Shown here: positions 1 to 64,000 of the stretch, one piece after another | How the letters are laid out: each line of letters begins with the position of its first letter | How positions within the stretch are numbered: position 1 is the first letter of the stretch | NCBI GenBank assembly: GCA_963720565.1 | Contig: CAVRFW010000005.1 | Location: 32,001 to 96,000 of the forward strand | DNA length: 64,000 nt | Reading direction: 5' to 3' | DNA from: Candidatus Bathyarchaeota archaeon | Lineage (GTDB): Archaea; Thermoproteota; Bathyarchaeia; Bathyarchaeales; Bathycorpusculaceae | Translations under genes and position numbers: made by a program | The notes under the pieces: model-generated | The model's database searches: none | What the model was told of the DNA's origin: nothing | The model's input: only the letters and a program-made list of their open reading frames with translations

Positions 1-226
1 CGGAATGCGGGAAATAGTCATTTGCCGAGGCGAAGAACAATGCGGGTTCCACGTAGACCCCAACAACCCATCGGACATTGCATGGGGAGTAACAAGCGCG
101 CTAGAAGATCCGGAAAGAAGCAAATGGATAGGAAAGAACGGCAGAAAACGGGTTCTAAGCGAGTTTACCTGGGGCAAAATCGCAGAGAAGACTGTGGAGC
201 TATACGAAAAAATAGTCAAGCAATAG
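1..226 (+). CDS. GT-B glycosyltransferase (GT4/glycogen synthase-like), C-terminal part; runs off window start
   Basis: GMREIV...GFHVDP..DIAWG...GKNGRKRV..EFTW.KIA.KT..LY is the typical GT4 C-terminal pattern. Confidence 0.8.
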   Translation, partial: GMREIVICRGEEQCGFHVDPNNPSDIAWGVTSALEDPERSKWIGKNGRKRVLSEFTWGKIAEKTVELYEKIVKQ

Positions 227-227
227 C

Positions 228-866
228 TTGTTGGATTTCACGGTGAATAGCGCGGACAGCACTCCTGATTTGAGGTGTAGAATTGCTAGAGAAGCGGCTG
301 TCCTACTTTATTTTGGATCTGAAAAGGAGTATAAACTAGCCAAGGTTAAGGCCGCGGGAGCTTTGAGGGCTCATTTTCTCCCAACAAACCTGGAAGTTGC
401 GTTGGAACTTGACAGATTGGCGGAGGAGAACGAAGGAGACGCGAGAAAAGAGAGGCTGGTTCGAATGCGCAAGGAAGCCTTGAAGATCATGAAACCCCTC
501 AGGCATTACCATCCCGTCCTGATAGGAAGCGTCTGGCGCGGAACCATTCGCCGGGGAAGCGACATCGACATCGCAGTCTACCATGATATTCCAAATGAAG
601 TCTTGCTCCTGCTTAAGGAAAACAGTTTCACAATGTCAAACGCTGAGTGGGTCACCGTGACTAAGAAAGGAAAACCGCAAACGTCTTTCCACATACTCGG
701 CAAACTATCAACTGAATTTCAATTCGAGATTGTTGTCCGAAACCAGGAAGAATCCGCTCAAAAAAGAAAATGCGAAGTTTTCGGAGATGAACTAAAAGGA
801 TTGAACCTCAAAGAGCTTGAGCAACTGCTAAAGGAAAACCCCACTCAAAAATTCATCCCTTCATAG
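228..866 (+). CDS. Nucleotidyltransferase-domain protein
   Basis: Pol-beta-type motif LIGSVWRG...SDIDIAV. Confidence 0.8.
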   Translation: MLDFTVNSADSTPDLRCRIAREAAVLLYFGSEKEYKLAKVKAAGALRAHFLPTNLEVALELDRLAEENEGDARKERLVRMRKEALKIMKPLRHYHPVLIGSVWRGTIRRGSDIDIAVYHDIPNEVLLLLKENSFTMSNAEWVTVTKKGKPQTSFHILGKLSTEFQFEIVVRNQEESAQKRKCEVFGDELKGLNLKELEQLLKENPTQKFIPS

Positions 867-973
867 CAAGAACGTATCACAGAATATTTTCGATGAAAAC
901 CGCGTTTTTCGGGGAAAAAGGCACATAAGCATGAACTCCCGTAATTTTTTATCAAAAGGCTGGCCTAAAAACT

Positions 974-1327
974 ATGGTTTCGGAGACTGACAAGAAAACC
1001 TTCAGAAGAGTGTTCCCACACCTAGCGGACGAACTGGAGCAGGAAGAAGGCAAAGTTCCCATAGACTCGGTACGGACGGATCCCGAATGGGCTGAAGAGA
1101 CCGCAGTTGACGAATTCCGCCACTTTAACCCCACCGTAATAGACTTCATAAGACGCTGCGACACCGAAGCAGAAGCAGAAGCAATCATCCGGCATTTAGA
1201 GAATCGAGGCGAAGTGAGCAAAGAATACTCTGAAGAACTCAGGAAACAACTCAAAGAAGAAGGCGTGAGAAGCTTCGGCCCTAAGAAAGAGGAAAACTAC
1301 TATTTCAAAAAAGCCGGACTCTGCTAG
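974..1327 (+). CDS. Conserved archaeal protein (DUF2095-like)
   Basis: FPHLADEL, PTVIDFIRRCDTE.EA..II..LE.RGE, GVRSFGPKKE pattern. Confidence 0.7.
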   Translation: MVSETDKKTFRRVFPHLADELEQEEGKVPIDSVRTDPEWAEETAVDEFRHFNPTVIDFIRRCDTEAEAEAIIRHLENRGEVSKEYSEELRKQLKEEGVRSFGPKKEENYYFKKAGLC

Positions 1328-1538
1328 ATTTCTCAAGGAACGACCCGAATTATCTTCTTGCCTTAGCCAAAAAGACAGATTGAAGCGATATCGACTTCTC
1401 TGACAGTTACACCAAACGATTCCCATGCTTAAATCAGCTCAGATTTAGGTTGCCACTCCGCTCCTACGGGCTTCTCATTTTTCGGGCGTAACTAAACAGT
1501 TATATTCGCGTTAAGGAAAGGGAATACCGAGTGAGACA

Positions 1539-1823
1539 ATGCAGTTTTCGAAAGTTGAAGGCGAAAAAAAGAGTCACAAGGTCATTGTATACGCTCTGAG
1601 CACTTGCGTCTGGTGCAAAATGACCAAGCAGTTTCTGAAGGACAACAGTGTAGAATATGAGTATGTTAACGTGGACCTCTGCAGCGAAGAAGACAAAGAG
1701 AAAATCCGTCAAGAAATCCAGAATAAAGGCGGAAGCCTGAGTTACCCCACCACAATTATTGACGACAAGACGGTGGTTACGGGTTTTCGCAAGGACCTGC
1801 TTAAGGTGGTGCTTGAACTTTGA
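1539..1823 (+). CDS. Glutaredoxin-like protein (methanoredoxin-like, CVWC active site)
   Basis: YALSTCVWCK and cis-Pro loop SYPTTII; stop overlaps the next start (TTGA). Confidence 0.85.
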   Translation: MQFSKVEGEKKSHKVIVYALSTCVWCKMTKQFLKDNSVEYEYVNVDLCSEEDKEKIRQEIQNKGGSLSYPTTIIDDKTVVTGFRKDLLKVVLEL

Positions 1824-2365
1824 CTCAGACAACTATTGAAAAGATCCAGAAAAGGGCAGAAGCCGACGCCAAAACGTTTGGCTACTACCTAACTCCTGAC
1901 GCTGACCTTCTGCAAGGCTTGCTTGAGGGCTTAAAAACAAACGAGGAGCGTTACGGTTACCCCTCATGCCCGTGCAGGCTAGCGGCAAACGTGTTTGATT
2001 ACGACCGAGACATAATCTGCCCGTGCGACTATAGAGACCCAGACGTCGCAGAATTCGGTGCTTGTTATTGCAGACTCTACGTTAGCAAAGAGGTTTACGA
2101 GGGCAAGACTGAATTGCCAACTGTTCCTGAACGTAGACCCTTGGCAAAGCAGGCTAAAGCGTTTGCACCTGCAGTTCCGCCGCGGGAAGAAAAGCAACTA
2201 GCTGCTGAAAAAGAGGAGATGGTTGAGATAATGCCGAAAATCTGGTACTGCAAACAATGCGGTTACATGGTTTTCAGAGAGGAGCCGCCTTACATCTGCC
2301 CGATATGTAAAGCAAAAAAGGAATTGTTCGCGGAGATAAAAACACGAATAGACATCCGCGGATAG
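1820..2365 (+). CDS. Ferredoxin:thioredoxin/disulfide reductase catalytic subunit with C-terminal rubredoxin-like domain (FDR-like)
   Basis: CPC, CPC, CYC FTR motifs; WYCKQCGY...CPICK rubredoxin-like tail. Confidence 0.9.
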   Translation: MTQTTIEKIQKRAEADAKTFGYYLTPDADLLQGLLEGLKTNEERYGYPSCPCRLAANVFDYDRDIICPCDYRDPDVAEFGACYCRLYVSKEVYEGKTELPTVPERRPLAKQAKAFAPAVPPREEKQLAAEKEEMVEIMPKIWYCKQCGYMVFREEPPYICPICKAKKELFAEIKTRIDIRG

Positions 2366-2372
2366 CCTTTTT

Positions 2373-2522
2373 TTAGATTGAAATTTCAATCTTTATTTTT
2401 TTCCAATCGGCGTTTATTCCTTTAAGTGAAGTCACGCCGCCCACGATTGCACCTGTCAAGATTTTTTCAACAAAATCATTAAGCGGGATATCATTCCCGT
2501 CAACCTGAAGCTTCATTTTCAT
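2373..2522 (-). CDS. 49-aa small protein, not in ORF track (MKMKLQVDGNDIPLNDFVEKILTGAIVGGVTSLKGINADWKKIKIEISI)
   Basis: Hand translation; GAGGTGA RBS upstream; resembles the VDG..IPLN.FV..SLKG module seen at the C-terminus of some MobB-like proteins. Confidence 0.7.
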   Translation of the reverse strand: MKMKLQVDGNDIPLNDFVEKILTGAIVGGVTSLKGINADWKKIKIEISI

Positions 2523-2592
2523 CAGATTCACCTCAGACACTGCTAGTGCGGCTTGCAGTAAAAGTTTTTGTAGAAAGAAGAATCACTAAGTA

Positions 2593-3267
2593 ATGAAGGC
2601 TACGATCGTGAAGAAACCAGAAGTCTATCTTGAACCCAAAGACCGAGTATTACAGATTATCGAGCTGCTTGAGAAGGAGCATCCGGACGCGAAAATCGCT
2701 CTTAACTTCTCCAATCCCCTCGAGTTGCTAGTGGCGACCATACTGTCTGCTCAGTGCACCGACGAGCGAGTCAACATCGTGACCAAGAATTTGTTCAAGA
2801 AATATACGAAAGCAGAAGACTATGCAGACGCAGACCTAAAGGAGTTCGAACAGGACATCAGGTCCACTGGATTTTACCACAACAAAGCCAAGAACATAAA
2901 GAAAGCCGCTGGCTTGCTGGTTGAAAAATTCAATTCAAAAGTTCCTGGCACGATGGAGGAGCTGCTTGAACTTTCCGGAGTGGCGAGGAAGACCGCCAAC
3001 ATCGTCATATTCAACGCTTACGGCGTTATCGCTGGGGTGGCGGTTGATACCCATGTGCGCAGACTCTCTCAAAGACTTGGCTTATCCGAGAACGAGGATC
3101 CAAACAAGATAGAAAAAGATTTGATGAACATCGTGCCTAAGGAATGTTGGATGCGAATTACTGACCTACTGATTTTTCATGGTAGACGCATTTGCCCAGC
3201 AAAAAAGCCGAAATGCGGGGCTTGTGTGCTGAACAAAATCTGCCTTTCAGCTTTCACTTTCGGGTAA
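2593..3267 (+). CDS. nth: Endonuclease III
   Basis: LSAQCTD, HhH GVARKTAN, VDTHV, 4Fe-4S loop CPAKKPKCGACVLNKIC. Confidence 0.95.
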   Translation: MKATIVKKPEVYLEPKDRVLQIIELLEKEHPDAKIALNFSNPLELLVATILSAQCTDERVNIVTKNLFKKYTKAEDYADADLKEFEQDIRSTGFYHNKAKNIKKAAGLLVEKFNSKVPGTMEELLELSGVARKTANIVIFNAYGVIAGVAVDTHVRRLSQRLGLSENEDPNKIEKDLMNIVPKECWMRITDLLIFHGRRICPAKKPKCGACVLNKICLSAFTFG

Positions 3268-3373
3268 GAACCCCTTTCACTACGGGTTCTGGTGGTTGCG
3301 CTGTAGTGCTGTTGTCAGCGGCACAGTCTTTCGTCTATTGTCAATTGGCTTTTTGCGTCGCCAAAAAGGTTTG

Positions 3374-3799
3374 TCAGCCGAGTCGTTTGTGTTCAATCAT
3401 GATGCACTTGTCCATTATAACGGATAACCCCGCTTCCTGGGCTGTTTTCGCCGCGTCCTCGTTGACAATCCCCAACTGCATCCAGACAACGTCTGGTTTT
3501 CCATGCGTTTCCCTCAGCTTAATCGCCTGCTCCACTATCGAGGGAACATCCTCTGCCGGCCTAAAAATGTCAATGATGTCTACAGCTTTCTGAATCTCAA
3601 ACGGAATGTCAACGAGACTCTTATAACTTTTCTCGCTCAGAATTCTGTCCGCAGTCGGATTAACGGGTATTATGGTGAAACCATGTTCTTTCATGTATAA
3701 GCTAACCCTGTGGCTGGCTTTTTCCGGGTCTCTGGAGAGCCCAACAACCGCAATGACTTTGGATTTCTGCAGAATCTCATGAATTTCTCTCCGGCTCAA
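3374..3799 (-). CDS. CoA-binding protein (YccU-like)
   Basis: IAVVGLS, IIPVNP, DIIDIFRP, WMQLGI, MDKC. Confidence 0.9.
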   Translation of the reverse strand: MSRREIHEILQKSKVIAVVGLSRDPEKASHRVSLYMKEHGFTIIPVNPTADRILSEKSYKSLVDIPFEIQKAVDIIDIFRPAEDVPSIVEQAIKLRETHGKPDVVWMQLGIVNEDAAKTAQEAGLSVIMDKCIMIEHKRLG

Positions 3800-3833
3800 G
3801 ACAACAACCCCTCTCTAATCGCTAACCAGTCTG

Positions 3834-4769
3834 TTAGGGGGTTTCCTTCAGAGTTAATTCGAAGAAGTGTTCTCTTCCGTTTCGCAGTGCGAAAATTCTG
3901 ACTTTCTCCCCGACCGGCCTCTTGCGTATTTCTCTGACCAAGTCTTCGATTCTATGGGTTTCTGCATTGTCTATTTCCAGGATTATGTCCTCTTGCTCCA
4001 TTCCGGCTTCTTCTGCAGGACTTCTTCCTGCGACTCTTGTCACGAATACCCCTTTTGTCACGGGCAACCTGTAGTAGCGCGCTATTTCGGCAGTTATGCT
4101 TAAACCCACGATGCCCAGCCATGCCCGTTTAGCTGTCCCTTCAGTAACGATCCCGTCGGTGCACGTCTTTGCCGATTCAATGGGAATCGCGAAACCTATG
4201 CCCTGGGCGAAAGGAATTATCGCCGTATTTATTGCGATGACTTTGCCTTCTAGATTTACCAATGGACCCCCACTGTTTCCCGGATTGATGGCCGCGTCCG
4301 TTTGAACTAGGTTTTCCAGTAGTCCGCCTTGAGAGTCTATGGTTCTGTTGACGGCGCTGACTACTCCAGAGGTTACGCTGGGTCCCCCTGCCAAGCCCAA
4401 GGGGTTTCCGATTGCGTAGACTCTTTGACCAACTTTAAGATTGCTCGAATCGCCTAGTTCAGCGGGGGGCAAGTCTTTGGCATCCACTTTGATCACGGCG
4501 ATGTCGTGTACGGCACATGAACCCACAATTGTGCCTTCCAAGACTTGATTGTTCCAGAGGGTTACATCGATTTTGTCTGCGCCGTGGACTACGTGGTTGT
4601 TGGTGAGGATGAGACCTTCAGAGTCGATTATGGTGCCAGAGCCCATTCCCGCGACTGGAACCGCTTGATAGAACATGTTGCTGACGAGTTTCACGGTGCT
4701 GATGTTAACGACACTCTTGCTTACCTTATCGATTAATTCTAGAACTTTCTCTTCATCGTAAGTGGGCAA
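3834..4769 (-). CDS. HtrA/DegP-like serine protease with PDZ domain
   Basis: ILTNNHVV, DIAVI, QTDAAINPGNSGGPL catalytic triad; C-terminal PDZ; no obvious signal peptide. Confidence 0.92.
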   Translation of the reverse strand: MPTYDEEKVLELIDKVSKSVVNISTVKLVSNMFYQAVPVAGMGSGTIIDSEGLILTNNHVVHGADKIDVTLWNNQVLEGTIVGSCAVHDIAVIKVDAKDLPPAELGDSSNLKVGQRVYAIGNPLGLAGGPSVTSGVVSAVNRTIDSQGGLLENLVQTDAAINPGNSGGPLVNLEGKVIAINTAIIPFAQGIGFAIPIESAKTCTDGIVTEGTAKRAWLGIVGLSITAEIARYYRLPVTKGVFVTRVAGRSPAEEAGMEQEDIILEIDNAETHRIEDLVREIRKRPVGEKVRIFALRNGREHFFELTLKETP

Positions 4770-4847
4770 TCTACGTTTCCGCCTCGGGAATCATGTTAGC
4801 TCCGTTTTTAATATATTTTCAACCTGCCAAGAAAACACGGAGCGGGC

Positions 4848-5228
4848 CTATATGGAAATGCAGAAAGTGCATGATTCGGCCCAGGTCTCGTTCATCTTGC
4901 TCTTGCAGAGCGAGCAAAGTAGCCCTTTTCTGCGGATTGTTTTGCAGGTGACGCAAAAAAGTGTGAGTATTTCCTGTTTTTTTTGCGGTTCGTTTAGGAT
5001 AAAGTGTGTCATCTCTTCTATGAGTTTTTGCACTTCGGGAACATTTTCGATTGACATGAGGTTTCCCCTGCCTTTGTTGACGTATCGACTTACTGCGGAT
5101 TGGGACAAGCCCAGTATGTCAGCGGCCTGTTGTTCTTTCATTCCGTGTTTCTCCACTATGGTTCTAGCCATTAGGGCTTTCACGGCTGGCAAAACTGTTC
5201 TTACCCCGACTTCGCATGGCAACAGCAT
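4848..5228 (-). CDS. HTH transcriptional regulator (archaeal PCE...LP-type) with Cys-rich C-terminus
   Basis: MLLPCEVGVRTVLP, HTH EQQAADILGLSQSAVSRY, CVTC/CSLC/CTFC. Confidence 0.85.
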   Translation of the reverse strand: MLLPCEVGVRTVLPAVKALMARTIVEKHGMKEQQAADILGLSQSAVSRYVNKGRGNLMSIENVPEVQKLIEEMTHFILNEPQKKQEILTLFCVTCKTIRRKGLLCSLCKSKMNETWAESCTFCISI

Positions 5229-5270
5229 TTTTTCACCAATTTTACTTATGTTTACTGGAAACGCATATAA

Positions 5271-5306
5271 ATATGTCGCGTGTCATGATTATATGACGCG
5301 TGTCAT
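5271..5306. promoter_or_regulatory. Tandem palindromic operator-like repeats ATATG(T/A)CGCGTGTCAT x2 adjoining a TATA-like element
   Basis: 16-bp copies at 5271-5286 and 5291-5306 (1 mismatch, 20-bp period); second copy has ATGAC...GTCAT dyad; CATATAAATA at 5264-5273. Confidence 0.65.
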
Positions 5307-5391
5307 TACGGGACCAGCTTCTAAATCAACCCCACAACCCAACTCTCAACCCCTACCCGTCAGACCACACGTCAAAGAGAGGAATCGAAAA

Positions 5392-6336
5392 ATGAGAGCC
5401 GCAACAGCCCACCGTGAAAAATCGGAAAAAAATCACGACCTTACGAACATGCTTGAAACTTTAGACGCCAAATGCCGCAAATGCGCGCCCCTAAATCCAC
5501 TCGAATGCATAACCAACTGCAGAGTTTGGAAACTGAAGAACGAACTCAGAAGACTACACGAAGCCATGAGCAACCCAAATTTCACAAAGGACCTACTTAA
5601 TACGCTAAAGAACGAAAAGCGCCTGCACATCTTGAAAGCAATTGTAAGAGGACAATGCAGCCTAACCCAAATTCAGCAGGAACTAAAGAAAACAGGCTGC
5701 TCATGCAGTCAAGACACAATCAGCGAAGAATACTTGAGCCCGTTATTGGAAGTGGGACTTGCAGCCGAAACCCAAGACAGATACCAAGCGACAGCATTTG
5801 GCGGAAGACTAACTGAAATGCTAAAAGGTTTCCCCGAATTCATCAACGTTCTACCCAGCAGTTCCGAGTGCTACGAAGAGGTTCTCCTCAGCGCATTGTT
5901 GCCAGGACCAAAAACGTTCGAAGGCGTCGAAGCAGTAATCTCTCCAACGATTGTTTCGCGTACACTAAAACGACTCAAAACAGCAGGCTTAATCACAACC
6001 TCAGAAGACAGAGACTACATATTCTTCTTCCGATCAAAGCGTGATTTGAACAAGGAAACACTCTCGCCAGCCCAGAAGCGAGTTTACGAAAGCATCCCCG
6101 ACGCTGGAATCGCAGCGAAGAAACTTGCCGAGAAGACTAATCTGTCCGTAAGACGAACGTACAAGTATTTGCGGGAACTAAAGGGAAAGAAACTGACGTT
6201 CACAAGAAAAACCCCGAAAGTCTATCGTTTAACCGGAAAAGGCGAAAAATTGGCTCTCATGCTTCATGACCTGCAGAAAATGGTTGAAGAAGCTTGGAAT
6301 TCATCCGAACAGATAGTCAGCAAAGAAAATTCCTAG
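5392..6336 (+). CDS. Multi-winged-helix DNA-binding protein with N-terminal Cys cluster
   Basis: ATG 5392 after GAGAGG; CRKC-x6-CITNC; several wHTH-like segments (SRTLKRLKTAGLI; SVRRTYKYLRELKGKKL). ORF-track extension to 4762 is a shadow of the opposite-strand gene. Confidence 0.75.
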   Translation: MRAATAHREKSEKNHDLTNMLETLDAKCRKCAPLNPLECITNCRVWKLKNELRRLHEAMSNPNFTKDLLNTLKNEKRLHILKAIVRGQCSLTQIQQELKKTGCSCSQDTISEEYLSPLLEVGLAAETQDRYQATAFGGRLTEMLKGFPEFINVLPSSSECYEEVLLSALLPGPKTFEGVEAVISPTIVSRTLKRLKTAGLITTSEDRDYIFFFRSKRDLNKETLSPAQKRVYESIPDAGIAAKKLAEKTNLSVRRTYKYLRELKGKKLTFTRKTPKVYRLTGKGEKLALMLHDLQKMVEEAWNSSEQIVSKENS

Positions 6337-6507
6337 AATCAACTTGACTTTTTATCAGTGCACTTCGTTCCGAGTTTGACAGTGCTGCCTACTCGAATGA
6401 AGACCTCAAGAAGAGGAAAGTCAGACTTGAACTGGGCTTAGCGTTGTCAGGGAACTGAACGCGCTTAACCTAAACAGTTAAGATGAGGTTGCATTAATCA
6501 GTTATCT

Positions 6508-6948
6508 ATGCAAGAAGAGAAATTCACGTCTGAACTCATCGCGCCATGCGGAATGAACTGCGGAATATGTGTATCATTTTTTGGTTATACAATGGAAGGT
6601 AAAAAGAGAAAACATACCTGCATCACCTGCCGGTCAAGAGCCAGCAGATGCGCGTTTGTCCAACAACAATGCGGAAAACTGGCAACCAAACAAATCAAGT
6701 ATTGCTTTGAATGTACAGATTTTCCATGCGCAAACCTAAGAGCACTTGACAACCGCTACAGAAACAAGTATGGAATGAGCATGATTGAGAACCTGAACTA
6801 CATCAAGGCAAATGGCATCAAGCAATTCCTGAAAAACGAACAAGAAAGATGGAAATGCCCCGGCTGCGGCGGAATCATTTGCGTCCACAACGGAACGTGC
6901 TACACCTGCAATCAAACCCGAGAAGCTCGCGGAAACCTTCAAGGTTGA
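6508..6948 (+). CDS. Cys-rich DUF3795-like protein
   Basis: IAPCGMNCGIC, CITCR, YCFECTDFPC, WKCPGCGG..C. Confidence 0.8.
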   Translation: MQEEKFTSELIAPCGMNCGICVSFFGYTMEGKKRKHTCITCRSRASRCAFVQQQCGKLATKQIKYCFECTDFPCANLRALDNRYRNKYGMSMIENLNYIKANGIKQFLKNEQERWKCPGCGGIICVHNGTCYTCNQTREARGNLQG

Positions 6949-7026
6949 AATCCAGACTCAAAACTGTCCGGGATATTTGCGTAACAAATACGGATTCTCG
7001 AAAAGATTGAGATGCGACTTCTGTCT

Positions 7027-8400
7027 CTAGGCGGGCGCGAGGTTTCCGAATGCCTGCTGGACCACTTCGGTGAGGGCTGGATGTATGTGCATTGCGCGCA
7101 ATATTGGCGCGTAGCTTTTTGTTTCAGTGATTATAACGTTGACTATTTCCTGGATGAGTACGGATGCTTCAGCGCCGATTATGTGTCCGCCCAGAACTTT
7201 GCCTGTTTCTCGTTCAACTATGACTTTAACGAACCCTTCTGGTTCACCCATAGCTGCACCCATAGCCGTGTTCTTGTATTGGGCTTTGCCAACTAAAATT
7301 TTGTAGCCCTGGTTTTTGGCCTCTTCCTCTTTTAAGCCTACTGCGGCAACCTGCGGGTGACTGAATATTGCATGTGGTGCGGCTGAATAATCCATCGGCA
7401 CCTTGTGTTCGTGAATTGAGTTGTGCCACACTATGCCCGCTTCGTAGTTAGCGACGTGTTTGAACATTTTTTTTCCTATCGCGTCGCCGAATGCCCATAT
7501 GTTCTTCTTGCCTGTTTCAAGGAACTCGTTCACTTTAATGTACCCGCGCTCATCCAGAGCAACGCCTGTTTTTTCCGGCTTAAGGGTGTCTGAGTTGGGA
7601 ATTCTTCCTGCTGCAATCATTAACGCCTCTGCAGAGAAGTCTTGGAGAGCACCGTTTTCCCGGTTTTTCGCAGTCACTATTTTCATGTTATCCTCTTGTC
7701 TGACCTCTAACACCTCGAAGCCCAAGTGTATCTCAATTCTCTGCTCCAGTTCTTTTTTGAGCAAATCTGAGATTTCCGGTTCCTCATCCGGTAGGAGTCT
7801 ATTGGGTCTTTGAAGTATCGTTGTTTTGACGCCTATTCCGGTGAAGAAGTGGCCGTACTCTACACCTATGTAGCCTCCGCCCACGATGATGACGCTCTTT
7901 GGCGGATTCTCCAACTCTAGAACTGTGTCGCTTGTCAGGTAATCTACGTTCTCAACGCCTTTTATCTTGGGGATTCCAACTCGTGCACCAGACGCGATGA
8001 ATATTTTATCTGCCTTGATAGTTTGGGTCCCCACTTGCAAAGAATAATCGCCTATGAACTCTCCCTTGTTTTTGAACCACTTGAGGTTAGGAGTAGCTTC
8101 GACACCTCTTGTCTGAGCCCCAGTGTCTTCCTTGACTAGGGTGTGCATTCGCGTCATTATTTTCTTGAAGTCGACGGAGTTTATGGTGGCGTTAACGCCG
8201 ATTTTTTCAGCTTCCCGCGCAAGGGTAGCGACGTCCGCGGGGTAAATCAGCATCTTCGAAGGGACGCAACCGCGGTTTATGCAGGTTCCTCCCATGGGTC
8301 CGTTGTCAACGACTGCTGTGGTCAAGCCGTTCTCAACTGCTGCAGACGCAACAATCATTCCAGAACCGGTGCCTATTACGAGAACATCAAAACTTTCCAT
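7027..8400 (-). CDS. Dihydrolipoamide dehydrogenase-family flavoprotein disulfide reductase
   Basis: GTGSG, GGTCINRGCVPSK, GGGYIG, HIHPALTE. Confidence 0.9.
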   Translation of the reverse strand: MESFDVLVIGTGSGMIVASAAVENGLTTAVVDNGPMGGTCINRGCVPSKMLIYPADVATLAREAEKIGVNATINSVDFKKIMTRMHTLVKEDTGAQTRGVEATPNLKWFKNKGEFIGDYSLQVGTQTIKADKIFIASGARVGIPKIKGVENVDYLTSDTVLELENPPKSVIIVGGGYIGVEYGHFFTGIGVKTTILQRPNRLLPDEEPEISDLLKKELEQRIEIHLGFEVLEVRQEDNMKIVTAKNRENGALQDFSAEALMIAAGRIPNSDTLKPEKTGVALDERGYIKVNEFLETGKKNIWAFGDAIGKKMFKHVANYEAGIVWHNSIHEHKVPMDYSAAPHAIFSHPQVAAVGLKEEEAKNQGYKILVGKAQYKNTAMGAAMGEPEGFVKVIVERETGKVLGGHIIGAEASVLIQEIVNVIITETKSYAPILRAMHIHPALTEVVQQAFGNLAPA

Positions 8401-8524
8401 AGCAATTTCAACTCAAACAAAGATGCACGAAGAACACAAATAAACCTTTCAACCGCGATCACCGAACCGGTCTGCTGGAAAATCTTTTATTTACATTCCA
8501 GAAATATCTATTGTTGGGTTGATT

Positions 8525-8638
8525 ATGTCAGAAGAAAAGAAGAAAGAAATTTACTACAAGAAGAAAGAGAAAACGGCAAAAGAAGTCAAGGCAAAAGAGA
8601 AAAAACCGAAAAAACCAAAGAAAGTCAAGAAGAAGTAG
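8525..8638 (+). CDS. 37-aa lysine-rich microprotein, not in ORF track (MSEEKKKEIYYKKKEKTAKEVKAKEKKPKKPKKVKKK)
   Basis: Hand translation; 19 Lys; GGGTTGA upstream; fills an otherwise empty intergenic space. Confidence 0.55.
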   Translation: MSEEKKKEIYYKKKEKTAKEVKAKEKKPKKPKKVKKK

Positions 8639-9410
8639 TTTCCTGCCGGTCCAGAAAATTCGGTATGCACCGCTTATCATGGATGGGGTCGAACTTTTCA
8701 AGTTCGGTCTTCTCCAAAGGCAAGACGTTCCTTGAGACTAAGCCGTTCAAGCTGTATGGCAACCTGATTAATCGCATCTCGCCCGCGGTTACCCACTCGT
8801 CGATTGCGAAACCCTTATTTTTTGCGGTTCTCGCAATCTCCAGCCTTTTTTTGTAATCAAACAGGTAGGCTTCTTTGTCGAAAACGTGGATGTGAAAGCC
8901 CCTGCCAGAATACGCGATTCGCATGCGCGAAAACTGGTTCTCAAGAAACTCATAAAGATGCAGGGCTTCTTCCTTAACCATTTCCAGTTCTAACTTGCAG
9001 AAACTCAAGCCTTGACCTCGCTTCATTTTGTCGGCAAGACTGCCGTGAACAGGGCAATTCACGTTTTCCGGATCAAGATCAAACGCTAGTTCTTGACCTA
9101 TCTTGCGAGCGCTATCATCATAGACGTTTCGGTCGTAGTACGCAGCCTCAGGTTCAAACTCGACTATCTGACCCCGCACGTCATCTAGGTCTTCGTACTC
9201 GTCAATTATTATCGTGGTCTCAGCGTCCTCTTGGTATTTCCTGGGGTATATTCGCGTGTGCCTGCCTATTATGACTGCAAACCTTACTTTGCCCATCACA
9301 TTACGAAACCACTCATCTACTTTCTTAACGCTAAATTCCTCACTGTAGAATTCTCTTCGTTCTTCAAGCGTTGCGTATCGCATACCCCTGGGTAATCTGT
9401 ATCTAGCCAT
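8625..9410 (-). CDS. Archaeo-eukaryotic primase small-subunit-like protein
   Basis: AEP motifs ELAFDLD, YSGRGFHIHV, RLIRLPYSLNG. Confidence 0.85.
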   Translation of the reverse strand: MARYRLPRGMRYATLEERREFYSEEFSVKKVDEWFRNVMGKVRFAVIIGRHTRIYPRKYQEDAETTIIIDEYEDLDDVRGQIVEFEPEAAYYDRNVYDDSARKIGQELAFDLDPENVNCPVHGSLADKMKRGQGLSFCKLELEMVKEEALHLYEFLENQFSRMRIAYSGRGFHIHVFDKEAYLFDYKKRLEIARTAKNKGFAIDEWVTAGEMRLIRLPYSLNGLVSRNVLPLEKTELEKFDPIHDKRCIPNFLDRQETTSS

Positions 9411-9539
9411 GCAATTCCCTACTGATTACTCGAATTGTTAACCGAAATATCTTGCGGAAAACAACAGCGCTATGCTTGAAGCTTGAATTCAGAAACACTA
9501 ATATTTAGTTTCTCACGAAATATGGGTAGGTGAACTTTC

Positions 9540-9878
9540 TTGCCGATAGACCCTGATTTCCAGAAGAACCGACAGGTCGCCGGAGAACACAACGGACATA
9601 AAGTTTGGGGACCCCTGGAACCACCCACGAAGCAGGGCATACACGGAACCAATGTTGCTGTCGACTGGGACGTATGTACTGGAGATGGCGTGTGCATCGA
9701 CATATGCCCCGTATCTCTATATGATTGGGGAGAAGCTATTGGACACCCGCTCTCGGAGAAGAAATCGGATCCTGCCCGAGAAGTCGATTGCATACAATGC
9801 CTAGCCTGCGAATTACAATGCCCGACTCAGGCGATAAAAATAACTGCTCCAATAGAAAGTCGCGGTCGAGAACCGTAG
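9540..9878 (+). CDS. Zinc-containing (Zfx-type) dicluster ferredoxin
   Basis: PIDPDF..NRQV.GEHNGHKVWGP...GIHGT extension; CTGDGVCIDICP and CIQCLACELQCP. Confidence 0.85.
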   Translation: MPIDPDFQKNRQVAGEHNGHKVWGPLEPPTKQGIHGTNVAVDWDVCTGDGVCIDICPVSLYDWGEAIGHPLSEKKSDPAREVDCIQCLACELQCPTQAIKITAPIESRGREP

Positions 9879-9969
9879 ATCTTCACTATTTTTTCTAGTG
9901 ACTGCAGTATTTCATTAGAACTTAGTCGAGATTTAGAAAAGGAAGAAAAGAGAGGATGGTGTTCAAAAC

Positions 9970-10584
9970 TTACTGTTTTGTTTTGAGGATTGTGTTTGCG
10001 TTGTCCCAGTTGACGACGTTCCAGAAACCCTCGACGAATTTGGCGCGGTCATTCTTGTAGTCAACGTAGTATGCGTGCTCCCAAACATCTAGAACCAGCA
10101 GAAAGCGCAAAGCTGGGTAAACGTTAACATTGTGCTTCTCGATTTGCATAATTAAAGGCCGATCGATGCATGGGTGCATAGCAAGAGCAGCCCAGCCGGA
10201 GCCTTCAACGCTGGTAGCAGCCTGGGAAAACTCCTTCTTGAACCGTTCGTAACTTCCAAACTCTTTCATGAGTGCTTCTGCGATAAGTCCTTCGGGTTTT
10301 CCTCCGCCGCCTTTTCCCGGTGGTGCCATGCTATTCCAGAAAGTGGTGTGTAACATGTGGCCCCCTATGTGGAAAGACAGTTCCTTCAAGGTTGACTTGA
10401 CATCTATTTCTGCGTTCTCTTGTCTGGCTTTATCCAGTTTCGCAAAGATTGCGTTGGCACCGTTTACATATGCTAGATGATGTTTGTCATGATGAAGCGT
10501 CAACTGGAGCTCAGAAAGGTACGGTTCTAGAGCTTTGTAGTCGTAAGGCAATTTGGGCAAACTAAAAGTTTTTACAGCTTCCAT
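9970..10584 (-). CDS. sod: Fe/Mn superoxide dismutase
   Basis: [33 protein letters not shown]. Confidence 0.97.
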
Positions 10585-10748
10585 TCTTATCACCAAAAAC
10601 TGAGAATTTCAAGAGGATTCAATATTAATATACCTTGCCGTTTGCTGTTTCACCATCCGTCTTTGGCTTTTCGTTAGTAACTGGCGAGAAAAAATCTTGA
10701 AGGGTAATCGTAACCTATAATGGAGAGCTTTGTAATTACAGTAGCCAG

Positions 10749-11261
10749 GTGAATAACACGACAAAAACTGATGAAAACTTGAAAGCCGCATTTGCAGGCG
10801 AATCACAAGCAAACAGGCGATACTTGGCTTTTGCTCAGAAGGCTGAAGAAGAAGGCTTCACTCAAGCCGCTAAGCTCTTCAGGGCAGCTGCAGAGGCAGA
10901 AACCATCCATGCGCTAAATCATGTAAGAATAACGGGACAGGTAAAATCAACCCTTGACAACCTAGGTGCAGCAGTTGCTGGCGAAACAGAGGAGTTCAAG
11001 AGCATGTACCCAGGATTCATAGACGTAGCTAAGAAAGAAGGAAACAAGCAGGCTGTTTGGAGCTTTGATGTTGCAAACAAAGTCGAAAAAGTGCACGCTG
11101 GTCTTTTCCAGAGGGCGATGGATGCACTAAAAACGCAGAAGCCAATTGAAAAGGTAGATTATTATGTCTGCGGTGTCTGCGGAAACACTGTAGAGGGTTC
11201 GCCACCAGACAAATGTCCGATTTGCGGCGCTCCAAAAGAGAAGTTCTACAAGCCATCCTAA
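10749..11261 (+). CDS. rbr: Rubrerythrin
   Basis: AFAGESQA, EAETIH, EKVH, YVCGVCG...CPICG. Confidence 0.95.
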   Translation: MNNTTKTDENLKAAFAGESQANRRYLAFAQKAEEEGFTQAAKLFRAAAEAETIHALNHVRITGQVKSTLDNLGAAVAGETEEFKSMYPGFIDVAKKEGNKQAVWSFDVANKVEKVHAGLFQRAMDALKTQKPIEKVDYYVCGVCGNTVEGSPPDKCPICGAPKEKFYKPS

Positions 11262-11368
11262 CGGATGCAACATCACCATTTTTTCTCTCTCCAAGAAAAA
11301 TGGCTGCTCATTTTACGATCTAACAAAGATTATATTGCCTAACATGAAAGCTTAGATTGGTGATTTTA

Positions 11369-11587
11369 ATGGGTTGTTGGAAATGGTTTAACGGAGTTTT
11401 GAAAGAAGCCAATTTGGAAGCCACAGACAAGAACAAAGAAAAAATTGACGCTGTCATCCACAAGTACATAGGAGAACAGTCAAATCTAGGCCGCTGCTCA
11501 GCTGACTGGAAGAAAGCCCGCAAAGAAATTCAGGAAAACCCTGAGATGAAAAAGGAGCTCATATCTAAGCTCAAAACGCTCGTCTAA
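11369..11587 (+). CDS. Hypothetical small protein
   Basis: Clean ORF MGCWKWF... with GGTGA RBS; two Cys. Confidence 0.7.
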   Translation: MGCWKWFNGVLKEANLEATDKNKEKIDAVIHKYIGEQSNLGRCSADWKKARKEIQENPEMKKELISKLKTLV

Positions 11588-11765
11588 AGCAGCCTTCCCG
11601 GGCAACCAACTTCCCCCTATTTCCTTTTCAGCTGAATACCCCAAAAAGCATGTACAGTAGTTTAACCTAATTCTAAAAAAATGGCTCAAAAGAAAAAACA
11701 AAAAAAGAAAAGAAGTGGCTTACGACATGCCCGCTTCTCTGTAAAAAAAGCGCTGAATGCGCATA

Positions 11766-12950
11766 TTAAGTTTTTATTTTGGCAGCGACTTGTTGTCCGA
11801 ACTCGAAGCATTTTTTCAGGTCTTCTTGGTCAGGAATGTATTTTATTTCGATTCCTGGTTCTAAGGTTTGGAAGCCAACTTTCTTGACGGTTTCAGTCAT
11901 GTTTCTAACTGCGCCTCCACCCCACCCGTAGGATCCGAAGAAGGCCCACAGCTTGTCTTTTGGTCTTAATCCCGTGGCGTACGTTAAGAATTGACCAATC
12001 GTGGGGAACATTTGGTTATTAAGTGTCGGCGAACCCACTACCACTGCTTTTGCGTCTAGTATTTCTGTCATGGCTTCAGTGCTGTCTGAAGAGCGCAGTT
12101 TGAGCATTTTGACGTCTACGCCTTGGCTTGTTACTCCTTCAGCTATGGCGCGCGCCATCTTGTCAGTGCTGCCCCACATGGTGTCAAAAACTATGACCAC
12201 TTTGTTCTGGGATTTGCCACTGCTCCATTCCAGGTAGGCGTTGATTATTTTTGACGGGTTAGAACGCCAGATTATTCCGTGGCTTGGCGCAATCATGTCG
12301 ATGGGTATTCCGAGTTGAACTACTTCCTGGATTTTGCGGGTTATCATACCGCCTAAGAGCATTAGTATATTGGCATAGTAGGTTTTGGCTTCCTCCATCA
12401 AGACGTGTTCGTCAACTTCGTCGTCGAATCGTTGCGGAGTGGCAAGATGCTGTCCGAACGCGTCGTTGGGCATTAGGATTTTGTCTTCCACGATGTATGT
12501 GAACATGCTGTCAGGCCAATGCAGCATCGGCGCTTCGAGGAATTTCAGTGTCCTTTTTCCTAGTTTCAATTCGTCGCCTGACTTGACGGTTTGAATATTG
12601 AAGTCGGGACCGTAATGCTCGATTATGGCGTCTTTTCCTTTCTGAGATGCGATGATTGTCGCGTTCTTAGCGTATTTTGCGACTATGGGCAGGCTGCTTG
12701 AATGGTCCATCTCCACGTGGTTGATTATGATGTAGTCTATTTTTTCAGGGTCAACTAGTTCGCTCACTTTCTGCATGAGTTCACTGGAAAACGCCTGTTT
12801 AACGGTGTCGACAAGGGCGGTTTTCTCGTCTTTGATTAGGTACGCGTTGTAAGTGCTGCCTCTGCGGGTTGTGTAACCGTGAAAGTCACGTATGTTCCAG
12901 TCGACTACTCCAACCCAGTTTATGTTTTCTGCTAGTGTAATTTTGTTCAT
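11766..12950 (-). CDS. fprA: Flavodiiron protein (FprA; O2/NO reductase)
   Basis: GSTYNAYL, HVEMDH, LHWPD, DAFG, PSHG, flavodoxin domain TMWGST and FGSYGW. Confidence 0.95.
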   Translation of the reverse strand: MNKITLAENINWVGVVDWNIRDFHGYTTRRGSTYNAYLIKDEKTALVDTVKQAFSSELMQKVSELVDPEKIDYIIINHVEMDHSSSLPIVAKYAKNATIIASQKGKDAIIEHYGPDFNIQTVKSGDELKLGKRTLKFLEAPMLHWPDSMFTYIVEDKILMPNDAFGQHLATPQRFDDEVDEHVLMEEAKTYYANILMLLGGMITRKIQEVVQLGIPIDMIAPSHGIIWRSNPSKIINAYLEWSSGKSQNKVVIVFDTMWGSTDKMARAIAEGVTSQGVDVKMLKLRSSDSTEAMTEILDAKAVVVGSPTLNNQMFPTIGQFLTYATGLRPKDKLWAFFGSYGWGGGAVRNMTETVKKVGFQTLEPGIEIKYIPDQEDLKKCFEFGQQVAAKIKT

Positions 12951-12971
12951 GTTTTTTCACTCGCTCACCAA

Positions 12972-13391
12972 TTATTCTCTTTGGGTGTGTAATTTATACG
13001 TTATTTTGACGCCGGCTCTCTCGAATAGTATTCCAACGGGGCAATTTTTGAGAGTCACGTCATGTAGCCTTTGGACCTTATCGTCTGGCGCGTCAATTCT
13101 GAAGAGTATGTCAAAAGCTTCCTCAGTTATCGTGCCTACTTCTGCGTTTTTTGCAGCTTCGAGTTTGACCTCGCAACCTTTCAGCTGAAGACGCATTTTC
13201 TTTGCCGTTAATGCGGCGATGGTGGCGTAGCAGCCTGCGTGACTCATAACGCAGAGTTCAAGCGGGGTTGGTCCAAGACCTGGGGAAGTTTCAGTAGGCT
13301 GATCTGCCACGGAACATTGTGACCTACCATTATCCAGAATTAGCTCATATCCTTGGATTATTCGGGCTCTCGCATTAATTTTGCCAGTCAA
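12972..13391 (-). CDS. OsmC-family protein
   Basis: GPTPLEL...AGC and KNCPV; TTG start chosen after GGAGATGA. Confidence 0.85.
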   Translation of the reverse strand: MTGKINARARIIQGYELILDNGRSQCSVADQPTETSPGLGPTPLELCVMSHAGCYATIAALTAKKMRLQLKGCEVKLEAAKNAEVGTITEEAFDILFRIDAPDDKVQRLHDVTLKNCPVGILFERAGVKITYKLHTQRE

Positions 13392-13588
13392 GTTTTCATC
13401 TCCAATTTTTCCTATACTCCTATTTATCCAAAGTTCAACAGCGAGTCTCAACCATGAAATTGTTAATATTACTTTCGTCCTCGAATCGAGTTACTCTGAA
13501 TGGATGTGCAGACGTCGCAAAGATAATATTTGAGGGCATTTAGATTACTAAAGGAGCAACGTGCTGTTAGCGATTTGTCAGTTAGAGG

Positions 13589-14242
13589 TTGATGCTATTG
13601 AGTCTATTACCTGATGATAAGAAAGAAGTACTCAGAAACGAGCTGAAAGAGAAAATGGTCGATCCAGTCAGCATTATAATGTTCACTCAGGAAGTTGAGT
13701 GCCGGTTCTGTTCTGACACGCGACAGTTGGTTCAGGAATTTCAGACTTTAAGCGACAAAATCAAGGTTGAAGTTTACGATTTCATGGCTGACGGTGACAA
13801 AGCCAAACAATATGGGATTGAAAAGATTCCGGCTTTGGCAATTGTCGGCAAGAAGGATTATGGTGTGAGAATTTACGGGATTCCTTATGGATACGAGCTG
13901 CAGACACTGGTCGAAGCAATCGTTAACGTGTCAAAGGGAACAACTGACCTCTCGGAAAAAACTAAAAGCATATTAGCCGATGTAAAAGCACCCGTGCACA
14001 TACAGGTTTTCGTCACTTTGACTTGCCCTCATTGTCCCACAGCGGCAGCTGTGGCGCATAAACTGGCTATTGAAAGTGACTTCGTTAAAGCTGACGTAAT
14101 TGACAGCAGCGAGTTCCCGCAACTTGCTCAGAAATACTCCGTAATGGGCGTGCCTAAAATAGTGATTAACGAGAAAGTGGAGTTTGTTGGAGCGTTCAGC
14201 GAGGATTTATTCGCTGAGCACGTGTTACTCGGGGCAATCTAA
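13589..14242 (+). CDS. Protein disulfide oxidoreductase (two thioredoxin folds)
   Basis: CRFC and CPHC; GIPYGYE; VMGVP. Confidence 0.92.
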   Translation: MMLLSLLPDDKKEVLRNELKEKMVDPVSIIMFTQEVECRFCSDTRQLVQEFQTLSDKIKVEVYDFMADGDKAKQYGIEKIPALAIVGKKDYGVRIYGIPYGYELQTLVEAIVNVSKGTTDLSEKTKSILADVKAPVHIQVFVTLTCPHCPTAAAVAHKLAIESDFVKADVIDSSEFPQLAQKYSVMGVPKIVINEKVEFVGAFSEDLFAEHVLLGAI

Positions 14243-14419
14243 CTGCGTCAATAATGATAAAAGCGTTCTTCATTCTGACGCTTGAGGTGCGACGCGGTTG
14301 CTGGAAACCTCTGCCACATAAACGGAGAACAAGTTTTTCAACCATCTGAAAATTGATGCACAAAAAAGTAGAGGAAGAAAAGTGGAGCTCAAGAAACGGA
14401 GTAGTCTATTTTCTGCGGT

Positions 14420-14611
14420 TTAGCATTTGTCGCAACCGCATCCGCATTGTGAATGTCCTTTCGACGAGTCGCTGACGAATTTTGTCGGACTCTTATCGAA
14501 GGTTGCCTTGCAGGATGGTGCGCAGAAATAGTAGGTTTTGCCTTTGTACTCTGTTTTGTGCTTTGCTGTTTTTTCGTCCACTTTCATTTTGCAAACTGGA
14601 TCTATAGCCAT
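14420..14611 (-). CDS. YHS/TRASH-domain metal-binding protein
   Basis: DPVCKM...YYFCAPSC; Cys-rich tail HSQCGCGCDKC. Confidence 0.9.
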   Translation of the reverse strand: MAIDPVCKMKVDEKTAKHKTEYKGKTYYFCAPSCKATFDKSPTKFVSDSSKGHSQCGCGCDKC

Positions 14612-14641
14612 TTGTTTTTCACCTCCATGTGAAACGCTGTT

Positions 14642-16757
14642 TTAACCGTTAAACTTTTCGAATTTAAATTTCGCCAGCTTAAGCAATGCGGAATTGCTGA
14701 CTACTGTTAGGCTGCTTATCGCCATTGCTCCTGCGGCGTAGATTGGGTTTAACAATCCTGCTGCGGCGATTGGAATCATTACCGTGTTGTACGCAAATGC
14801 CCAGAATAGGTTTGTGTTGATTTTCGTCATGGTTTTCTTGCTGAGTTCTACTCCGAGCGCTACGTCTCGCAGATCGTCTTTGATGAGCACGATTCCACCT
14901 GTTTCTTTGGCAATGTCTGTTCCGCTGCCTATGGCGATGCCGACGTCTGCCTGCGCCAATGCTGGAGCATCGTTTATGCCGTCGCCGACCATAGCCACCA
15001 CTTTGCCTTCGCCCTGCAATCTCTTGATAGAATCCACCTTCTGCCAAGGCAAAACGTTAGCTATGACGTTATCAATGCCTAATTTTGCGGCTATGGATTT
15101 GGCTGTTTTCTCGTTGTCACCGGTTAGCATAACCACTTCCATGTTCATGCTTTTCAACGCTTGAACCGCTTCCTGAGCGCTTTCTTTTGGCGTATCCATG
15201 GCAGCGATTGCGCCTGCAACTTGGCCGTCTACGGTCAGAATCATGGTTGTTTTTCCTTCACTTTCCAACTTGTCGACGTCCGCTTCCACGTGTGCTGTTG
15301 AAATGTTTTCTTCCTGGAAGAGCTTACGGTTTCCAAGGAGGACTTTCCTGCCGTTCACGATGCATTTTATGCCTCGCCCGGGTAACGCTTCGAAAGCTTC
15401 TGCGTCTACCAGTTTCGCTTCTATTTCCCGAGCTTTCCTGACAATTGCCTCAGCAAGCGGATGCTCTGAGGCTTTTTCAGCCGATCCAGCATATACCAAC
15501 ACGTCTTTCGCGGTGAACGCGCCGTATGTTTTAACGTCGGTTACTGATGGTTCGCCTTTGGTGAGGGTTCCCGTCTTGTCGAAGACCACTGTGTCGAGTT
15601 TTCTGGATTTTTCGATGTATTCACCGCTTCGGAGGAGCACTCCGTATTCAGCGCCTTTGCCCACGCCCGCCAGTATAGCAGTGGGTGTGGCGATGCCCAA
15701 CGCGCACGGACAGGCTATCAGCAACACTGCAAGCAAGGTTAGAAAAGCTGTTGAAAAGCCGGCTGTGAAGTACCAGTAGGTGAAGGAGATTGCGGCTACG
15801 GCGAATACTATTGGAACGAATCTGGCTACGACTTTGTCGGCGAACTTTTGAGCGGGAGCGCTTGAGGCTTGGGCTTCTTCCACGAGGTGTACGATTTGTG
15901 CGAGGGCGGTCTCTTCGCCTACTTTTGTGGCTTTGAATTGTATTGTGCCTGTTTTGTTTATGGTTGCGCCAATTACTTCACTGCCTATGTTTTTCTCTAC
16001 AGGTATGCTTTCCCCGGTGAGGAGTTTTTCGTCGACCGAGGAGTACCCTGCGATGACAACGCCGTCTGTGGGAATCTTTTCGCCCGGCTTTACAATTACA
16101 ATATCATCGACCTGCAGATCATCTATGGATATTTCAGTTTCTTTTCCATCGCGGATTACTATTGCCATTGTCGGTCTGAGTTCAAGGAGTTTCCTTATGG
16201 AAGCGGCTGATCTTCTGCGGATGAGTTCTTCGACATATTTGCCCAGCAATACGAAGGCTAGAATGCCTATCGAGATTTCGAGGTATGCTATTCCATCGTT
16301 TGCGATGGCGGCTAACGCCGGTATGAACGTGGTGACTGCTCCGTATAACCAGCCTGCTATGACGCCAGCTGGCGACCAGTACGTCCATGTTTATCTTACG
16401 GTTTCTAAGTGAGAAGTAAGCGCCTTTGATTATGCTGAATCCAGCGATCCACACGATGGGGGTGGAGACTATGAATATTGCTAGCCCATAGACTGATAAT
16501 CCACCGATGATTTCAAGAGTCATTATGGCTGCGACAAGCCCGAAGGTTGCAACTACGCGCAGTCCTAGTGCCGCTACTACCCCGATTAAGGTGAGTGAGA
16601 CTCTGCGTCTCATTGCTTTGAGTTCGCGTTCGGGTGCAGTGTACACGTCTGCGCATGATTGGCTGCAGAAGTAGTATGTCCGGTCGCCTATCTTGCGTTT
16701 GATGGCGGTTTCTGTGTCAACCATCATTCCGCACACGGGATCTCTTGCTGTTGCCAT
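14642..16757 (-). CDS. copA: Cu-translocating P1B ATPase with N-terminal YHS domain; one frameshift near 16370
   Basis: [45 protein letters not shown]...MAISS; ORFs 16182-16844 and 14642-16249 join if one base is removed. Confidence 0.9.
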
Positions 16758-16911
16758 AGTTGTTCTAAGCTCCAAAATTGTGATGTAAAGAATTGTCTCG
16801 GCAAAGCTTATAAATATATCTGTAGAAGATATATCTTTCCACACGTATCAAAGTCTAAAATCTAAGAAGCAAACCCACCTAAGCACAAGGAATACGATGA
16901 AGAACCAGCCA

Positions 16912-17187
16912 TTATGCTAGACGCTTAATAATGTGGCAACCAAATTTCGTCTTAACCACAGCCGAAACATCACCCTTGTTCAACGCAAAGGCAGCGTTCT
17001 CAAACTCCTTCACCATCTTCCCCCGCGTGAACGTTCCAAGATCTCCGCCACGTTTCCCAGACGGACAAAGCGAAACATCCTGGGCGATGGCACCGAATTT
17101 CTCACCCTTCTTTAACCTCTCCAACACGGCTTTGGCTTCAGTCTCAGATTTGACTAGTATATGGGCACAGTGTACTTTGTCCGCCAT
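16912..17187 (-). CDS. ppiC: Parvulin-type peptidyl-prolyl isomerase
   Basis: AHILVK, SLCPSGKRGGDLG.F.RG.MVKEFE, TKFGCHII. Confidence 0.92.
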   Translation of the reverse strand: MADKVHCAHILVKSETEAKAVLERLKKGEKFGAIAQDVSLCPSGKRGGDLGTFTRGKMVKEFENAAFALNKGDVSAVVKTKFGCHIIKRLA

Positions 17188-17336
17188 AGCTATCTTTATG
17201 TTGCATTTCAACTAATAACTCTTCCTTGCCAATTTCTCAGAGTCCTTTTCGAGCACACACAATTTCCAAAACAAAGGCGTAACGCTAACTGGAAGCTGCA
17301 ATATATTTAAACGAAGCAAGGCGCTATGGGTTTTTC

Positions 17337-17735
17337 ATGCACGAATGGGCTTTAGCCGAGGCCGTAATCGCAACAGCACAACAGATCGCTGAAAAAGAAA
17401 AGCTGAAAGAAGTCAAAGAAGTAACCATAAAGGTCGGAGAGTTGCAGCAGGTTGAGAAAGACATACTTCTTTTCGCGCTCTCACAACTTAAGCCACCAAG
17501 CTTTAAAAACGCCAAATTCCGCATAACCAGAGCGAAAAGCAAGCTTAAATGCCGAGCCTGCGAAACCACTTGGCTTTTCAGCAAGCAAAAGCTAGACAAG
17601 GAGACCGTAGAGGCTATTCACTTCGTTCCCGAAGTGGCACACACGTATATCAAATGTCAGAAATGCGGCAGTCCCGACTTTGAAATTATCGAGGGACGTG
17701 GCATCTGGCTACAGAACATAAAGGGAATACGATAG
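17337..17735 (+). CDS. hypA: Hydrogenase nickel-incorporation protein HypA
   Basis: MHE start, CRAC and CQKC, GRG. Confidence 0.95.
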   Translation: MHEWALAEAVIATAQQIAEKEKLKEVKEVTIKVGELQQVEKDILLFALSQLKPPSFKNAKFRITRAKSKLKCRACETTWLFSKQKLDKETVEAIHFVPEVAHTYIKCQKCGSPDFEIIEGRGIWLQNIKGIR

Positions 17736-17737
17736 AC

Positions 17738-18464
17738 ATGGTTGATCCTCGGATATCTGTGATAGACGAGAGGCTTAGACAGGTAAGCAGAATAATCGCT
17801 GTTTCAAGTGGAAAAGGGGGAGTCGGCAAGAGCATGGTGGCAACCACTCTTGCGTTGACGCTGGCTCAAAGCTGCAAAGTGGGCCTTTTCGATTTGGATT
17901 TCACAAGCCCGTCCACTCATCTAATTCTGGGGGTAAAGAAAGCGCTGCCGAAAGAGGACAAGGGAATAATTCCCCCCGAGGTCAAGGGCTTAGTTTACAT
18001 GTCTCTCATTTATTATTCCAAGGATCAGGCAGTTCCGTTGCGTGGGGCAGATGTCTCGAACGCATTAATCGAGTTGCTCGCCGTCACCCAGTGGGGTAAA
18101 TTAGATTTTCTGATAATTGACATGCCACCAGGCATTGGGGACGCAGTGCTGGATCTCTTGAGGCTGGTTAAACGCGTAGAATTCCTAATCGTCACAACGC
18201 CTTCGCTGCCTAGCTTTTGAAACTGTGAAGAAGCAGGCGACTTTACTGAGGGAGTTGAAGTTTCCAATAATCGGCGTTCTTGAAAACATGAAAATGAACA
18301 ATTCAGACAGCATCCAACTGGAAACTGGAAAACTCGGTTTGAATTTCCTCGCAGAAATCCCTTACGACCCAAAAGTTGAAGAAGCAATTGGAAACAAGAA
18401 CAAGCTTCTTGAAACCATGATTGCAGAGAAAATCAGAGAAATACTTCAAGTCAAAGCTCTATAG
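17738..18464 (+). CDS. Mrp/MinD-family ATPase (ATPase-type HypB-like); frameshift near 18209
   Basis: DPR..I..RL, SGKGGVGKS, DMPPG, GVLENM; removing one C gives TTPSLLAFETVKK; 2 nt after hypA. Confidence 0.85.
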
Positions 18465-18592
18465 CGCGCATTTTTTGACTTACGAATCCAAACTGACTAA
18501 TGTTACTTATCGTAGATTCATAAGTTGCCCTATTATTTTGAATTCATAAGCGTCTTAAGCACGTTTGGTTCTACAGCTATCTCGGTGGAAAA

Positions 18593-18811
18593 TTGGGTCT
18601 GCGTCGCCGAGCCTTGACTATTCTATTTCTTCCCATCGTAGTTCTCGTTTTCATGGTTGGTTGGATCTTTTATTACATGGGAAAACAACAGGATAGAGGC
18701 ATCGAAGCACAGCGAAAAAGCAGTGTACAGCAAGGCACAGGCATCAACGAAGAAGACTATGTTGAAGTTGGGTTAATAGAAGACCTCATGGAGAAAACAG
18801 TCCAAAACTGA
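18593..18811 (+). CDS. Small single-TM hypothetical protein
   Basis: RRR followed by a ~20-aa hydrophobic stretch. Confidence 0.6.
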   Translation: MGLRRRALTILFLPIVVLVFMVGWIFYYMGKQQDRGIEAQRKSSVQQGTGINEEDYVEVGLIEDLMEKTVQN

Positions 18812-18990
18812 GAATCATAGTCAAATAGCAGCAGAAAACATCAAAAGCTAATTTAGAAACAACCATTTGCCATAGAAGCATTAGTGTTGATACCTTGTGA
18901 CAAAGGGTTAACTATCACGAAAACTCTTAAATGAGACCGAGAATTACTCAATCAAGAATTCGCGTATAGCGATCAACGAGATGAAGTTGA

Positions 18991-19965
18991 ATGGTTACCT
19001 CAATCGATAACAAGCTTGAAATTCTGAGTTACGATGAAGCAGAAAAGGTTTTCAACGTTAAGTCCCCCGCTGGGAACACTGTGAAAGTGCAAGATACTTT
19101 CGCCGAGATGTTTCCCTTGTGGGCTGGAAGAATTCTAATTACAGCGGAAAACGAAAGATGGGCGGAAATTGCTGCAAATGTGACTACGGGTTTTGCCACA
19201 AGCGTCATTATGGCGCCAGCGGAGGCGGCAATTGAAAGGTTTGTGCCGGCTTCTGAAACGCCTGATAATCGTCCGGGAGCACTTGTGCAAATCTATAATC
19301 GCGATCGTTTTGAATTGAAGCATCAACTTATGGAACGCATTGGGCAATGCATTATGACTTGCCCAACGACTACGGCATTCAATGGTTTGACAGGCAGAAG
19401 AGTGCTTAGAGTCGGCAGTAGTTTGCGTTATTTTGGCGATGGATTCCAGAAGAAAGCTTTGGTTAATGGGAGAAAATGCTGGAAAATTCCTGTCATGGAA
19501 GGTAACTTTCTGGTTGAAGACGGTTTTGGAGCCCAAGAAGCTGTAGCCGGCGGCAACTTCATGATATTTGCTGAGAACCAGCAGGCAGGCCTCAGAGCTG
19601 GAGAGGCAGCGGCAGACGCTATACGAAAGTACGCGCCAGACGTTATCATGCCGTTCCCGGGTGGAGTGTGCAGAGCAGGCAGCAAAGCCGGATCGTTGAA
19701 GTATAAGATGAAGGCTTCCACGAATCATCCGTACTGTCCTACATTGAGAACGCTTGTGCCTGATTCGGTGGTTCCCGAAAACGTTGAAAGCGTCTATGAG
19801 ATCGTTATGAACGGTTTGAGCTTGGACGCCGTTAAGAACGCTATGAAACAGGGTGTGACCGCAGCCGCAGGCTTTCCGGGCGTTGTGAAGATTTCATCCG
19901 GTAACTACGGTGGAAAACTCGGGCCTTTCAAGGCGTTCCTGAAAGAGGCGATTGGAGCACAGTAA
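18991..19965 (+). CDS. ftr: Formylmethanofuran:tetrahydromethanopterin formyltransferase
   Basis: DTFAEMF, TGFATSVI, RIGQCIMTCPTT, FPGGVCRAGSK.GS, ASTN, GNYGGKLG. Confidence 0.95.
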   Translation: MVTSIDNKLEILSYDEAEKVFNVKSPAGNTVKVQDTFAEMFPLWAGRILITAENERWAEIAANVTTGFATSVIMAPAEAAIERFVPASETPDNRPGALVQIYNRDRFELKHQLMERIGQCIMTCPTTTAFNGLTGRRVLRVGSSLRYFGDGFQKKALVNGRKCWKIPVMEGNFLVEDGFGAQEAVAGGNFMIFAENQQAGLRAGEAAADAIRKYAPDVIMPFPGGVCRAGSKAGSLKYKMKASTNHPYCPTLRTLVPDSVVPENVESVYEIVMNGLSLDAVKNAMKQGVTAAAGFPGVVKISSGNYGGKLGPFKAFLKEAIGAQ

Positions 19966-20079
19966 CTGCTTTTTTGAAGTAGCATCTTTTGTCTTAACCT
20001 ACACAGCCTAAGTTATGATTTAAGGCAAATTCACGGTTAATACAATTGAGCACCGCGAAAGAGGCGTCCCTTGAGTTTT

Positions 20080-20367
20080 TCAGACTTGCGTGCGCTTGCC
20101 GGCTATTACTTGTTCAATGTTGGCTTTTTCGGAGTCTGCTATTAGGAGTCTTTTTTGTCTTGATGTTGAGCCTGAGATTATTTCTACTTTGGCGTGGAAG
20201 ATTCTTGAGAGTTCTTTTATGATTTCCTTGTTTACTTTTCCCTCTACTGGTTCTTCGGTTGAATAGATAGTTATTTCGTCGTTATCGGCTATAATATTGA
20301 ATTTGTGAGAGTTTGGTTTTACAAATACTTCGATTAGGACACCATGTTTCGTTTGTGTGATTTTCAT
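20080..20367 (-). CDS. DUF167/YggU-family protein
   Basis: V.VKPNS, PVEGKVNKE, IISGSTSRQK; ATGA overlap with topIB stop. Confidence 0.88.
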   Translation of the reverse strand: MKITQTKHGVLIEVFVKPNSHKFNIIADNDEITIYSTEEPVEGKVNKEIIKELSRIFHAKVEIISGSTSRQKRLLIADSEKANIEQVIAGKRTQV

Positions 20368-22011
20368 GCTGTGATGCACTCGGCGCTGGTTCTGCCTCCG
20401 CTTTGGAGGGCCCAACTGAACTTCTTTCGGAGCGTTGCAGGGTAGAACTTTTCCAGGTTGAAGTCGACTTTTTTAGCCCATTTGACGTAGGCTTTTGGGT
20501 CAATGTAAGATTTGAGGGAAGTACCCAGATTGTATTCTTTCGTGAGTTTGGTCAGCTCTAAGTCGAGTTTGGCTTTTTCTATTCTAGTAGTCAGGGATTC
20601 GGTTTTCTTGCCTTCGGCTTTTTTCTGTTTAAGCTGGGTTTCCATTTGTTTTAGTTTTTCGTCTTTCTTGGCGAGACGTTCATCGAAGGTAGGTGGGACT
20701 TTGCGTTTGTGGTTTGCAACTTCGGCTACCTTGAGGTTTGCCTTCTTCGCGGCGTAGTTCTTGAGGTATTCGGGGTCTTCTTTTCCTATTCCGCTCTTGT
20801 CGAGTTCTTCGTTTACGGTTTTTGTGCATCTCCAAGTGCGGAAAACCTTGGCGGTTAGTCCAGGCATCTTTTCTGAGAGGAACCGTGAGACTTTTTTGGA
20901 GTCTACTCCTTCGAAGAGGTATTCCTTGCTTGTTTTTGAGTATTCTCTTATGTTTCTGATGACTGAGGGCGGGGCCTTGACTGTTTTTATCCATCTGACT
21001 GAGTCTTTGCCTAAAAAGTCGAAGTGTAATGTGTCGTCCTCAATTTTAATGTGTTCAGATCTCAGCGTGATTGCGCCAACAGTGTCTGCTTCGTCAGGGT
21101 CTTTTTCGTCGCCGACCCTCATGTTTGGGTTGAGTATGAGCCAGCAGACAGTGGATACTTTCCGTTTTCCCTCGTCTTTGGAGTCGAGGTTTCTCATTAT
21201 GTGCTCTTCAATCTTTCCGATTTGCTTGCCCAAAGCTTCGGCTTTCTTGAATTTCTCTTTCTCGCGGTTTTGCTTTAGAAAAGCAGAGTCGCTGAACCAG
21301 ACGTACTTGATTTTTCCCGTTAGCTTGTCTTCCCATTTAGCCACGTACATCCTGTCTGGTTCCCACACAGTTTTCCAGCCTTCCAGTTTTGGTGCGTCAG
21401 GAGACAAGTTGAGAATTATGTCCTCTTTGCTTGGGCCTTCTTTCCATCTTCCACGCTGTGGGTGATCTCCGCGTCCGGCGAATAGGCATGAGGGTTCTGA
21501 GGTCCAGTTTGCTACTTCCAGTTTTTGCCCATCAACTTCAGCTACGCCGTATTTGGCTTTCATTTCTTCTCTGATTACTTTTCTTTCTGCTGCTTTCTGT
21601 TTCTTCTCGGCCTGCGACATTGTTTCTTTAGTTAGTCTTTCCTGTTTCACGAAATCCGTGATTTGGCTAAAGTCGATGTCTTTGTGGATAGGAGAGATCA
21701 GAGTTGCCGATGTCGGTTCCACTGTAACTGCGGATTTTCTTGTTGTATTCTGACGAGAAGTTTTCCATGAATTGTAGTGAAGGGTTTTCGCGTTTTAGTT
21801 GTTCTAGGAATTCGTGCATAAAGTTTTCCATGAATACTTTGTCAGGTGGAGACAGTTCAGACTGCCTTTTTCTGATCCATGCGATTGCCATCTGCTCGGT
21901 CTTGGAACTCAAGGGGATTGTTGTCCCACGAATTTTGACTTTGAATCCTTTGTGCTCGTATTGCGGAATGTATATGCCCTGGTGTTTTAGGCTTTTCATG
22001 ACCTGTTTCAT
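20364..22011 (-). CDS. DNA topoisomerase IB (eukaryote-like); frameshift near 21730-21755
   Basis: FAGRGDHPQRG, MRVGDEK, DTVG, FDFLGKDS, KVFRTW, ANHKR, TSLKSYIDP (catalytic Tyr). Confidence 0.92.
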
Positions 22012-22170
22012 ATGGTGATCCTCTTGTAATGGGTTTGAAATGTGTTTGATTTCACTGTTTGAAACCTTTCAACTTAGCTTCTAAGCTTCTATGGCTTTTT
22101 TACTTTTTGTGCTTAGAATATAGTTTCTGTTTTCAGTCTTTCTCGCGCCTTAAAAATGTTCACTGCCAGT

Positions 22171-22587
22171 CTACTTGGAAAGGTATGAGGCAAGTCCAGA
22201 TTTTTTTGAGGCTCTATTGCGCTGTAGTTTAATGTAAAGTTGTTCGACGATTTTTCGTTCCACGTACCCTTTGTGGGGCCGGAAGCCGCCTGAAAAACCG
22301 CCTGGGATGTGCAGGAGCTCGTGAATCAGAGTTTTCTCTTTGTCCTCTTTGGACATTTTGTCGTATATTTCAGAGATAACCTCGATCGTGTAGGAAGGTG
22401 GTATGTTGAGGACACCCTGCCAGATTTTGCCTAAGCCGTGGATTCGCGCGATTGTTCTTCTGGCTTTTGAGCCTTTGGAGCGGACGCAGAAAACGAATTG
22501 CGGTACAACGTGGTACAACTCCAAGTCAGAAGCGATCTGGTCTACTTGTTGTTTGATTTCGGGGGCGTCATAATACTTAATCGGCAT
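22171..22587 (-). CDS. Putative zinc metallopeptidase
   Basis: ARIHGL..IWQ, IHELLHIP..FSGG.RPH. Confidence 0.82.
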   Translation of the reverse strand: MPIKYYDAPEIKQQVDQIASDLELYHVVPQFVFCVRSKGSKARRTIARIHGLGKIWQGVLNIPPSYTIEVISEIYDKMSKEDKEKTLIHELLHIPGGFSGGFRPHKGYVERKIVEQLYIKLQRNRASKKSGLASYLSK

Positions 22588-22668
22588 AGTTCTTATCTTC
22601 AGATTGGGTATAGGTCATTGGATCAATTCGAGTTAAAAAGGTAACGTGTGAAGCTAGTTTCCAATGCC

Positions 22669-25600
22669 CTAAGGGAAAAATCCCCCTGAGGGACCAAGCC
22701 TCGTAACCTTAGTGTAGATGGTGAAACTAGTGTACTTGGTTCCAGGTGTATAAGTTCCACCTGAGTAGAGACCGTCAATGATCGTGCCAGTGCAGCTTCC
22801 TCCAACATAGACATCATAAGTGGAGCCCAATGCGAGACTAGGAAGCGAAAAAACTATCGACTGATACTGTTTCGTAGGCTTTAAGGTGAAGATCCCAGTT
22901 CCGTCGCTGGCTTGGACATGGATTAGAGTGCCTGCTGGATATGGAGACCGGAAATTTAGCATAACCGAATATTGAGTCGACAGATTCCCAGGAGGCAAAG
23001 CCATACCTGAACTTCCCACCGCATACAGAAAGCCACCAGTGATGTTGAACGCAATGTGATCCAAAGCGCTATTCATGTTAGACGATGGACCGTCAACCAG
23101 CACATAGCCGCCAGTCATCACTACTGCGCCATTTGAGTCAATACCATCTCCCAACGCGTTAACCGCGAGATACCCGCCGTTGATATAGAGATAGTAGTTG
23201 CCTGTGTATGTGGAGAAGCCTATCCCTTGACCTGGACCCGGAAAACCGGAATCAACTCCCATGTTTATGCCGTCATCGCGCGAAACAACATGGATGACTC
23301 CGTTGTTGATTGTCACAACCGGAGCTTCAATGCCCTCGTAAGATCTTGGGATACTAATCTCTCCATTGTTTATTGTAATTGAGGAGTCAGCGTGAATTCC
23401 ATCGTCTCCCGTAGAAAGGACTAGAGAACCGCCATTGATAGCCACATTCCCATTCGAGTGAACGGCATCGTCAGCCGAGTCAATCACAAAAACACCTGCA
23501 TCAATCGTCACACCAACAGCCCCCTTAATGCCCTTCGCGGAAACAACTCCAACTGCCCCACTACTACCCCCTCCAGACACCAGATTGAAGCTTCCACTAG
23601 TGACTAAAACGTTCCCCGCGGCATCAACAGCGTCTCCGCCGGACCGGATACCTATCACACCGCCCCTAACAGATATGTAGCCCATCGTGGCATCCACCAT
23701 ATTGTCGGATTTCAAACCGTCACCACCAACATCCAAAACAAGATTTCCACCGTTAGCAACGAGAAAGTCTTTACCCCGAATGCCGTCGTCAACCGCACTA
23801 ATTGTGATATTGCCACTCTCAATGGTCAACCCGTCTTTGCTCGCGACACCATCATTAAAGTTACCCTCAACATTCAACGAGCCACTGCCCAAGATTACAA
23901 GATTAGATCTGCAGAAGATAGCCGCATTCGGCTCATCCACGCCAGGATTCGCGAAAATATAGGAAGTCCCATCTGACACAGAATTCTCAGTGCCCGCTTC
24001 GAGAGAGAGGATAACATCTTCAGCGTCCAAAACGCAGATTGGAGCACTCGTGGAACAACTAACATGGGAACCGTTCAAAATCAGTTTCACGACACCGGAG
24101 TCCTTTGTGTTAACGATTATTTGCCCATCATTCAAGGAGCCAACTATTCTGTAGGTTCCAGCATACCTGATTGTCAGTTTGCTGCCGTTGACAACCGCAG
24201 GGCGCGAAGAACTAACCGTTATCGAGTTCCCGTTCAGAGCTACATCAACAACCATGGCGGTATCCCATGGTTCATCTCCTGGATCCTGAGATGAATTCGC
24301 AATATCGATGTCTCCATCGGCAATCTGCACAGAACCATCAGCGTAGATTGTTTCATCGCCAGACAATAGAACAAGAGAGCCTCCTCTCACTGTTACCACC
24401 CCATTAGAGTGGAGAGCATCATCAGCCGAATCGATATCAAAAGTGCCGCCGTTTATGGTCACACTAACCGAGGCTTTGATGCCTTTCGCAGAAGCGCCTG
24501 TACTTATAATGCTGTTGCTACCCCCGCCCGAAGTCAGACGAAAGTTTCCACCGTCAATCAATATGTTCTTCTCAGCTTGAATAGCATCCCCGCCAGACGA
24601 GATACCTATCACGCCTTTTACTATCGATACAATCCCAGAGTTCGGGTTTCCGATAATTGCTACGGCATCTATGCCGTCGTCGCTTGAAACGATGTTTATG
24701 TCTCCATCGTTAAGGGTGACAATGGCGCTTTCTATGCCCTCGAAGGATTGCAGGATGTCGATGTCTCCGCCATTAATCTCAACAGAACCGTCAGCGTGAA
24801 TAGCGTCATCCCCAGATGAAAGAACGGTAAAGCCACCGTTCACTGTTACGGTTCCGTTTGAACGTATTGTATTGTTCCCAGAGCTGTTAGTGTTAGTATT
24901 TTGGGTGTCTGCAATTGCGTGTATGGCGTCTATGGTTGAGGTAATGTTTAGATTGCCGTCATTGATGGTGACAGCAGCACCTTCGATACCCTCGACAGAT
25001 TTTGCGACGTTGATGTCTCCTTTATTGACGTCCACAGAGCAGTCAGCGTGAATGGCGTCATCGCCAGATGAAATTGTAAAAGATCCCTCGTTCAACGTTA
25101 CCGTTCCATTCGAATGAAGAGCATCATCAGCCGAATCAATCTCGAAAGTCCCGCCGCTAATAATCACGCTAGCAAGTCCTTTGATGCCTTTTGCAGAAAC
25201 ACTATTCGCAATAACGCGGCCACTTCCCCCACCAGACTTTAGGCTAAAATTTCCATCGGTAATCAAAACGTCTTTCTCTGCCTGAACAGCGTCTCCGGCT
25301 GAGACAATGCTAATCGTCCCTTCTTCAACCGATACGTAACCTAACGTGGCGTTCTCTGCGTTATCAGATTTCAAACCGTCACCACCAACATTCAAGTCGA
25401 TGCTGCCCCCCTTGACAATGATGTAGTCTCTGCCTCGGATGCCATCATCTACCGATTGGACAGTGATGGTGCCACTTTGAATAACCAGCCCATCTTTACT
25501 TGCTATGCCGTCATTGTAGTTCCCGATAACCCTCAACGAACCCTCACCGGAAAAAGTCAAATCAGATTTGCTGAAGATAGCTGCGTTAGGCTCGTCCTCA

Positions 25601-26028
25601 TTGGGACTATCATAAACATATGATAGCCCATCTCCTACAAAGTTTTGGGTGTCAGCTTCGAGAAAGATGACAGCTTCTTCGGCATCTATGACACAGATCG
25701 GAGAGCTTGTGGAACAGTTAATAGTGACGCCGTTAAAGATGAGTTTCACTGGTCCATCATCTTGGGTGTAAACGATTATCTGGCCATCGCTTAGAGAGCC
25801 ACTTATCTTGTACGTGCCCGAAGACCCAATAGTCATCCTGCTGCCGTTGACGACTGCGCGGCTTGGCGAACTGACAGTGATAGAATTTCCCTGCAACTCC
25901 ACATAGACGATCTCTGAACTGTCAACGGGACTGTCACCGGGAGAATGAGACACTAACAGCTGGTATCCTACAAAGAATGCCAGCATAGAAATGCACGCAA
26001 TTGCCACAGCCACTAGACCCTTGTCCAT
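22669..26028 (-). CDS. Membrane-anchored Cthe_2159/DUF4353-like beta-helix carbohydrate-binding protein (internally duplicated)
   Basis: N-terminal TM; GTY.ISGSL.DGQIIV, EPNAAIF, repeated DDAIH/DDALHSNG/DGIDSNG coils. Confidence 0.85.
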   Translation of the reverse strand: MDKGLVAVAIACISMLAFFVGYQLLVSHSPGDSPVDSSEIVYVELQGNSITVSSPSRAVVNGSRMTIGSSGTYKISGSLSDGQIIVYTQDDGPVKLIFNGVTINCSTSSPICVIDAEEAVIFLEADTQNFVGDGLSYVYDSPNEDEPNAAIFSKSDLTFSGEGSLRVIGNYNDGIASKDGLVIQSGTITVQSVDDGIRGRDYIIVKGGSIDLNVGGDGLKSDNAENATLGYVSVEEGTISIVSAGDAVQAEKDVLITDGNFSLKSGGGSGRVIANSVSAKGIKGLASVIISGGTFEIDSADDALHSNGTVTLNEGSFTISSGDDAIHADCSVDVNKGDINVAKSVEGIEGAAVTINDGNLNITSTIDAIHAIADTQNTNTNSSGNNTIRSNGTVTVNGGFTVLSSGDDAIHADGSVEINGGDIDILQSFEGIESAIVTLNDGDINIVSSDDGIDAVAIIGNPNSGIVSIVKGVIGISSGGDAIQAEKNILIDGGNFRLTSGGGSNSIISTGASAKGIKASVSVTINGGTFDIDSADDALHSNGVVTVRGGSLVLLSGDETIYADGSVQIADGDIDIANSSQDPGDEPWDTAMVVDVALNGNSITVSSSRPAVVNGSKLTIRYAGTYRIVGSLNDGQIIVNTKDSGVVKLILNGSHVSCSTSAPICVLDAEDVILSLEAGTENSVSDGTSYIFANPGVDEPNAAIFCRSNLVILGSGSLNVEGNFNDGVASKDGLTIESGNITISAVDDGIRGKDFLVANGGNLVLDVGGDGLKSDNMVDATMGYISVRGGVIGIRSGGDAVDAAGNVLVTSGSFNLVSGGGSSGAVGVVSAKGIKGAVGVTIDAGVFVIDSADDAVHSNGNVAINGGSLVLSTGDDGIHADSSITINNGEISIPRSYEGIEAPVVTINNGVIHVVSRDDGINMGVDSGFPGPGQGIGFSTYTGNYYLYINGGYLAVNALGDGIDSNGAVVMTGGYVLVDGPSSNMNSALDHIAFNITGGFLYAVGSSGMALPPGNLSTQYSVMLNFRSPYPAGTLIHVQASDGTGIFTLKPTKQYQSIVFSLPSLALGSTYDVYVGGSCTGTIIDGLYSGGTYTPGTKYTSFTIYTKVTRLGPSGGFFP

Positions 26029-26088
26029 GTCTCAATTCCACCGTTCGCAAGCTCTAATAATCTTTCGCCAAGAGATGACAGAATCAAG

Positions 26089-26839
26089 TTATTCAGCACC
26101 CTTGCATTGCAGGATGCAAGCTGGATTTCCGGCCCTCAACATGTCCTGATCCCTGCACATAACAAACTTGCCCACAGCAGACTGCGGACGAATCGTATCG
26201 GGAAACAAACCGCAGATGAAGAGAGGAAGCACTTCATCGTACTTTATCTCCAGAATAACATCGGATTCCTTGACAATGCTCATTGTGCAAATGTCGCGGT
26301 CAAAAAAGGAGACCAGACCCAAACCCATTCGCAATCCTGTGTCAAATGTTATCCGAACATTGCCCACAGGGTGAAAATAGGCTATGTCGCTCATACTCAA
26401 CAACAGCAACGGGTTTGATGAGGTTGCAGCGACATTCTTGATAGAAATCTCGGAGAAGTTGATGGTCCGAATTAGCCAGGAAACCGACGTCTCCAGCAAT
26501 AATGCGATCAGCCTCTTCCCGAGTGAGCCTCACAGTCTCCTTGAAAACGTATCTCTGAATCTTCGTCTTCCGCTCAAACTTGATGACTAAATCGCTGCGA
26601 TTGTATATGCGAATGCGATATTTCTTGCGTCTGTAAACGCCTGCCTGCTTTTCCCAATAAGCCGAGTTCCTGAAATCATCGAAATACAGGCTTCTAATGT
26701 GGTATCGACCATTAGCCTCCATATGAGGGTCAGGCTTGAGAACCATAGCAAGGTTCTTATGCAGAACGTCAAACTGCAGGCGGTCGATTCTGTACTTAAG
26801 TTCATGTCTCAAGCATGAAGCTCTACGGCTATCCATCAT
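26089..26839 (-). CDS. VTC-domain (polyphosphate polymerase-like, CYTH) protein; frameshift near 26388
   Basis: RHELKY, IRSLYFDD, KYRIRIY, FERK; one-base correction gives EYERIAY...VRITFD...ILEIKY. Confidence 0.88.
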
Positions 26840-27468
26840 TCTTCCTCCGTCCTCGCACCCTGCCGCTCAAAACCACCAAAACGCACACCGCAAGAGACAA
26901 TGCGATGAAAACCCAAACAGGCCAATCCGAAGAAACGCCAGTCCTGAGGATTCTCCATGTTTGCTTCGCCTGCGGTTGGATTCAGTATGTAACTCCAAGT
27001 TGAGCTTCCATCAGGCAGCCGCCCATAAGAAACATCCCTGAGTTGCTTACCAAACGAAACCTGATCAATAACAGTTACACCATCAGTAGACAAAAGAGTC
27101 AAGGTTCCCCCATTCGCGTTCGGTGAAAAATTGGTGTGAAGCATCCCCGCCCCCGAACCTCTATTACCCCAAACCAAAAGAAAACTGCCAGGAGCCACTA
27201 CGGTGCCATTTGGAAACTGCCAATTAATGCTGCTCAGTTCTTCGGTGAGGTACATTCCGCTTAGGTCAACCGATGTGTTGCCACTATTGTAAAGCTCAAT
27301 CCAGTCCGGAAAAGTCATATAAGGTCCCCCAACAGCAGCATCGTTGTCAGCCATGAACTCGTTTATAACCAGACTGCTGCTTGAATCCCCGGCCGCTACA
27401 GCAAGCACTGACAGCAATATGAGCAGCGCAGTTAATACAGCAAGCACTGAATTCTTCGTAATATTCAC
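26829..27468 (-). CDS. Secreted lamin-tail-domain protein with C-terminal TM anchor; frameshift near 26945
   Basis: Signal peptide; LVINEFMADN, DWIELYN, DLSGMYLT, SYGRLPDG; shifted frame gives ...WPVWVFIALSLAVCVLVVLSGRVRGRRK. Confidence 0.82.
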
Positions 27469-27533
27469 CTATTAGTGAAAGCCATTTGGGATTTTACTAA
27501 ACCGTTTTTTCCTATGTGGTTGCCGGCACGGTT

Positions 27534-28197
27534 TTAGGATGAATCGGATCTGTAGCTGACGATTGATGCGTCTTTTACGCCTTTTATCTTCAGGAGCTCG
27601 TCTACCTTAACAGCGTCTTTGTTGCTCATTCTTACTTCTCCCATGAACTCTACGCCGTCAGCGTTAACCGTTCGAGATCGAAGCCTGTATCGAGGTAGAG
27701 CAGCCTGAACTGCTTCTTCAGCATCACTCGCATAATGAACTACTAGCAAATATGGGTCAGGACCGCGAAAGCTAGTACGCTCCAGCACCAATAGCAGACA
27801 GACCGATTACTGGAACACCGACGATTGCAATCATGTACAAACCTGCACCGCAGATAATTCCTACAGCTATAGACCAGAAAGTGAAAACAATGTCTTTCGG
27901 ATCTTTGATAGCAGTGCGAAAACGGATGATGCTAAGGGCACCCACCATTCCAAGGGATAAGGCGATGTTGGAGCTTATCGGCAAAACAACCAGAGCCACG
28001 ACCAAACCAGTTAAAACTAAACCGACGTTAAACTCTCGAGTGTAAACTACACCCTTGAAGGTTTTTCTGTAAATGTAGAAAATAAACAAGTTAATAACGA
28101 ATGTCACAATGAGCGCCACCAAAACACGGTCTATTGTTAGCGATTGATAGGTGTTTGGCGGGTTTAAGAAGTCGGTTATAAACTGTTCCCAATCCAT
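27534..28197 (-). CDS. DUF4956-family membrane protein (MgtC/SapB-like); frameshift near 27798
   Basis: SNIALSLGMVGALSIIRFRTAIKDP.D..F.FWSIAVG. Confidence 0.88.
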
Positions 28198-28459
28198 TTA
28201 GGCCAACTCACACGTCTTTTCCTGCTATTTACTATATAGTTTTTGCGTCTTTTCAATTTGGATAGCATCTATTCGTGTTCCTAAATTCGTTTTGAAGACG
28301 GACATTTCCCTCTCTACGTCTGAGTGCTTCTCCGTTAGAAAATCATGGCTTGATATGCCCCTCAACCTGAGGCAAACAAGAAACACTCATTAGAATATTC
28401 AGCAGCAGCTACGTGCGCTAAAGTGATTAGTGTCATTCCGAATTTTCCTGCGCAGTTGG

Positions 28460-31400
28460 TTACCCTTCTGTAAGAGGTATTTCGTCTTTGAGGAATCTTT
28501 GCCCAGTCATCTTCTTTATCTTGAGGAAACTTGCCGTGCCTTCCGGTGTATCTCTTTCGCGAATAGTTATCTCTCCGTCGAACAGGCCTACAACAGCCTG
28601 CAACTCTTCAGCAGGATGCATGCCCGGGTCGATTACTGCGAGGATAGTGAAGCCTTTGGATTTCAGGGTTGGCAGGATGGAGCTCAACCACCTTCGCGTC
28701 GTCACAGCATGATGCTGCAACAGGACGTCTGACACCAGGTCGATGCAAATCCTCTTTGGACCAGTTCGCGATGAATCAAGCGTGCGGAAAGCCTTGGTCA
28801 GGGTGATGTCTATGTCTGTGAGGTTTTCTACGCCTTTGAGTTTGAACACGTTTGGCGCGCTCTGCACCGTGGTTTCGGCCTGGGGGCTGCAAACGATGAG
28901 GTGGAAGTTGGAGGGGTATTTTTCAGCCAGCTTCTTTGCGCCTGCAGCCCCGGTTGTTATGTGGAATGCTGTTTCACCAGTTTCAAGGCCTGCTTCCAAG
29001 AAGATTTCAACGAGCAGTGTTCTTTCGTCGCTGGAAGGCGCAGCTAGTACCACCGCATACTTTTCCGGTATCCCTCCCAACAGTAGCATATCGAGTTCAA
29101 TGCTTCCGGTAGAGACCCTTCCTGGCAGCGTCTCATGCATCGGCTGCGGTTTCTGGGCCGTTATTGTGGGGGGGCTGACCTTAAACGCCCTTGTTACGCC
29201 CTGGTCATCCATGTAGATGACTTCCGGGTTCAAGCTGTAACTTCCAGCTTTCGTTGCTCTAAGTTTCAGTCTAATGGTCTCAACCTGAAACGCGCCAATA
29301 CGTTTCCCTTTCGTCACGAGAACCCCGTTCTGCATGCTACAATAAGAGGGGAGATTGTTTAAGCTAAACTCAGCCGGAATTAAGCCTTCGATTCTGATGA
29401 GTGTTCCAAGCCCTCGACCAACGTTGACCAGATCAAGTCGCATTTCAAACTCTTCGTCAACTACGACTTGTCTGCGAACCATCAAATGTGCTTTGATGTC
29501 TTCTTGCCTGAAACTCTCTTCTGTCTCACAGTCCGCTCTTCTCTTTTCATCACGGATAGCCTTCGCTTCATCAAAACGCCCTTGTTTATCAAGCGCCCAG
29601 GCATAAACAAGCTTGAATCTCAACAAAGCTGCTAAAGGAAAGGTCGGCTGCATACGCTCAAAACGTTCAATGGATTCCTCAAACATTTGGTTTGATTCCT
29701 TCCACCGATTGTTCCCCGCAAGGAAAACGGGCTTTGGAAAGTCTATTTCCACGAATCTGTGAGTTAGGATTTCTGGCGGAAATTTCATTAGTTTGTCAAA
29801 GAACTCCGATGAACGATTCATGTTCCCAAGTATAGCGTACTCTATAACCAGGTTGGAGTAAACCATTGCGTGTGAAACCGCTGAATCTGTCTTCCCGGTC
29901 AGCTCTAGAGCTTTAAGACTGTAAGCCAAACCTTTCTCAAAATCACCGAAGTACCAGTAAGACCGAGCTGCCGTCGCATAGGTATAGACTTGCCTAAGAT
30001 AGTCACCCATCTTCATTCTTTCATCTATTTCTATGGCTTTGGAAAACATATCTAATGCTTCATGATCGAGGAGACTCAATGAGAGTGCCAAGCCTACAAC
30101 AAAATATGCTTCCATCTGCCACCGATAGTCTCCTATTTCTCGAAAAATGGCAATTGAGCATAGTGATTCAGCCAATCCTTTCTTTCGCTCATATTCCGTT
30201 TGAGCATATATTGTATGCTGACCACCTGTTCCAATTAAAGCCCAGGCAGCATCCCAAACAGAATATTCTTCTTCAAAAACCTGTAAGGCTGTCTCCCAAT
30301 TCCCGATAGCAGCAAGATAATTACCCTGTAATGCAAAACTTCTTCCTTTGCTTACTAGGTATTCTTAGTATTTTCCAGCCGATCAGCAGCAGCAAATGGC
30401 TCTGCAGCCTTTGCCAGGTCCATTAGGCGAGTCATATCTCCGTATTGGAAAACAGCTTCCATTGCTTTTCTGAATGCTCGCAATTTCAAAGCGCTGTTTG
30501 CAGATGCCTTGGCAATGTCCTCAAATATTGTGATTGCGTCTTTGAACATGCTGTTTGCGTAGTAGGAATCTCCAGTTTTTCGAGTGCAATTTCTCTATCG
30601 GCAACGCGTCCAGGAGCTTCCCTGATTACCTGCAGCACGTAGGTGAAATGTTTAATGGCCTCGGCATTGCTCCATCTCCCTAGAGCGTCCTCACCTGCAG
30701 CCAACGCTTGTCGTACTGCGTTTTCCTCGTCGCCAGCCTGAGCGAAGTGATAGGCCAATTCTCCATATGGCAACTTGCCGTTTTTGTAGGTTTTTACAAG
30801 CTGGGCCGCCAACCTTAGCATGATAGACTCTTTTCAGAGCAGGAGAAAGTTCTTCATAAATTACGTCACGAGTCCTAGCACGGTCAAATCGATACAAGTC
30901 TCCCTCACATTGAAGCAGGGAGGTAGTTTGATTTATCAGATCTAATGTTTCAACAACTTCAGAATAATCTTGATTGAGCATAGAAGCGAGGAGATACGCG
31001 TCAAACTTCTCTCCGATAACTGAAGCCGCTTCAACCATCTTCCTCTGCTGACGCAACAGACAGCTTAGCCTTTGAAGTACAATGTCCTTAATCTTTGCTG
31101 GTATTCCCAATTTGCCGCTAGTGAAACGCCACTTGTCACGGTCCTGAACAAGTTCGTTACGTTCGTTCAGCATTCTTAGTAGTTCGACAACAAGAGCGGA
31201 TTTCCTTGGCTCTCCACTGAGAGTTTCTCTGCCTAGTTCATGTTCTAGTTGACCGTCAAGCATGTTCATTGCGAGCTCGAAGACTCCATCTTGGTTAAGG
31301 CTGGCGACTCTGATTTCCACAACCAAGTCTTCTCGCGTCAATAGTCTTAGAGTTTCAACAAGCGGGCGGGGTCTGCCCTCAGCATCAGTTTTGAGTTCTT

Positions 31401-31947
31401 CGCTTCTGAAGGTGGCTATGAGGAGAACTCTCTCGTCTCTTATGGCGCGGGCGATATAGTGGATTAGTGCCAGAGAGGCTGAGTCTGCCCAATGCAGATC
31501 GTCTATGAAAAGCACAACGGCTTCTTTCTTAGAAAGGGACAGAAGAGTTTTGGTTACAGCTGCGAATGTTTGGTCCTTCCAAACTTGAGGTGTGTACTCT
31601 TGGAGTACCCCGGGGTGGTTAGCTTGGGTTGGACCTTTCAGCCATGTCGTTACATTTTCGGTCTCTGCTGTCTCTTCTTGTGCAAAATACGCGTTGAAGG
31701 CTTCAAAGAACGGGAAGTAGGGAACAGCAGTATTGCTGAGGCACCATCCACTCAACACGGTTGCTCCTTGGCTCTTGGCTGTGTTCAAGAATTCAGCGGT
31801 GAGTCTCGTTTTTCCTGTTCCTGCTTCGCCTGAAACGAAGACTGTTGCTCCTCTTCCTTGAAGATACAGTTTTAGGCAACTCTCCAGCTGGTCAAGTTCA
31901 CGTTCTCTCCCTACAATAGCTGGTTCAGCCAAGATTTTGGATGGCAA
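28460..31947 (-). CDS. Large AAA(16)-type ATPase - TPR - Ig-like - degenerate RAD55/KaiC-like multidomain protein, split by several frameshifts
   Basis: VGRERE, GEAGTGKT, DDLHWAD; LAYHF; TPR-like helices; GRVSTG...LDMLLLGGIP C-terminal module; pieces 30691-31947, 30486-30821, 30355-30549 and 28460-30175 are colinear. Confidence 0.8.
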
Positions 31948-32074
31948 TCGGACTAACCTTCCGTCGACTGAGACGAATTTTTCCGTGATAAATTATTTAT
32001 ATTGTTGTAGGCATAAAAGGTTGACTGCAGAGCGAATTTCTTGTATCGTTCGCGACTCTGCAGGTAAAACAGAA

Positions 32075-33331
32075 TTGCAGTATACAACAGGTTCAGAACC
32101 CTCGGCTCGAAGGATGTTTGTTCCATCTTTGACAGTGGCTTTTTTCTCAACCATGATTATGGAAACCATAACCAGCATCTTCTTACTGGATGTTACAGCA
32201 TCTTTCTTTGGGACTACAAATCCTGTTTCAATAGCGACAACAGGTCAGTTGGTCACTCTCTCAGGTATTGTCTCCATCTTCTTCGGAGTGCTGCTAAGTG
32301 TTCTAACGGTCAAGTATGATCATAAGAAACTGCTGCTAGGTGGCGTTCTAGGAATCACATTAGGAACTGTAGGCTGTTTCTTAGCGCCTAATTTCATGTA
32401 TCTTCAGGTCTTTTATTCTATGGAGGGAATTGGCACAATAATAGTCAACACAATGGCGTTCGCATTGATCGGTGAATTCTTAGTCTTGAACAAGAGGCCG
32501 AAGGCTACTGGATGGGTAATTGCAGGAGCATCAATTGCAGGCATTGCCTCTGCCATTGTGGTTAATTTCTTCTTCTCAGGTGTGGAAGGTTGGCGTTCTT
32601 TTCTGCTGTGGTTCGCATTGCCAGTCTCCTTGATTGCTTTGGCTGCTACATTCTTTGGTGTTCCCTCGGCTCCCCAAAAACCGAGTGTGACTACTGGAGA
32701 GAGATCTTACTTAAGCAGTTTTAAACAGGTTTTTCTGCAGAAATCGGGTGCTGCCTGCCTGGCTGGCAACTTATTGAGACAAACAGCGGTTGGGTATGTG
32801 GTTATCTATTCGGCAACCTTTTTCAGGACGCAGTTTGGGCTGTCCGTTAGCGACGCTGCATTATTCGTATTGGGCATAACTACAGTTTTCACGATAGGTT
32901 CCGTCATAGGGGGGCATTTGGTGAACAGAATTGGACGCAAACGTCAACTAGTAGCGGTTTTAATCATAGCTGCTCCCTTTCTGTTAGTCGTGCCCTTTAT
33001 GCCGATTCTGTGGATCGCTGTTGCTCTGCATTACGTGTTCTATTTCATCTTCAGCCTGAGCAATTCTCCTAACATCAGTTTGACTCTTGAACAGGCACCT
33101 GAATCTCGAGGAACGATGATGTCTATGAGCACTATCTTCATAACCATTGGATTCCTCGTGGCAGCTGGTGTGGGCGGAGCTGCCCTTGTCCTGGCAGGCT
33201 GGACAGGAATGATTCTCGTCTTCGTTGCATTGGAACTCATCTCAGCTGCCATCTTCTCCTTCTTAACCAAAGACCCATGCAGAACACAATCAAAAAGATG
33301 GCTCCAGTCGGGAAACCACGCGCGCGTTTAA
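32075..33331 (+). CDS. MFS transporter
   Basis: About 12 hydrophobic segments; GHLVNRIGRK motif; start uncertain (TTG 32075 or ATG 32114). Confidence 0.88.
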   Translation: MQYTTGSEPSARRMFVPSLTVAFFSTMIMETITSIFLLDVTASFFGTTNPVSIATTGQLVTLSGIVSIFFGVLLSVLTVKYDHKKLLLGGVLGITLGTVGCFLAPNFMYLQVFYSMEGIGTIIVNTMAFALIGEFLVLNKRPKATGWVIAGASIAGIASAIVVNFFFSGVEGWRSFLLWFALPVSLIALAATFFGVPSAPQKPSVTTGERSYLSSFKQVFLQKSGAACLAGNLLRQTAVGYVVIYSATFFRTQFGLSVSDAALFVLGITTVFTIGSVIGGHLVNRIGRKRQLVAVLIIAAPFLLVVPFMPILWIAVALHYVFYFIFSLSNSPNISLTLEQAPESRGTMMSMSTIFITIGFLVAAGVGGAALVLAGWTGMILVFVALELISAAIFSFLTKDPCRTQSKRWLQSGNHARV

Positions 33332-33335
33332 AAAA

Positions 33336-33414
33336 TGGCGGGCCCGCTGGGATTTGAACCCAGGACCTCCGGCTCCGCAGGCCGGTGTCATAATCCGTAC
33401 TAGACGACGAGCCC
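33336..33414 (-). tRNA. tRNA-Arg(GCG), intronless, CCA encoded
   Basis: GGGCTCG/CGGGCCC acceptor; anticodon arm CCGGC-CTGCGGA-GCCGG; T arm CTGGG-TTCAAAT-CCCAG. Confidence 0.97.
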
Positions 33415-33433
33415 CCATGGATGGACTATGGTA

Positions 33434-33849
33434 CTAACTTCCTAAATATGAAGTTTTTAGTTTTCGGAACAGTTTTGCATCGTCGATTTCGGTGACGTAT
33501 TGGAATCCGGCTTCTATTAGCTGTGTGGCTTCCTCAATTGTCTTTGCTGCTTTGCAGATGTATTCTTCGTTTTGCGGTAGCGCAAGCAATTGAGTATAGC
33601 GCAGGGTCGTTTTTAGGTTTCTGTGCCCGAGGAGTTTTTGGACGTACAGGATGTCTTTGGTTTTGGCGTATTCTGTGGTTGCTTTCCAGTGTCGAAGAAT
33701 GTGGAAGTGGATTTGAGCAGCCTGGGGTTTTGGAGTTTGAATGCCGTTCGTTTCCTCCGTTTTCTAAATGTCCTTTCCACGTTTGTGATCGAGTTGTAAT
33801 TCCAAAGTTTGTCTGATTGGCGCGGTTGTGCTGCGAGCATTTTCATCAT
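33434..33849 (-). pseudogene. Tyrosine recombinase/integrase C-terminal remnant
   Basis: Hand translation after a frameshift near 33712: HFHILRHWKATTEYAKTKDILYVQKLLGHRNLKTTLRYTQL...; no N-terminal domain visible. Confidence 0.85.
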
Positions 33850-33958
33850 ACGCTAATTGCTCTGCGCGCGCCTATAGGAACGTAAAGAAGCCAGCCTGGG
33901 CTGCGAGCTTTAGCTCAACTGTTCTCATAAGACTTAGCTTATGAAGTCAGAATAGACA

Positions 33959-34054
33959 TGGCGTCTATGATGATATCACGTCAGTATGAAGGGATTTCGG
34001 TTAGGTTCTGTTTTCCCAAGATGATTTGACATTAGATTGCATTCTGAGGCGCCA
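33959..34054 (+). ncRNA. Candidate box C/D guide sRNA
   Basis: Terminal stem TGGCGTC/GGCGCCA; C box ATGATGA 33967-33973; D' ATGA 33986-33989; C' AAGATGA 34018-34024; D CTGA 34044-34047. Confidence 0.6.
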
Positions 34055-34096
34055 CACAAGAAAATAGCACGCGCTATTTTTTGACCTTCTTGTGTG
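34053..34096. terminator. Nested inverted repeat with T-run
   Basis: CACACAAGAA/TTCTTGTGTG enclosing AATAGC-ACGC-GCTATT followed by TTTT. Confidence 0.45.
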
Positions 34097-34292
34097 CTGC
34101 ATAGCTTCTTAGATGATACCACAACAGCTTGTCATCTTCAGCTATTTCCCTTTTTTCTTTCACCATTATTTACGACCAAGTGTCTTTCAACACAAGCGAG
34201 ATAGAAATGGAAAAATTGTAGATCGCGCGCGTAGGGTTTCAACACGATAAGAGGCCGCGGTTACTTATCCAGGGTCATTTTTGCTTTTGAAG

Positions 34293-34692
34293 TTATTCGC
34301 TTTTTGCCTGCTTTGTATCGTGAAGTGTATGATGCTGAGTCGGGGGTTTTATTTCGTCTTTGTTTGCCCCCTTCTCTAGAAGCTCCCGAATACGTTTTAA
34401 CTCAGCCAAAATTTGAAGATCAACATTTTCTGAAGCTGATGACGGTCTTCTCTGACGGTACTTCTCGGGGATATTCTCTTCGGGGGCGGTCTTCTGTTCT
34501 TGGCGGTCTATTCTTAACCCAGCACTCTGCGCAGTAGACAGGGCGATCTCCTGTTGGCTGGAATGGAACTTCACATTCCTTACCGCAGTCAGCGCAAACG
34601 CTTTTATGCATCTCTCTGGAGCTGCGATCGAAACCTTGCCTACCTCTGGGACCGTGGGAACGATCAGAACTTCGCCTCACTTTATAACCCAT
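34293..34692 (-). CDS. CxxC-x17-CxxC domain protein; probable frameshift near 34447
   Basis: REMHKSVCADCGKECEVPFQPTGDRPVYCAECW; removing one A continues into SSASENVDLQILAELKRIRELLEK. Confidence 0.85.
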
Positions 34693-34780
34693 TTTGTTCA
34701 CTCCTTTTTTCTTAGGTACACCTAGAAGCTAGCTATCCTTTAAGACTTTGTTAAAACGCGCGCTATTAACGTATGAAGCC

Positions 34781-35341
34781 TTATTCGTAGAAAATGAGGT
34801 TTTGCTCCTCCAACATTACGTGAAGCTTACGCACTGAATCATAAACGTCCTGTTCCTTCTTCGCCCCAGTACAAACAAGGCTCCCGCTCGCGAACACCAG
34901 TATAACCACCTTAGGCTCAGTCATCCGGTAAATCAAACCTGGAAACTGTTCCGGTTCATACATGCAGCTTCCAAGCACAGTCACAGCCTTCTCCAAATCA
35001 ACATTTCCACCCAGACTTGCGGAAGCAACAATGTTCACGACCTCGAAGTCCGGCTTGCCGAGGACTATTATTCCACATTTCTTCAGTTCCTTGACAACTT
35101 TCATAACCGCTCCTCGCGCTTCTTTCCCTGACTTCGCGCCAGTACAAACCATCTTTCCAGTGCTAAAAATTAAAATACCCGTTTTAGGCCTCTTCAACCT
35201 GAAAACTAGCCCAGGAAACTGTTCAGGGCGATATTCCACGCCGGGGTATCCTTTCACAACAGCGTTCAAGTCAATTTTCTGGTTCAGACTTGAACAGGCA
35301 ACAACGTTCTGAATGCTTATTACGGCTTCCGTCTTCGGCAT
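34781..35341 (-). CDS. tbp: TATA-box-binding protein
   Basis: Two repeats IQNVVA/VVNIVA, YRPEQFPGLV/YEPEQFPGLI, IFSTGKMVCTGAK. Confidence 0.97.
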   Translation of the reverse strand: MPKTEAVISIQNVVACSSLNQKIDLNAVVKGYPGVEYRPEQFPGLVFRLKRPKTGILIFSTGKMVCTGAKSGKEARGAVMKVVKELKKCGIIVLGKPDFEVVNIVASASLGGNVDLEKAVTVLGSCMYEPEQFPGLIYRMTEPKVVILVFASGSLVCTGAKKEQDVYDSVRKLHVMLEEQNLIFYE

Positions 35342-35482
35342 TTGACACCAGCCTTATAGTGTAGGAGATGCTTAAATAGCCTCTATCAGCGTGTTTGGAA
35401 AATGGAAAGGACTTAATGCGCGCGCTTAAATCTATTGAGAAAGAAGCTCTATTTAGGCAGATTTTGACAATTTACCCATGAA

Positions 35483-35677
35483 TTAGCGCACTTTTCGGTA
35501 TCGTTCTTTCTTGAACTGCAGAGTGAAACTGTGTTTTCCCTGCCTTGAGTAGTCTCTGAACTTGGTTTTGCATTTGTCACATATGTAGGCTTTAACGGTA
35601 AACTGACTGAAATGCCATTTTTTGTCGGGTTTAACAATTTCAGTCTGACAGTTCGGACATTTTGTCACAGCAATCAA
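35483..35677 (-). CDS. Small basic Zn-ribbon protein, Cren7-like
   Basis: KCPNC..EI.KPDKKW....F.VK.Y.CDKCKTKFR. Confidence 0.65.
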   Translation of the reverse strand: MIAVTKCPNCQTEIVKPDKKWHFSQFTVKAYICDKCKTKFRDYSRQGKHSFTLQFKKERYRKVR

Positions 35678-35836
35678 GATTTGATTACGTCTTTTTTCAA
35701 TTTAAGATTTTGTGGTGCTAGGGGGCGAAGAGCGCGATTGATCGTCCGTCAGGAACCTGAAGCAATTTGATAGAAATTGCGGCAGCAATATTAGGAGCAA
35801 GAGGTTGTTAATGAATAGACGTGAGGAGGGAATTAT

Positions 35837-37492
35837 GTGGCTTATTTAACGCAAACTCAAAGTGGTCAACCTGTGCTTATTTTGAAGGAGGGGACCTCTC
35901 GAAGCAGAGGGAAAGAGGCCCAAAGAAACAATATTATGGCAGCTCGAGTGATAGGGGAAGTTTTGAAGACAACACTTGGGCCGCGAGGCATGGACAAGAT
36001 GCTCGTTGACAGTTTAGGCGACATAACAATAACAAACGATGGGGCAGCAATTCTAAAGGAAATAGATGTAGAGCATCCAGCGGCGAAAATGATGGTAGAA
36101 ATCGCCAAAACTCAGGATGACATGGTTGGTGATGGAACAACAACAGCCGTGGTTTTGGCTAGCGAATTTCTCAAGAAAGCAGAAGAACTGTTGGACCAGA
36201 ACATTCACCCAACCATACTTGTGAGTGGATACCGCAAAGCAGCCCAGAAAGCCATCGAAATCATAGAGAAGAACGCGGTGCCCATCGACGTCGAAGATCG
36301 AAAAATGATGATGAAAGTTGCTTTAACGTCCATGGGGAGCAAAGCCGTGGGCAGCGCTAAAGAGCGCTTTGCGGAAATAGCCATAGACGCCGTCAAGCAA
36401 ATCGCCGAGAAACGCGGAGACAAGATGATTGCAGACATAGACAATATTCAGCTTGTAAAGAAAACCGGTAAGAGTGTTCTCGAGTCCCAGCTAATTAGTG
36501 GAATAATCATTGACAAAGAAGTTGTCCATCCAGGGATGCCCAAGAAAAAGGAGAACTCGAAAATTGCACTCGTAAATTCTGCATTGGAGATTGAGAAAAC
36601 CGAGATGAGCGCAGAAATTCGTATACGTGATCCGAACCAGATGAAAGCGTTCCTAGACCAAGAGGACAGCATGCTCAAAGACATGGTAAACAAGATCAAA
36701 GCCTCCGGAGCAGACATCGTCTTCTGCCAGAAAGGCATAGACGATATGGTTCAACACTACCTATCGCAAGAGGGCATAATGGCTGCTAGACGAATCAAGG
36801 AGTCAGATATGGAAAAGCTCGCGAGAGCAACTGGTGGAAGAGTAACCTCTAACTTGGACGATTTGAAAGCCGAAGACTTGGGCTTTGCCGGTTTAGTGGA
36901 AGAGCGCAAGATCAGCGAAGACAAAATGATCTTCGTTGAAAAATGCAAAGATCCACATTCGGTGGCCATACTCATACGAGCAGGGCTTGAAAGAATGGTG
37001 GACGAAGCCGAAAGAGCAATAATCGACGCGCTGTCAGTAGTCTCAGACGTCACAGAAAACAATAAAATAGTCGCTGGTGGTGGAGCAGTAGAAATCGAAG
37101 TAGCAAAAGAACTGCGCAGATACGCTAACAAAGTCGGAGGCAGGGAACAACTCGCTGTAGAAGCATTTGCAGACGCAATGGAAATAATACCGAGAGCACT
37201 CACAGAAAACGCGGGATTCCAGCCAATAGACGTGCTAATCGATCTGAGAACAGCACACGATAAAGAAGACGGTAAATACAAAGGCTTAAACGTATTCACT
37301 GGAAAAGTCCAGAACAGTCTCGAAAACGGGGTTGTCGAACCACTCGTTGTTAAAACACAAGCTATAAAATCGGCAGTCGAATCCGCAACGATGATACTGC
37401 GAATAGACGACGTAATAACATCCAAAGCACCCAAAGGCGGACCAAGAGGTCCAGGTGGCGGAATGGGCGGCGGCCCCGAAGGGGAAGAATAG
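35837..37492 (+). CDS. Thermosome (group II chaperonin) subunit
   Basis: [40 protein letters not shown]. Confidence 0.97.
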
Positions 37493-37660
37493 ACACCCTA
37501 ATTCCTTTATTGTAATAGCAACGTATACTGCTCTGAGGTTAGAGCACTGTGAGAGACGCAGAAGAAAAATATAGCATCTGGTAACAACCCGGAGAAAACT
37601 GAATTTTCTAAATAACAGAGTCAATTCTCGTGGTTGTTAACACGTTCTCTAACACTGTGG

Positions 37661-39301
37661 TTACATACCGCCGTAACCACCCCCTGGCATTCCGCCAGGA
37701 GGCATAGGCGGAGCTTTCATCTTGCCAGAGGCGATGACGTCATCAACCCTCAGTATCATTGTGGTGGCTTCAGTAGCGGATTTGATTGTCTGTTTCTTAA
37801 CAGCCAAGGGCTCGTAAACTTCGAGTTCTCTCATGTCTCTGATTTTGCCTTCTAAGACGTCAACGCCTGCCCATTTTTCGCCCTTCTCATGGCGGCTCCT
37901 AAGCTCTAACAGAAGATCTATGGGATCAAGACCTGCATTTTCACCCAACGTCAACGGCACAATTTCCATAGCCTCGCCGAAACTCCGAACAGCAAGTTGC
38001 TCCCTGCCCGGTAGAGTTTCAGCATAACCCCTAAGTGCTCTAGCCACTTCCATTTCTGGGGCTCCCCCTCCCGCAACAATTTTGGGCACTTGAACAACAT
38101 CGCGGACTACACATAACGCGTCATGAACCGATCGTTCAGCTTCTTCAAGGAAGCGCTTGTCTGCACCTCGTATTAGAATAGCAACAGACCGCGGGTTCTT
38201 GCATCCTTCAATGAAAGTCAACTTATCATCGCCGATCTTCCTTTCCTCAACAACCTCTGCAAAGCCCAGGTCACTTCTTGAGAGCCCTTCTAAATTGGTA
38301 ACGGCCTTTCCGCCGGTTGCCATAGCTAGTTTCTTCACATCCGACTCCTTAACTCGTTGCACCGCCAAGACCCCCTTCCTAGCTAAGAAGTGCTGAACCA
38401 TATCGTCTATGCCTTTCTGGCAGAAAACGACATTAGCGCCTGAGGAAATTATCTTTTCAACCATTGCTTTGAGCATACCCTCCTCTTCCCGCAAGAAAGA
38501 CGACATCTGTTCTGGACGTTCAATGTTGATTTTAGTATCGAACTCGGTCTTCTTAATTTCAAGTGCACTTTCCAACAATGCTATCTTTGCCTTCTCGACC
38601 CGTTTGGGCATGCCTGAATGCACAACCTCCTTGTCAAGAACCACCCCTTCGATGAGCTCGGTTTCAGACATGGATTCACCGGGCTTCTTCTCCACCATAA
38701 TATCGTCCAAGTCTACCGTGAAGTCTTCTCCAACTTTTCTGGCCACATGCAAAACGGCTTCAACAGCTATTTTGGCAAGTTGCTCCTTGCTCTCAGACAC
38801 CAGCTTACTAGCCATAGAGGTAGCAGCAACCTTCTTCAAGAACTCCTTTCCTGTGGGGTTAATTGGAATCGCAATGTTTTCAAGGGTTTCAAGAGCTTTG
38901 TCAGCTGCTTTACTGTATCCTTCAACGATTACTGTGGGATGGACACCCTTGTTTAACAAGTCTTCAGCCTTTCCTAAGAGTTCACCGGCCAAAATGACTG
39001 ACGTTGTGGTTCCATCTCCCACTTCCGCATCTTGGGTCTTGGCGACTTCAACCATCATCTTAGCAGCAGGATGTTCAATATCCATCTTGTCAAGTATTGT
39101 TCTTCCATCACTCGTAATTATTACGTCACCGGAACTATCCACCAACATCTTATCCATTCCTTTGGGGCCTAACGCGCTTTTGACCGCTTCTGCTATCGTT
39201 TTTGCCGCCATAATGTTATTTCGTTGGACATCTCTCCCCGTAGATCTTTCCGACCCCTCCCTCATAATTAGAACAGGTACACCACCTGTTTGCGTAGACA
39301 A
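37661..39301 (-). CDS. Thermosome subunit (second, divergent paralog)
   Basis: LGPKGMDK, TSDG, GDGTTT, CQKGIDD, PGGMPGGGYGGM tail; TTG start after GGAGGAG. Confidence 0.97.
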   Translation of the reverse strand: MSTQTGGVPVLIMREGSERSTGRDVQRNNIMAAKTIAEAVKSALGPKGMDKMLVDSSGDVIITSDGRTILDKMDIEHPAAKMMVEVAKTQDAEVGDGTTTSVILAGELLGKAEDLLNKGVHPTVIVEGYSKAADKALETLENIAIPINPTGKEFLKKVAATSMASKLVSESKEQLAKIAVEAVLHVARKVGEDFTVDLDDIMVEKKPGESMSETELIEGVVLDKEVVHSGMPKRVEKAKIALLESALEIKKTEFDTKINIERPEQMSSFLREEEGMLKAMVEKIISSGANVVFCQKGIDDMVQHFLARKGVLAVQRVKESDVKKLAMATGGKAVTNLEGLSRSDLGFAEVVEERKIGDDKLTFIEGCKNPRSVAILIRGADKRFLEEAERSVHDALCVVRDVVQVPKIVAGGGAPEMEVARALRGYAETLPGREQLAVRSFGEAMEIVPLTLGENAGLDPIDLLLELRSRHEKGEKWAGVDVLEGKIRDMRELEVYEPLAVKKQTIKSATEATTMILRVDDVIASGKMKAPPMPPGGMPGGGYGGM

Positions 39302-39470
39302 ACAACTTCTCCTCCACGTACAATTACTATGACTTGACACAGTAAAAGGTTTCCCAAATTGCCTTTTTCATGACGTGGAAACCTAAGGAATCGTAACAAT
39401 CCAGTGAGAAACAAAAATATTGCATGAAAAAGTGAGTGAGCAAAAAATGTCACTATACCCACTGTATCAA

Positions 39471-40052
39471 CTATTTCACTGTTACTTTGTGCTTTTTAGG
39501 CGCGGGTGCAATCGTCTTCTTTGGGATGCAAACTTCAAGTAATCCGTCCCTGAATGTGGATTCGGCCTTCTCAGGGATTACTTCTTCTGGGAACGACAGC
39601 TGTTTGTAAACATGCGAGTAAGTGCGTTCTCTGACAACAAAGTTCTTCCCCTTGTCTTCCTTTTCAACATCTGTTTCAGCCGAGATTTCGATACCATCCT
39701 TCGTCAGCGCCACGTCGATCTTGTCTTTTGCTACGCCAGGCAGCTCAGCATGCACTACAAACATTTTTCCCTCATCAACCAAATCTACAGTTGCCTCACG
39801 GACCGGAACAACAGGCTCAGCCCTAATCCAATCCCACGGAAAAGCTATACTTTGAGGAAAAGCTATGCTTTCAATGAAATTTCTGCGAAAATTATCCATC
39901 AAATCGTCAAAGGTCGTCAGAACATGAACTGCAGGGATATGCTTAGCAGGAATATGTTTAGCAGGAAGATGTTTTATAGGTTTTACTGCGATTTCAGTTT
40001 TTGTGACCGCCTTCACCGGCGTCTTTTTTTCTTCTTTACTCATTTTTTTCAC
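39471..40052 (-). CDS. Hsp20/alpha-crystallin small heat-shock protein
   Basis: AELPGV.KDKI, RER, F..GLLEV.IPK. Confidence 0.93.
   Translation of the reverse strand: MKKMSKEEKKTPVKAVTKTEIAVKPIKHLPAKHIPAKHIPAVHVLTTFDDLMDNFRRNFIESIAFPQSIAFPWDWIRAEPVVPVREATVDLVDEGKMFVVHAELPGVAKDKIDVALTKDGIEISAETDVEKEDKGKNFVVRERTYSHVYKQLSFPEEVIPEKAESTFRDGLLEVCIPKKTIAPAPKKHKVTVK
39930..39974. repeat. 3 x 15-bp in-frame tandem repeat in hsp20 (KHLPA-KHIPA-KHIPA)
   Basis: tgcagggatatgctt / agcaggaatatgttt / agcaggaagatgttt. Confidence 0.9.
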
Positions 40053-40261
40053 CTCAATTAATTTATTATTAGTATTCAGTCTTCCTTATTACGTCTGGAA
40101 AAGGAACTTTTTCAACGCCACATTCTGAAACGGGGGGACCTCAGCTATTAGCCCTCACGCGCTCATAGCCTTTAGGTGTTGAGGGCTGGCTGGCTTTCCC
40201 CTACTGCTTTTTCCCAAAGGGACTTAAAATGGAGTTATTTGGAGATAGCGGGGACGTGGGC

Positions 40262-40405
40262 TTACTCGTTTTTGGCAATCCATGTTTTTACTGCTTCTTC
40301 GACGGCTCGGGTTAAGTCGCCTTTTTTCCCGCTGAACCTCTCGATTGTTTTGAACCTGAGCTGTTTCTCCAGCTCGTCTGGAAGCTCCACGCATATACGA
40401 CCCAT
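40262..40405 (-). CDS. 47-aa ribbon-helix-helix-like protein, not in ORF track (MGRICVELPDELEKQLRFKTIERFSGKKGDLTRAVEEAVKTWIAKNE)
   Basis: Hand translation; GGTGA RBS; beta-strand then LPDEL helix and ..AVEEAV..W helix. Confidence 0.75.
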   Translation of the reverse strand: MGRICVELPDELEKQLRFKTIERFSGKKGDLTRAVEEAVKTWIAKNE

Positions 40406-40778
40406 TTTTGTTCACCGATTTTTATTTTATCAAGTTTTTTGTGCACGTTTCGACGTGTCAGATGTTTTTCCAATAAGCGAATTGCCAGATACTAATTTTC
40501 ATGTTTGTTTTTGTAATCATTTTTATTCACCTTATTCGCTTATCCACATAATACATAATGTGCATACTTGCTTATAAGGGTATTGATTTATATGTTTACG
40601 CGTGGCGCGTTTATTGGTTTCCCTACGAGTTTAAGGAACTGTTAGAAGAGATTTACCGGAATTATATGGAAAGGAAATAGGTAGCTTGCTTACTCTTAAG
40701 ATTTTCAATCAAAAAGGACTAAATACTAAAGTTGATAACAGCAGTTAACACAGGCAACCGGAAACAAGTGAGAAAAGA

Positions 40779-41015
40779 TTGACGAAAGAATGCAAATTTT
40801 GCGGATGCGAGTTAACTGAGGAAGAAATCGAAAAATACGGTTGTCTGTCAACCGAGGAAGAGGGCATAAAAATTGACACCCCTATATGCCCCGTTTGCGC
40901 TCTGACCAAAACCAAATTGGGCAAGGCAGTACCTGAAGAGGAACGCGAGAAATTCCTAGAAGAGTGGATACGCAGAAAGGTACCACATGAACCACGCGCT
41001 CCAGCCAGTGAGTAA
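40779..41015 (+). CDS. Small Zn-finger hypothetical protein
   Basis: CKFCG...CPVC. Confidence 0.7.
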   Translation: MTKECKFCGCELTEEEIEKYGCLSTEEEGIKIDTPICPVCALTKTKLGKAVPEEEREKFLEEWIRRKVPHEPRAPASE

Positions 41016-41113
41016 AATTTTTAAAGCGTGCGCGACATAGATAGTCGATTATTTCTTCAACGAACAAGACATAGGTAACAGTTAATCGCAAGTTTGAAGG
41101 GGGACTTTGACAA

Positions 41114-41209
41114 ATGGTTCACTGTTTATGCGGCAAAGACGCTAACGTGTTCGAGAGCGGCAAGACGGAATGTATTGATTGCTACTTGAAGCGGAAAAAA
41201 AGGCTGTAA
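41114..41209 (+). CDS. 31-aa CxC-x13-CxxC microprotein, copy 1 (MVHCLCGKDANVFESGKTECIDCYLKRKKRL)
   Basis: Hand translation; paralogs at 44532 and 56004; GAAGGGGG RBS-like. Confidence 0.8.
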   Translation: MVHCLCGKDANVFESGKTECIDCYLKRKKRL

Positions 41210-41338
41210 ACGCGGATAGCTGTCCCGAAATCAGTCGCTTGCGCGCGCGATTCTGTTCAGCTATTATGTTTTTGCGTTTTTCAATGGGACATAAGTGTTA
41301 AACGGCAAACTAACTTAATGCACATTGGAGGGAATAAT

Positions 41339-41791
41339 GTGTATGAAGAGTTCATTGATAAACTGAAAAAGCGAAAAGAAGAGCGTCAAGAAGACTACGA
41401 TCGACTCAAAGGTATGATAGCAGGATTTCGTTTAACCAATTTCAACCAAACAGAAGAGAGCTTAGTTTTAATTGTTGAGTACGCAATGAACAGTTTCAAA
41501 AATCATCAGGATTCTATTGACGCTCTCAAGGAAGCAACAATCTACTCATTTCAAAGACTTGAAACCTTAGAAAAAGAAATGAAACAGTTGAGAGCCACCT
41601 ATGGCATAAAAGGTGTCGCGCACGCTGAAGAGGCAGGAGGCAAAACGAATGAGGGTGCGGGACAATTGAACAGTGGAAAGAAGAATACAGGAGGGGCAAT
41701 CAAAATTAAGACCAAAACAAAAAACAAACCGAAAAACGAAACAAAAAGCAAAACAAAAAACAAAGGAAAAAAGACGTGGAAGCAGCAGTAA
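41339..41791 (+). CDS. Hypothetical coiled-coil protein with Lys-rich tail
   Basis: GTG after GGAGGG; KTKTKNKPKNETKSKTKNKGK tail. Confidence 0.65.
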   Translation: MYEEFIDKLKKRKEERQEDYDRLKGMIAGFRLTNFNQTEESLVLIVEYAMNSFKNHQDSIDALKEATIYSFQRLETLEKEMKQLRATYGIKGVAHAEEAGGKTNEGAGQLNSGKKNTGGAIKIKTKTKNKPKNETKSKTKNKGKKTWKQQ

Positions 41792-41985
41792 GAAGAATTA
41801 AAGAAAAATGAGCATAAAGAATAATTTCCTATGACAATATTCTCTGAAGACCTGATAGACCAAATCAAAGAACTGCTTGAAAGAGTGGCAGACCCACACA
41901 TAGTTAAAACAAGAGTTAAGTTCTATTCTTTCAAGGAGTTCCTTCAATAACAAGTTTATGTTGCCGTCTGCTCTCTAATTGTAGA

Positions 41986-42396
41986 GTGGTGATAAATGTG
42001 AACGCAAAGCAATTCTTCAGAATCGAAGTCAGCACAAGTTGGGGACATTTGATTAGGGAAAGGAAGACGCTGACTAAAGACGAAGAGAAAGTAAGAGAAG
42101 CAAGAAAGGCTTATCGTGATGGAATCAAAAAAGCATGGGACATTTACACCGAAGACAACATGATAGTAAAGGAAGCAAAGAAGACTCTTGACTCAGCAAT
42201 AGACGAAGCATACAAATCCTGCTTGCCCGAACATGGAGAGAGAATGGCACAAACAGAATATGAACAGGCAACCAAACTTTATTTCAAAACTTTATACAAA
42301 GTTCACCGCAAGTTTGCGGATACGATCGGACCAATTTGGGGTGTTTTCATGAAAGACATGGAGACTTCTCCAAGACTAACCAAGAAAAATACTTAG
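41986..42396 (+). CDS. Hypothetical helical protein (start uncertain)
   Basis: Long ORF only; no motif recognised. Confidence 0.55.
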   Translation: MVINVNAKQFFRIEVSTSWGHLIRERKTLTKDEEKVREARKAYRDGIKKAWDIYTEDNMIVKEAKKTLDSAIDEAYKSCLPEHGERMAQTEYEQATKLYFKTLYKVHRKFADTIGPIWGVFMKDMETSPRLTKKNT

Positions 42397-42651
42397 AAGC
42401 TAAACCAAAACCCTATTCATTCTCCACAGACTCATTGTGCAAGACCATGCGACTTTCAATGGGTATCCGAAAATATCACTCTAAACTATATAGTGGGGGA
42501 AAACCTTCCCCTCAAAATAATTTCGGGAAAAAAGGATTCGCGAATGACATCTCCACCTAGCTTGGAGTTCATATCCCAGCGCCCCTATTGATTGTCAGTT
42601 GCTTTCCGAGATGACAAGTCTAAAGTATGAAATTGCCCGATAGATGTTCTT

Positions 42652-43425
42652 ATGAAAGAAAGAACCAAAACATTACTGATTCTGGTTGTGCTTCTCATAT
42701 GCTCGTTTCTCCCTGTCTTTACGGCATCGCCTTTTCCCCAACAAGACAGCTCACTTGTCATCAAAGAAGTCCTAATGAAGACCTCAGTCGCATACCTGTG
42801 GCTCAGCCCGATCGTACATGTCATTACTGTGGTACTGTTTATCGTTCTTTACCTTTATGGATCCCGAGTAGGCAGAATTGCCGACGTCTTTTTCGCCATT
42901 CTGTTTTTGTTCATTGCCTTCAGCAATCATATCGCTGTCACTGACACTTATGGACTTGCGGTGGTAACAGGAAACCTGGTTCCAATACTAATCGTAGGGC
43001 TCCTCTGGATTTGGGAGGTTTACAGACCTCAGAACAATTATGCTTTCGAGAGGCTTCCAGCGTGGAGATACTGGGTCTTGCCCTTTGCCTTCTTGGCTTT
43101 CTGGTCTCCAATAAACGCACAGCTAAACCCTGATTTCAATCCGTTGTTGCTTCTAAACTCTTCCTTCGGTGTAATGTACTGTCCCACAACACCAGTCATA
43201 ATCGCCCTACTTACTCTACTCTACCCAAGAGTCAACACAATTGTCCTCAGAGCAACCAGTTTTGTGGGATTAATAATGGGTCTGTTCAATGTCATGTCGT
43301 ATTTCATAATGCCAGGATATACCCTGTGGAATCTGGTTCTTCACACGCCACTCATATTTATTTCCCTGTACGGCTTGCTGATCCCAACCTTAGCAAAGAC
43401 TAACCTCTCGCGGCACGCTCGATAA
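42652..43425 (+). CDS. Multi-pass membrane protein
   Basis: About 8 hydrophobic segments; MYCPTTP motif. Confidence 0.75.
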   Translation: MKERTKTLLILVVLLICSFLPVFTASPFPQQDSSLVIKEVLMKTSVAYLWLSPIVHVITVVLFIVLYLYGSRVGRIADVFFAILFLFIAFSNHIAVTDTYGLAVVTGNLVPILIVGLLWIWEVYRPQNNYAFERLPAWRYWVLPFAFLAFWSPINAQLNPDFNPLLLLNSSFGVMYCPTTPVIIALLTLLYPRVNTIVLRATSFVGLIMGLFNVMSYFIMPGYTLWNLVLHTPLIFISLYGLLIPTLAKTNLSRHAR

Positions 43426-43437
43426 CAGAAAGGGCGG

Positions 43438-43869
43438 TCATTTGGGCAAATCATTAGACTGTGCGCTCGTCTTCTTCTTGTTGTATGAGTACTGATAGTA
43501 CCCGTAGGAACTCATCATGACAAAGAAAGCAATCACAAGCATGCTTCCGTAGAGTCGCGACGTCAGGTATCCGTACCAGTTTAGTCCTATGCTGCCAATG
43601 AAGAGAAGTAACAGGTAGATGATGAGACCTGGCGGCCAGCGTTTGGGGTGATGAAGGGGTTTCTTTCTAGTTATCAATCTGTACCAGAGGTCGTAGACCA
43701 AGTAGATGATTATTGGCAGTTCAGCTAGCAAGCGTCCAGAGTCGTTGCCAAAGAGTAAGTTCAATATCCAAAGCAAAGCAAAAGGAATCAGCTGGGCACT
43801 AAATGCGATTCTCAACTTGAGCTCAAACTTCGAGAGTTCACGAGCACGCAGAAGATACACAACAAACAA
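43438..43869 (-). CDS. Membrane protein (5' end uncertain)
   Basis: 4-5 hydrophobic segments. Confidence 0.65.
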   Translation of the reverse strand: MFVVYLLRARELSKFELKLRIAFSAQLIPFALLWILNLLFGNDSGRLLAELPIIIYLVYDLWYRLITRKKPLHHPKRWPPGLIIYLLLLFIGSIGLNWYGYLTSRLYGSMLVIAFFVMMSSYGYYQYSYNKKKTSAQSNDLPK

Positions 43870-43989
43870 GAAGGCATAGAAGACCAGTGCGAAGAAAACT
43901 ACAAGGTTGTCTAGCGCGCGGTCGTCATTGTGTGCAAGTTGGAGCTACGCCTATTAGTGAGTGTGTTAGTGTGTGTTGCGGTGATTGGA

Positions 43990-44406
43990 ATGAGGGCTGG
44001 TTTGCTCCTATGTAGATATGAGAATGCAGAGGATTATTCTGTTGGCAGGCGGTTTCGCTTTGCTGTTGTTGATTTGGACAAAGGTAAGAATTATCCATTG
44101 AATTTTGTTTGTATGTTGCCGACGAAAATAGAAGCTGCTGGTAAGTCGCAAAGTGTCTTTCTGCAGATATTTGGAGACAAGAGCGTGGAGCAGGCTAGGG
44201 TATTGTTGACTGGGGCTTTGGAGACCGAGAGTGATCCTGAGGTTAAAGCGGAGATTGAAAGAAGGTTGAAGCTGCTTGAAGTTAAACCAATCAGTTAAAT
44301 CGAATGTAGCGCTTGCAGAAAATTGTTTCAGCTTGGGCGAGTGAGAGGGTTTAAGCAGAAATTCTGTCAAGAGTGTGTGAAGGAAAAGTTCGGCAGTCGT
44401 GAATGA
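43990..44406 (+). pseudogene. Hypothetical protein with C-terminal Zn finger cut off by in-frame TAA (44296-44298)
   Basis: Same frame continues IECSACRKLF...KFCQECVKEKFGSRE*. Confidence 0.65.
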
Positions 44407-44531
44407 GAAAACCCTCTAACGCGCCAGAAAGCACATAGTAAAATTGTGGCCAAACCCTTGAAGACTTGGCTTTCGACATATGACAACACACACAAGATGA
44501 TTTAAAATGAGGCATTCAAGAACGTCCTATT

Positions 44532-44627
44532 ATGAACGAGAAGTGTAGTTGTGGTTCTTTCCCGAATGTTTGGGAAAACGGAAAACGCGAATGTTCAGAT
44601 TGCTATTTGAAGCGAATTAAAGGGTAG
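44532..44627 (+). CDS. 31-aa CxC-x13-CxxC microprotein, copy 2 (MNEKCSCGSFPNVWENGKRECSDCYLKRIKG)
   Basis: Hand translation; TTTAAAA at 44501 suits a leaderless transcript. Confidence 0.75.
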   Translation: MNEKCSCGSFPNVWENGKRECSDCYLKRIKG

Positions 44628-45266
44628 AATCTGAAAAGGGTTGTTCGGGGATTCTGAACCGTTTCGAGTGTGTAAGAGAGTTTTGTAATCCGTGTTTTAG
44701 ATTGCGGTTTGTTTCGGCGTTGAAAAATCATTAATATCGGTTTTAGTCCAACCAGAGAGGCTTCGAGATGGAATGGAGAGTTTTAAACGAAGAATTAGTT
44801 GACTTTCTATCGTGCAAAAGAAAAAGGCGACTCGAAGTCAGGAGCGTCAGGCTTTTGGAAAAGCTAAGGAAATAGCGCGCGGTTACACGTTACCTAGAAA
44901 AACATCCTGTTGATGCGTCAGGTTTGATTCATGTCGGAATGATACGCCTTGAAGTTGAAGCATACAAACCATTCTCAAAAAGCACGCGTGAAGAAACTCG
45001 ATAAACCTAAAGAAACAACGTATAATCGCCAATTTTTGGATTTATGCCAGAAATGGGAAAAAAGGAGAAAAGGGCTGCGGAGAAAACATTATGCTGGCGA
45101 TATCACCCAAGAATGGTCGGTCCGTACTAGACTACAGGCCCCCATACTTTGAGAAGAAATAACTTGTGCTAAAGGATTTAAGGCTTGTTTATTGCGCGCT
45201 TGATGAGGTTATCTGATTTGCCTTCAGTCATCAGAGGTAACTTGAAAGCATCTTTCTGGCAGCATG

Positions 45267-46424
45267 CTATGGAACATAGGCTGAGTTGTTCCAGAAAATG
45301 TATTTGCTGTAGGTGGCGTCTAATGCCAATCCATCATCATATATTATGTCGAGATTGTTCGGGTATTGATCCATCCAATAGTCTAAGCTCGTGCATATTT
45401 CAAGCGAAAACGCATCTGCTTCCCATAACCCCCAGATCCTATCAGTGGGTCCTCTGAGACCGTACCCGTAGTCTTTCGGAAGGACAAAAGCAACCCTATC
45501 ACTGCTTCTCATGCTTCGGTCAGGATTGGCTTCTATGTACCGCCAGAACCGCTTCAAAGCATCAAAGTGTTCCTGTTGGAGAGTGCCATCCGTGTAGTCT
45601 TCATTGCTGTCAAAGACCAAAACGTACTTCGCGCCGCTATCATACGCCATGACAAGGTTCTCGTAGAGATGCTCGCCCGACGAGAGGTATGGAGGTTCGG
45701 TGTATTTCCAAGTTATCATAACACCCCACTCCCTGTTTTGAATTGTGGCTGCTCCCCTGCAGGCAGCTACATTTAACCTTCTGCTATAGTTAAGCGCGAA
45801 TTCTGCGAAGACAACATCATAGCCTGCTCTATAATCGAACCAGTAAAGGGCATAATCAGATGTGAAAGCTTGAACGCCTTCAATCTCGGTCGCATTCGAA
45901 GTAGAGCTCTCCAGCATTTTTTCCAAGTGAGCAACGAACTGGATGCTCGCGTCCGTATAGTTGTCTGCTTCGCGGACGATTCTATATGTCCATAAGTCCA
46001 GGTTCTTCCCGCCGACCTCGTCAAAAACATACAAACCCAAAAAACGGTCGCCCCATTTCACTTTCGCGTTTTCTATCCATTGTCTCGAAGGCTGAGTGGG
46101 AGGATCATGATCATCTGTGAACACGATAAACGATAATCCTTTATCATAAACGTACTGACAAAGGTCAACGAGTTTTGTCTCATTAAAAGTTATGCCAGTG
46201 CTGCCTATAACGAACAGGTTCGTGTATGAACTGACCTCGTCAATCAAAGCCTTAATCTCGACGACGTCATCGTAAGCCGCATCGATTCCAACGTAAAAAT
46301 CTGTGGACCGGTTTGGTCTTGGCTTTTCAGAGGCTAAAAAGAAATTCGCCACGAGAAGAGAAACAATTAGCAAAGATGACAGAAGAAGCAGGAAGTATCT
46401 GGGTTTCATTTGCACCTTAAACAA
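45267..46424 (-). CDS. Secreted/membrane-anchored hypothetical protein, possibly TIM-barrel glycoside-hydrolase-like
   Basis: N-terminal TM; GLYVFDE, FTSDYALYWFDY, WGVMITW; functional guess is weak. Confidence 0.7.
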   Translation of the reverse strand: MFKVQMKPRYFLLLLSSLLIVSLLVANFFLASEKPRPNRSTDFYVGIDAAYDDVVEIKALIDEVSSYTNLFVIGSTGITFNETKLVDLCQYVYDKGLSFIVFTDDHDPPTQPSRQWIENAKVKWGDRFLGLYVFDEVGGKNLDLWTYRIVREADNYTDASIQFVAHLEKMLESSTSNATEIEGVQAFTSDYALYWFDYRAGYDVVFAEFALNYSRRLNVAACRGAATIQNREWGVMITWKYTEPPYLSSGEHLYENLVMAYDSGAKYVLVFDSNEDYTDGTLQQEHFDALKRFWRYIEANPDRSMRSSDRVAFVLPKDYGYGLRGPTDRIWGLWEADAFSLEICTSLDYWMDQYPNNLDIIYDDGLALDATYSKYIFWNNSAYVP

Positions 46425-46527
46425 TAAGCAAGTCTAAAATAAGGATTTTCCACATTCCTCGTTTAATTCAAAGTACTATTAGTGCACTTTCGCCTTGGAG
46501 TGCCAGAGAAGTACTGAAGGTTTGTGG

Positions 46528-46704
46528 CTACTTGAGGTTTGTTCCGCAGTTGGGACATTTAAGGTAGTCTGTCTTAACTTCCTTAAGCAAATCAGCGCCA
46601 CAGTAAAAACATATGCAAACCTTGCATCTTGGACAGAAGTAGTTGGCGCTTTGGATGGTTTTGTTGCAGACTATGCAAGGTTTGCCCACACATTCATTCG
46701 ACAT
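46528..46704 (-). CDS. 58-aa Cys-rich RING-like protein
   Basis: CIVC-x10-CPRC-x4-CFYC-x14-CPNC. Confidence 0.75.
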   Translation of the reverse strand: MSNECVGKPCIVCNKTIQSANYFCPRCKVCICFYCGADLLKEVKTDYLKCPNCGTNLK

Positions 46705-46966
46705 TCTTGAATAGCTCGCTGATAGAAATGGCTTAACACAGCTAATAAGTCTTGAAGAGACAGCATACGCCACAGCGGCAGAAGCAGCGCGTCGCAACTA
46801 ACTACTTTCCTGAGAATTTTCGTCAAAAATAGGATACAGAGTTTCCGAATTTTTTAACTAAACTGCCTTTGCGCGGAAAAAATCCAATGAAGAGGAATAA
46901 TCCACAAACGTTAAATTCACAGCATTGGTAACTTTAACAAATTTCATTGCCAACAGAGCTGATACC

Positions 46967-48888
46967 ATGAAAGTAATCTCTAAAGAAGACTTCAAGGATT
47001 TTGTGAATGCGTTAATCAAAGATGATTCTAGGCACGTCATTGGGGTGAAAGCTCGGGGAAACAAATTCGCCTTCGGCACACTGGAGTCAGCGGATGAGCT
47101 TCGACTTGACTACGACGTTACGCTATTGCCTCCGAAGAAATACTTCTTTCCCCAACGTGAAACGCTTTTCACCTATGATCTTGCAGATGGTTTTTCAGCG
47201 AAAAACCCTGAAGACGCTAAACCCATGTTGATAATAGGTGTTCACCCTTATGACATTGTTGCCCTGCTTCACATGGATGAAATATTCAGGGATACAAAAT
47301 CTGATCCGTACTACTTCAAGAAAAGAGAGATCATCCATCATAATTGGTGTAAACATTCAGAAAATGTCCAAATGGAATTTCTCTTCCTTCATGGGCTGCA
47401 GCGTTATCGACTATGGTTATGACCTCATGCTTACTGATTTAGGCAATAGATACGGAATCAACGTTGGCTCTTCAAAAGGAGAAGCACTTCTACTGAAGTA
47501 CGCAAAAAACATCATGCCGGCGTTGGCACGTGATATCCAAATCGCAGGGCAGAAGAAACAAGAAGTATGGAAGATGGTCCAGCAGAAACTGGATTTTCCA
47601 GCTGAACTGATCCCAGAGTTGCTGGGAGCAAGCTACTCAAGAAGCGGATTCTGGGAGAGCCATTCCGAGAAATGCTTAGCTTGCGGATCTTGCGTGCTGG
47701 TTTGCCCAACGTGCTACTGCTTCGACGTGAAAGATAATCCAGATTTGACCTTGGAGCAGGGTGAAAGAATCAGGACTTGGGATGGTTGCCTGCTCGAAGA
47801 TTTCGCCAAAATAGCTTCAGGAGAAAATTTCCGTGCGACCAGACCAACCCGTTATCGCCACCGTTACTTCAAGAAGGGAAAATACCTGTTCGACAGGTTC
47901 GGCTTCGTCTCTTGCGTAGGATGCGGAAGATGCTCCTCGAACTGTCTTCCAGACATTGCAAACCCCGTTAACTTGTTCAACGACATGTACCATGAAAGCC
48001 AAAACAGCGGAATGCAAATGCCCTCTTCAGCCACCCAGCCAGACGTAAGCATCAGCACCGAAGGAAACATTGACTACGTACCCGAACTCGGAACCATAAT
48101 AAAGAAAGTGCCAATGACGGCCTACGAAACCTTGTTCGAGATTAGACTGGACGATGGTTCAGAGCTTGGACACAAACCAGGACAATTTGTTGAAGTTTCA
48201 GTCTTCGGCATTGGCGAAGCACCCATATCAATTTCATCGTCCCCAACAAAAAAGAAAACGTTTGAACTCTGTGTGCGGAAACTGGGAAACGTCACAACGA
48301 GAATGCATAATCTGAATGTTGGAGCCAAAGTTGGAATAAGAGGCCCGTTTGGCAACGGTTTCGACGTTGAATCCCTGAAAGGAAAAGACCTGCTATTCGT
48401 AGCAGGCGGTTTGGGGATAGCCCCACTAAGATCCCTGTTCAATTTTGTGTTAGACAGAAGAAAGGACTATGGACGTGTCACTCTTCTCTATGGCTGCAAA
48501 GAGCCAAAAGAAATGCTTTTCGGGGAAGAACTTGCCCTGCTCAGCTTCAAGAGATGATGTTGAATTCAAATCCACAGTAAACTGGTGCCCAGAAAACGAG
48601 TTGTGGTCAGGCAACATAGGCGTAATTACAACGCTCATTCCGCTAGTCGAATTTGACCCCGAAAAGACTACCGCGATACTGTGCGGTCCACCTGTAATGT
48701 ACAAATTCGTCATTGCAGAACTAAAGAACCGAAATGTGCCGGACGAGAACATCATCATGTCCCTCGAACGGAGAATGAAATGTGGTGTAGGCAAATGCGG
48801 GCACTGCCAAATCAACCAAATCTATGTCTGCAAGGATGGCCCCGTTTTCAACTATTCCAAGATTAAAGGCGTTCCGGAGGCGCTGTAA
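46967..48888 (+). CDS. Group 3b hydrogenase/sulfhydrogenase beta-gamma fusion; frameshifts near 47331 and 48543
   Basis: LPPKKYFFP; CLACGSC..VCPTCYC; CVGCGRC...C; PGQF, GEAPIS, GPFGNGF, AGGLG.APL, CGPPVM, MKCGVGKCGHC..C.DGPVF. Confidence 0.9.
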
Positions 48889-49625
48889 TGAAACCCAAAG
48901 TCGCATTCTTCGACTTCGCAGGCTGTGAGGGAGACCAACTTCAAGTAGCCAATCTAGAAGAAGAACTCCTGACTCTGCTGGGACAAGTTGAAGTCGTCAC
49001 CTTCAGAGAAGTCATGAAAGAGCACAACGACAACTATGAAATAGCTTTCATTGAAGGATCATGCACTCGACTGCAGGATGAAGATAGACTGAAACAGATC
49101 AGGAAGAACGCGAAAATCGTTGTCGCCATAGGCTCGTGTGCAGCTATTGGAGGCATTAATTCACTCAGAAACTACAAAGACCTAGAAGGCGTCAAGAAAA
49201 CCGTCTACGGAGAAAACGCAAAACTTTTCGATAGCTACGCAGCCAGACCGATAGACGCCATAATACCCGTAGACGCGTATGTTTATGGTTGCCCCATAGA
49301 CAGAGACGACTTTCTTCATGTAGTCAAATCGCTCTTGCTTGGAAAAAAACCTGAAACACCCACATACCCAGTCTGTGTTGAATGCAAGAAGAACGAAAAC
49401 ATATGCGCCTTTGAACGCGGCCAATTCTGTGTTGGACCAGTCACAAGGGCAGGCTGTAATTCCTGCTGCGTAAATGAAGGAACAATCTGTTGGGGCTGCC
49501 GAGGCTTTGTGGACAATCCAAACGAGAATGCCCACAAGGAAGTCTTGATAAAATACGGTCTCACAGTTGACGATGCAATAGGCAAGTTTAAGTTATACTT
49601 CGGTTGGCAGGAGGCAAAAAGATGA
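48888..49625 (+). CDS. Group 3b [NiFe]-hydrogenase small (delta) subunit
   Basis: GCEGD, EGS, GSCA..GG, GCP, CVEC..C..C.GPVT.AGC...C...CWGCRG. Confidence 0.93.
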   Translation: MKPKVAFFDFAGCEGDQLQVANLEEELLTLLGQVEVVTFREVMKEHNDNYEIAFIEGSCTRLQDEDRLKQIRKNAKIVVAIGSCAAIGGINSLRNYKDLEGVKKTVYGENAKLFDSYAARPIDAIIPVDAYVYGCPIDRDDFLHVVKSLLLGKKPETPTYPVCVECKKNENICAFERGQFCVGPVTRAGCNSCCVNEGTICWGCRGFVDNPNENAHKEVLIKYGLTVDDAIGKFKLYFGWQEAKR

Positions 49626-50932
49626 AAAACCAAAATATCGAAGTTGCCGTGCACCATGTTACAAGGGTAGAAGGGCACGGAAACATCTACGTGAACATAC
49701 AGAAAGGCGTTGTTGAAAAGTGCGAGTGGAGTATTCCAGAAGCCCCGAGATTCTTTGAAGCAATGGTAGAAGGCAGATCTTGGAACGAGCTACACCATAT
49801 TACTTCACGCATCTGCGGGATATGCTCTATTGGACACTCACTAGCCTCCTTGAAAGCCACCGAAGCAGCTCTGGGCATAACGATTAGTGAACAGGACCTC
49901 AAACTCAGAAAGCTCGCGCTTCACGGCGAGAACTTGCAGAGCCACATTCTACATTTGGGTTTTCTGGTGCTACCGGACCTCATGGGAGTAGGATCCGTCA
50001 TTCCTTTAGCTTCCACAAATTTGCCCGAGGTAAAGACCGTTCTGCGCCTCCACAGACTTGCAAATGAAATGTCAAATCTGGTTTGCGGGAGAACAACCCA
50101 TCCTCAAAGGCTAATCCCTGGAGGATTCTCCAAAATTCCCACAATTAAAGAATTAACTGAGCTTAGAAAGAAGCTCCAAGACTCAATCCCAAGCCTCCAA
50201 GCAGTAGCCGAACTCTTCAAAAGTCTAATGGACAAATTCCCCAAATTCAAAAGAGAAACCGAGTTCATCGCGTTGACAGACCCAAACGAGTACGCACTCT
50301 ATGACGGGCTAATAGCTTCATCAGATACAGGTACAGCTCCCGCGCGAGAATACTTGGCCTTCGCCAATGAATATGTGGTTCCAAGATCAACGGCTAAATG
50401 GGCTAAACACGTGCGCGAATCCTACATGGTTGGCGCTTTGGCTAGACTAAACATCAACTACAAGAGACTTTCACCGATGGCTCGCGAAACATCCGACAAG
50501 TTCAATCTACTGCCAATGTGCCATAATCCATTCATGAACAATATCGCCCAACTTGTTGAAGTAGTTCACGGCTTCGAAGACTCTATTCGCCTGATCAATG
50601 AACTTGAAGCAACAGGTTTGCAGAGTCAACCAGAGTACCACAAACCAGAAATCAAAGTAAAAGCAGGTCAAGGAGTCGGAGCAGTAGAGGTACCCAGAGG
50701 GATACTATTCCACGACTACACCTACAACGCCAAGGGAGTATGTACGAAAGCAAACTGCATAATCCCAACAAACCAAAATCACGCCAACATAGAATTAGAC
50801 ATGAAGGCGCTCCTACCACAGATCATTGAAAAATCACAGAAAGAGATTGAATTAACACTAGAAATGCTTGTGAGAGCATATGATCCCTGTATATCATGCT
50901 CAACTCACGCGGTCAAAGTAAACTTCACCTGA
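49622..50932 (+). CDS. Group 3b [NiFe]-hydrogenase large (alpha) subunit
   Basis: RVEGHG, SRICGIC, EVPRG, YDPCISCSTH. Confidence 0.96.
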   Translation: MKNQNIEVAVHHVTRVEGHGNIYVNIQKGVVEKCEWSIPEAPRFFEAMVEGRSWNELHHITSRICGICSIGHSLASLKATEAALGITISEQDLKLRKLALHGENLQSHILHLGFLVLPDLMGVGSVIPLASTNLPEVKTVLRLHRLANEMSNLVCGRTTHPQRLIPGGFSKIPTIKELTELRKKLQDSIPSLQAVAELFKSLMDKFPKFKRETEFIALTDPNEYALYDGLIASSDTGTAPAREYLAFANEYVVPRSTAKWAKHVRESYMVGALARLNINYKRLSPMARETSDKFNLLPMCHNPFMNNIAQLVEVVHGFEDSIRLINELEATGLQSQPEYHKPEIKVKAGQGVGAVEVPRGILFHDYTYNAKGVCTKANCIIPTNQNHANIELDMKALLPQIIEKSQKEIELTLEMLVRAYDPCISCSTHAVKVNFT

Positions 50933-51052
50933 GCCCAAGTTTCAAAACTCCTTTTCCAGAAAAGTTATCAGACTAAAACATACAATATAGTATCAGCTCC
51001 AATAAAGCTGGCATCTTCAGTACAAAAATCCAGATTTGAGAGGAAAACAGTA

Positions 51053-53725
51053 TTGGGTGTAGAGAACCTCAAACTCTTCTTCAATCCTAAGGCCATTGCG
51101 GTCATAGGAGCAAGCGACCGCGAAGATTCCATAGGAGGAAAAATACTTCGCAACCTGGCCGGACATTATAACGGCATAGTTTTTCCAGTGAACCCCTTCA
51201 GAAGAACTGTAAATGGAGTCACAGCCTTTTCCACCGTTGAAAGACTACCTTCTAAAGCTGACTTGGCAATTATTGCGACTCCGGCCCATACAATCCCTCA
51301 AATAGTTGAAGAATGCGGTAAAGCAGCAATAACAAACATAATTATTGTTTCCGCAGGCTTTGAGAAGAACGTTGCAGAAGTAAAAGATCTTAATCAACGA
51401 ATTTTGGAACTGAAACGGACTTACAATCTCCGAATCATGGGGCCCAACAGTTTTGGAGTAATGAGACCCAAAGCCAATTTGTATGCAACTTTCGGAGACA
51501 AAAAGGCAATACCAGGAAAGATCGCATTCATATCTCAAAGCGCCGCACTCTGTGGATTAGTACTTGACTGGTCTCATGAGACTCATGTCGGCCTGAGTGC
51601 AGTGGTCTCCACAGGCACGTCAATGGACGTTAACATCAGTGACTTAGTTGACTATTTCGGAGAAGACCCTCAAACCAGAGCCATTATGCTCTATTTTGAA
51701 GACTTAAAGAACATACGATCTTTCATGAGTGCAGCAAGAGGATTTGCCAGAACCAAACCAATAGTTCTTGTCAAAGCTAGTCGCTTCACAAGAGAAAGAG
51801 AAAGTTCAGAAGTTAGCACTAATGACTTCACTGATGAAGATGAGATTTTCGATGCCGCATTTCGCCGCGTCGGGGTTGTCCGCGTAGATACAATCACTGA
51901 ACTTCTAGCCTGCGGAAGAACCCTATCGATGCAACCAAACCCCAGTGAAAACTGCTTGACGATAGTTACCAACGCAAGCGGGCCAGGAACAATGGCTGTC
52001 GACGAACTCAGGGCTAGAGGCGGTGAACTCTGGAAACCCAGCGGAAACACGATAGATTTACTGAAAAACATTTTGCCTTACTACTGCAACATCTCGAACC
52101 CTGTCGATGTTTTGGAAGAGGCAGCTCCTGAAAGATTCAGAAGAGTGTTACAGGTTTGCATAGATGATCCCGCGGTAACAAGCCTACTGCTAATCTACAC
52201 ATCTCTCGGCACCACCGAACCTCACAGCATAGCGAACATTGTTATGGAGACAACTGCAAAGAAAGGAAAGACTTTTCTAGCTGTTATAATGGGAGAGGAC
52301 AAAAACTGCCAAGAAGCAAGAAGACTACTGAACTGCAACGGTATTCCTGCATTTGAGACCCCGGAAGAAGCCGTTTCCACATTCATGCACATGTACACGT
52401 ACACGAAAAATCTGCAGTTGCTATATCAAACTCCTGAAGAACTCGAGCTAACCTCAGACGTACCAGCACACCTTAGGGGAATCATACGACGTGCTTTCCG
52501 TGAAGGAAGAAAGTCACTCAACCTGCCTGAAGCGCTAGGTTTCCTAGATGCATACAGAATACCAACTGTGAAATCAATGGTCGCCCGGAACGCAGAGGAG
52601 GCAAAAAACAAGGCTGCTGAAATTGGTTTCCCCGTAAAAATCCAAGCTTTATGTTCAACACCACTCTCTAAACCCATTCAAGAGAACTTCTGCTGCGACG
52701 CAGATTCCCTGTCTGAGGTTGAAACTTCGTATAACAAGATTGCGGAAAAAACGGAAAAGTCTGCCTTAGCAGAGTTTCAGGGAACACTAATTCAGCCAAA
52801 ACCCAGAACAGAGGGGCGCAGCTTGTTTGCTGGGTCAAGAAAAACCCCCAAATTCGGCTCCATTATCCTCTTCGGAAGCAGCAGAGCTGGAAAGACACAT
52901 AAAAGACCTGTCAGCATAGGCTTTCCGCCTCTAAATCAGGTTCTCGCCAAACAGATTGTTGAAAACTCGGATTTCACACAATACGTACGCGCTCACCCGA
53001 ATAATCACAACAAAATAAAAGGCGCTATTGAAGAAACACTGGTGAAACTATCTCAGCTTGTAATAGACTTCCCTGAAATAAGAGAGATCGATGTAGATCC
53101 ATTGATTCTTGAAGACAACTGTGTGTATGCAGCAGATGCTTACATCACTATTGACGGAGATAGACTAATGCGTGAAGCATCTGACCATCATGAGCATCTA
53201 GTCATCTCGCCGTACCCCAAAAAATACGTTGCAGTTCGAACCTTGAAAAACGGGCTACAAGTTAGATTACGACCTATAAAGCCTGAAGACGAGAACCGCT
53301 TCAATACACTTTTCAAGTCTTTGTCTGAGGAAAGCGTCAGACTCCGATTCTTTGAAACCATAAAAGAGCTATCTCACGACACCCTGACTCGATACTGCAA
53401 TTTGGATTACGATCGGGAAATAGCCATAGTAGCTGAATTTCAAGATGACAAGAGAATCATCGGTGTGGTAAGAATAATACCTGACCTTGCGGGAAAAACT
53501 GGCGAATTTGCTATTATGGTTGGAGATGAGTGGCAAGGATTAGGGTTAGGTTCAAAACTCATGGACATAATCTCCGAGGTTGCACAGGATTTGAAGCTGA
53601 TGAAAATTCACAGTTACGTCAGTCGAGCTAACACCAAGATGATCAGGATGTGCACAAAAAAAGGATTTGAGACCGAGCCAATAGACGAATACGTGATAAG
53701 CATGTCGAAAAAGCTATCACCCTAA
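51053..53725 (+). CDS. Acyl-CoA synthetase (NDP-forming)-like / GNAT fusion, Pat-type protein lysine acetyltransferase
   Basis: IAVIGAS, GPNSFG, ISQSAA, NPVD, LRPIKPED, DYDREIA, WQGLGLG. Confidence 0.9.
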   Translation: MGVENLKLFFNPKAIAVIGASDREDSIGGKILRNLAGHYNGIVFPVNPFRRTVNGVTAFSTVERLPSKADLAIIATPAHTIPQIVEECGKAAITNIIIVSAGFEKNVAEVKDLNQRILELKRTYNLRIMGPNSFGVMRPKANLYATFGDKKAIPGKIAFISQSAALCGLVLDWSHETHVGLSAVVSTGTSMDVNISDLVDYFGEDPQTRAIMLYFEDLKNIRSFMSAARGFARTKPIVLVKASRFTRERESSEVSTNDFTDEDEIFDAAFRRVGVVRVDTITELLACGRTLSMQPNPSENCLTIVTNASGPGTMAVDELRARGGELWKPSGNTIDLLKNILPYYCNISNPVDVLEEAAPERFRRVLQVCIDDPAVTSLLLIYTSLGTTEPHSIANIVMETTAKKGKTFLAVIMGEDKNCQEARRLLNCNGIPAFETPEEAVSTFMHMYTYTKNLQLLYQTPEELELTSDVPAHLRGIIRRAFREGRKSLNLPEALGFLDAYRIPTVKSMVARNAEEAKNKAAEIGFPVKIQALCSTPLSKPIQENFCCDADSLSEVETSYNKIAEKTEKSALAEFQGTLIQPKPRTEGRSLFAGSRKTPKFGSIILFGSSRAGKTHKRPVSIGFPPLNQVLAKQIVENSDFTQYVRAHPNNHNKIKGAIEETLVKLSQLVIDFPEIREIDVDPLILEDNCVYAADAYITIDGDRLMREASDHHEHLVISPYPKKYVAVRTLKNGLQVRLRPIKPEDENRFNTLFKSLSEESVRLRFFETIKELSHDTLTRYCNLDYDREIAIVAEFQDDKRIIGVVRIIPDLAGKTGEFAIMVGDEWQGLGLGSKLMDIISEVAQDLKLMKIHSYVSRANTKMIRMCTKKGFETEPIDEYVISMSKKLSP

Positions 53726-53746
53726 CCTCGTTCCATACGATTGAAC

Positions 53747-54079
53747 CTAAAGATCTAAATCGTTAAGGAATTTCCAGAAATCTTCCACAAATCTGACTAT
53801 CCGAACTTCCAAACAATTTGAACCTGCATACAGATCCTCGTCAGTTTCGCACTTGAAAAATCCGACGGTGTGAGGAAACCCTTCCTGAAACTCGGGGTTT
53901 TCGACCACTTCAAACAGGCAAACAAGTTTGTCCGCAATCTTTCTTTTGCGATCTGAAAAGAAGACCGAGTAGTTTGGGTATTTTTTTCCCCTATTTCCCA
54001 AGTTGGGAAACGTAATTATCCATTCTAACTCTTGAAAACAAAATTTTTTTTCCAACTTTTCAGTAACCTCTGCACCCAA
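53747..54079 (-). CDS. Hypothetical protein
   Basis: ORF fills the gap; no motif recognised. Confidence 0.55.
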   Translation of the reverse strand: MGAEVTEKLEKKFCFQELEWIITFPNLGNRGKKYPNYSVFFSDRKRKIADKLVCLFEVVENPEFQEGFPHTVGFFKCETDEDLYAGSNCLEVRIVRFVEDFWKFLNDLDL

Positions 54080-54136
54080 TCGCTGCCAAACTATTGTGAC
54101 GCAAGTTCAAAATAAGATTTGTTGAAAGATGCTTCC

Positions 54137-54625
54137 CTATGACGCTCGCGTTAACGTCACGTGAAACGTGGCTTGTCCGCCAGGCGGAAAAATGAAGAAC
54201 ACAGTGTAGCTTTGAGGTGTCGATCCGCCGAACCCCCTTGTAAAGGGAGTGCTACCTCTTATCTCAGCATCCGCACTCTCTATTTCTTTCAAGATTGGGT
54301 ACAGGTCCTCGGACATGCACTTATTATCAATTCCTTTGTCCCAGTAACCCCTGTAAATGTATACTTCAGTCCAACCGTTGTCTCCGCCAGGCATTTTGGT
54401 GCAGCTTATCGTCAACAAACAATTCTCGTTTGCGCCAGTAGCTACGGGCACATAACAGACTGACACTGTCGCGTTTAGAAACCTGAGGCAGTCATTTGTT
54501 CCGCTAATAATAAAATCGAGTTCTCTCGGGGTGGCCTGAGGCGAAGCCAACGAGAACATAACAAGAAAAACAGCTAAAGCGCAAACAACCACAGAAATAA
54601 TAACTCGAACCCAGAAACCTCTCAT
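54137..54625 (-). CDS. Membrane-anchored/secreted hypothetical protein
   Basis: N-terminal TM; GGAGTGG upstream. Confidence 0.7.
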   Translation of the reverse strand: MRGFWVRVIISVVVCALAVFLVMFSLASPQATPRELDFIISGTNDCLRFLNATVSVCYVPVATGANENCLLTISCTKMPGGDNGWTEVYIYRGYWDKGIDNKCMSEDLYPILKEIESADAEIRGSTPFTRGFGGSTPQSYTVFFIFPPGGQATFHVTLTRAS

Positions 54626-54856
54626 TCTAATGCCACTCCTTCAACCATCTCTATTAAATGCCACATTGTTTGCAGCTGAAGCAAACTTCTCGTTCAACGT
54701 TCCTACAATCCAATTGTTCTTAAATCTTTAGGCTAAGGACACCGAATCCGCCATTAAATCTGAGAAACGAACTTGCGTGTTCCAGACGCGGAACAATTTG
54801 TTCCTTGAGTAGAACTAAATTCAGCATTAACCCTTAGGATATGCGGTGAGCTCTGC

Positions 54857-55897
54857 ATGGGAAAATGGCTTGAAAAATATGCTGATTCAATCAGATTTTG
54901 GATTTTAGTTGTTGTTGTAACCTATTTTGCATACGCCGTCTATTATGCGGCGAGTGGCATGCGTGACAGCTTTGGCATGCTTTCCAATCAGTTCATTTAC
55001 ACTTCGCTGTCAAGTAACCCTTGGTGGTGGATGATTCTCTTCTACGGCAGCGAAGGCCTTTCAGGTTCGATATCAATAATCAGTCGCGCAGTCGCTGGAG
55101 CCTTCGCCGCTTATGCAGCCTTTCTGTTTTGGAGGAAAAAAGACAGGGCAATACCGCAGGTAAAAAGGATTGCATGCAACGCATTGATATTCGAAGCCCT
55201 GTTCTTTCTCGCCCTGATTCCTTCAATTATAGCCGCTGCTGCCTACAACCTGTCAAGCGAAAATCTATTCTATTTCGGCCATACTCCCGGAATACTGCTC
55301 ATCTACGGCACATTAGTCCCAATTCTCGCAATCGTCATAACCGTTCCGCCACTCCTGCTTAAGTTGCGCTCAACAATCAAACACGAGGCATCTGGCCAAG
55401 GAATCATTAAATGGTCAAGCTTGACGGCAGTCGCCTATCTCCTCTTCGTCTTCTGGTTCAATTATACGATGCTGTGGGCAGGTGTCACAGTTCCCTACGC
55501 ACAAGTCTACGAGCAGTGGGGACTGGATTTCGTGCTTCAACCTGCTAACATGGTGAGCTTCTGTCTCACTATCATCGGTCTGCTGGCTTTAACCCTTTCA
55601 GCACTGAAAACAGCGATGCCTACAATCAAAAAACGAACACTAACGCCAAACCTAACCCGTATTGGCACAATTATGACATTGTTTGGAGGCTACTTCGTAT
55701 TCAACGTGTTCTACTACTACCTCACGGGCGGTTACGCTGCACACCCGAGTGTATGGTATGAAGTTATAGGACCGCTGCATAACCCCAACTTATGGGCAAT
55801 AGCTCTAGTCTTCCTTGGGTTACCGCTGATAGCCTATGACAGAAATAAAAGAAGCCTAGAAATGGACAATAAAACTGGGTTGACCCAGACTGCGTAG
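54857..55897 (+). CDS. Multi-pass membrane protein
   Basis: About 8 hydrophobic segments with weak two-fold internal similarity. Confidence 0.75.
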   Translation: MGKWLEKYADSIRFWILVVVVTYFAYAVYYAASGMRDSFGMLSNQFIYTSLSSNPWWWMILFYGSEGLSGSISIISRAVAGAFAAYAAFLFWRKKDRAIPQVKRIACNALIFEALFFLALIPSIIAAAAYNLSSENLFYFGHTPGILLIYGTLVPILAIVITVPPLLLKLRSTIKHEASGQGIIKWSSLTAVAYLLFVFWFNYTMLWAGVTVPYAQVYEQWGLDFVLQPANMVSFCLTIIGLLALTLSALKTAMPTIKKRTLTPNLTRIGTIMTLFGGYFVFNVFYYYLTGGYAAHPSVWYEVIGPLHNPNLWAIALVFLGLPLIAYDRNKRSLEMDNKTGLTQTA

Positions 55898-56003
55898 TCA
55901 AAAGGTCAAACTTAAAAGGAGTACCCTACATACATAGCTGATGCTTCTTCGAAGAACAAGAGGCCAAAAACGGTTAATCGCAAGTTTGAGGGGACTCTGA
56001 AAA

Positions 56004-56099
56004 TTGGCTCAATGTTCATGCGGCAAAAACGCTAACGTGTTCGAACGCGGCAAAACAGAATGCATCGACTGCTACCTACAACGAAAAAGAAAACTGTAA
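56004..56099 (+). CDS. 31-aa CxC-x13-CxxC microprotein, copy 3 (MAQCSCGKNANVFERGKTECIDCYLQRKRKL; TTG start)
   Basis: Hand translation; 23/31 identical to copy 1; GAGGGG RBS. Confidence 0.8.
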   Translation: MAQCSCGKNANVFERGKTECIDCYLQRKRKL

Positions 56100-56307
56100 A
56101 CGCGTATAGCCTTCAAAATAGGTCGCCTAGTTGACATTCGAGATAAGGCAAAGTCGAATATGTACAATACTCAAATTCTATTCTGGAAGCCAAATATCGG
56201 GCAGCTCACTTAAACACGTGTTCTTTCTAATTGGCCTTGGATTGCGCTACGAAGTCTATAGGCTGGACACTCGTGCCGAACTGTAAGATTTAAGAAAAAC
56301 GGGCTTG

Positions 56308-56841
56308 TTAAAGTCGTGGTTTAGTAATGATTTCGCGGACTCTAACATCAAAAAAGTTATTTACGTTGGCTGCTTGCAAAACCAGTGCCGTGTCTGCGCC
56401 TCCGCCGGTTCCGCCTATACTGATTATGTCTTCTTGCACGCTGATTAAGCCCGAGTCTGCAGCCATCAGGGCAATTTCAACCGCTACTTTGGTACCTTGC
56501 CCGAAAATGCGCAGTGTATTAGCGATTAACTCGTCAATCTGGTAGGTGTTGAACTTGTTGCGTACTGCTCTTCCGACTCCGCCAAAGGCGTGAGTAGTAG
56601 TTAAGATTTTTCCGCCGGCTGCAACAATCTTGTCCCTGTTTTCAGGGCAAAGTTCCGCTTTATTTTTTTCTTTGAACCCGTGACTATGGGTAACTACAAC
56701 AACATCATAACCTTTGAAAGCCACTACGGCTTTGAGTCCAGTAGCACCATTGGTACTGGCAACAAGAATGGTTTTGATGCCCAACTCGTCAGCGCGTTTC
56801 CTGACCAAAGGAAAAATATCCACGTCTTCAACTTTGCCCAT
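56308..56841 (-). CDS. Pyruvate kinase C-terminal-like alpha/beta protein (COG1751-type)
   Basis: VAST.G.TG, VVVTH..GF, FGQGTKVAVEI..MAADSG, GGT..GADTA. Confidence 0.88.
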   Translation of the reverse strand: MGKVEDVDIFPLVRKRADELGIKTILVASTNGATGLKAVVAFKGYDVVVVTHSHGFKEKNKAELCPENRDKIVAAGGKILTTTHAFGGVGRAVRNKFNTYQIDELIANTLRIFGQGTKVAVEIALMAADSGLISVQEDIISIGGTGGGADTALVLQAANVNNFFDVRVREIITKPRL

Positions 56842-56943
56842 GCAACCTTCTCACTGCGAAAGTGTTATTTAATGATCTATGAGTTGTTTAACATTAAATT
56901 TACCTCTTGCCTAACTATGGAATTTCGAGCCTGTTCCACCTAA

Positions 56944-57423
56944 CCGTGTGCGTAAGAAGAGGTAAGAATAAACCTTGAAATTGCTGTTCTACCTGTGGAC
57001 ACCGCACAAGTTGCCGTCGAAGGAGCAAACATTGTTGTTACAACAACGCCTTCAACTAACCCTCTGGTTCTAAATGAATGGGTAGCAAACGGAACACACT
57101 TCAATTGCATAGACGCCGACGCACCAGGCAAAGAAGAGTTGGATCCTGCAATTTTGAAAACGTCAAAAATATTTGTTGATGATTGGAAACAGGCTCTTCA
57201 CAGTGGAGAGATAAACGTCCCAGTATCCATGGGCGTTCTGTTCCGAGAGAACATTTGGGCCGAGCTGGGAGAAGTGGTAGCTGGAATTAGATCTGGAAGA
57301 TCATCATCAAATGAGATAACGGTTTTTGATTCCACGGGTTTAGCTATTCAGGATGCAACAACTGCTGAGCTTGTCTATCAAAAGGCACTTGAAAAGGGAA
57401 TCGGAAGCTTTGTACATCTCTGA
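56944..57423 (+). pseudogene. Ornithine cyclodeaminase/alanine dehydrogenase C-terminal fragment
   Basis: IVVTTTPS, ADAPGKEELD, HSGEIN, FDSTGLAIQD; stop at 56941-56943 and no N-terminal half upstream. Confidence 0.8.
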
Positions 57424-57545
57424 ACTGGATTCGTGAGCGCAACCGAAGCCATTCTTGCAAACATATGTCTGTAGTCCTACTACATACAATCCCAAAAACT
57501 TAAGCACACAAACAGCGTAAGTATAATGGGGGTGGGGTAAGCACA

Positions 57546-58349
57546 TTGGAACCGCAATTTTCAGACCAACAGGTTCTAGTCGATCTCGGACTCACTCCAA
57601 AACAGGCAAGAGTATACTTGGCTCTCGTTCAGTCTGGGCCCTTAAGAATAGCGGGAATTTCCAAAAACGCAGAAGTTGCGCGTCCGGATGTGTATCAGAC
57701 TCTTGAAAGGCTACAACAGGTTGGCCTGGTCGAAAGAATAATCACGTCACCTCTCCAGTACAAAGCAATTCCAATGGATGATGGTCTCTCATTACTCTTA
57801 GAAACAAGAACGAATCAATACGAGAAAGTAAAAGCAGAAACAGAGGTTCTGCGAGCCACAATCAAAACAGAAAAGCCTGACAAGCCGAATGAGGAGGAGA
57901 GCCACGAGTTCGTTTTGATTCCGGGGGGAAGATCAGCAATTGAGAGAATAGGAGAAGCCATCAAGAATGCTCAGCAAAGCATAGATATTATCCTCTCCTG
58001 GAAAAGAATCGCTCATGGAGTAGTTGAAGTGTTTTCTGAAAGCCTAGAGATTGCTTGGGCAAAAAAGGTGAAAGTTCGGTGTATTTCGGAAAAACCCCCA
58101 GAAAACAAGACCTCGGAACAGTTAATAGAGTATTTCAGAGAAAAGCCTTCGAACCAAATGAGGTTTGTCCCGTATCACCCCGCAACGGTCTTTGGAATAT
58201 ACGATGAAAAAGAAATTTCGTTAGCAGTCGTTCCGAAAACGGATTTAGATAGCTCCCCGACTCTCTGGTCAACCAATAAGGCGCTTGTTTCTTTAGCTGC
58301 AGATCATTTTGAAGTACTTTGGCGCTCATCAACGGAGAAAATACAATAG
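57546..58349 (+). CDS. TrmB-family transcriptional regulator
   Basis: LGLT..QARVYLAL, RPDVY..L..L...GLVE, IYDEKE, LWSTN. Confidence 0.9.
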   Translation: MEPQFSDQQVLVDLGLTPKQARVYLALVQSGPLRIAGISKNAEVARPDVYQTLERLQQVGLVERIITSPLQYKAIPMDDGLSLLLETRTNQYEKVKAETEVLRATIKTEKPDKPNEEESHEFVLIPGGRSAIERIGEAIKNAQQSIDIILSWKRIAHGVVEVFSESLEIAWAKKVKVRCISEKPPENKTSEQLIEYFREKPSNQMRFVPYHPATVFGIYDEKEISLAVVPKTDLDSSPTLWSTNKALVSLAADHFEVLWRSSTEKIQ

Positions 58350-58612
58350 AAAGCCGAACTCTGAAAAACCTCGAGAACTTAGGCCAAGGCGCCGGTTCAA
58401 CCACTTGCTGTTGAAAGCTAAAGCGCGCGAGAAGTTATTTGTCCGGTAGCAAATCTCGCCTCTGTTCATTGCGTCCATGGCTCAGACGATAGTCCTTCAG
58501 AGCGTGCACAACCAATAATGGCAATTATAAACACGAAAAAATCACTTAGCACCCAATATAATAGAAGGATTAAGGATAGGAACTTAACCCGAACAACAAC
58601 GAATCTGTTTTC

Positions 58613-59095
58613 TCACCGCATCTTCATTTCCAGGTTTACCATATCACCTTTCCTGAAACCCATTGAATGGTAAAATTGTAACAAATCCCAATCACTCCAG
58701 CTCGCAAGCGTGTACACAATATTTACGCCTTCAACCTCCCGTTCTGCGGTTTCGACACTTTCTTGTCTACCGCTTTTCTTGAAGATTTCAATTAGCGCAT
58801 TGAACAACATTCTTCCGATTCCGCGACGTTGGAAAGCGGGATCTACCCCTAACGTGTCAATCCATCCAACGGTATCAGGAACCCCGAACTCCCAGCCGCT
58901 AACGAAGCCCAGTATGAACCCAACAATCTTGCCTTCTACCACGGCGACCAGAGCAGGACGAGGATAGATACCAGCGTAGGCTATCTTCCTTTTCCAAAAA
59001 GACCGCCTCTCCTGTCCCAAAACCCGCCTGTCGATCTCGACCACTGCGTCGAGGTCATTCTCATCTAAAACTCTAATCTTCACTTCCCCAGACAT
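58613..59095 (-). CDS. GNAT N-acetyltransferase
   Basis: WEFG, LGVDPAFQRRGIG, FYHSMGF. Confidence 0.9.
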   Translation of the reverse strand: MSGEVKIRVLDENDLDAVVEIDRRVLGQERRSFWKRKIAYAGIYPRPALVAVVEGKIVGFILGFVSGWEFGVPDTVGWIDTLGVDPAFQRRGIGRMLFNALIEIFKKSGRQESVETAEREVEGVNIVYTLASWSDWDLLQFYHSMGFRKGDMVNLEMKMR

Positions 59096-59252
59096 AATCA
59101 AGAACCCCCAATGATTAGTGGTTTTCAATACAGATAAAACTTGTTAAACAAGTCTTTTGTGCGCACACTCTGACAAACGACAATGCAACGCGCAGAATGG
59201 AATTTCTAGAACTGAGGAAACAATATATCCTACCAATTTTGACTGTTAGGAC

Positions 59253-59798
59253 ATGGTAGAGCAGGCAAAATACGAGATTCTGCGAAAAATCAACAAAGTC
59301 GAGATAAGACTATACCCACATTTAGTAGTTGCCAGGGTTGAGGGCTACGGCGATGCCGGTTTCAACATTCTTTTCCGTTTCATAACAGGCAACAACAGGC
59401 AAAAATCTAAAGTTGAGATGACGGCACCCGTTATTTCGGAAAAGATAGCCATGACTGCCCCTGTCTTTTCGGAAGAGGATTCTTTGGCATTTGTAATGCC
59501 CGACGGGTTTTCGATCGATACGACACCGGAACCGCTTGATAACCGCGTGAAGATTGTCGAGATACCGGAAAGGGCAGTTGCAGCACTTCAGTTTTCTGGA
59601 TCTTGGTCCAGCTCAGTTTTCGAAAAACGGTCAAGAGAACTTTTGGAAGAGCTAGCCAATGAAGGAGTCAGAACAGCTAGCCAGGTTTTTTCTATGAGGT
59701 ACAATGGACCATTTACTCCCTGGTTTCTACGTAGAAACGAAGTAGCCGTAGTTGTAGATGTTAAAGACAGGGCTTACTCGAAGCAACTCTCAAAATAG
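59253..59798 (+). CDS. SOUL heme-binding family protein
   Basis: EIR.YP, GF..LFRFI.G.N, MTAPV x2, FVMP, YNGPFTP..LRRNEV. Confidence 0.92.
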   Translation: MVEQAKYEILRKINKVEIRLYPHLVVARVEGYGDAGFNILFRFITGNNRQKSKVEMTAPVISEKIAMTAPVFSEEDSLAFVMPDGFSIDTTPEPLDNRVKIVEIPERAVAALQFSGSWSSSVFEKRSRELLEELANEGVRTASQVFSMRYNGPFTPWFLRRNEVAVVVDVKDRAYSKQLSK

Positions 59799-59906
59799 GA
59801 TTCTTCTTTTCAGTCTTTGTTAATTCCACAAACACGCTTTTGCCTATGTATTAACACCAGATCCGAATTTAGGAGCTCGCACTATCTCTTATGCTACAGA
59901 AGCAAA

Positions 59907-60362
59907 TCAACTAACGCTGCTGATAGCCTTCAATACCTCTTGAACATGTTGCTTTACATCTACTTTGGGAAAGACAGCTGAAATTTTTCCTTCTTTGCTG
60001 ATTATGAAAGTCACTCGGTGAGTTAGAACTCCCCCGATTCCGAGAACGCCGTATTGCTTAGCTACTTCCTTCTGGTTGTCACTCAACAAAGCAAAAGGAA
60101 GCGTGTACTTCTTTGAAAACTTGGCGTGAGATTCAACACTGTCTACACTCACTCCAATCACCACAGCACCTCTTTCCTCGAAGGCTTTGTATTCATCTCT
60201 GAAGCTACAGGCTTCCTTGGTGCAGCCAGGTGTAAAATCTTTAGGATAGAAGTAGAGGACAACCGTTTTGCTGCCGAGAAAATCCTTCAGTCTAACGGGA
60301 AAACCCCTTTCATCTATCAAACTGAAATCTGGAGCAACATCTCCAATCTTCAACTCAACCAC
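59907..60362 (-). CDS. bcp: Peroxiredoxin, BCP/PrxQ type
   Basis: GDVAPDF, YFYPKDFTPGCTKEACSFRD. Confidence 0.93.
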   Translation of the reverse strand: MVELKIGDVAPDFSLIDERGFPVRLKDFLGSKTVVLYFYPKDFTPGCTKEACSFRDEYKAFEERGAVVIGVSVDSVESHAKFSKKYTLPFALLSDNQKEVAKQYGVLGIGGVLTHRVTFIISKEGKISAVFPKVDVKQHVQEVLKAISSVS

Positions 60363-60563
60363 AAAGTTCACCGGATATTCAGTCGCTAATTCCACTATAA
60401 TAACATGGTGCTCCGCCAACCTCTTCACTGCAAATTTCTTGTTTAACCTCGTTTTGGCTAATCCCGCCAACAAACCAGACAAATATTTAGCGGACTCTCA
60501 AAAAATTGCACACAAGAAATATTAGGCGATCTAGTGGATGATTGAAGTGGTGATATAACTCAA

Positions 60564-60809
60564 ATGAACAAAGGCAAACTAGAGAAAGAGCTTGTAGAAC
60601 CTTACTTACCGAATAAAACTATTCCCCCCGAATACATTAGGGATGTTCTGGATGAAGCTAACAAGGATTTTCCGCTGAGGGATTTTGATTACGAGGTCCC
60701 ACACAAATGGCCACTTGAGGAATACAAGGACAGATACGAGAGATTAGAGCAACAAATGCTCGAGATCATAAGCTGGCGTGTACGCTGGTTTGGGAAGAAA
60801 GAAACGTAG
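60564..60809 (+). CDS. Hypothetical protein
   Basis: Clean ORF, GGTGA upstream. Confidence 0.65.
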   Translation: MNKGKLEKELVEPYLPNKTIPPEYIRDVLDEANKDFPLRDFDYEVPHKWPLEEYKDRYERLEQQMLEIISWRVRWFGKKET

Positions 60810-60905
60810 GAGACCACGTTTAAAACCTGTTCACTTCAGCGAGCTTAGACGCTACCAGCAAGAGCCTACGCTATCTATAAGAAAAGGACCGACTGTTATT
60901 ACACG

Positions 60906-61646
60906 GTGATCATAACGCAATCGCGTTTTGGAGATGATTTTCAGAAGGGGACAAAATACCAAAGAGGAGACGTCTGGGCTCCACTGGATTGGGCAGCAAA
61001 ACCTGAAGTCTACAAGACTTATCCATCAAGAAGGCAACTTCAGCTTTCACATCAATTCCAAAACCAGACTCTTCCTTTTGTAGAGGTGCTCAAGAAACGG
61101 AGAAGTATTCGAAGCTACTCACCTGAAGCACTACGCACTTCTGATTTGTCTTTTCTCCTGTGGGCATCTACGGGCATTCAAAGAAAGCAGCATGACCACG
61201 AGTTCCGCACAGCGCCTTCGGCTGGGGCATTGTATCCGATTGAAACTTACCTCGCAGCAAACAACGTTGAAGGATTGGAGAAAGGTCTATATCACTACAA
61301 CATTCCCGCGCATGCTCTGGAAGAGCTGAAAATCGGAGCTCTCGGAGAAGAACTAGCTCATGGTGCTTTGGAGCAGGAGATGTGCGAGGAAGCACCAGTG
61401 GTGTTCGTCTGGACAGCGGTCTTTGGCAGGTCAAAATGGAAATACAAGCAAAGAGCGTACAGGTACGTGTATTTAGACGCAGGCCATATAGCTCAGAACC
61501 TCGCCTTGTCCGCGGCAAGCATTGGCCTTGGATCTTGCCAGATTGGAGCCATCTTTGATGATGAAATAAACAGCATCTTAGGTGTAGACGGAATAGAGGA
61601 AAGCACAATATACCTTAGCGCAGTTGGTTATCCAAAACAAGGTTAG
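60906..61646 (+). CDS. SagB/ThcOx-family nitroreductase-like protein
   Basis: RRSIRSY, RTAPSAGALYPIE, DAGHIAQNL. Confidence 0.92.
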   Translation: MIITQSRFGDDFQKGTKYQRGDVWAPLDWAAKPEVYKTYPSRRQLQLSHQFQNQTLPFVEVLKKRRSIRSYSPEALRTSDLSFLLWASTGIQRKQHDHEFRTAPSAGALYPIETYLAANNVEGLEKGLYHYNIPAHALEELKIGALGEELAHGALEQEMCEEAPVVFVWTAVFGRSKWKYKQRAYRYVYLDAGHIAQNLALSAASIGLGSCQIGAIFDDEINSILGVDGIEESTIYLSAVGYPKQG

Positions 61647-61709
61647 GCTGATTTCCAATTTTCTATTTTGAATCATAGATCTGAAAACAGAAAAACCAAA
61701 ACAAACCAC

Positions 61710-62063
61710 TCACTTTAAGTATTCACCAAGGTTTGTTTCCCCAACTTCGAAGACTGGAAATACCTGAATCAACTGTTTTGCCATTTCAGACAGGATCTTC
61801 TTAACGCCATCCGTTTTCTCAAATTCGATCTTGGGATACAATCTTATCACAATCCCACCTTCTCTGCCTGTTATCATTGCCAAAAAACTCGTCTTTCTGT
61901 CTGACTGGATAGCTAAAGAATCAATCAGAATAGCGTTCTTGCCACGCTCAAGGTAAATGTCGGTAGTTTTCAGAAGGGTTCTTTCATCTCTAATGAATAG
62001 TGGCTTCAATTCATTGAAAACATTCTCGATACTAACTCGACCCTTCAAAACAACATGCGGCAA
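61710..62063 (-). CDS. Hypothetical protein
   Basis: Clean ORF MPHVVL...ETNL; GGAGG upstream. Confidence 0.7.
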   Translation of the reverse strand: MPHVVLKGRVSIENVFNELKPLFIRDERTLLKTTDIYLERGKNAILIDSLAIQSDRKTSFLAMITGREGGIVIRLYPKIEFEKTDGVKKILSEMAKQLIQVFPVFEVGETNLGEYLK

Positions 62064-62247
62064 AGCTCTTCCTCCGAAAGAGGATGTTATTCTCCGCTTA
62101 ATATTCAGTTCTACTCAAATCAAAACAGCGTTTATGCATAGCCTTGAAAGAACTAGATGCAAAGAGTAGGTTCGCAAGTTGCGTTATGCCTCAAAATAGA
62201 CAACGCTTAAAAACTTTTTCAGCCATCGAGCTCTTAGGCACAAAACC

Positions 62248-63975
62248 ATGAAGAGCACTAATGCGCGTTTCCTGCTAGCAGTCACTGCCTTACTGCTTTT
62301 CATTTTCGGGACATCAGTTGGTTCAGTTCTGGACTCAAACTTCGGAAAAACTGAAGTCAAATCAATTCTGATTAGCAGCGGCGAGGTAAAACTAAGCGCA
62401 ATATTATATCGCCCGTACTCAGCTTCTCCGGATAATCCCTCTCCCGCGATTGTCGTTACGCATGGAATAAGCAGCTCCAAGGAGATGATGAGCAGCATTG
62501 GACTTGAACTATCCAGAAGAGGCTTTGTGACCCTCTGCTTGGATTTGTATGGGCACGGAAAATCCGGAGGAACCCTTGAAGACGGAGAAGAAGACCCAAG
62601 TTTTGGTTCGTTATCAGCTGTACAGTACATAAAGTCGCAACCATATGTCAACTCATCTAAGATAGGCATGATTGGCCATAGTCTGGGTGCAGGAGCAGTT
62701 AGAGCAGCAACTGTAAAAGATGATCAAATTGGAGCTTTAGTTCTGATAGCAGGAGGGCTAGGAGATTCTGTCGAGCAATTGGATTATGGCCAGTTCAACA
62801 GCACTTTTCCCAAAAATCTTCTTGTAATAGTGGGTAAATACGATGTTCTTTTCAACATAACAGAGGTTACCAAAGAAGAACTGCCGGCAATGTTCGGCAC
62901 CCAGCAAGAAGTGGTTCCGGACGTTACTTACGGGAACTTCCTCTCTCAGACGGCAAGAAAACTGGTCACACCATCAACAACACATCTCTTTGAGCCATTC
63001 GACCCAGCAGCCATTTCCGAAATAGTCACATGGATGCAAAACGCCTTTCCTACAACAGGATCTTCAGAAGCAGTATGCGATGTAAAAATGGTCTACTTCG
63101 AACGGGAAATTTCAATCATGGTCGGCATTATTGGACTTATAGGAATAACTCTTCTCATGTTCTTCCCCGTCTCAAAAGTGGCAAGGCTGAAAATTCCTGA
63201 AGATGCACCTGAAAGTAACAGTCGACCAAAAGCATTGAAGTCGCACGCTGTATGGGGTCTGCTAAACATAGCTTTGTTCCTGCCATTGTTAGCCGTTGGA
63301 TTCGTAATTCCGTTCCCACCATTGCTGTTTGGAAGGTCAATAGCTTGGTGGATGCTCGGCGTGGGCTTAGCCGGGTTGCTCTTGATTGCCGCGAAAATTC
63401 CGAAATCTCTGACCAAGATCAGACTTAAGGAAACACTCAGAGAGGCCATAGGCAAAAAAGAAATAATCGCAGGATTGACACTGTTCTTGTTTCTTTTCAC
63501 AATCGCTAGCTTACTAGAATCAGTGTTCAATGTTAATCTTCGAATAATCACACCAATATTTCGGGCACTAACAGATCCACGGCGAATTTGGGCCTTCCTA
63601 TCATTCCTGCCATTCTTCACAGCATACTTCCTAGCAGAAGGACTATACCTACATGACCCCTACAAACCAAAGCAACAACAAAAACAAGGAAGACCTGCCG
63701 ACCTGCACGAATACTTCAGCGTTGTCATCGGCAAAACCGCTCCCTTCCTGATGGTAATCTGTTTACAATATCTGCCTGCAATAGTCTTTGGCTTCTGGGT
63801 TTTTCCGAGCTTTTCCGGGTTCATCTTCGAGTTTCTCTGGTTGATTGTGCCCATTTTCATAATAACAACAACAAGCTCGTGGTGGTTCTACAGGAAAACC
63901 AGAGGAATCGGGCTGGGAGCATTGTTTAACACGTTAACGATGGCGTGGGTAGCCGCCGCCGTATTTCCATTCTAG
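62248..63975 (+). CDS. Membrane-bound alpha/beta hydrolase
   Basis: VVTHG, DLYGHGKS, GHSLG nucleophile elbow; multi-TM C-terminal half. Confidence 0.88.
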   Translation: MKSTNARFLLAVTALLLFIFGTSVGSVLDSNFGKTEVKSILISSGEVKLSAILYRPYSASPDNPSPAIVVTHGISSSKEMMSSIGLELSRRGFVTLCLDLYGHGKSGGTLEDGEEDPSFGSLSAVQYIKSQPYVNSSKIGMIGHSLGAGAVRAATVKDDQIGALVLIAGGLGDSVEQLDYGQFNSTFPKNLLVIVGKYDVLFNITEVTKEELPAMFGTQQEVVPDVTYGNFLSQTARKLVTPSTTHLFEPFDPAAISEIVTWMQNAFPTTGSSEAVCDVKMVYFEREISIMVGIIGLIGITLLMFFPVSKVARLKIPEDAPESNSRPKALKSHAVWGLLNIALFLPLLAVGFVIPFPPLLFGRSIAWWMLGVGLAGLLLIAAKIPKSLTKIRLKETLREAIGKKEIIAGLTLFLFLFTIASLLESVFNVNLRIITPIFRALTDPRRIWAFLSFLPFFTAYFLAEGLYLHDPYKPKQQQKQGRPADLHEYFSVVIGKTAPFLMVICLQYLPAIVFGFWVFPSFSGFIFEFLWLIVPIFIITTTSSWWFYRKTRGIGLGALFNTLTMAWVAAAVFPF

Positions 63976-64000
63976 ACAAAACGGAAAGCCCATCTTCAGA

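What the first reader, a model, noticed from the sequence alone, without database searches (positions are those of the whole stretch)
41114..56099. Three dispersed paralogous 31-aa zinc-finger microprotein genes missed by the ORF track
Seen: 96-nt ORFs at 41114-41209, 44532-44627 and 56004-56099, each in a different intergenic gap. All share C-x-C-G-x3-N-V-[FW]-E-x-G-K-x-E-C-x-D-C-Y-L-[KQ]-R plus a basic tail. Copies 1 and 3 differ at 8 codons synonymously (e.g. TGT/TGC, ATT/ATC, GAT/GAC, TTG/CTA) while all four Cys are kept, which points to selection on the peptide. Each has a TATA-like element upstream. Inference: an expanded family of minimal Zn-binding regulatory or nucleic-acid-binding microproteins. 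I do not recognise the family.
Basis: partly seen in the sequence, partly recalled or inferred. Interest (0 to 1): 0.8.

Follow-up and report, generated by a model that had tools for sequence, protein, structure and literature searches.

The report
Virus-shared archaeal zinc-finger microprotein family
These three tiny genes belong to a conserved, uncatalogued family of 31-residue four-cysteine proteins found in some Bathyarchaeia archaea and in a few of their viruses; the proteins are predicted to fold as single zinc fingers and likely act as small DNA- or RNA-binding regulators, though neither expression nor target has been tested.

Summary
Observation confirmed. The three 96-nt ORFs are real-looking genes, and the genome holds two more copies on contig C2. 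Selection acts on the peptide: pN/pS is 0.16 across 67 distinct cores, and all four Cys are kept in 54 of 54 peptides. Start codons are conserved, with either an SD or a leaderless layout. Full-length copies occur in 18 of 332 genomes of one Bathyarchaeia family, and in 0 of 297 genomes from other families. No Pfam, NCBIfam or PHROG model passes a useful threshold. AlphaFold2 (pLDDT 92) predicts a treble-clef C4 finger with a basic helix. New here: members also sit in three IMG/VR viral contigs and one provirus-like contig, three of the four just before the terminase genes. Host copies are stand-alone units of about 230-300 nt at many unrelated sites. Best guess: a nucleic-acid-binding regulator shared by virus and host (0.45); no target is shown. 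Multi-copy one-domain zinc-finger microproteins are a known archaeal kind, and this genome has several such families. So this is a new family of a known kind. The scan had not noted it on other DNA.

The parts
41114..41209 (+). Copy 1: 31-aa C-x-C-G-x12-C-x2-C-Y microprotein ORF, ATG start
   Evidence: 97% identical homolog in G002
41018..41026 (+). TATA-like box of copy 1, about 90 nt before the start; implies a leader of about 65 nt (inferred)
   Evidence: sequence; kept in relatives
41098..41103 (+). SD-like purine run of copy 1
   Evidence: sequence; SD-like run in 47 of 53 non-copy-2-type upstream regions
44532..44627 (+). Copy 2: 31-aa ORF, ATG start, most diverged copy (57-60% identical to copy 1)
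44471..44481 (+). Conserved upstream box (TTTCGACATAT) about 19 nt before the TATA box; candidate regulator site (inferred)
   Evidence: box plus TATA in 17 of 53 non-redundant loci, 0 of 49 downstream controls; one full match in this genome
44501..44507 (+). TATA-like box of copy 2, 24 nt before the ATG; layout of a leaderless mRNA (inferred)
   Evidence: sequence; 0 of 17 copy-2-type upstream regions have an SD-like run
56004..56099 (+). Copy 3: 31-aa ORF, TTG start; identical in DNA to copy 4 on contig C2
   Evidence: ATG, TTG or GTG at this position in relatives
55911..55918 (+). TATA-like box of copy 3
   Evidence: sequence; shared with copy 4 and relatives
55988..55993 (+). SD-like GAGGGG of copy 3
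   Evidence: sequence
55882..56184 (+). Approximate extent of the duplicated unit (promoter, leader, ORF, short 3' stretch) shared with copy 4; its first 230 nt also match loci with unrelated flanks

Best explanation
Each ORF is a stand-alone gene of a conserved 31-residue family shared by some Bathyarchaeia and their tailed viruses; its product is predicted to fold around one zinc ion as a treble-clef finger and likely uses its basic C-terminal helix to bind DNA or RNA as a small trans-acting regulator. Shown: the reading frame is under purifying selection; four Cys, Gly7, Val12 and Tyr24 are invariant; the tail is always net positive; the unit of promoter-like box, leader and ORF recurs at many unrelated sites; viral copies are optional inserts in gene strings with overlapping starts and stops. 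Predicted: the fold (knuckle, hairpin, helix 21-30). Inferred: transcription and translation, zinc as the metal, nucleic acid as the ligand, spread by short duplications and by virus-host exchange, and different promoters giving the copies different inputs. The direction of exchange is not resolved.
For: Selection: 0 of 67 distinct 72-nt cores have a stop in this frame against 38-67 in the other five frames; pN/pS 0.16 over 596 pairs; third positions vary 0.41 against 0.17 and 0.16; Cys codons switch between TGT and TGC. Expression signals: a start codon 2-7 codons before the first Cys in 69 of 70 distinct upstream regions; SD-like run in 47 of 53 non-copy-2-type and 0 of 17 copy-2-type regions. 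Fold: AF2 mean pLDDT 91.9; nearest solved folds are treble clefs (A20 finger Z 3.2, rmsd 1.5 over 28; B-box 3.1; TtuA 2.7; nuclear-receptor and GATA fingers 2.1-2.5). Charge: residues 26 onward are net +2 to +5 in 54 of 54 peptides. Viral context: downstream of a TrmB-like HTH gene in L098 and L201, and directly before the putative small terminase in L201 and L238. Papers on archaeal viruses treat such small CxxC proteins as probable regulators (PMC7230728, PMC10848311; passages).
Against: No direct evidence of expression or binding. All fold matches are weak (none at Z 5 or more, no Foldseek E <= 0.001), and the two best families (A20, B-box) bind proteins. The core (residues 4-25) is net 0 to -3. 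One 31-aa finger could read only a few bases. In Haloferax 5 of 14 predicted zinc-finger microproteins held no zinc and AF2 could not tell which (PMC11241148, abstract). No constant neighbour points to a target. Homologs were found by similarity in this frame, so the lack of stops is partly by construction, and the pairs are not independent.
Confidence: 0.45

Rival explanations
1. The peptide is a protein-binding adaptor or inhibitor. The conserved A-N-V-F-E hairpin and Tyr24-Leu25 would form a docking surface, as in A20, B-box or ClpG fingers, for one conserved host or viral protein.
For: Best structural neighbours are A20 fingers (Z 3.2 and 3.1), a B-box (3.1) and the ClpG finger (2.6). Asn11 (52 of 54), Glu14 (51 of 54) and an aromatic or Leu at 13 are kept, whereas viral look-alikes with the same Cys spacing have Asp at 11, so these residues are probably not needed for the fold alone.
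Against: Z differences under 1 are ties. No partner gene travels with it. The always-basic tail is not explained. The A20 Pfam model finds nothing in this genome at E 10.
Confidence: 0.28
2. The host copies are a tamed viral gene used against the viruses that carry it. Made in trans from several promoters, the finger would repress viral late genes or disturb packaging, giving superinfection immunity.
For: Four viral or provirus-like members form one clade (99/83) inside the family. Three lie one or two genes before the terminase pair. Host copies are patchy (18 of 332 genomes), multi-copy and at shifting sites, as defence genes often are (general knowledge). This genome keeps a lone related terminase pair on C9.
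Against: The tree has 29 columns and cannot give a direction. The gene is missing at that position in 12 of 12 other HTH-terminase loci and in the fetched DNA of 11 of 11 related viral contigs. Host neighbours are mostly housekeeping, stress or unknown genes, not defence genes.
Confidence: 0.12
3. The peptides are metal or redox buffers. Copy number would raise dosage and the sequence would matter mainly for its four thiols.
For: Four invariant Cys in 31 residues; two copies identical in DNA; some neighbours are stress or chromatin genes such as Hsp20, Alba and an SSB-like protein.
Against: Many non-Cys positions are nearly invariant; one metal per 31 residues is a poor store; no metal transport genes recur as neighbours.
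Confidence: 0.08
4. The unit is a small selfish or non-coding repeat and the ORF is incidental.
For: About 230 nt of DNA, including non-coding leader, are 73-82% alike between loci with unrelated flanks.
Against: Codon-position pattern and pN/pS 0.16; unrelated upstream DNA before the same peptide in several subfamilies; no shared terminal repeats; no Rfam match; no conserved leader structure.
Confidence: 0.03

Closest known systems
CxxC-x17-CxxC small proteins (Pfam PF23477 zf_Tbcl_2; eight in Methanosarcina mazei, PMC12704099, passages read)
   Same: Multi-copy archaeal one-domain C4 microproteins with a predicted treble clef and a basic tail; 7 matches in this same genome; zinc binding shown for two M. 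mazei members in that paper.
   Different: Spacing here is CxC-x13-CxxC; no member hits PF23477; profile-profile probability 6.8%; much narrower range; also seen in viruses.
Haloarchaeal C(P)XCG zinc-finger microproteins (PMC11241148 abstract and Introduction read; PMC6562870 abstract read)
   Same: Under 70 aa, four Cys in two pairs, often unannotated; regulatory phenotypes reported for several deletion mutants.
   Different: First pair is C-x-C-G (one residue between), which is not among the variants that paper lists; the second pair lacks Gly; homology was not tested by alignment.
Small CxxC-motif proteins of archaeal viruses (PMC7230728, PMC7911831, PMC10848311; passages read)
   Same: Short accessory zinc-finger ORFs in tightly packed viral gene strings, function unknown; Table S4 of PMC10848311 lists small 'zinc finger protein' ORFs in Bathyarchaeia viruses.
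   Different: Here close relatives (55-58% identical) also live as stand-alone chromosomal genes in several copies. That table holds no match to two family motifs, so I could not tell whether any listed ORF is a member.
Treble-clef fingers of solved structure: A20 (3vux, 3oj3), B-box (7vsp), TtuA N-terminus (5mko), nuclear-receptor first finger, GATA
   Same: Knuckle, hairpin and helix over the whole 31 residues, rmsd 1.3-2.3.
   Different: Z 2-3 only and 13-30% identity; those are domains of larger proteins; no sequence-level match except a half-hit to bL36m over residues 17-31 (E 0.002).
Unnamed 39-68 aa C-x-C-G-x-[KR]-A-D-[VI] proteins of uncultured viral contigs (19 IMG/VR loci); weakly phrog_23822
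   Same: Same Cys spacing, and Ala10 although it was not in the search pattern; 24-35 bits to the family profile; hhalign 97%.
   Different: They were picked by a pattern that fixed the spacing, so the score is inflated; Asp replaces Asn11; hosts not determined; shared ancestry or convergence is open.

Membership tests
Treble-clef zinc finger fold group | Zinc knuckle, loop, beta-hairpin and alpha-helix from N to C terminus (PMC4999995, passages) | tested here: met
   Predicted model only: short strands then helix 21-30, pLDDT 91.9; most top VIA rows are treble clefs
Treble-clef zinc finger fold group | Two ligands from the knuckle and two from the start of the helix | tested here: met
   Cys4 and Cys6; Cys20 and Cys23 at the helix start; invariant in 54 of 54
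Treble-clef zinc finger fold group | Binds one zinc ion | not testable with these tools
   Needs ICP-MS or native MS
CxxC-x17-CxxC (PF23477) | CxxC-x17-CxxC spacing | tested here: not met
   CxC-x13-CxxC in all 63 aligned members
CxxC-x17-CxxC (PF23477) | Match to the Pfam model or profile | tested here: not met
   0 of 63 members at E <= 1; hhalign probability 6.8%
Haloarchaeal C(P)XCG microproteins | Under 70 aa with four Cys in two pairs | tested here: met
   31 aa
Haloarchaeal C(P)XCG microproteins | Two C(P)XCG or listed variant motifs | tested here: not met
   C-x-C-G and C-x-x-C-Y against the definition in the Introduction of PMC11241148
A20-type zinc finger (PF01754) | Match to the Pfam model | tested here: not met
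   No member hits it at E <= 1; no match in this genome at E <= 10
A20-type zinc finger (PF01754) | Same fold | tested here: inconclusive
   Best row, but Z 3.2 and tied with other treble clefs
A20-type zinc finger (PF01754) | Ubiquitin binding, with a ubiquitin system in the host | tested here: inconclusive
   PF00240 and PF00179 not found in G000 (88.8% complete), but no control genome rang; binding not testable
Ribosomal protein bL36 | Full-length match with C-x2-C, then C and H ligands (ligand pattern recalled) | tested here: not met
   Match covers residues 17-31 only

The most novel reading that the evidence does not exclude
A 31-residue viral zinc finger from the packaging-gene region of Bathyarchaeia viruses has been captured by the host, given its own promoters and amplified to five copies, where it acts in trans as a minimal antiviral repressor or packaging blocker: a one-finger immunity gene.
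Probability: 0.12. Interest if true: 0.75.

Novelty: new member of a known kind. Interest (0 to 1): 0.4.

Why it matters
It adds a real gene family that gene callers mostly miss: none of the three window peptides is in a 15-billion-protein collection as an exact sequence. At 31 residues it is close to a bare treble-clef finger, so it is cheap to synthesise and test for metal, DNA, RNA or protein binding. Its presence both in viruses and as stand-alone host genes makes it a tractable case of microprotein traffic between archaeal viruses and hosts. Without a target the biological gain is modest.

Tried and rejected
Expression: no RNA holder was listed for 40000-46000; three same-study runs laid on 40500-45200 did not cover copies 1 or 2. 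Neither says anything about expression. Complex prediction of the viral member L201 with its putative small terminase plus zinc gave no verdict. Named families: none at a useful threshold in Pfam (best E 0.0046), NCBIfam (three window peptides only) or PHROGs (38 of 63 members weakly hit phrog_23822, best E 0.002). ESM Atlas gave only unnamed clusters under 0.9. Foldseek found nothing at E <= 0.001 in PDB or BFVD. No match among 50,697 annotated phage records. The first two viral scans found nothing because their patterns were too strict; members appeared through the HTH neighbour, a looser pattern and a virus-weighted alignment. Structured leader RNA: rejected (-3.7 kcal/mol, 7 pairs, no Rfam match). 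Shared regulon: the upstream box with its TATA occurs once in this genome. MITE-like ends: no repeat common to the five copies. A degenerate tandem copy after copy 2: rejected, 4 bits. Copies lying inside a provirus in this genome: not seen; the related terminase pair is on C9 with no finger beside it. The promoter tool covers sigma-70 only and was uninformative. Literature searches returned no description of this family; the library lacks most subscription papers.
Full report
Observation. The three ORFs are at the stated places and give 31-aa peptides with the consensus C-x-C-G-x3-N-V-[FW]-E-x-G-K-x-E-C-x-D-C-Y-L-[KQ]-R and a basic tail. Copy 3 starts with TTG. Copies 1 and 3 differ at 8 synonymous and 8 non-synonymous codons (dN 0.12, dS 1.2). 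The assembly (2.09 Mb, 88.8% complete) holds two more copies on contig C2: one identical to copy 3 over 96 of 96 nt, and one on the minus strand, also TTG. Record titles of the closest relatives name Bathyarchaeota or Bathyarchaeia, so I infer the same for this genome.

Range. With a 63-row alignment, 20 of 332 genomes of the genome's family match at E <= 0.001. Of these 18 are full length: this genome, 2 others of its genus, 13 of 120 in genus g17 and 2 in genus g30. The other two are broken: G001 is cut after residue 16, and G156 has lost all four Cys, three of them to Tyr. A class-wide sample gave 4 of 401, all in this family, and 0 of 297 in other families. Metagenomes gave 83 relatives among 177 candidate stretches, of which 80 were kept. 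A 7-row profile found 15 proteins among 1.84 billion representatives; the only name given in those clusters is 'hypothetical protein'. Absence from incomplete genomes is not shown.

It is a protein gene. Among 67 distinct 72-nt cores (two broken or cut loci, L041 and L079, left out), none has a stop in this frame, against 38-67 in the other five. pN/pS is 0.16 over 596 pairs, and third codon positions vary most. These pairs are related, and were found through this frame, so the figures overstate the support somewhat. In 54 distinct peptides the four Cys, Gly7, Val12 and Tyr24 are invariant. A start codon lies 2-7 codons before the first Cys in 69 of 70 upstream regions, switching among ATG, TTG and GTG. 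Two layouts occur: an SD-like run in 47 of 53 regions of most subfamilies, and none in 17 of 17 copy-2-type regions, where the ATG lies about 25 nt after the TATA box, as in a leaderless mRNA (inferred). A box TTTCGACATAT about 19 nt before the TATA is shared by the copy-2 type and a g17 subfamily: 17 of 53 non-redundant loci, 0 of 49 downstream controls, 0 in 200 shuffles. The pattern was drawn from these same sequences. It occurs in full only once in this genome, so it does not define a regulon.

Fold. AlphaFold2 gives mean pLDDT 91.9 with short strands and a helix at 21-30. The nearest solved structures are treble-clef fingers: A20 (Z 3.2, rmsd 1.5 over 28), B-box (3.1), TtuA (2.7), ClpG (2.6), nuclear-receptor and GATA fingers (2.1-2.5); 41 of 48,161 chains reach Z 2 and none Z 5. 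This fits the treble-clef definition in PMC4999995 (passages) but does not choose a function. The tail from residue 26 is net +2 to +5 in 54 of 54 peptides, and the core is 0 to -3.

Host context. Neighbours vary: 44 distinct left-right pairs in 55 loci with an ORF on both sides (inflated by false ORF calls and short contigs). They include Hsp20, Alba, an SSB-like OB protein, DUF5752, proteasome, PPDK, glycogen branching enzyme and winged-helix proteins (90 proteins scanned, drawn from 127 cluster representatives plus three added). Copies 3 and 4 share a block of about 300 nt from just before the TATA box to 85 nt past the stop. About 230 nt of it match loci with unrelated flanks at 73-82%. 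Orthologs of two flanking genes in G002 and G004 have no finger within the fetched 3.5 kb. No common terminal repeats were found. The unit therefore looks like a small stand-alone gene that is copied, moved and lost; how it moves is unknown.

Viral context. One homolog (L098, a 2.8-kb contig of G275) lies in the string HTH, finger, 108-aa ORF, putative small terminase, large terminase. Following that lead, L201 (IMG/VR) has HTH, finger, putative small terminase and large terminase with overlapping starts and stops. L238 has the finger directly before the putative small terminase. L236 has it among genes shared with a provirus of G001, and that provirus carries the truncated copy. The small-terminase label is my inference from position. 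The gene is optional: 12 of 12 other loci of this HTH subgroup abut the small terminase directly, and 11 of 11 related terminase contigs lack it in the fetched DNA. The four viral rows form a clade (99/83) in a 61-row, 29-column tree that cannot give the direction of transfer. A looser pattern found 35 viral stretches; 25 are free of stops and 22 of those have Ala10, which the pattern did not require: 3 family members and 19 look-alikes with [KR]-A-D-[VI]. The look-alikes score 24-35 bits against 58-64 for members. They may be a wider clan or convergent.

Mechanism. I commit to a one-finger nucleic-acid-binding regulator shared by virus and host (0.45), on the fold class, the constant basic helix and its place beside HTH genes in viruses. 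Every step beyond selection and context is inferred. A protein-binding adaptor (0.28) is nearly as good, given the A20 and B-box likeness and the conserved Asn11, Phe13 and Glu14. Captured antiviral use (0.12), metal buffering (0.08) and an incidental ORF (0.03) follow.

Comparison with what is known. It works like the multi-copy CxxC-x17-CxxC proteins (eight in M. mazei, two shown to bind zinc; PMC12704099, passages), but it is not a member. It resembles haloarchaeal C(P)XCG microproteins but fails their motif definition (PMC11241148, abstract and Introduction); that paper found 5 of 14 tested proteins zinc-free. PMC6562870 was seen as abstract only. Small CxxC proteins are common in archaeal viruses (PMC7911831 and PMC7230728, passages). 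Papers on Bathyarchaeia viruses and archaeal proviruses mention zinc fingers only in general or not at all (PMC10848311, PMC11705971, PMC13573593; passages). I searched the supplements of PMC10848311 only (first places shown, no motif match); those of the other papers, such as Table S6 of PMC13573593, were not read and could list a member. Eight searches found no description of this family.

Verdict. A real, apparently uncatalogued family of a known kind. The surprise is lowered by this genome's habit: 7 PF23477 matches and 47 small ORFs with two Cys pairs outside long ORFs, among them ribosomal proteins, likely false calls and several other paralog sets. The virus-host sharing is the most interesting point. 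Interest 0.4.

Noticed in passing
window 43930-44406 (+): The 122-aa ORF before copy 2 ends at an in-frame stop that is followed at once by a 35-codon open CxxC..CxxC zinc finger. The stop is present in 8 of 9 related loci (one is this window); L059 has Gln there. In 6 of the 8 the last Cys is Ser, which suggests decay after a nonsense change rather than read-through.
   Followed up: partly
window 40779-41015 (+) and 46528-46701 (-): Two more small Cys-rich ORFs near the copies: a 78-aa TTG-start CxxC..CxxC ORF just before copy 1, with an apparent paralog on C2, and a 57-aa double-zinc-ribbon-like ORF (weak Pfam hits).
   Followed up: no
G000, several contigs: Other uncatalogued small zinc-finger paralog sets of two or three copies each appear in the census of 47 small ORFs.
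   Followed up: no
L042 against window 54500-56170 and L006: A metagenome contig joins the left flank of copy 3 to the right flank of copy 4 across the shared unit: either recombination between copies or a misassembly at the repeat.
   Followed up: partly
G000:C9:19379-21244: A lone putative small terminase and large terminase pair, related to Bathyarchaeia virus genes, among cellular genes; looks like a provirus remnant.
   Followed up: partly
L170 (G001:C17:334000-353999): A head-tail provirus with major head, head-tail connector and tape measure matches, carrying a truncated family member before a winged-helix gene.
   Followed up: partly
L004 and L005 upstream regions: Two conserved small ORFs travel with the copy-5 and L005 subfamilies: a 53-59 aa basic ORF on the same strand (11 loci) and a 34-37 aa hydrophobic ORF on the other strand (9 loci).
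   Followed up: no
L203-L237 (IMG/VR): Nineteen viral contigs encode unnamed 39-68 aa zinc fingers with the same Cys spacing; no Pfam family above threshold for the six tested.
   Followed up: partly
window 35837-40052: Two convergent thermosome-like genes and an Hsp20 gene lie just before copy 1; Hsp20 also follows the gene in L003 and L050 (the thermosome label is my reading of the sequence).
   Followed up: no
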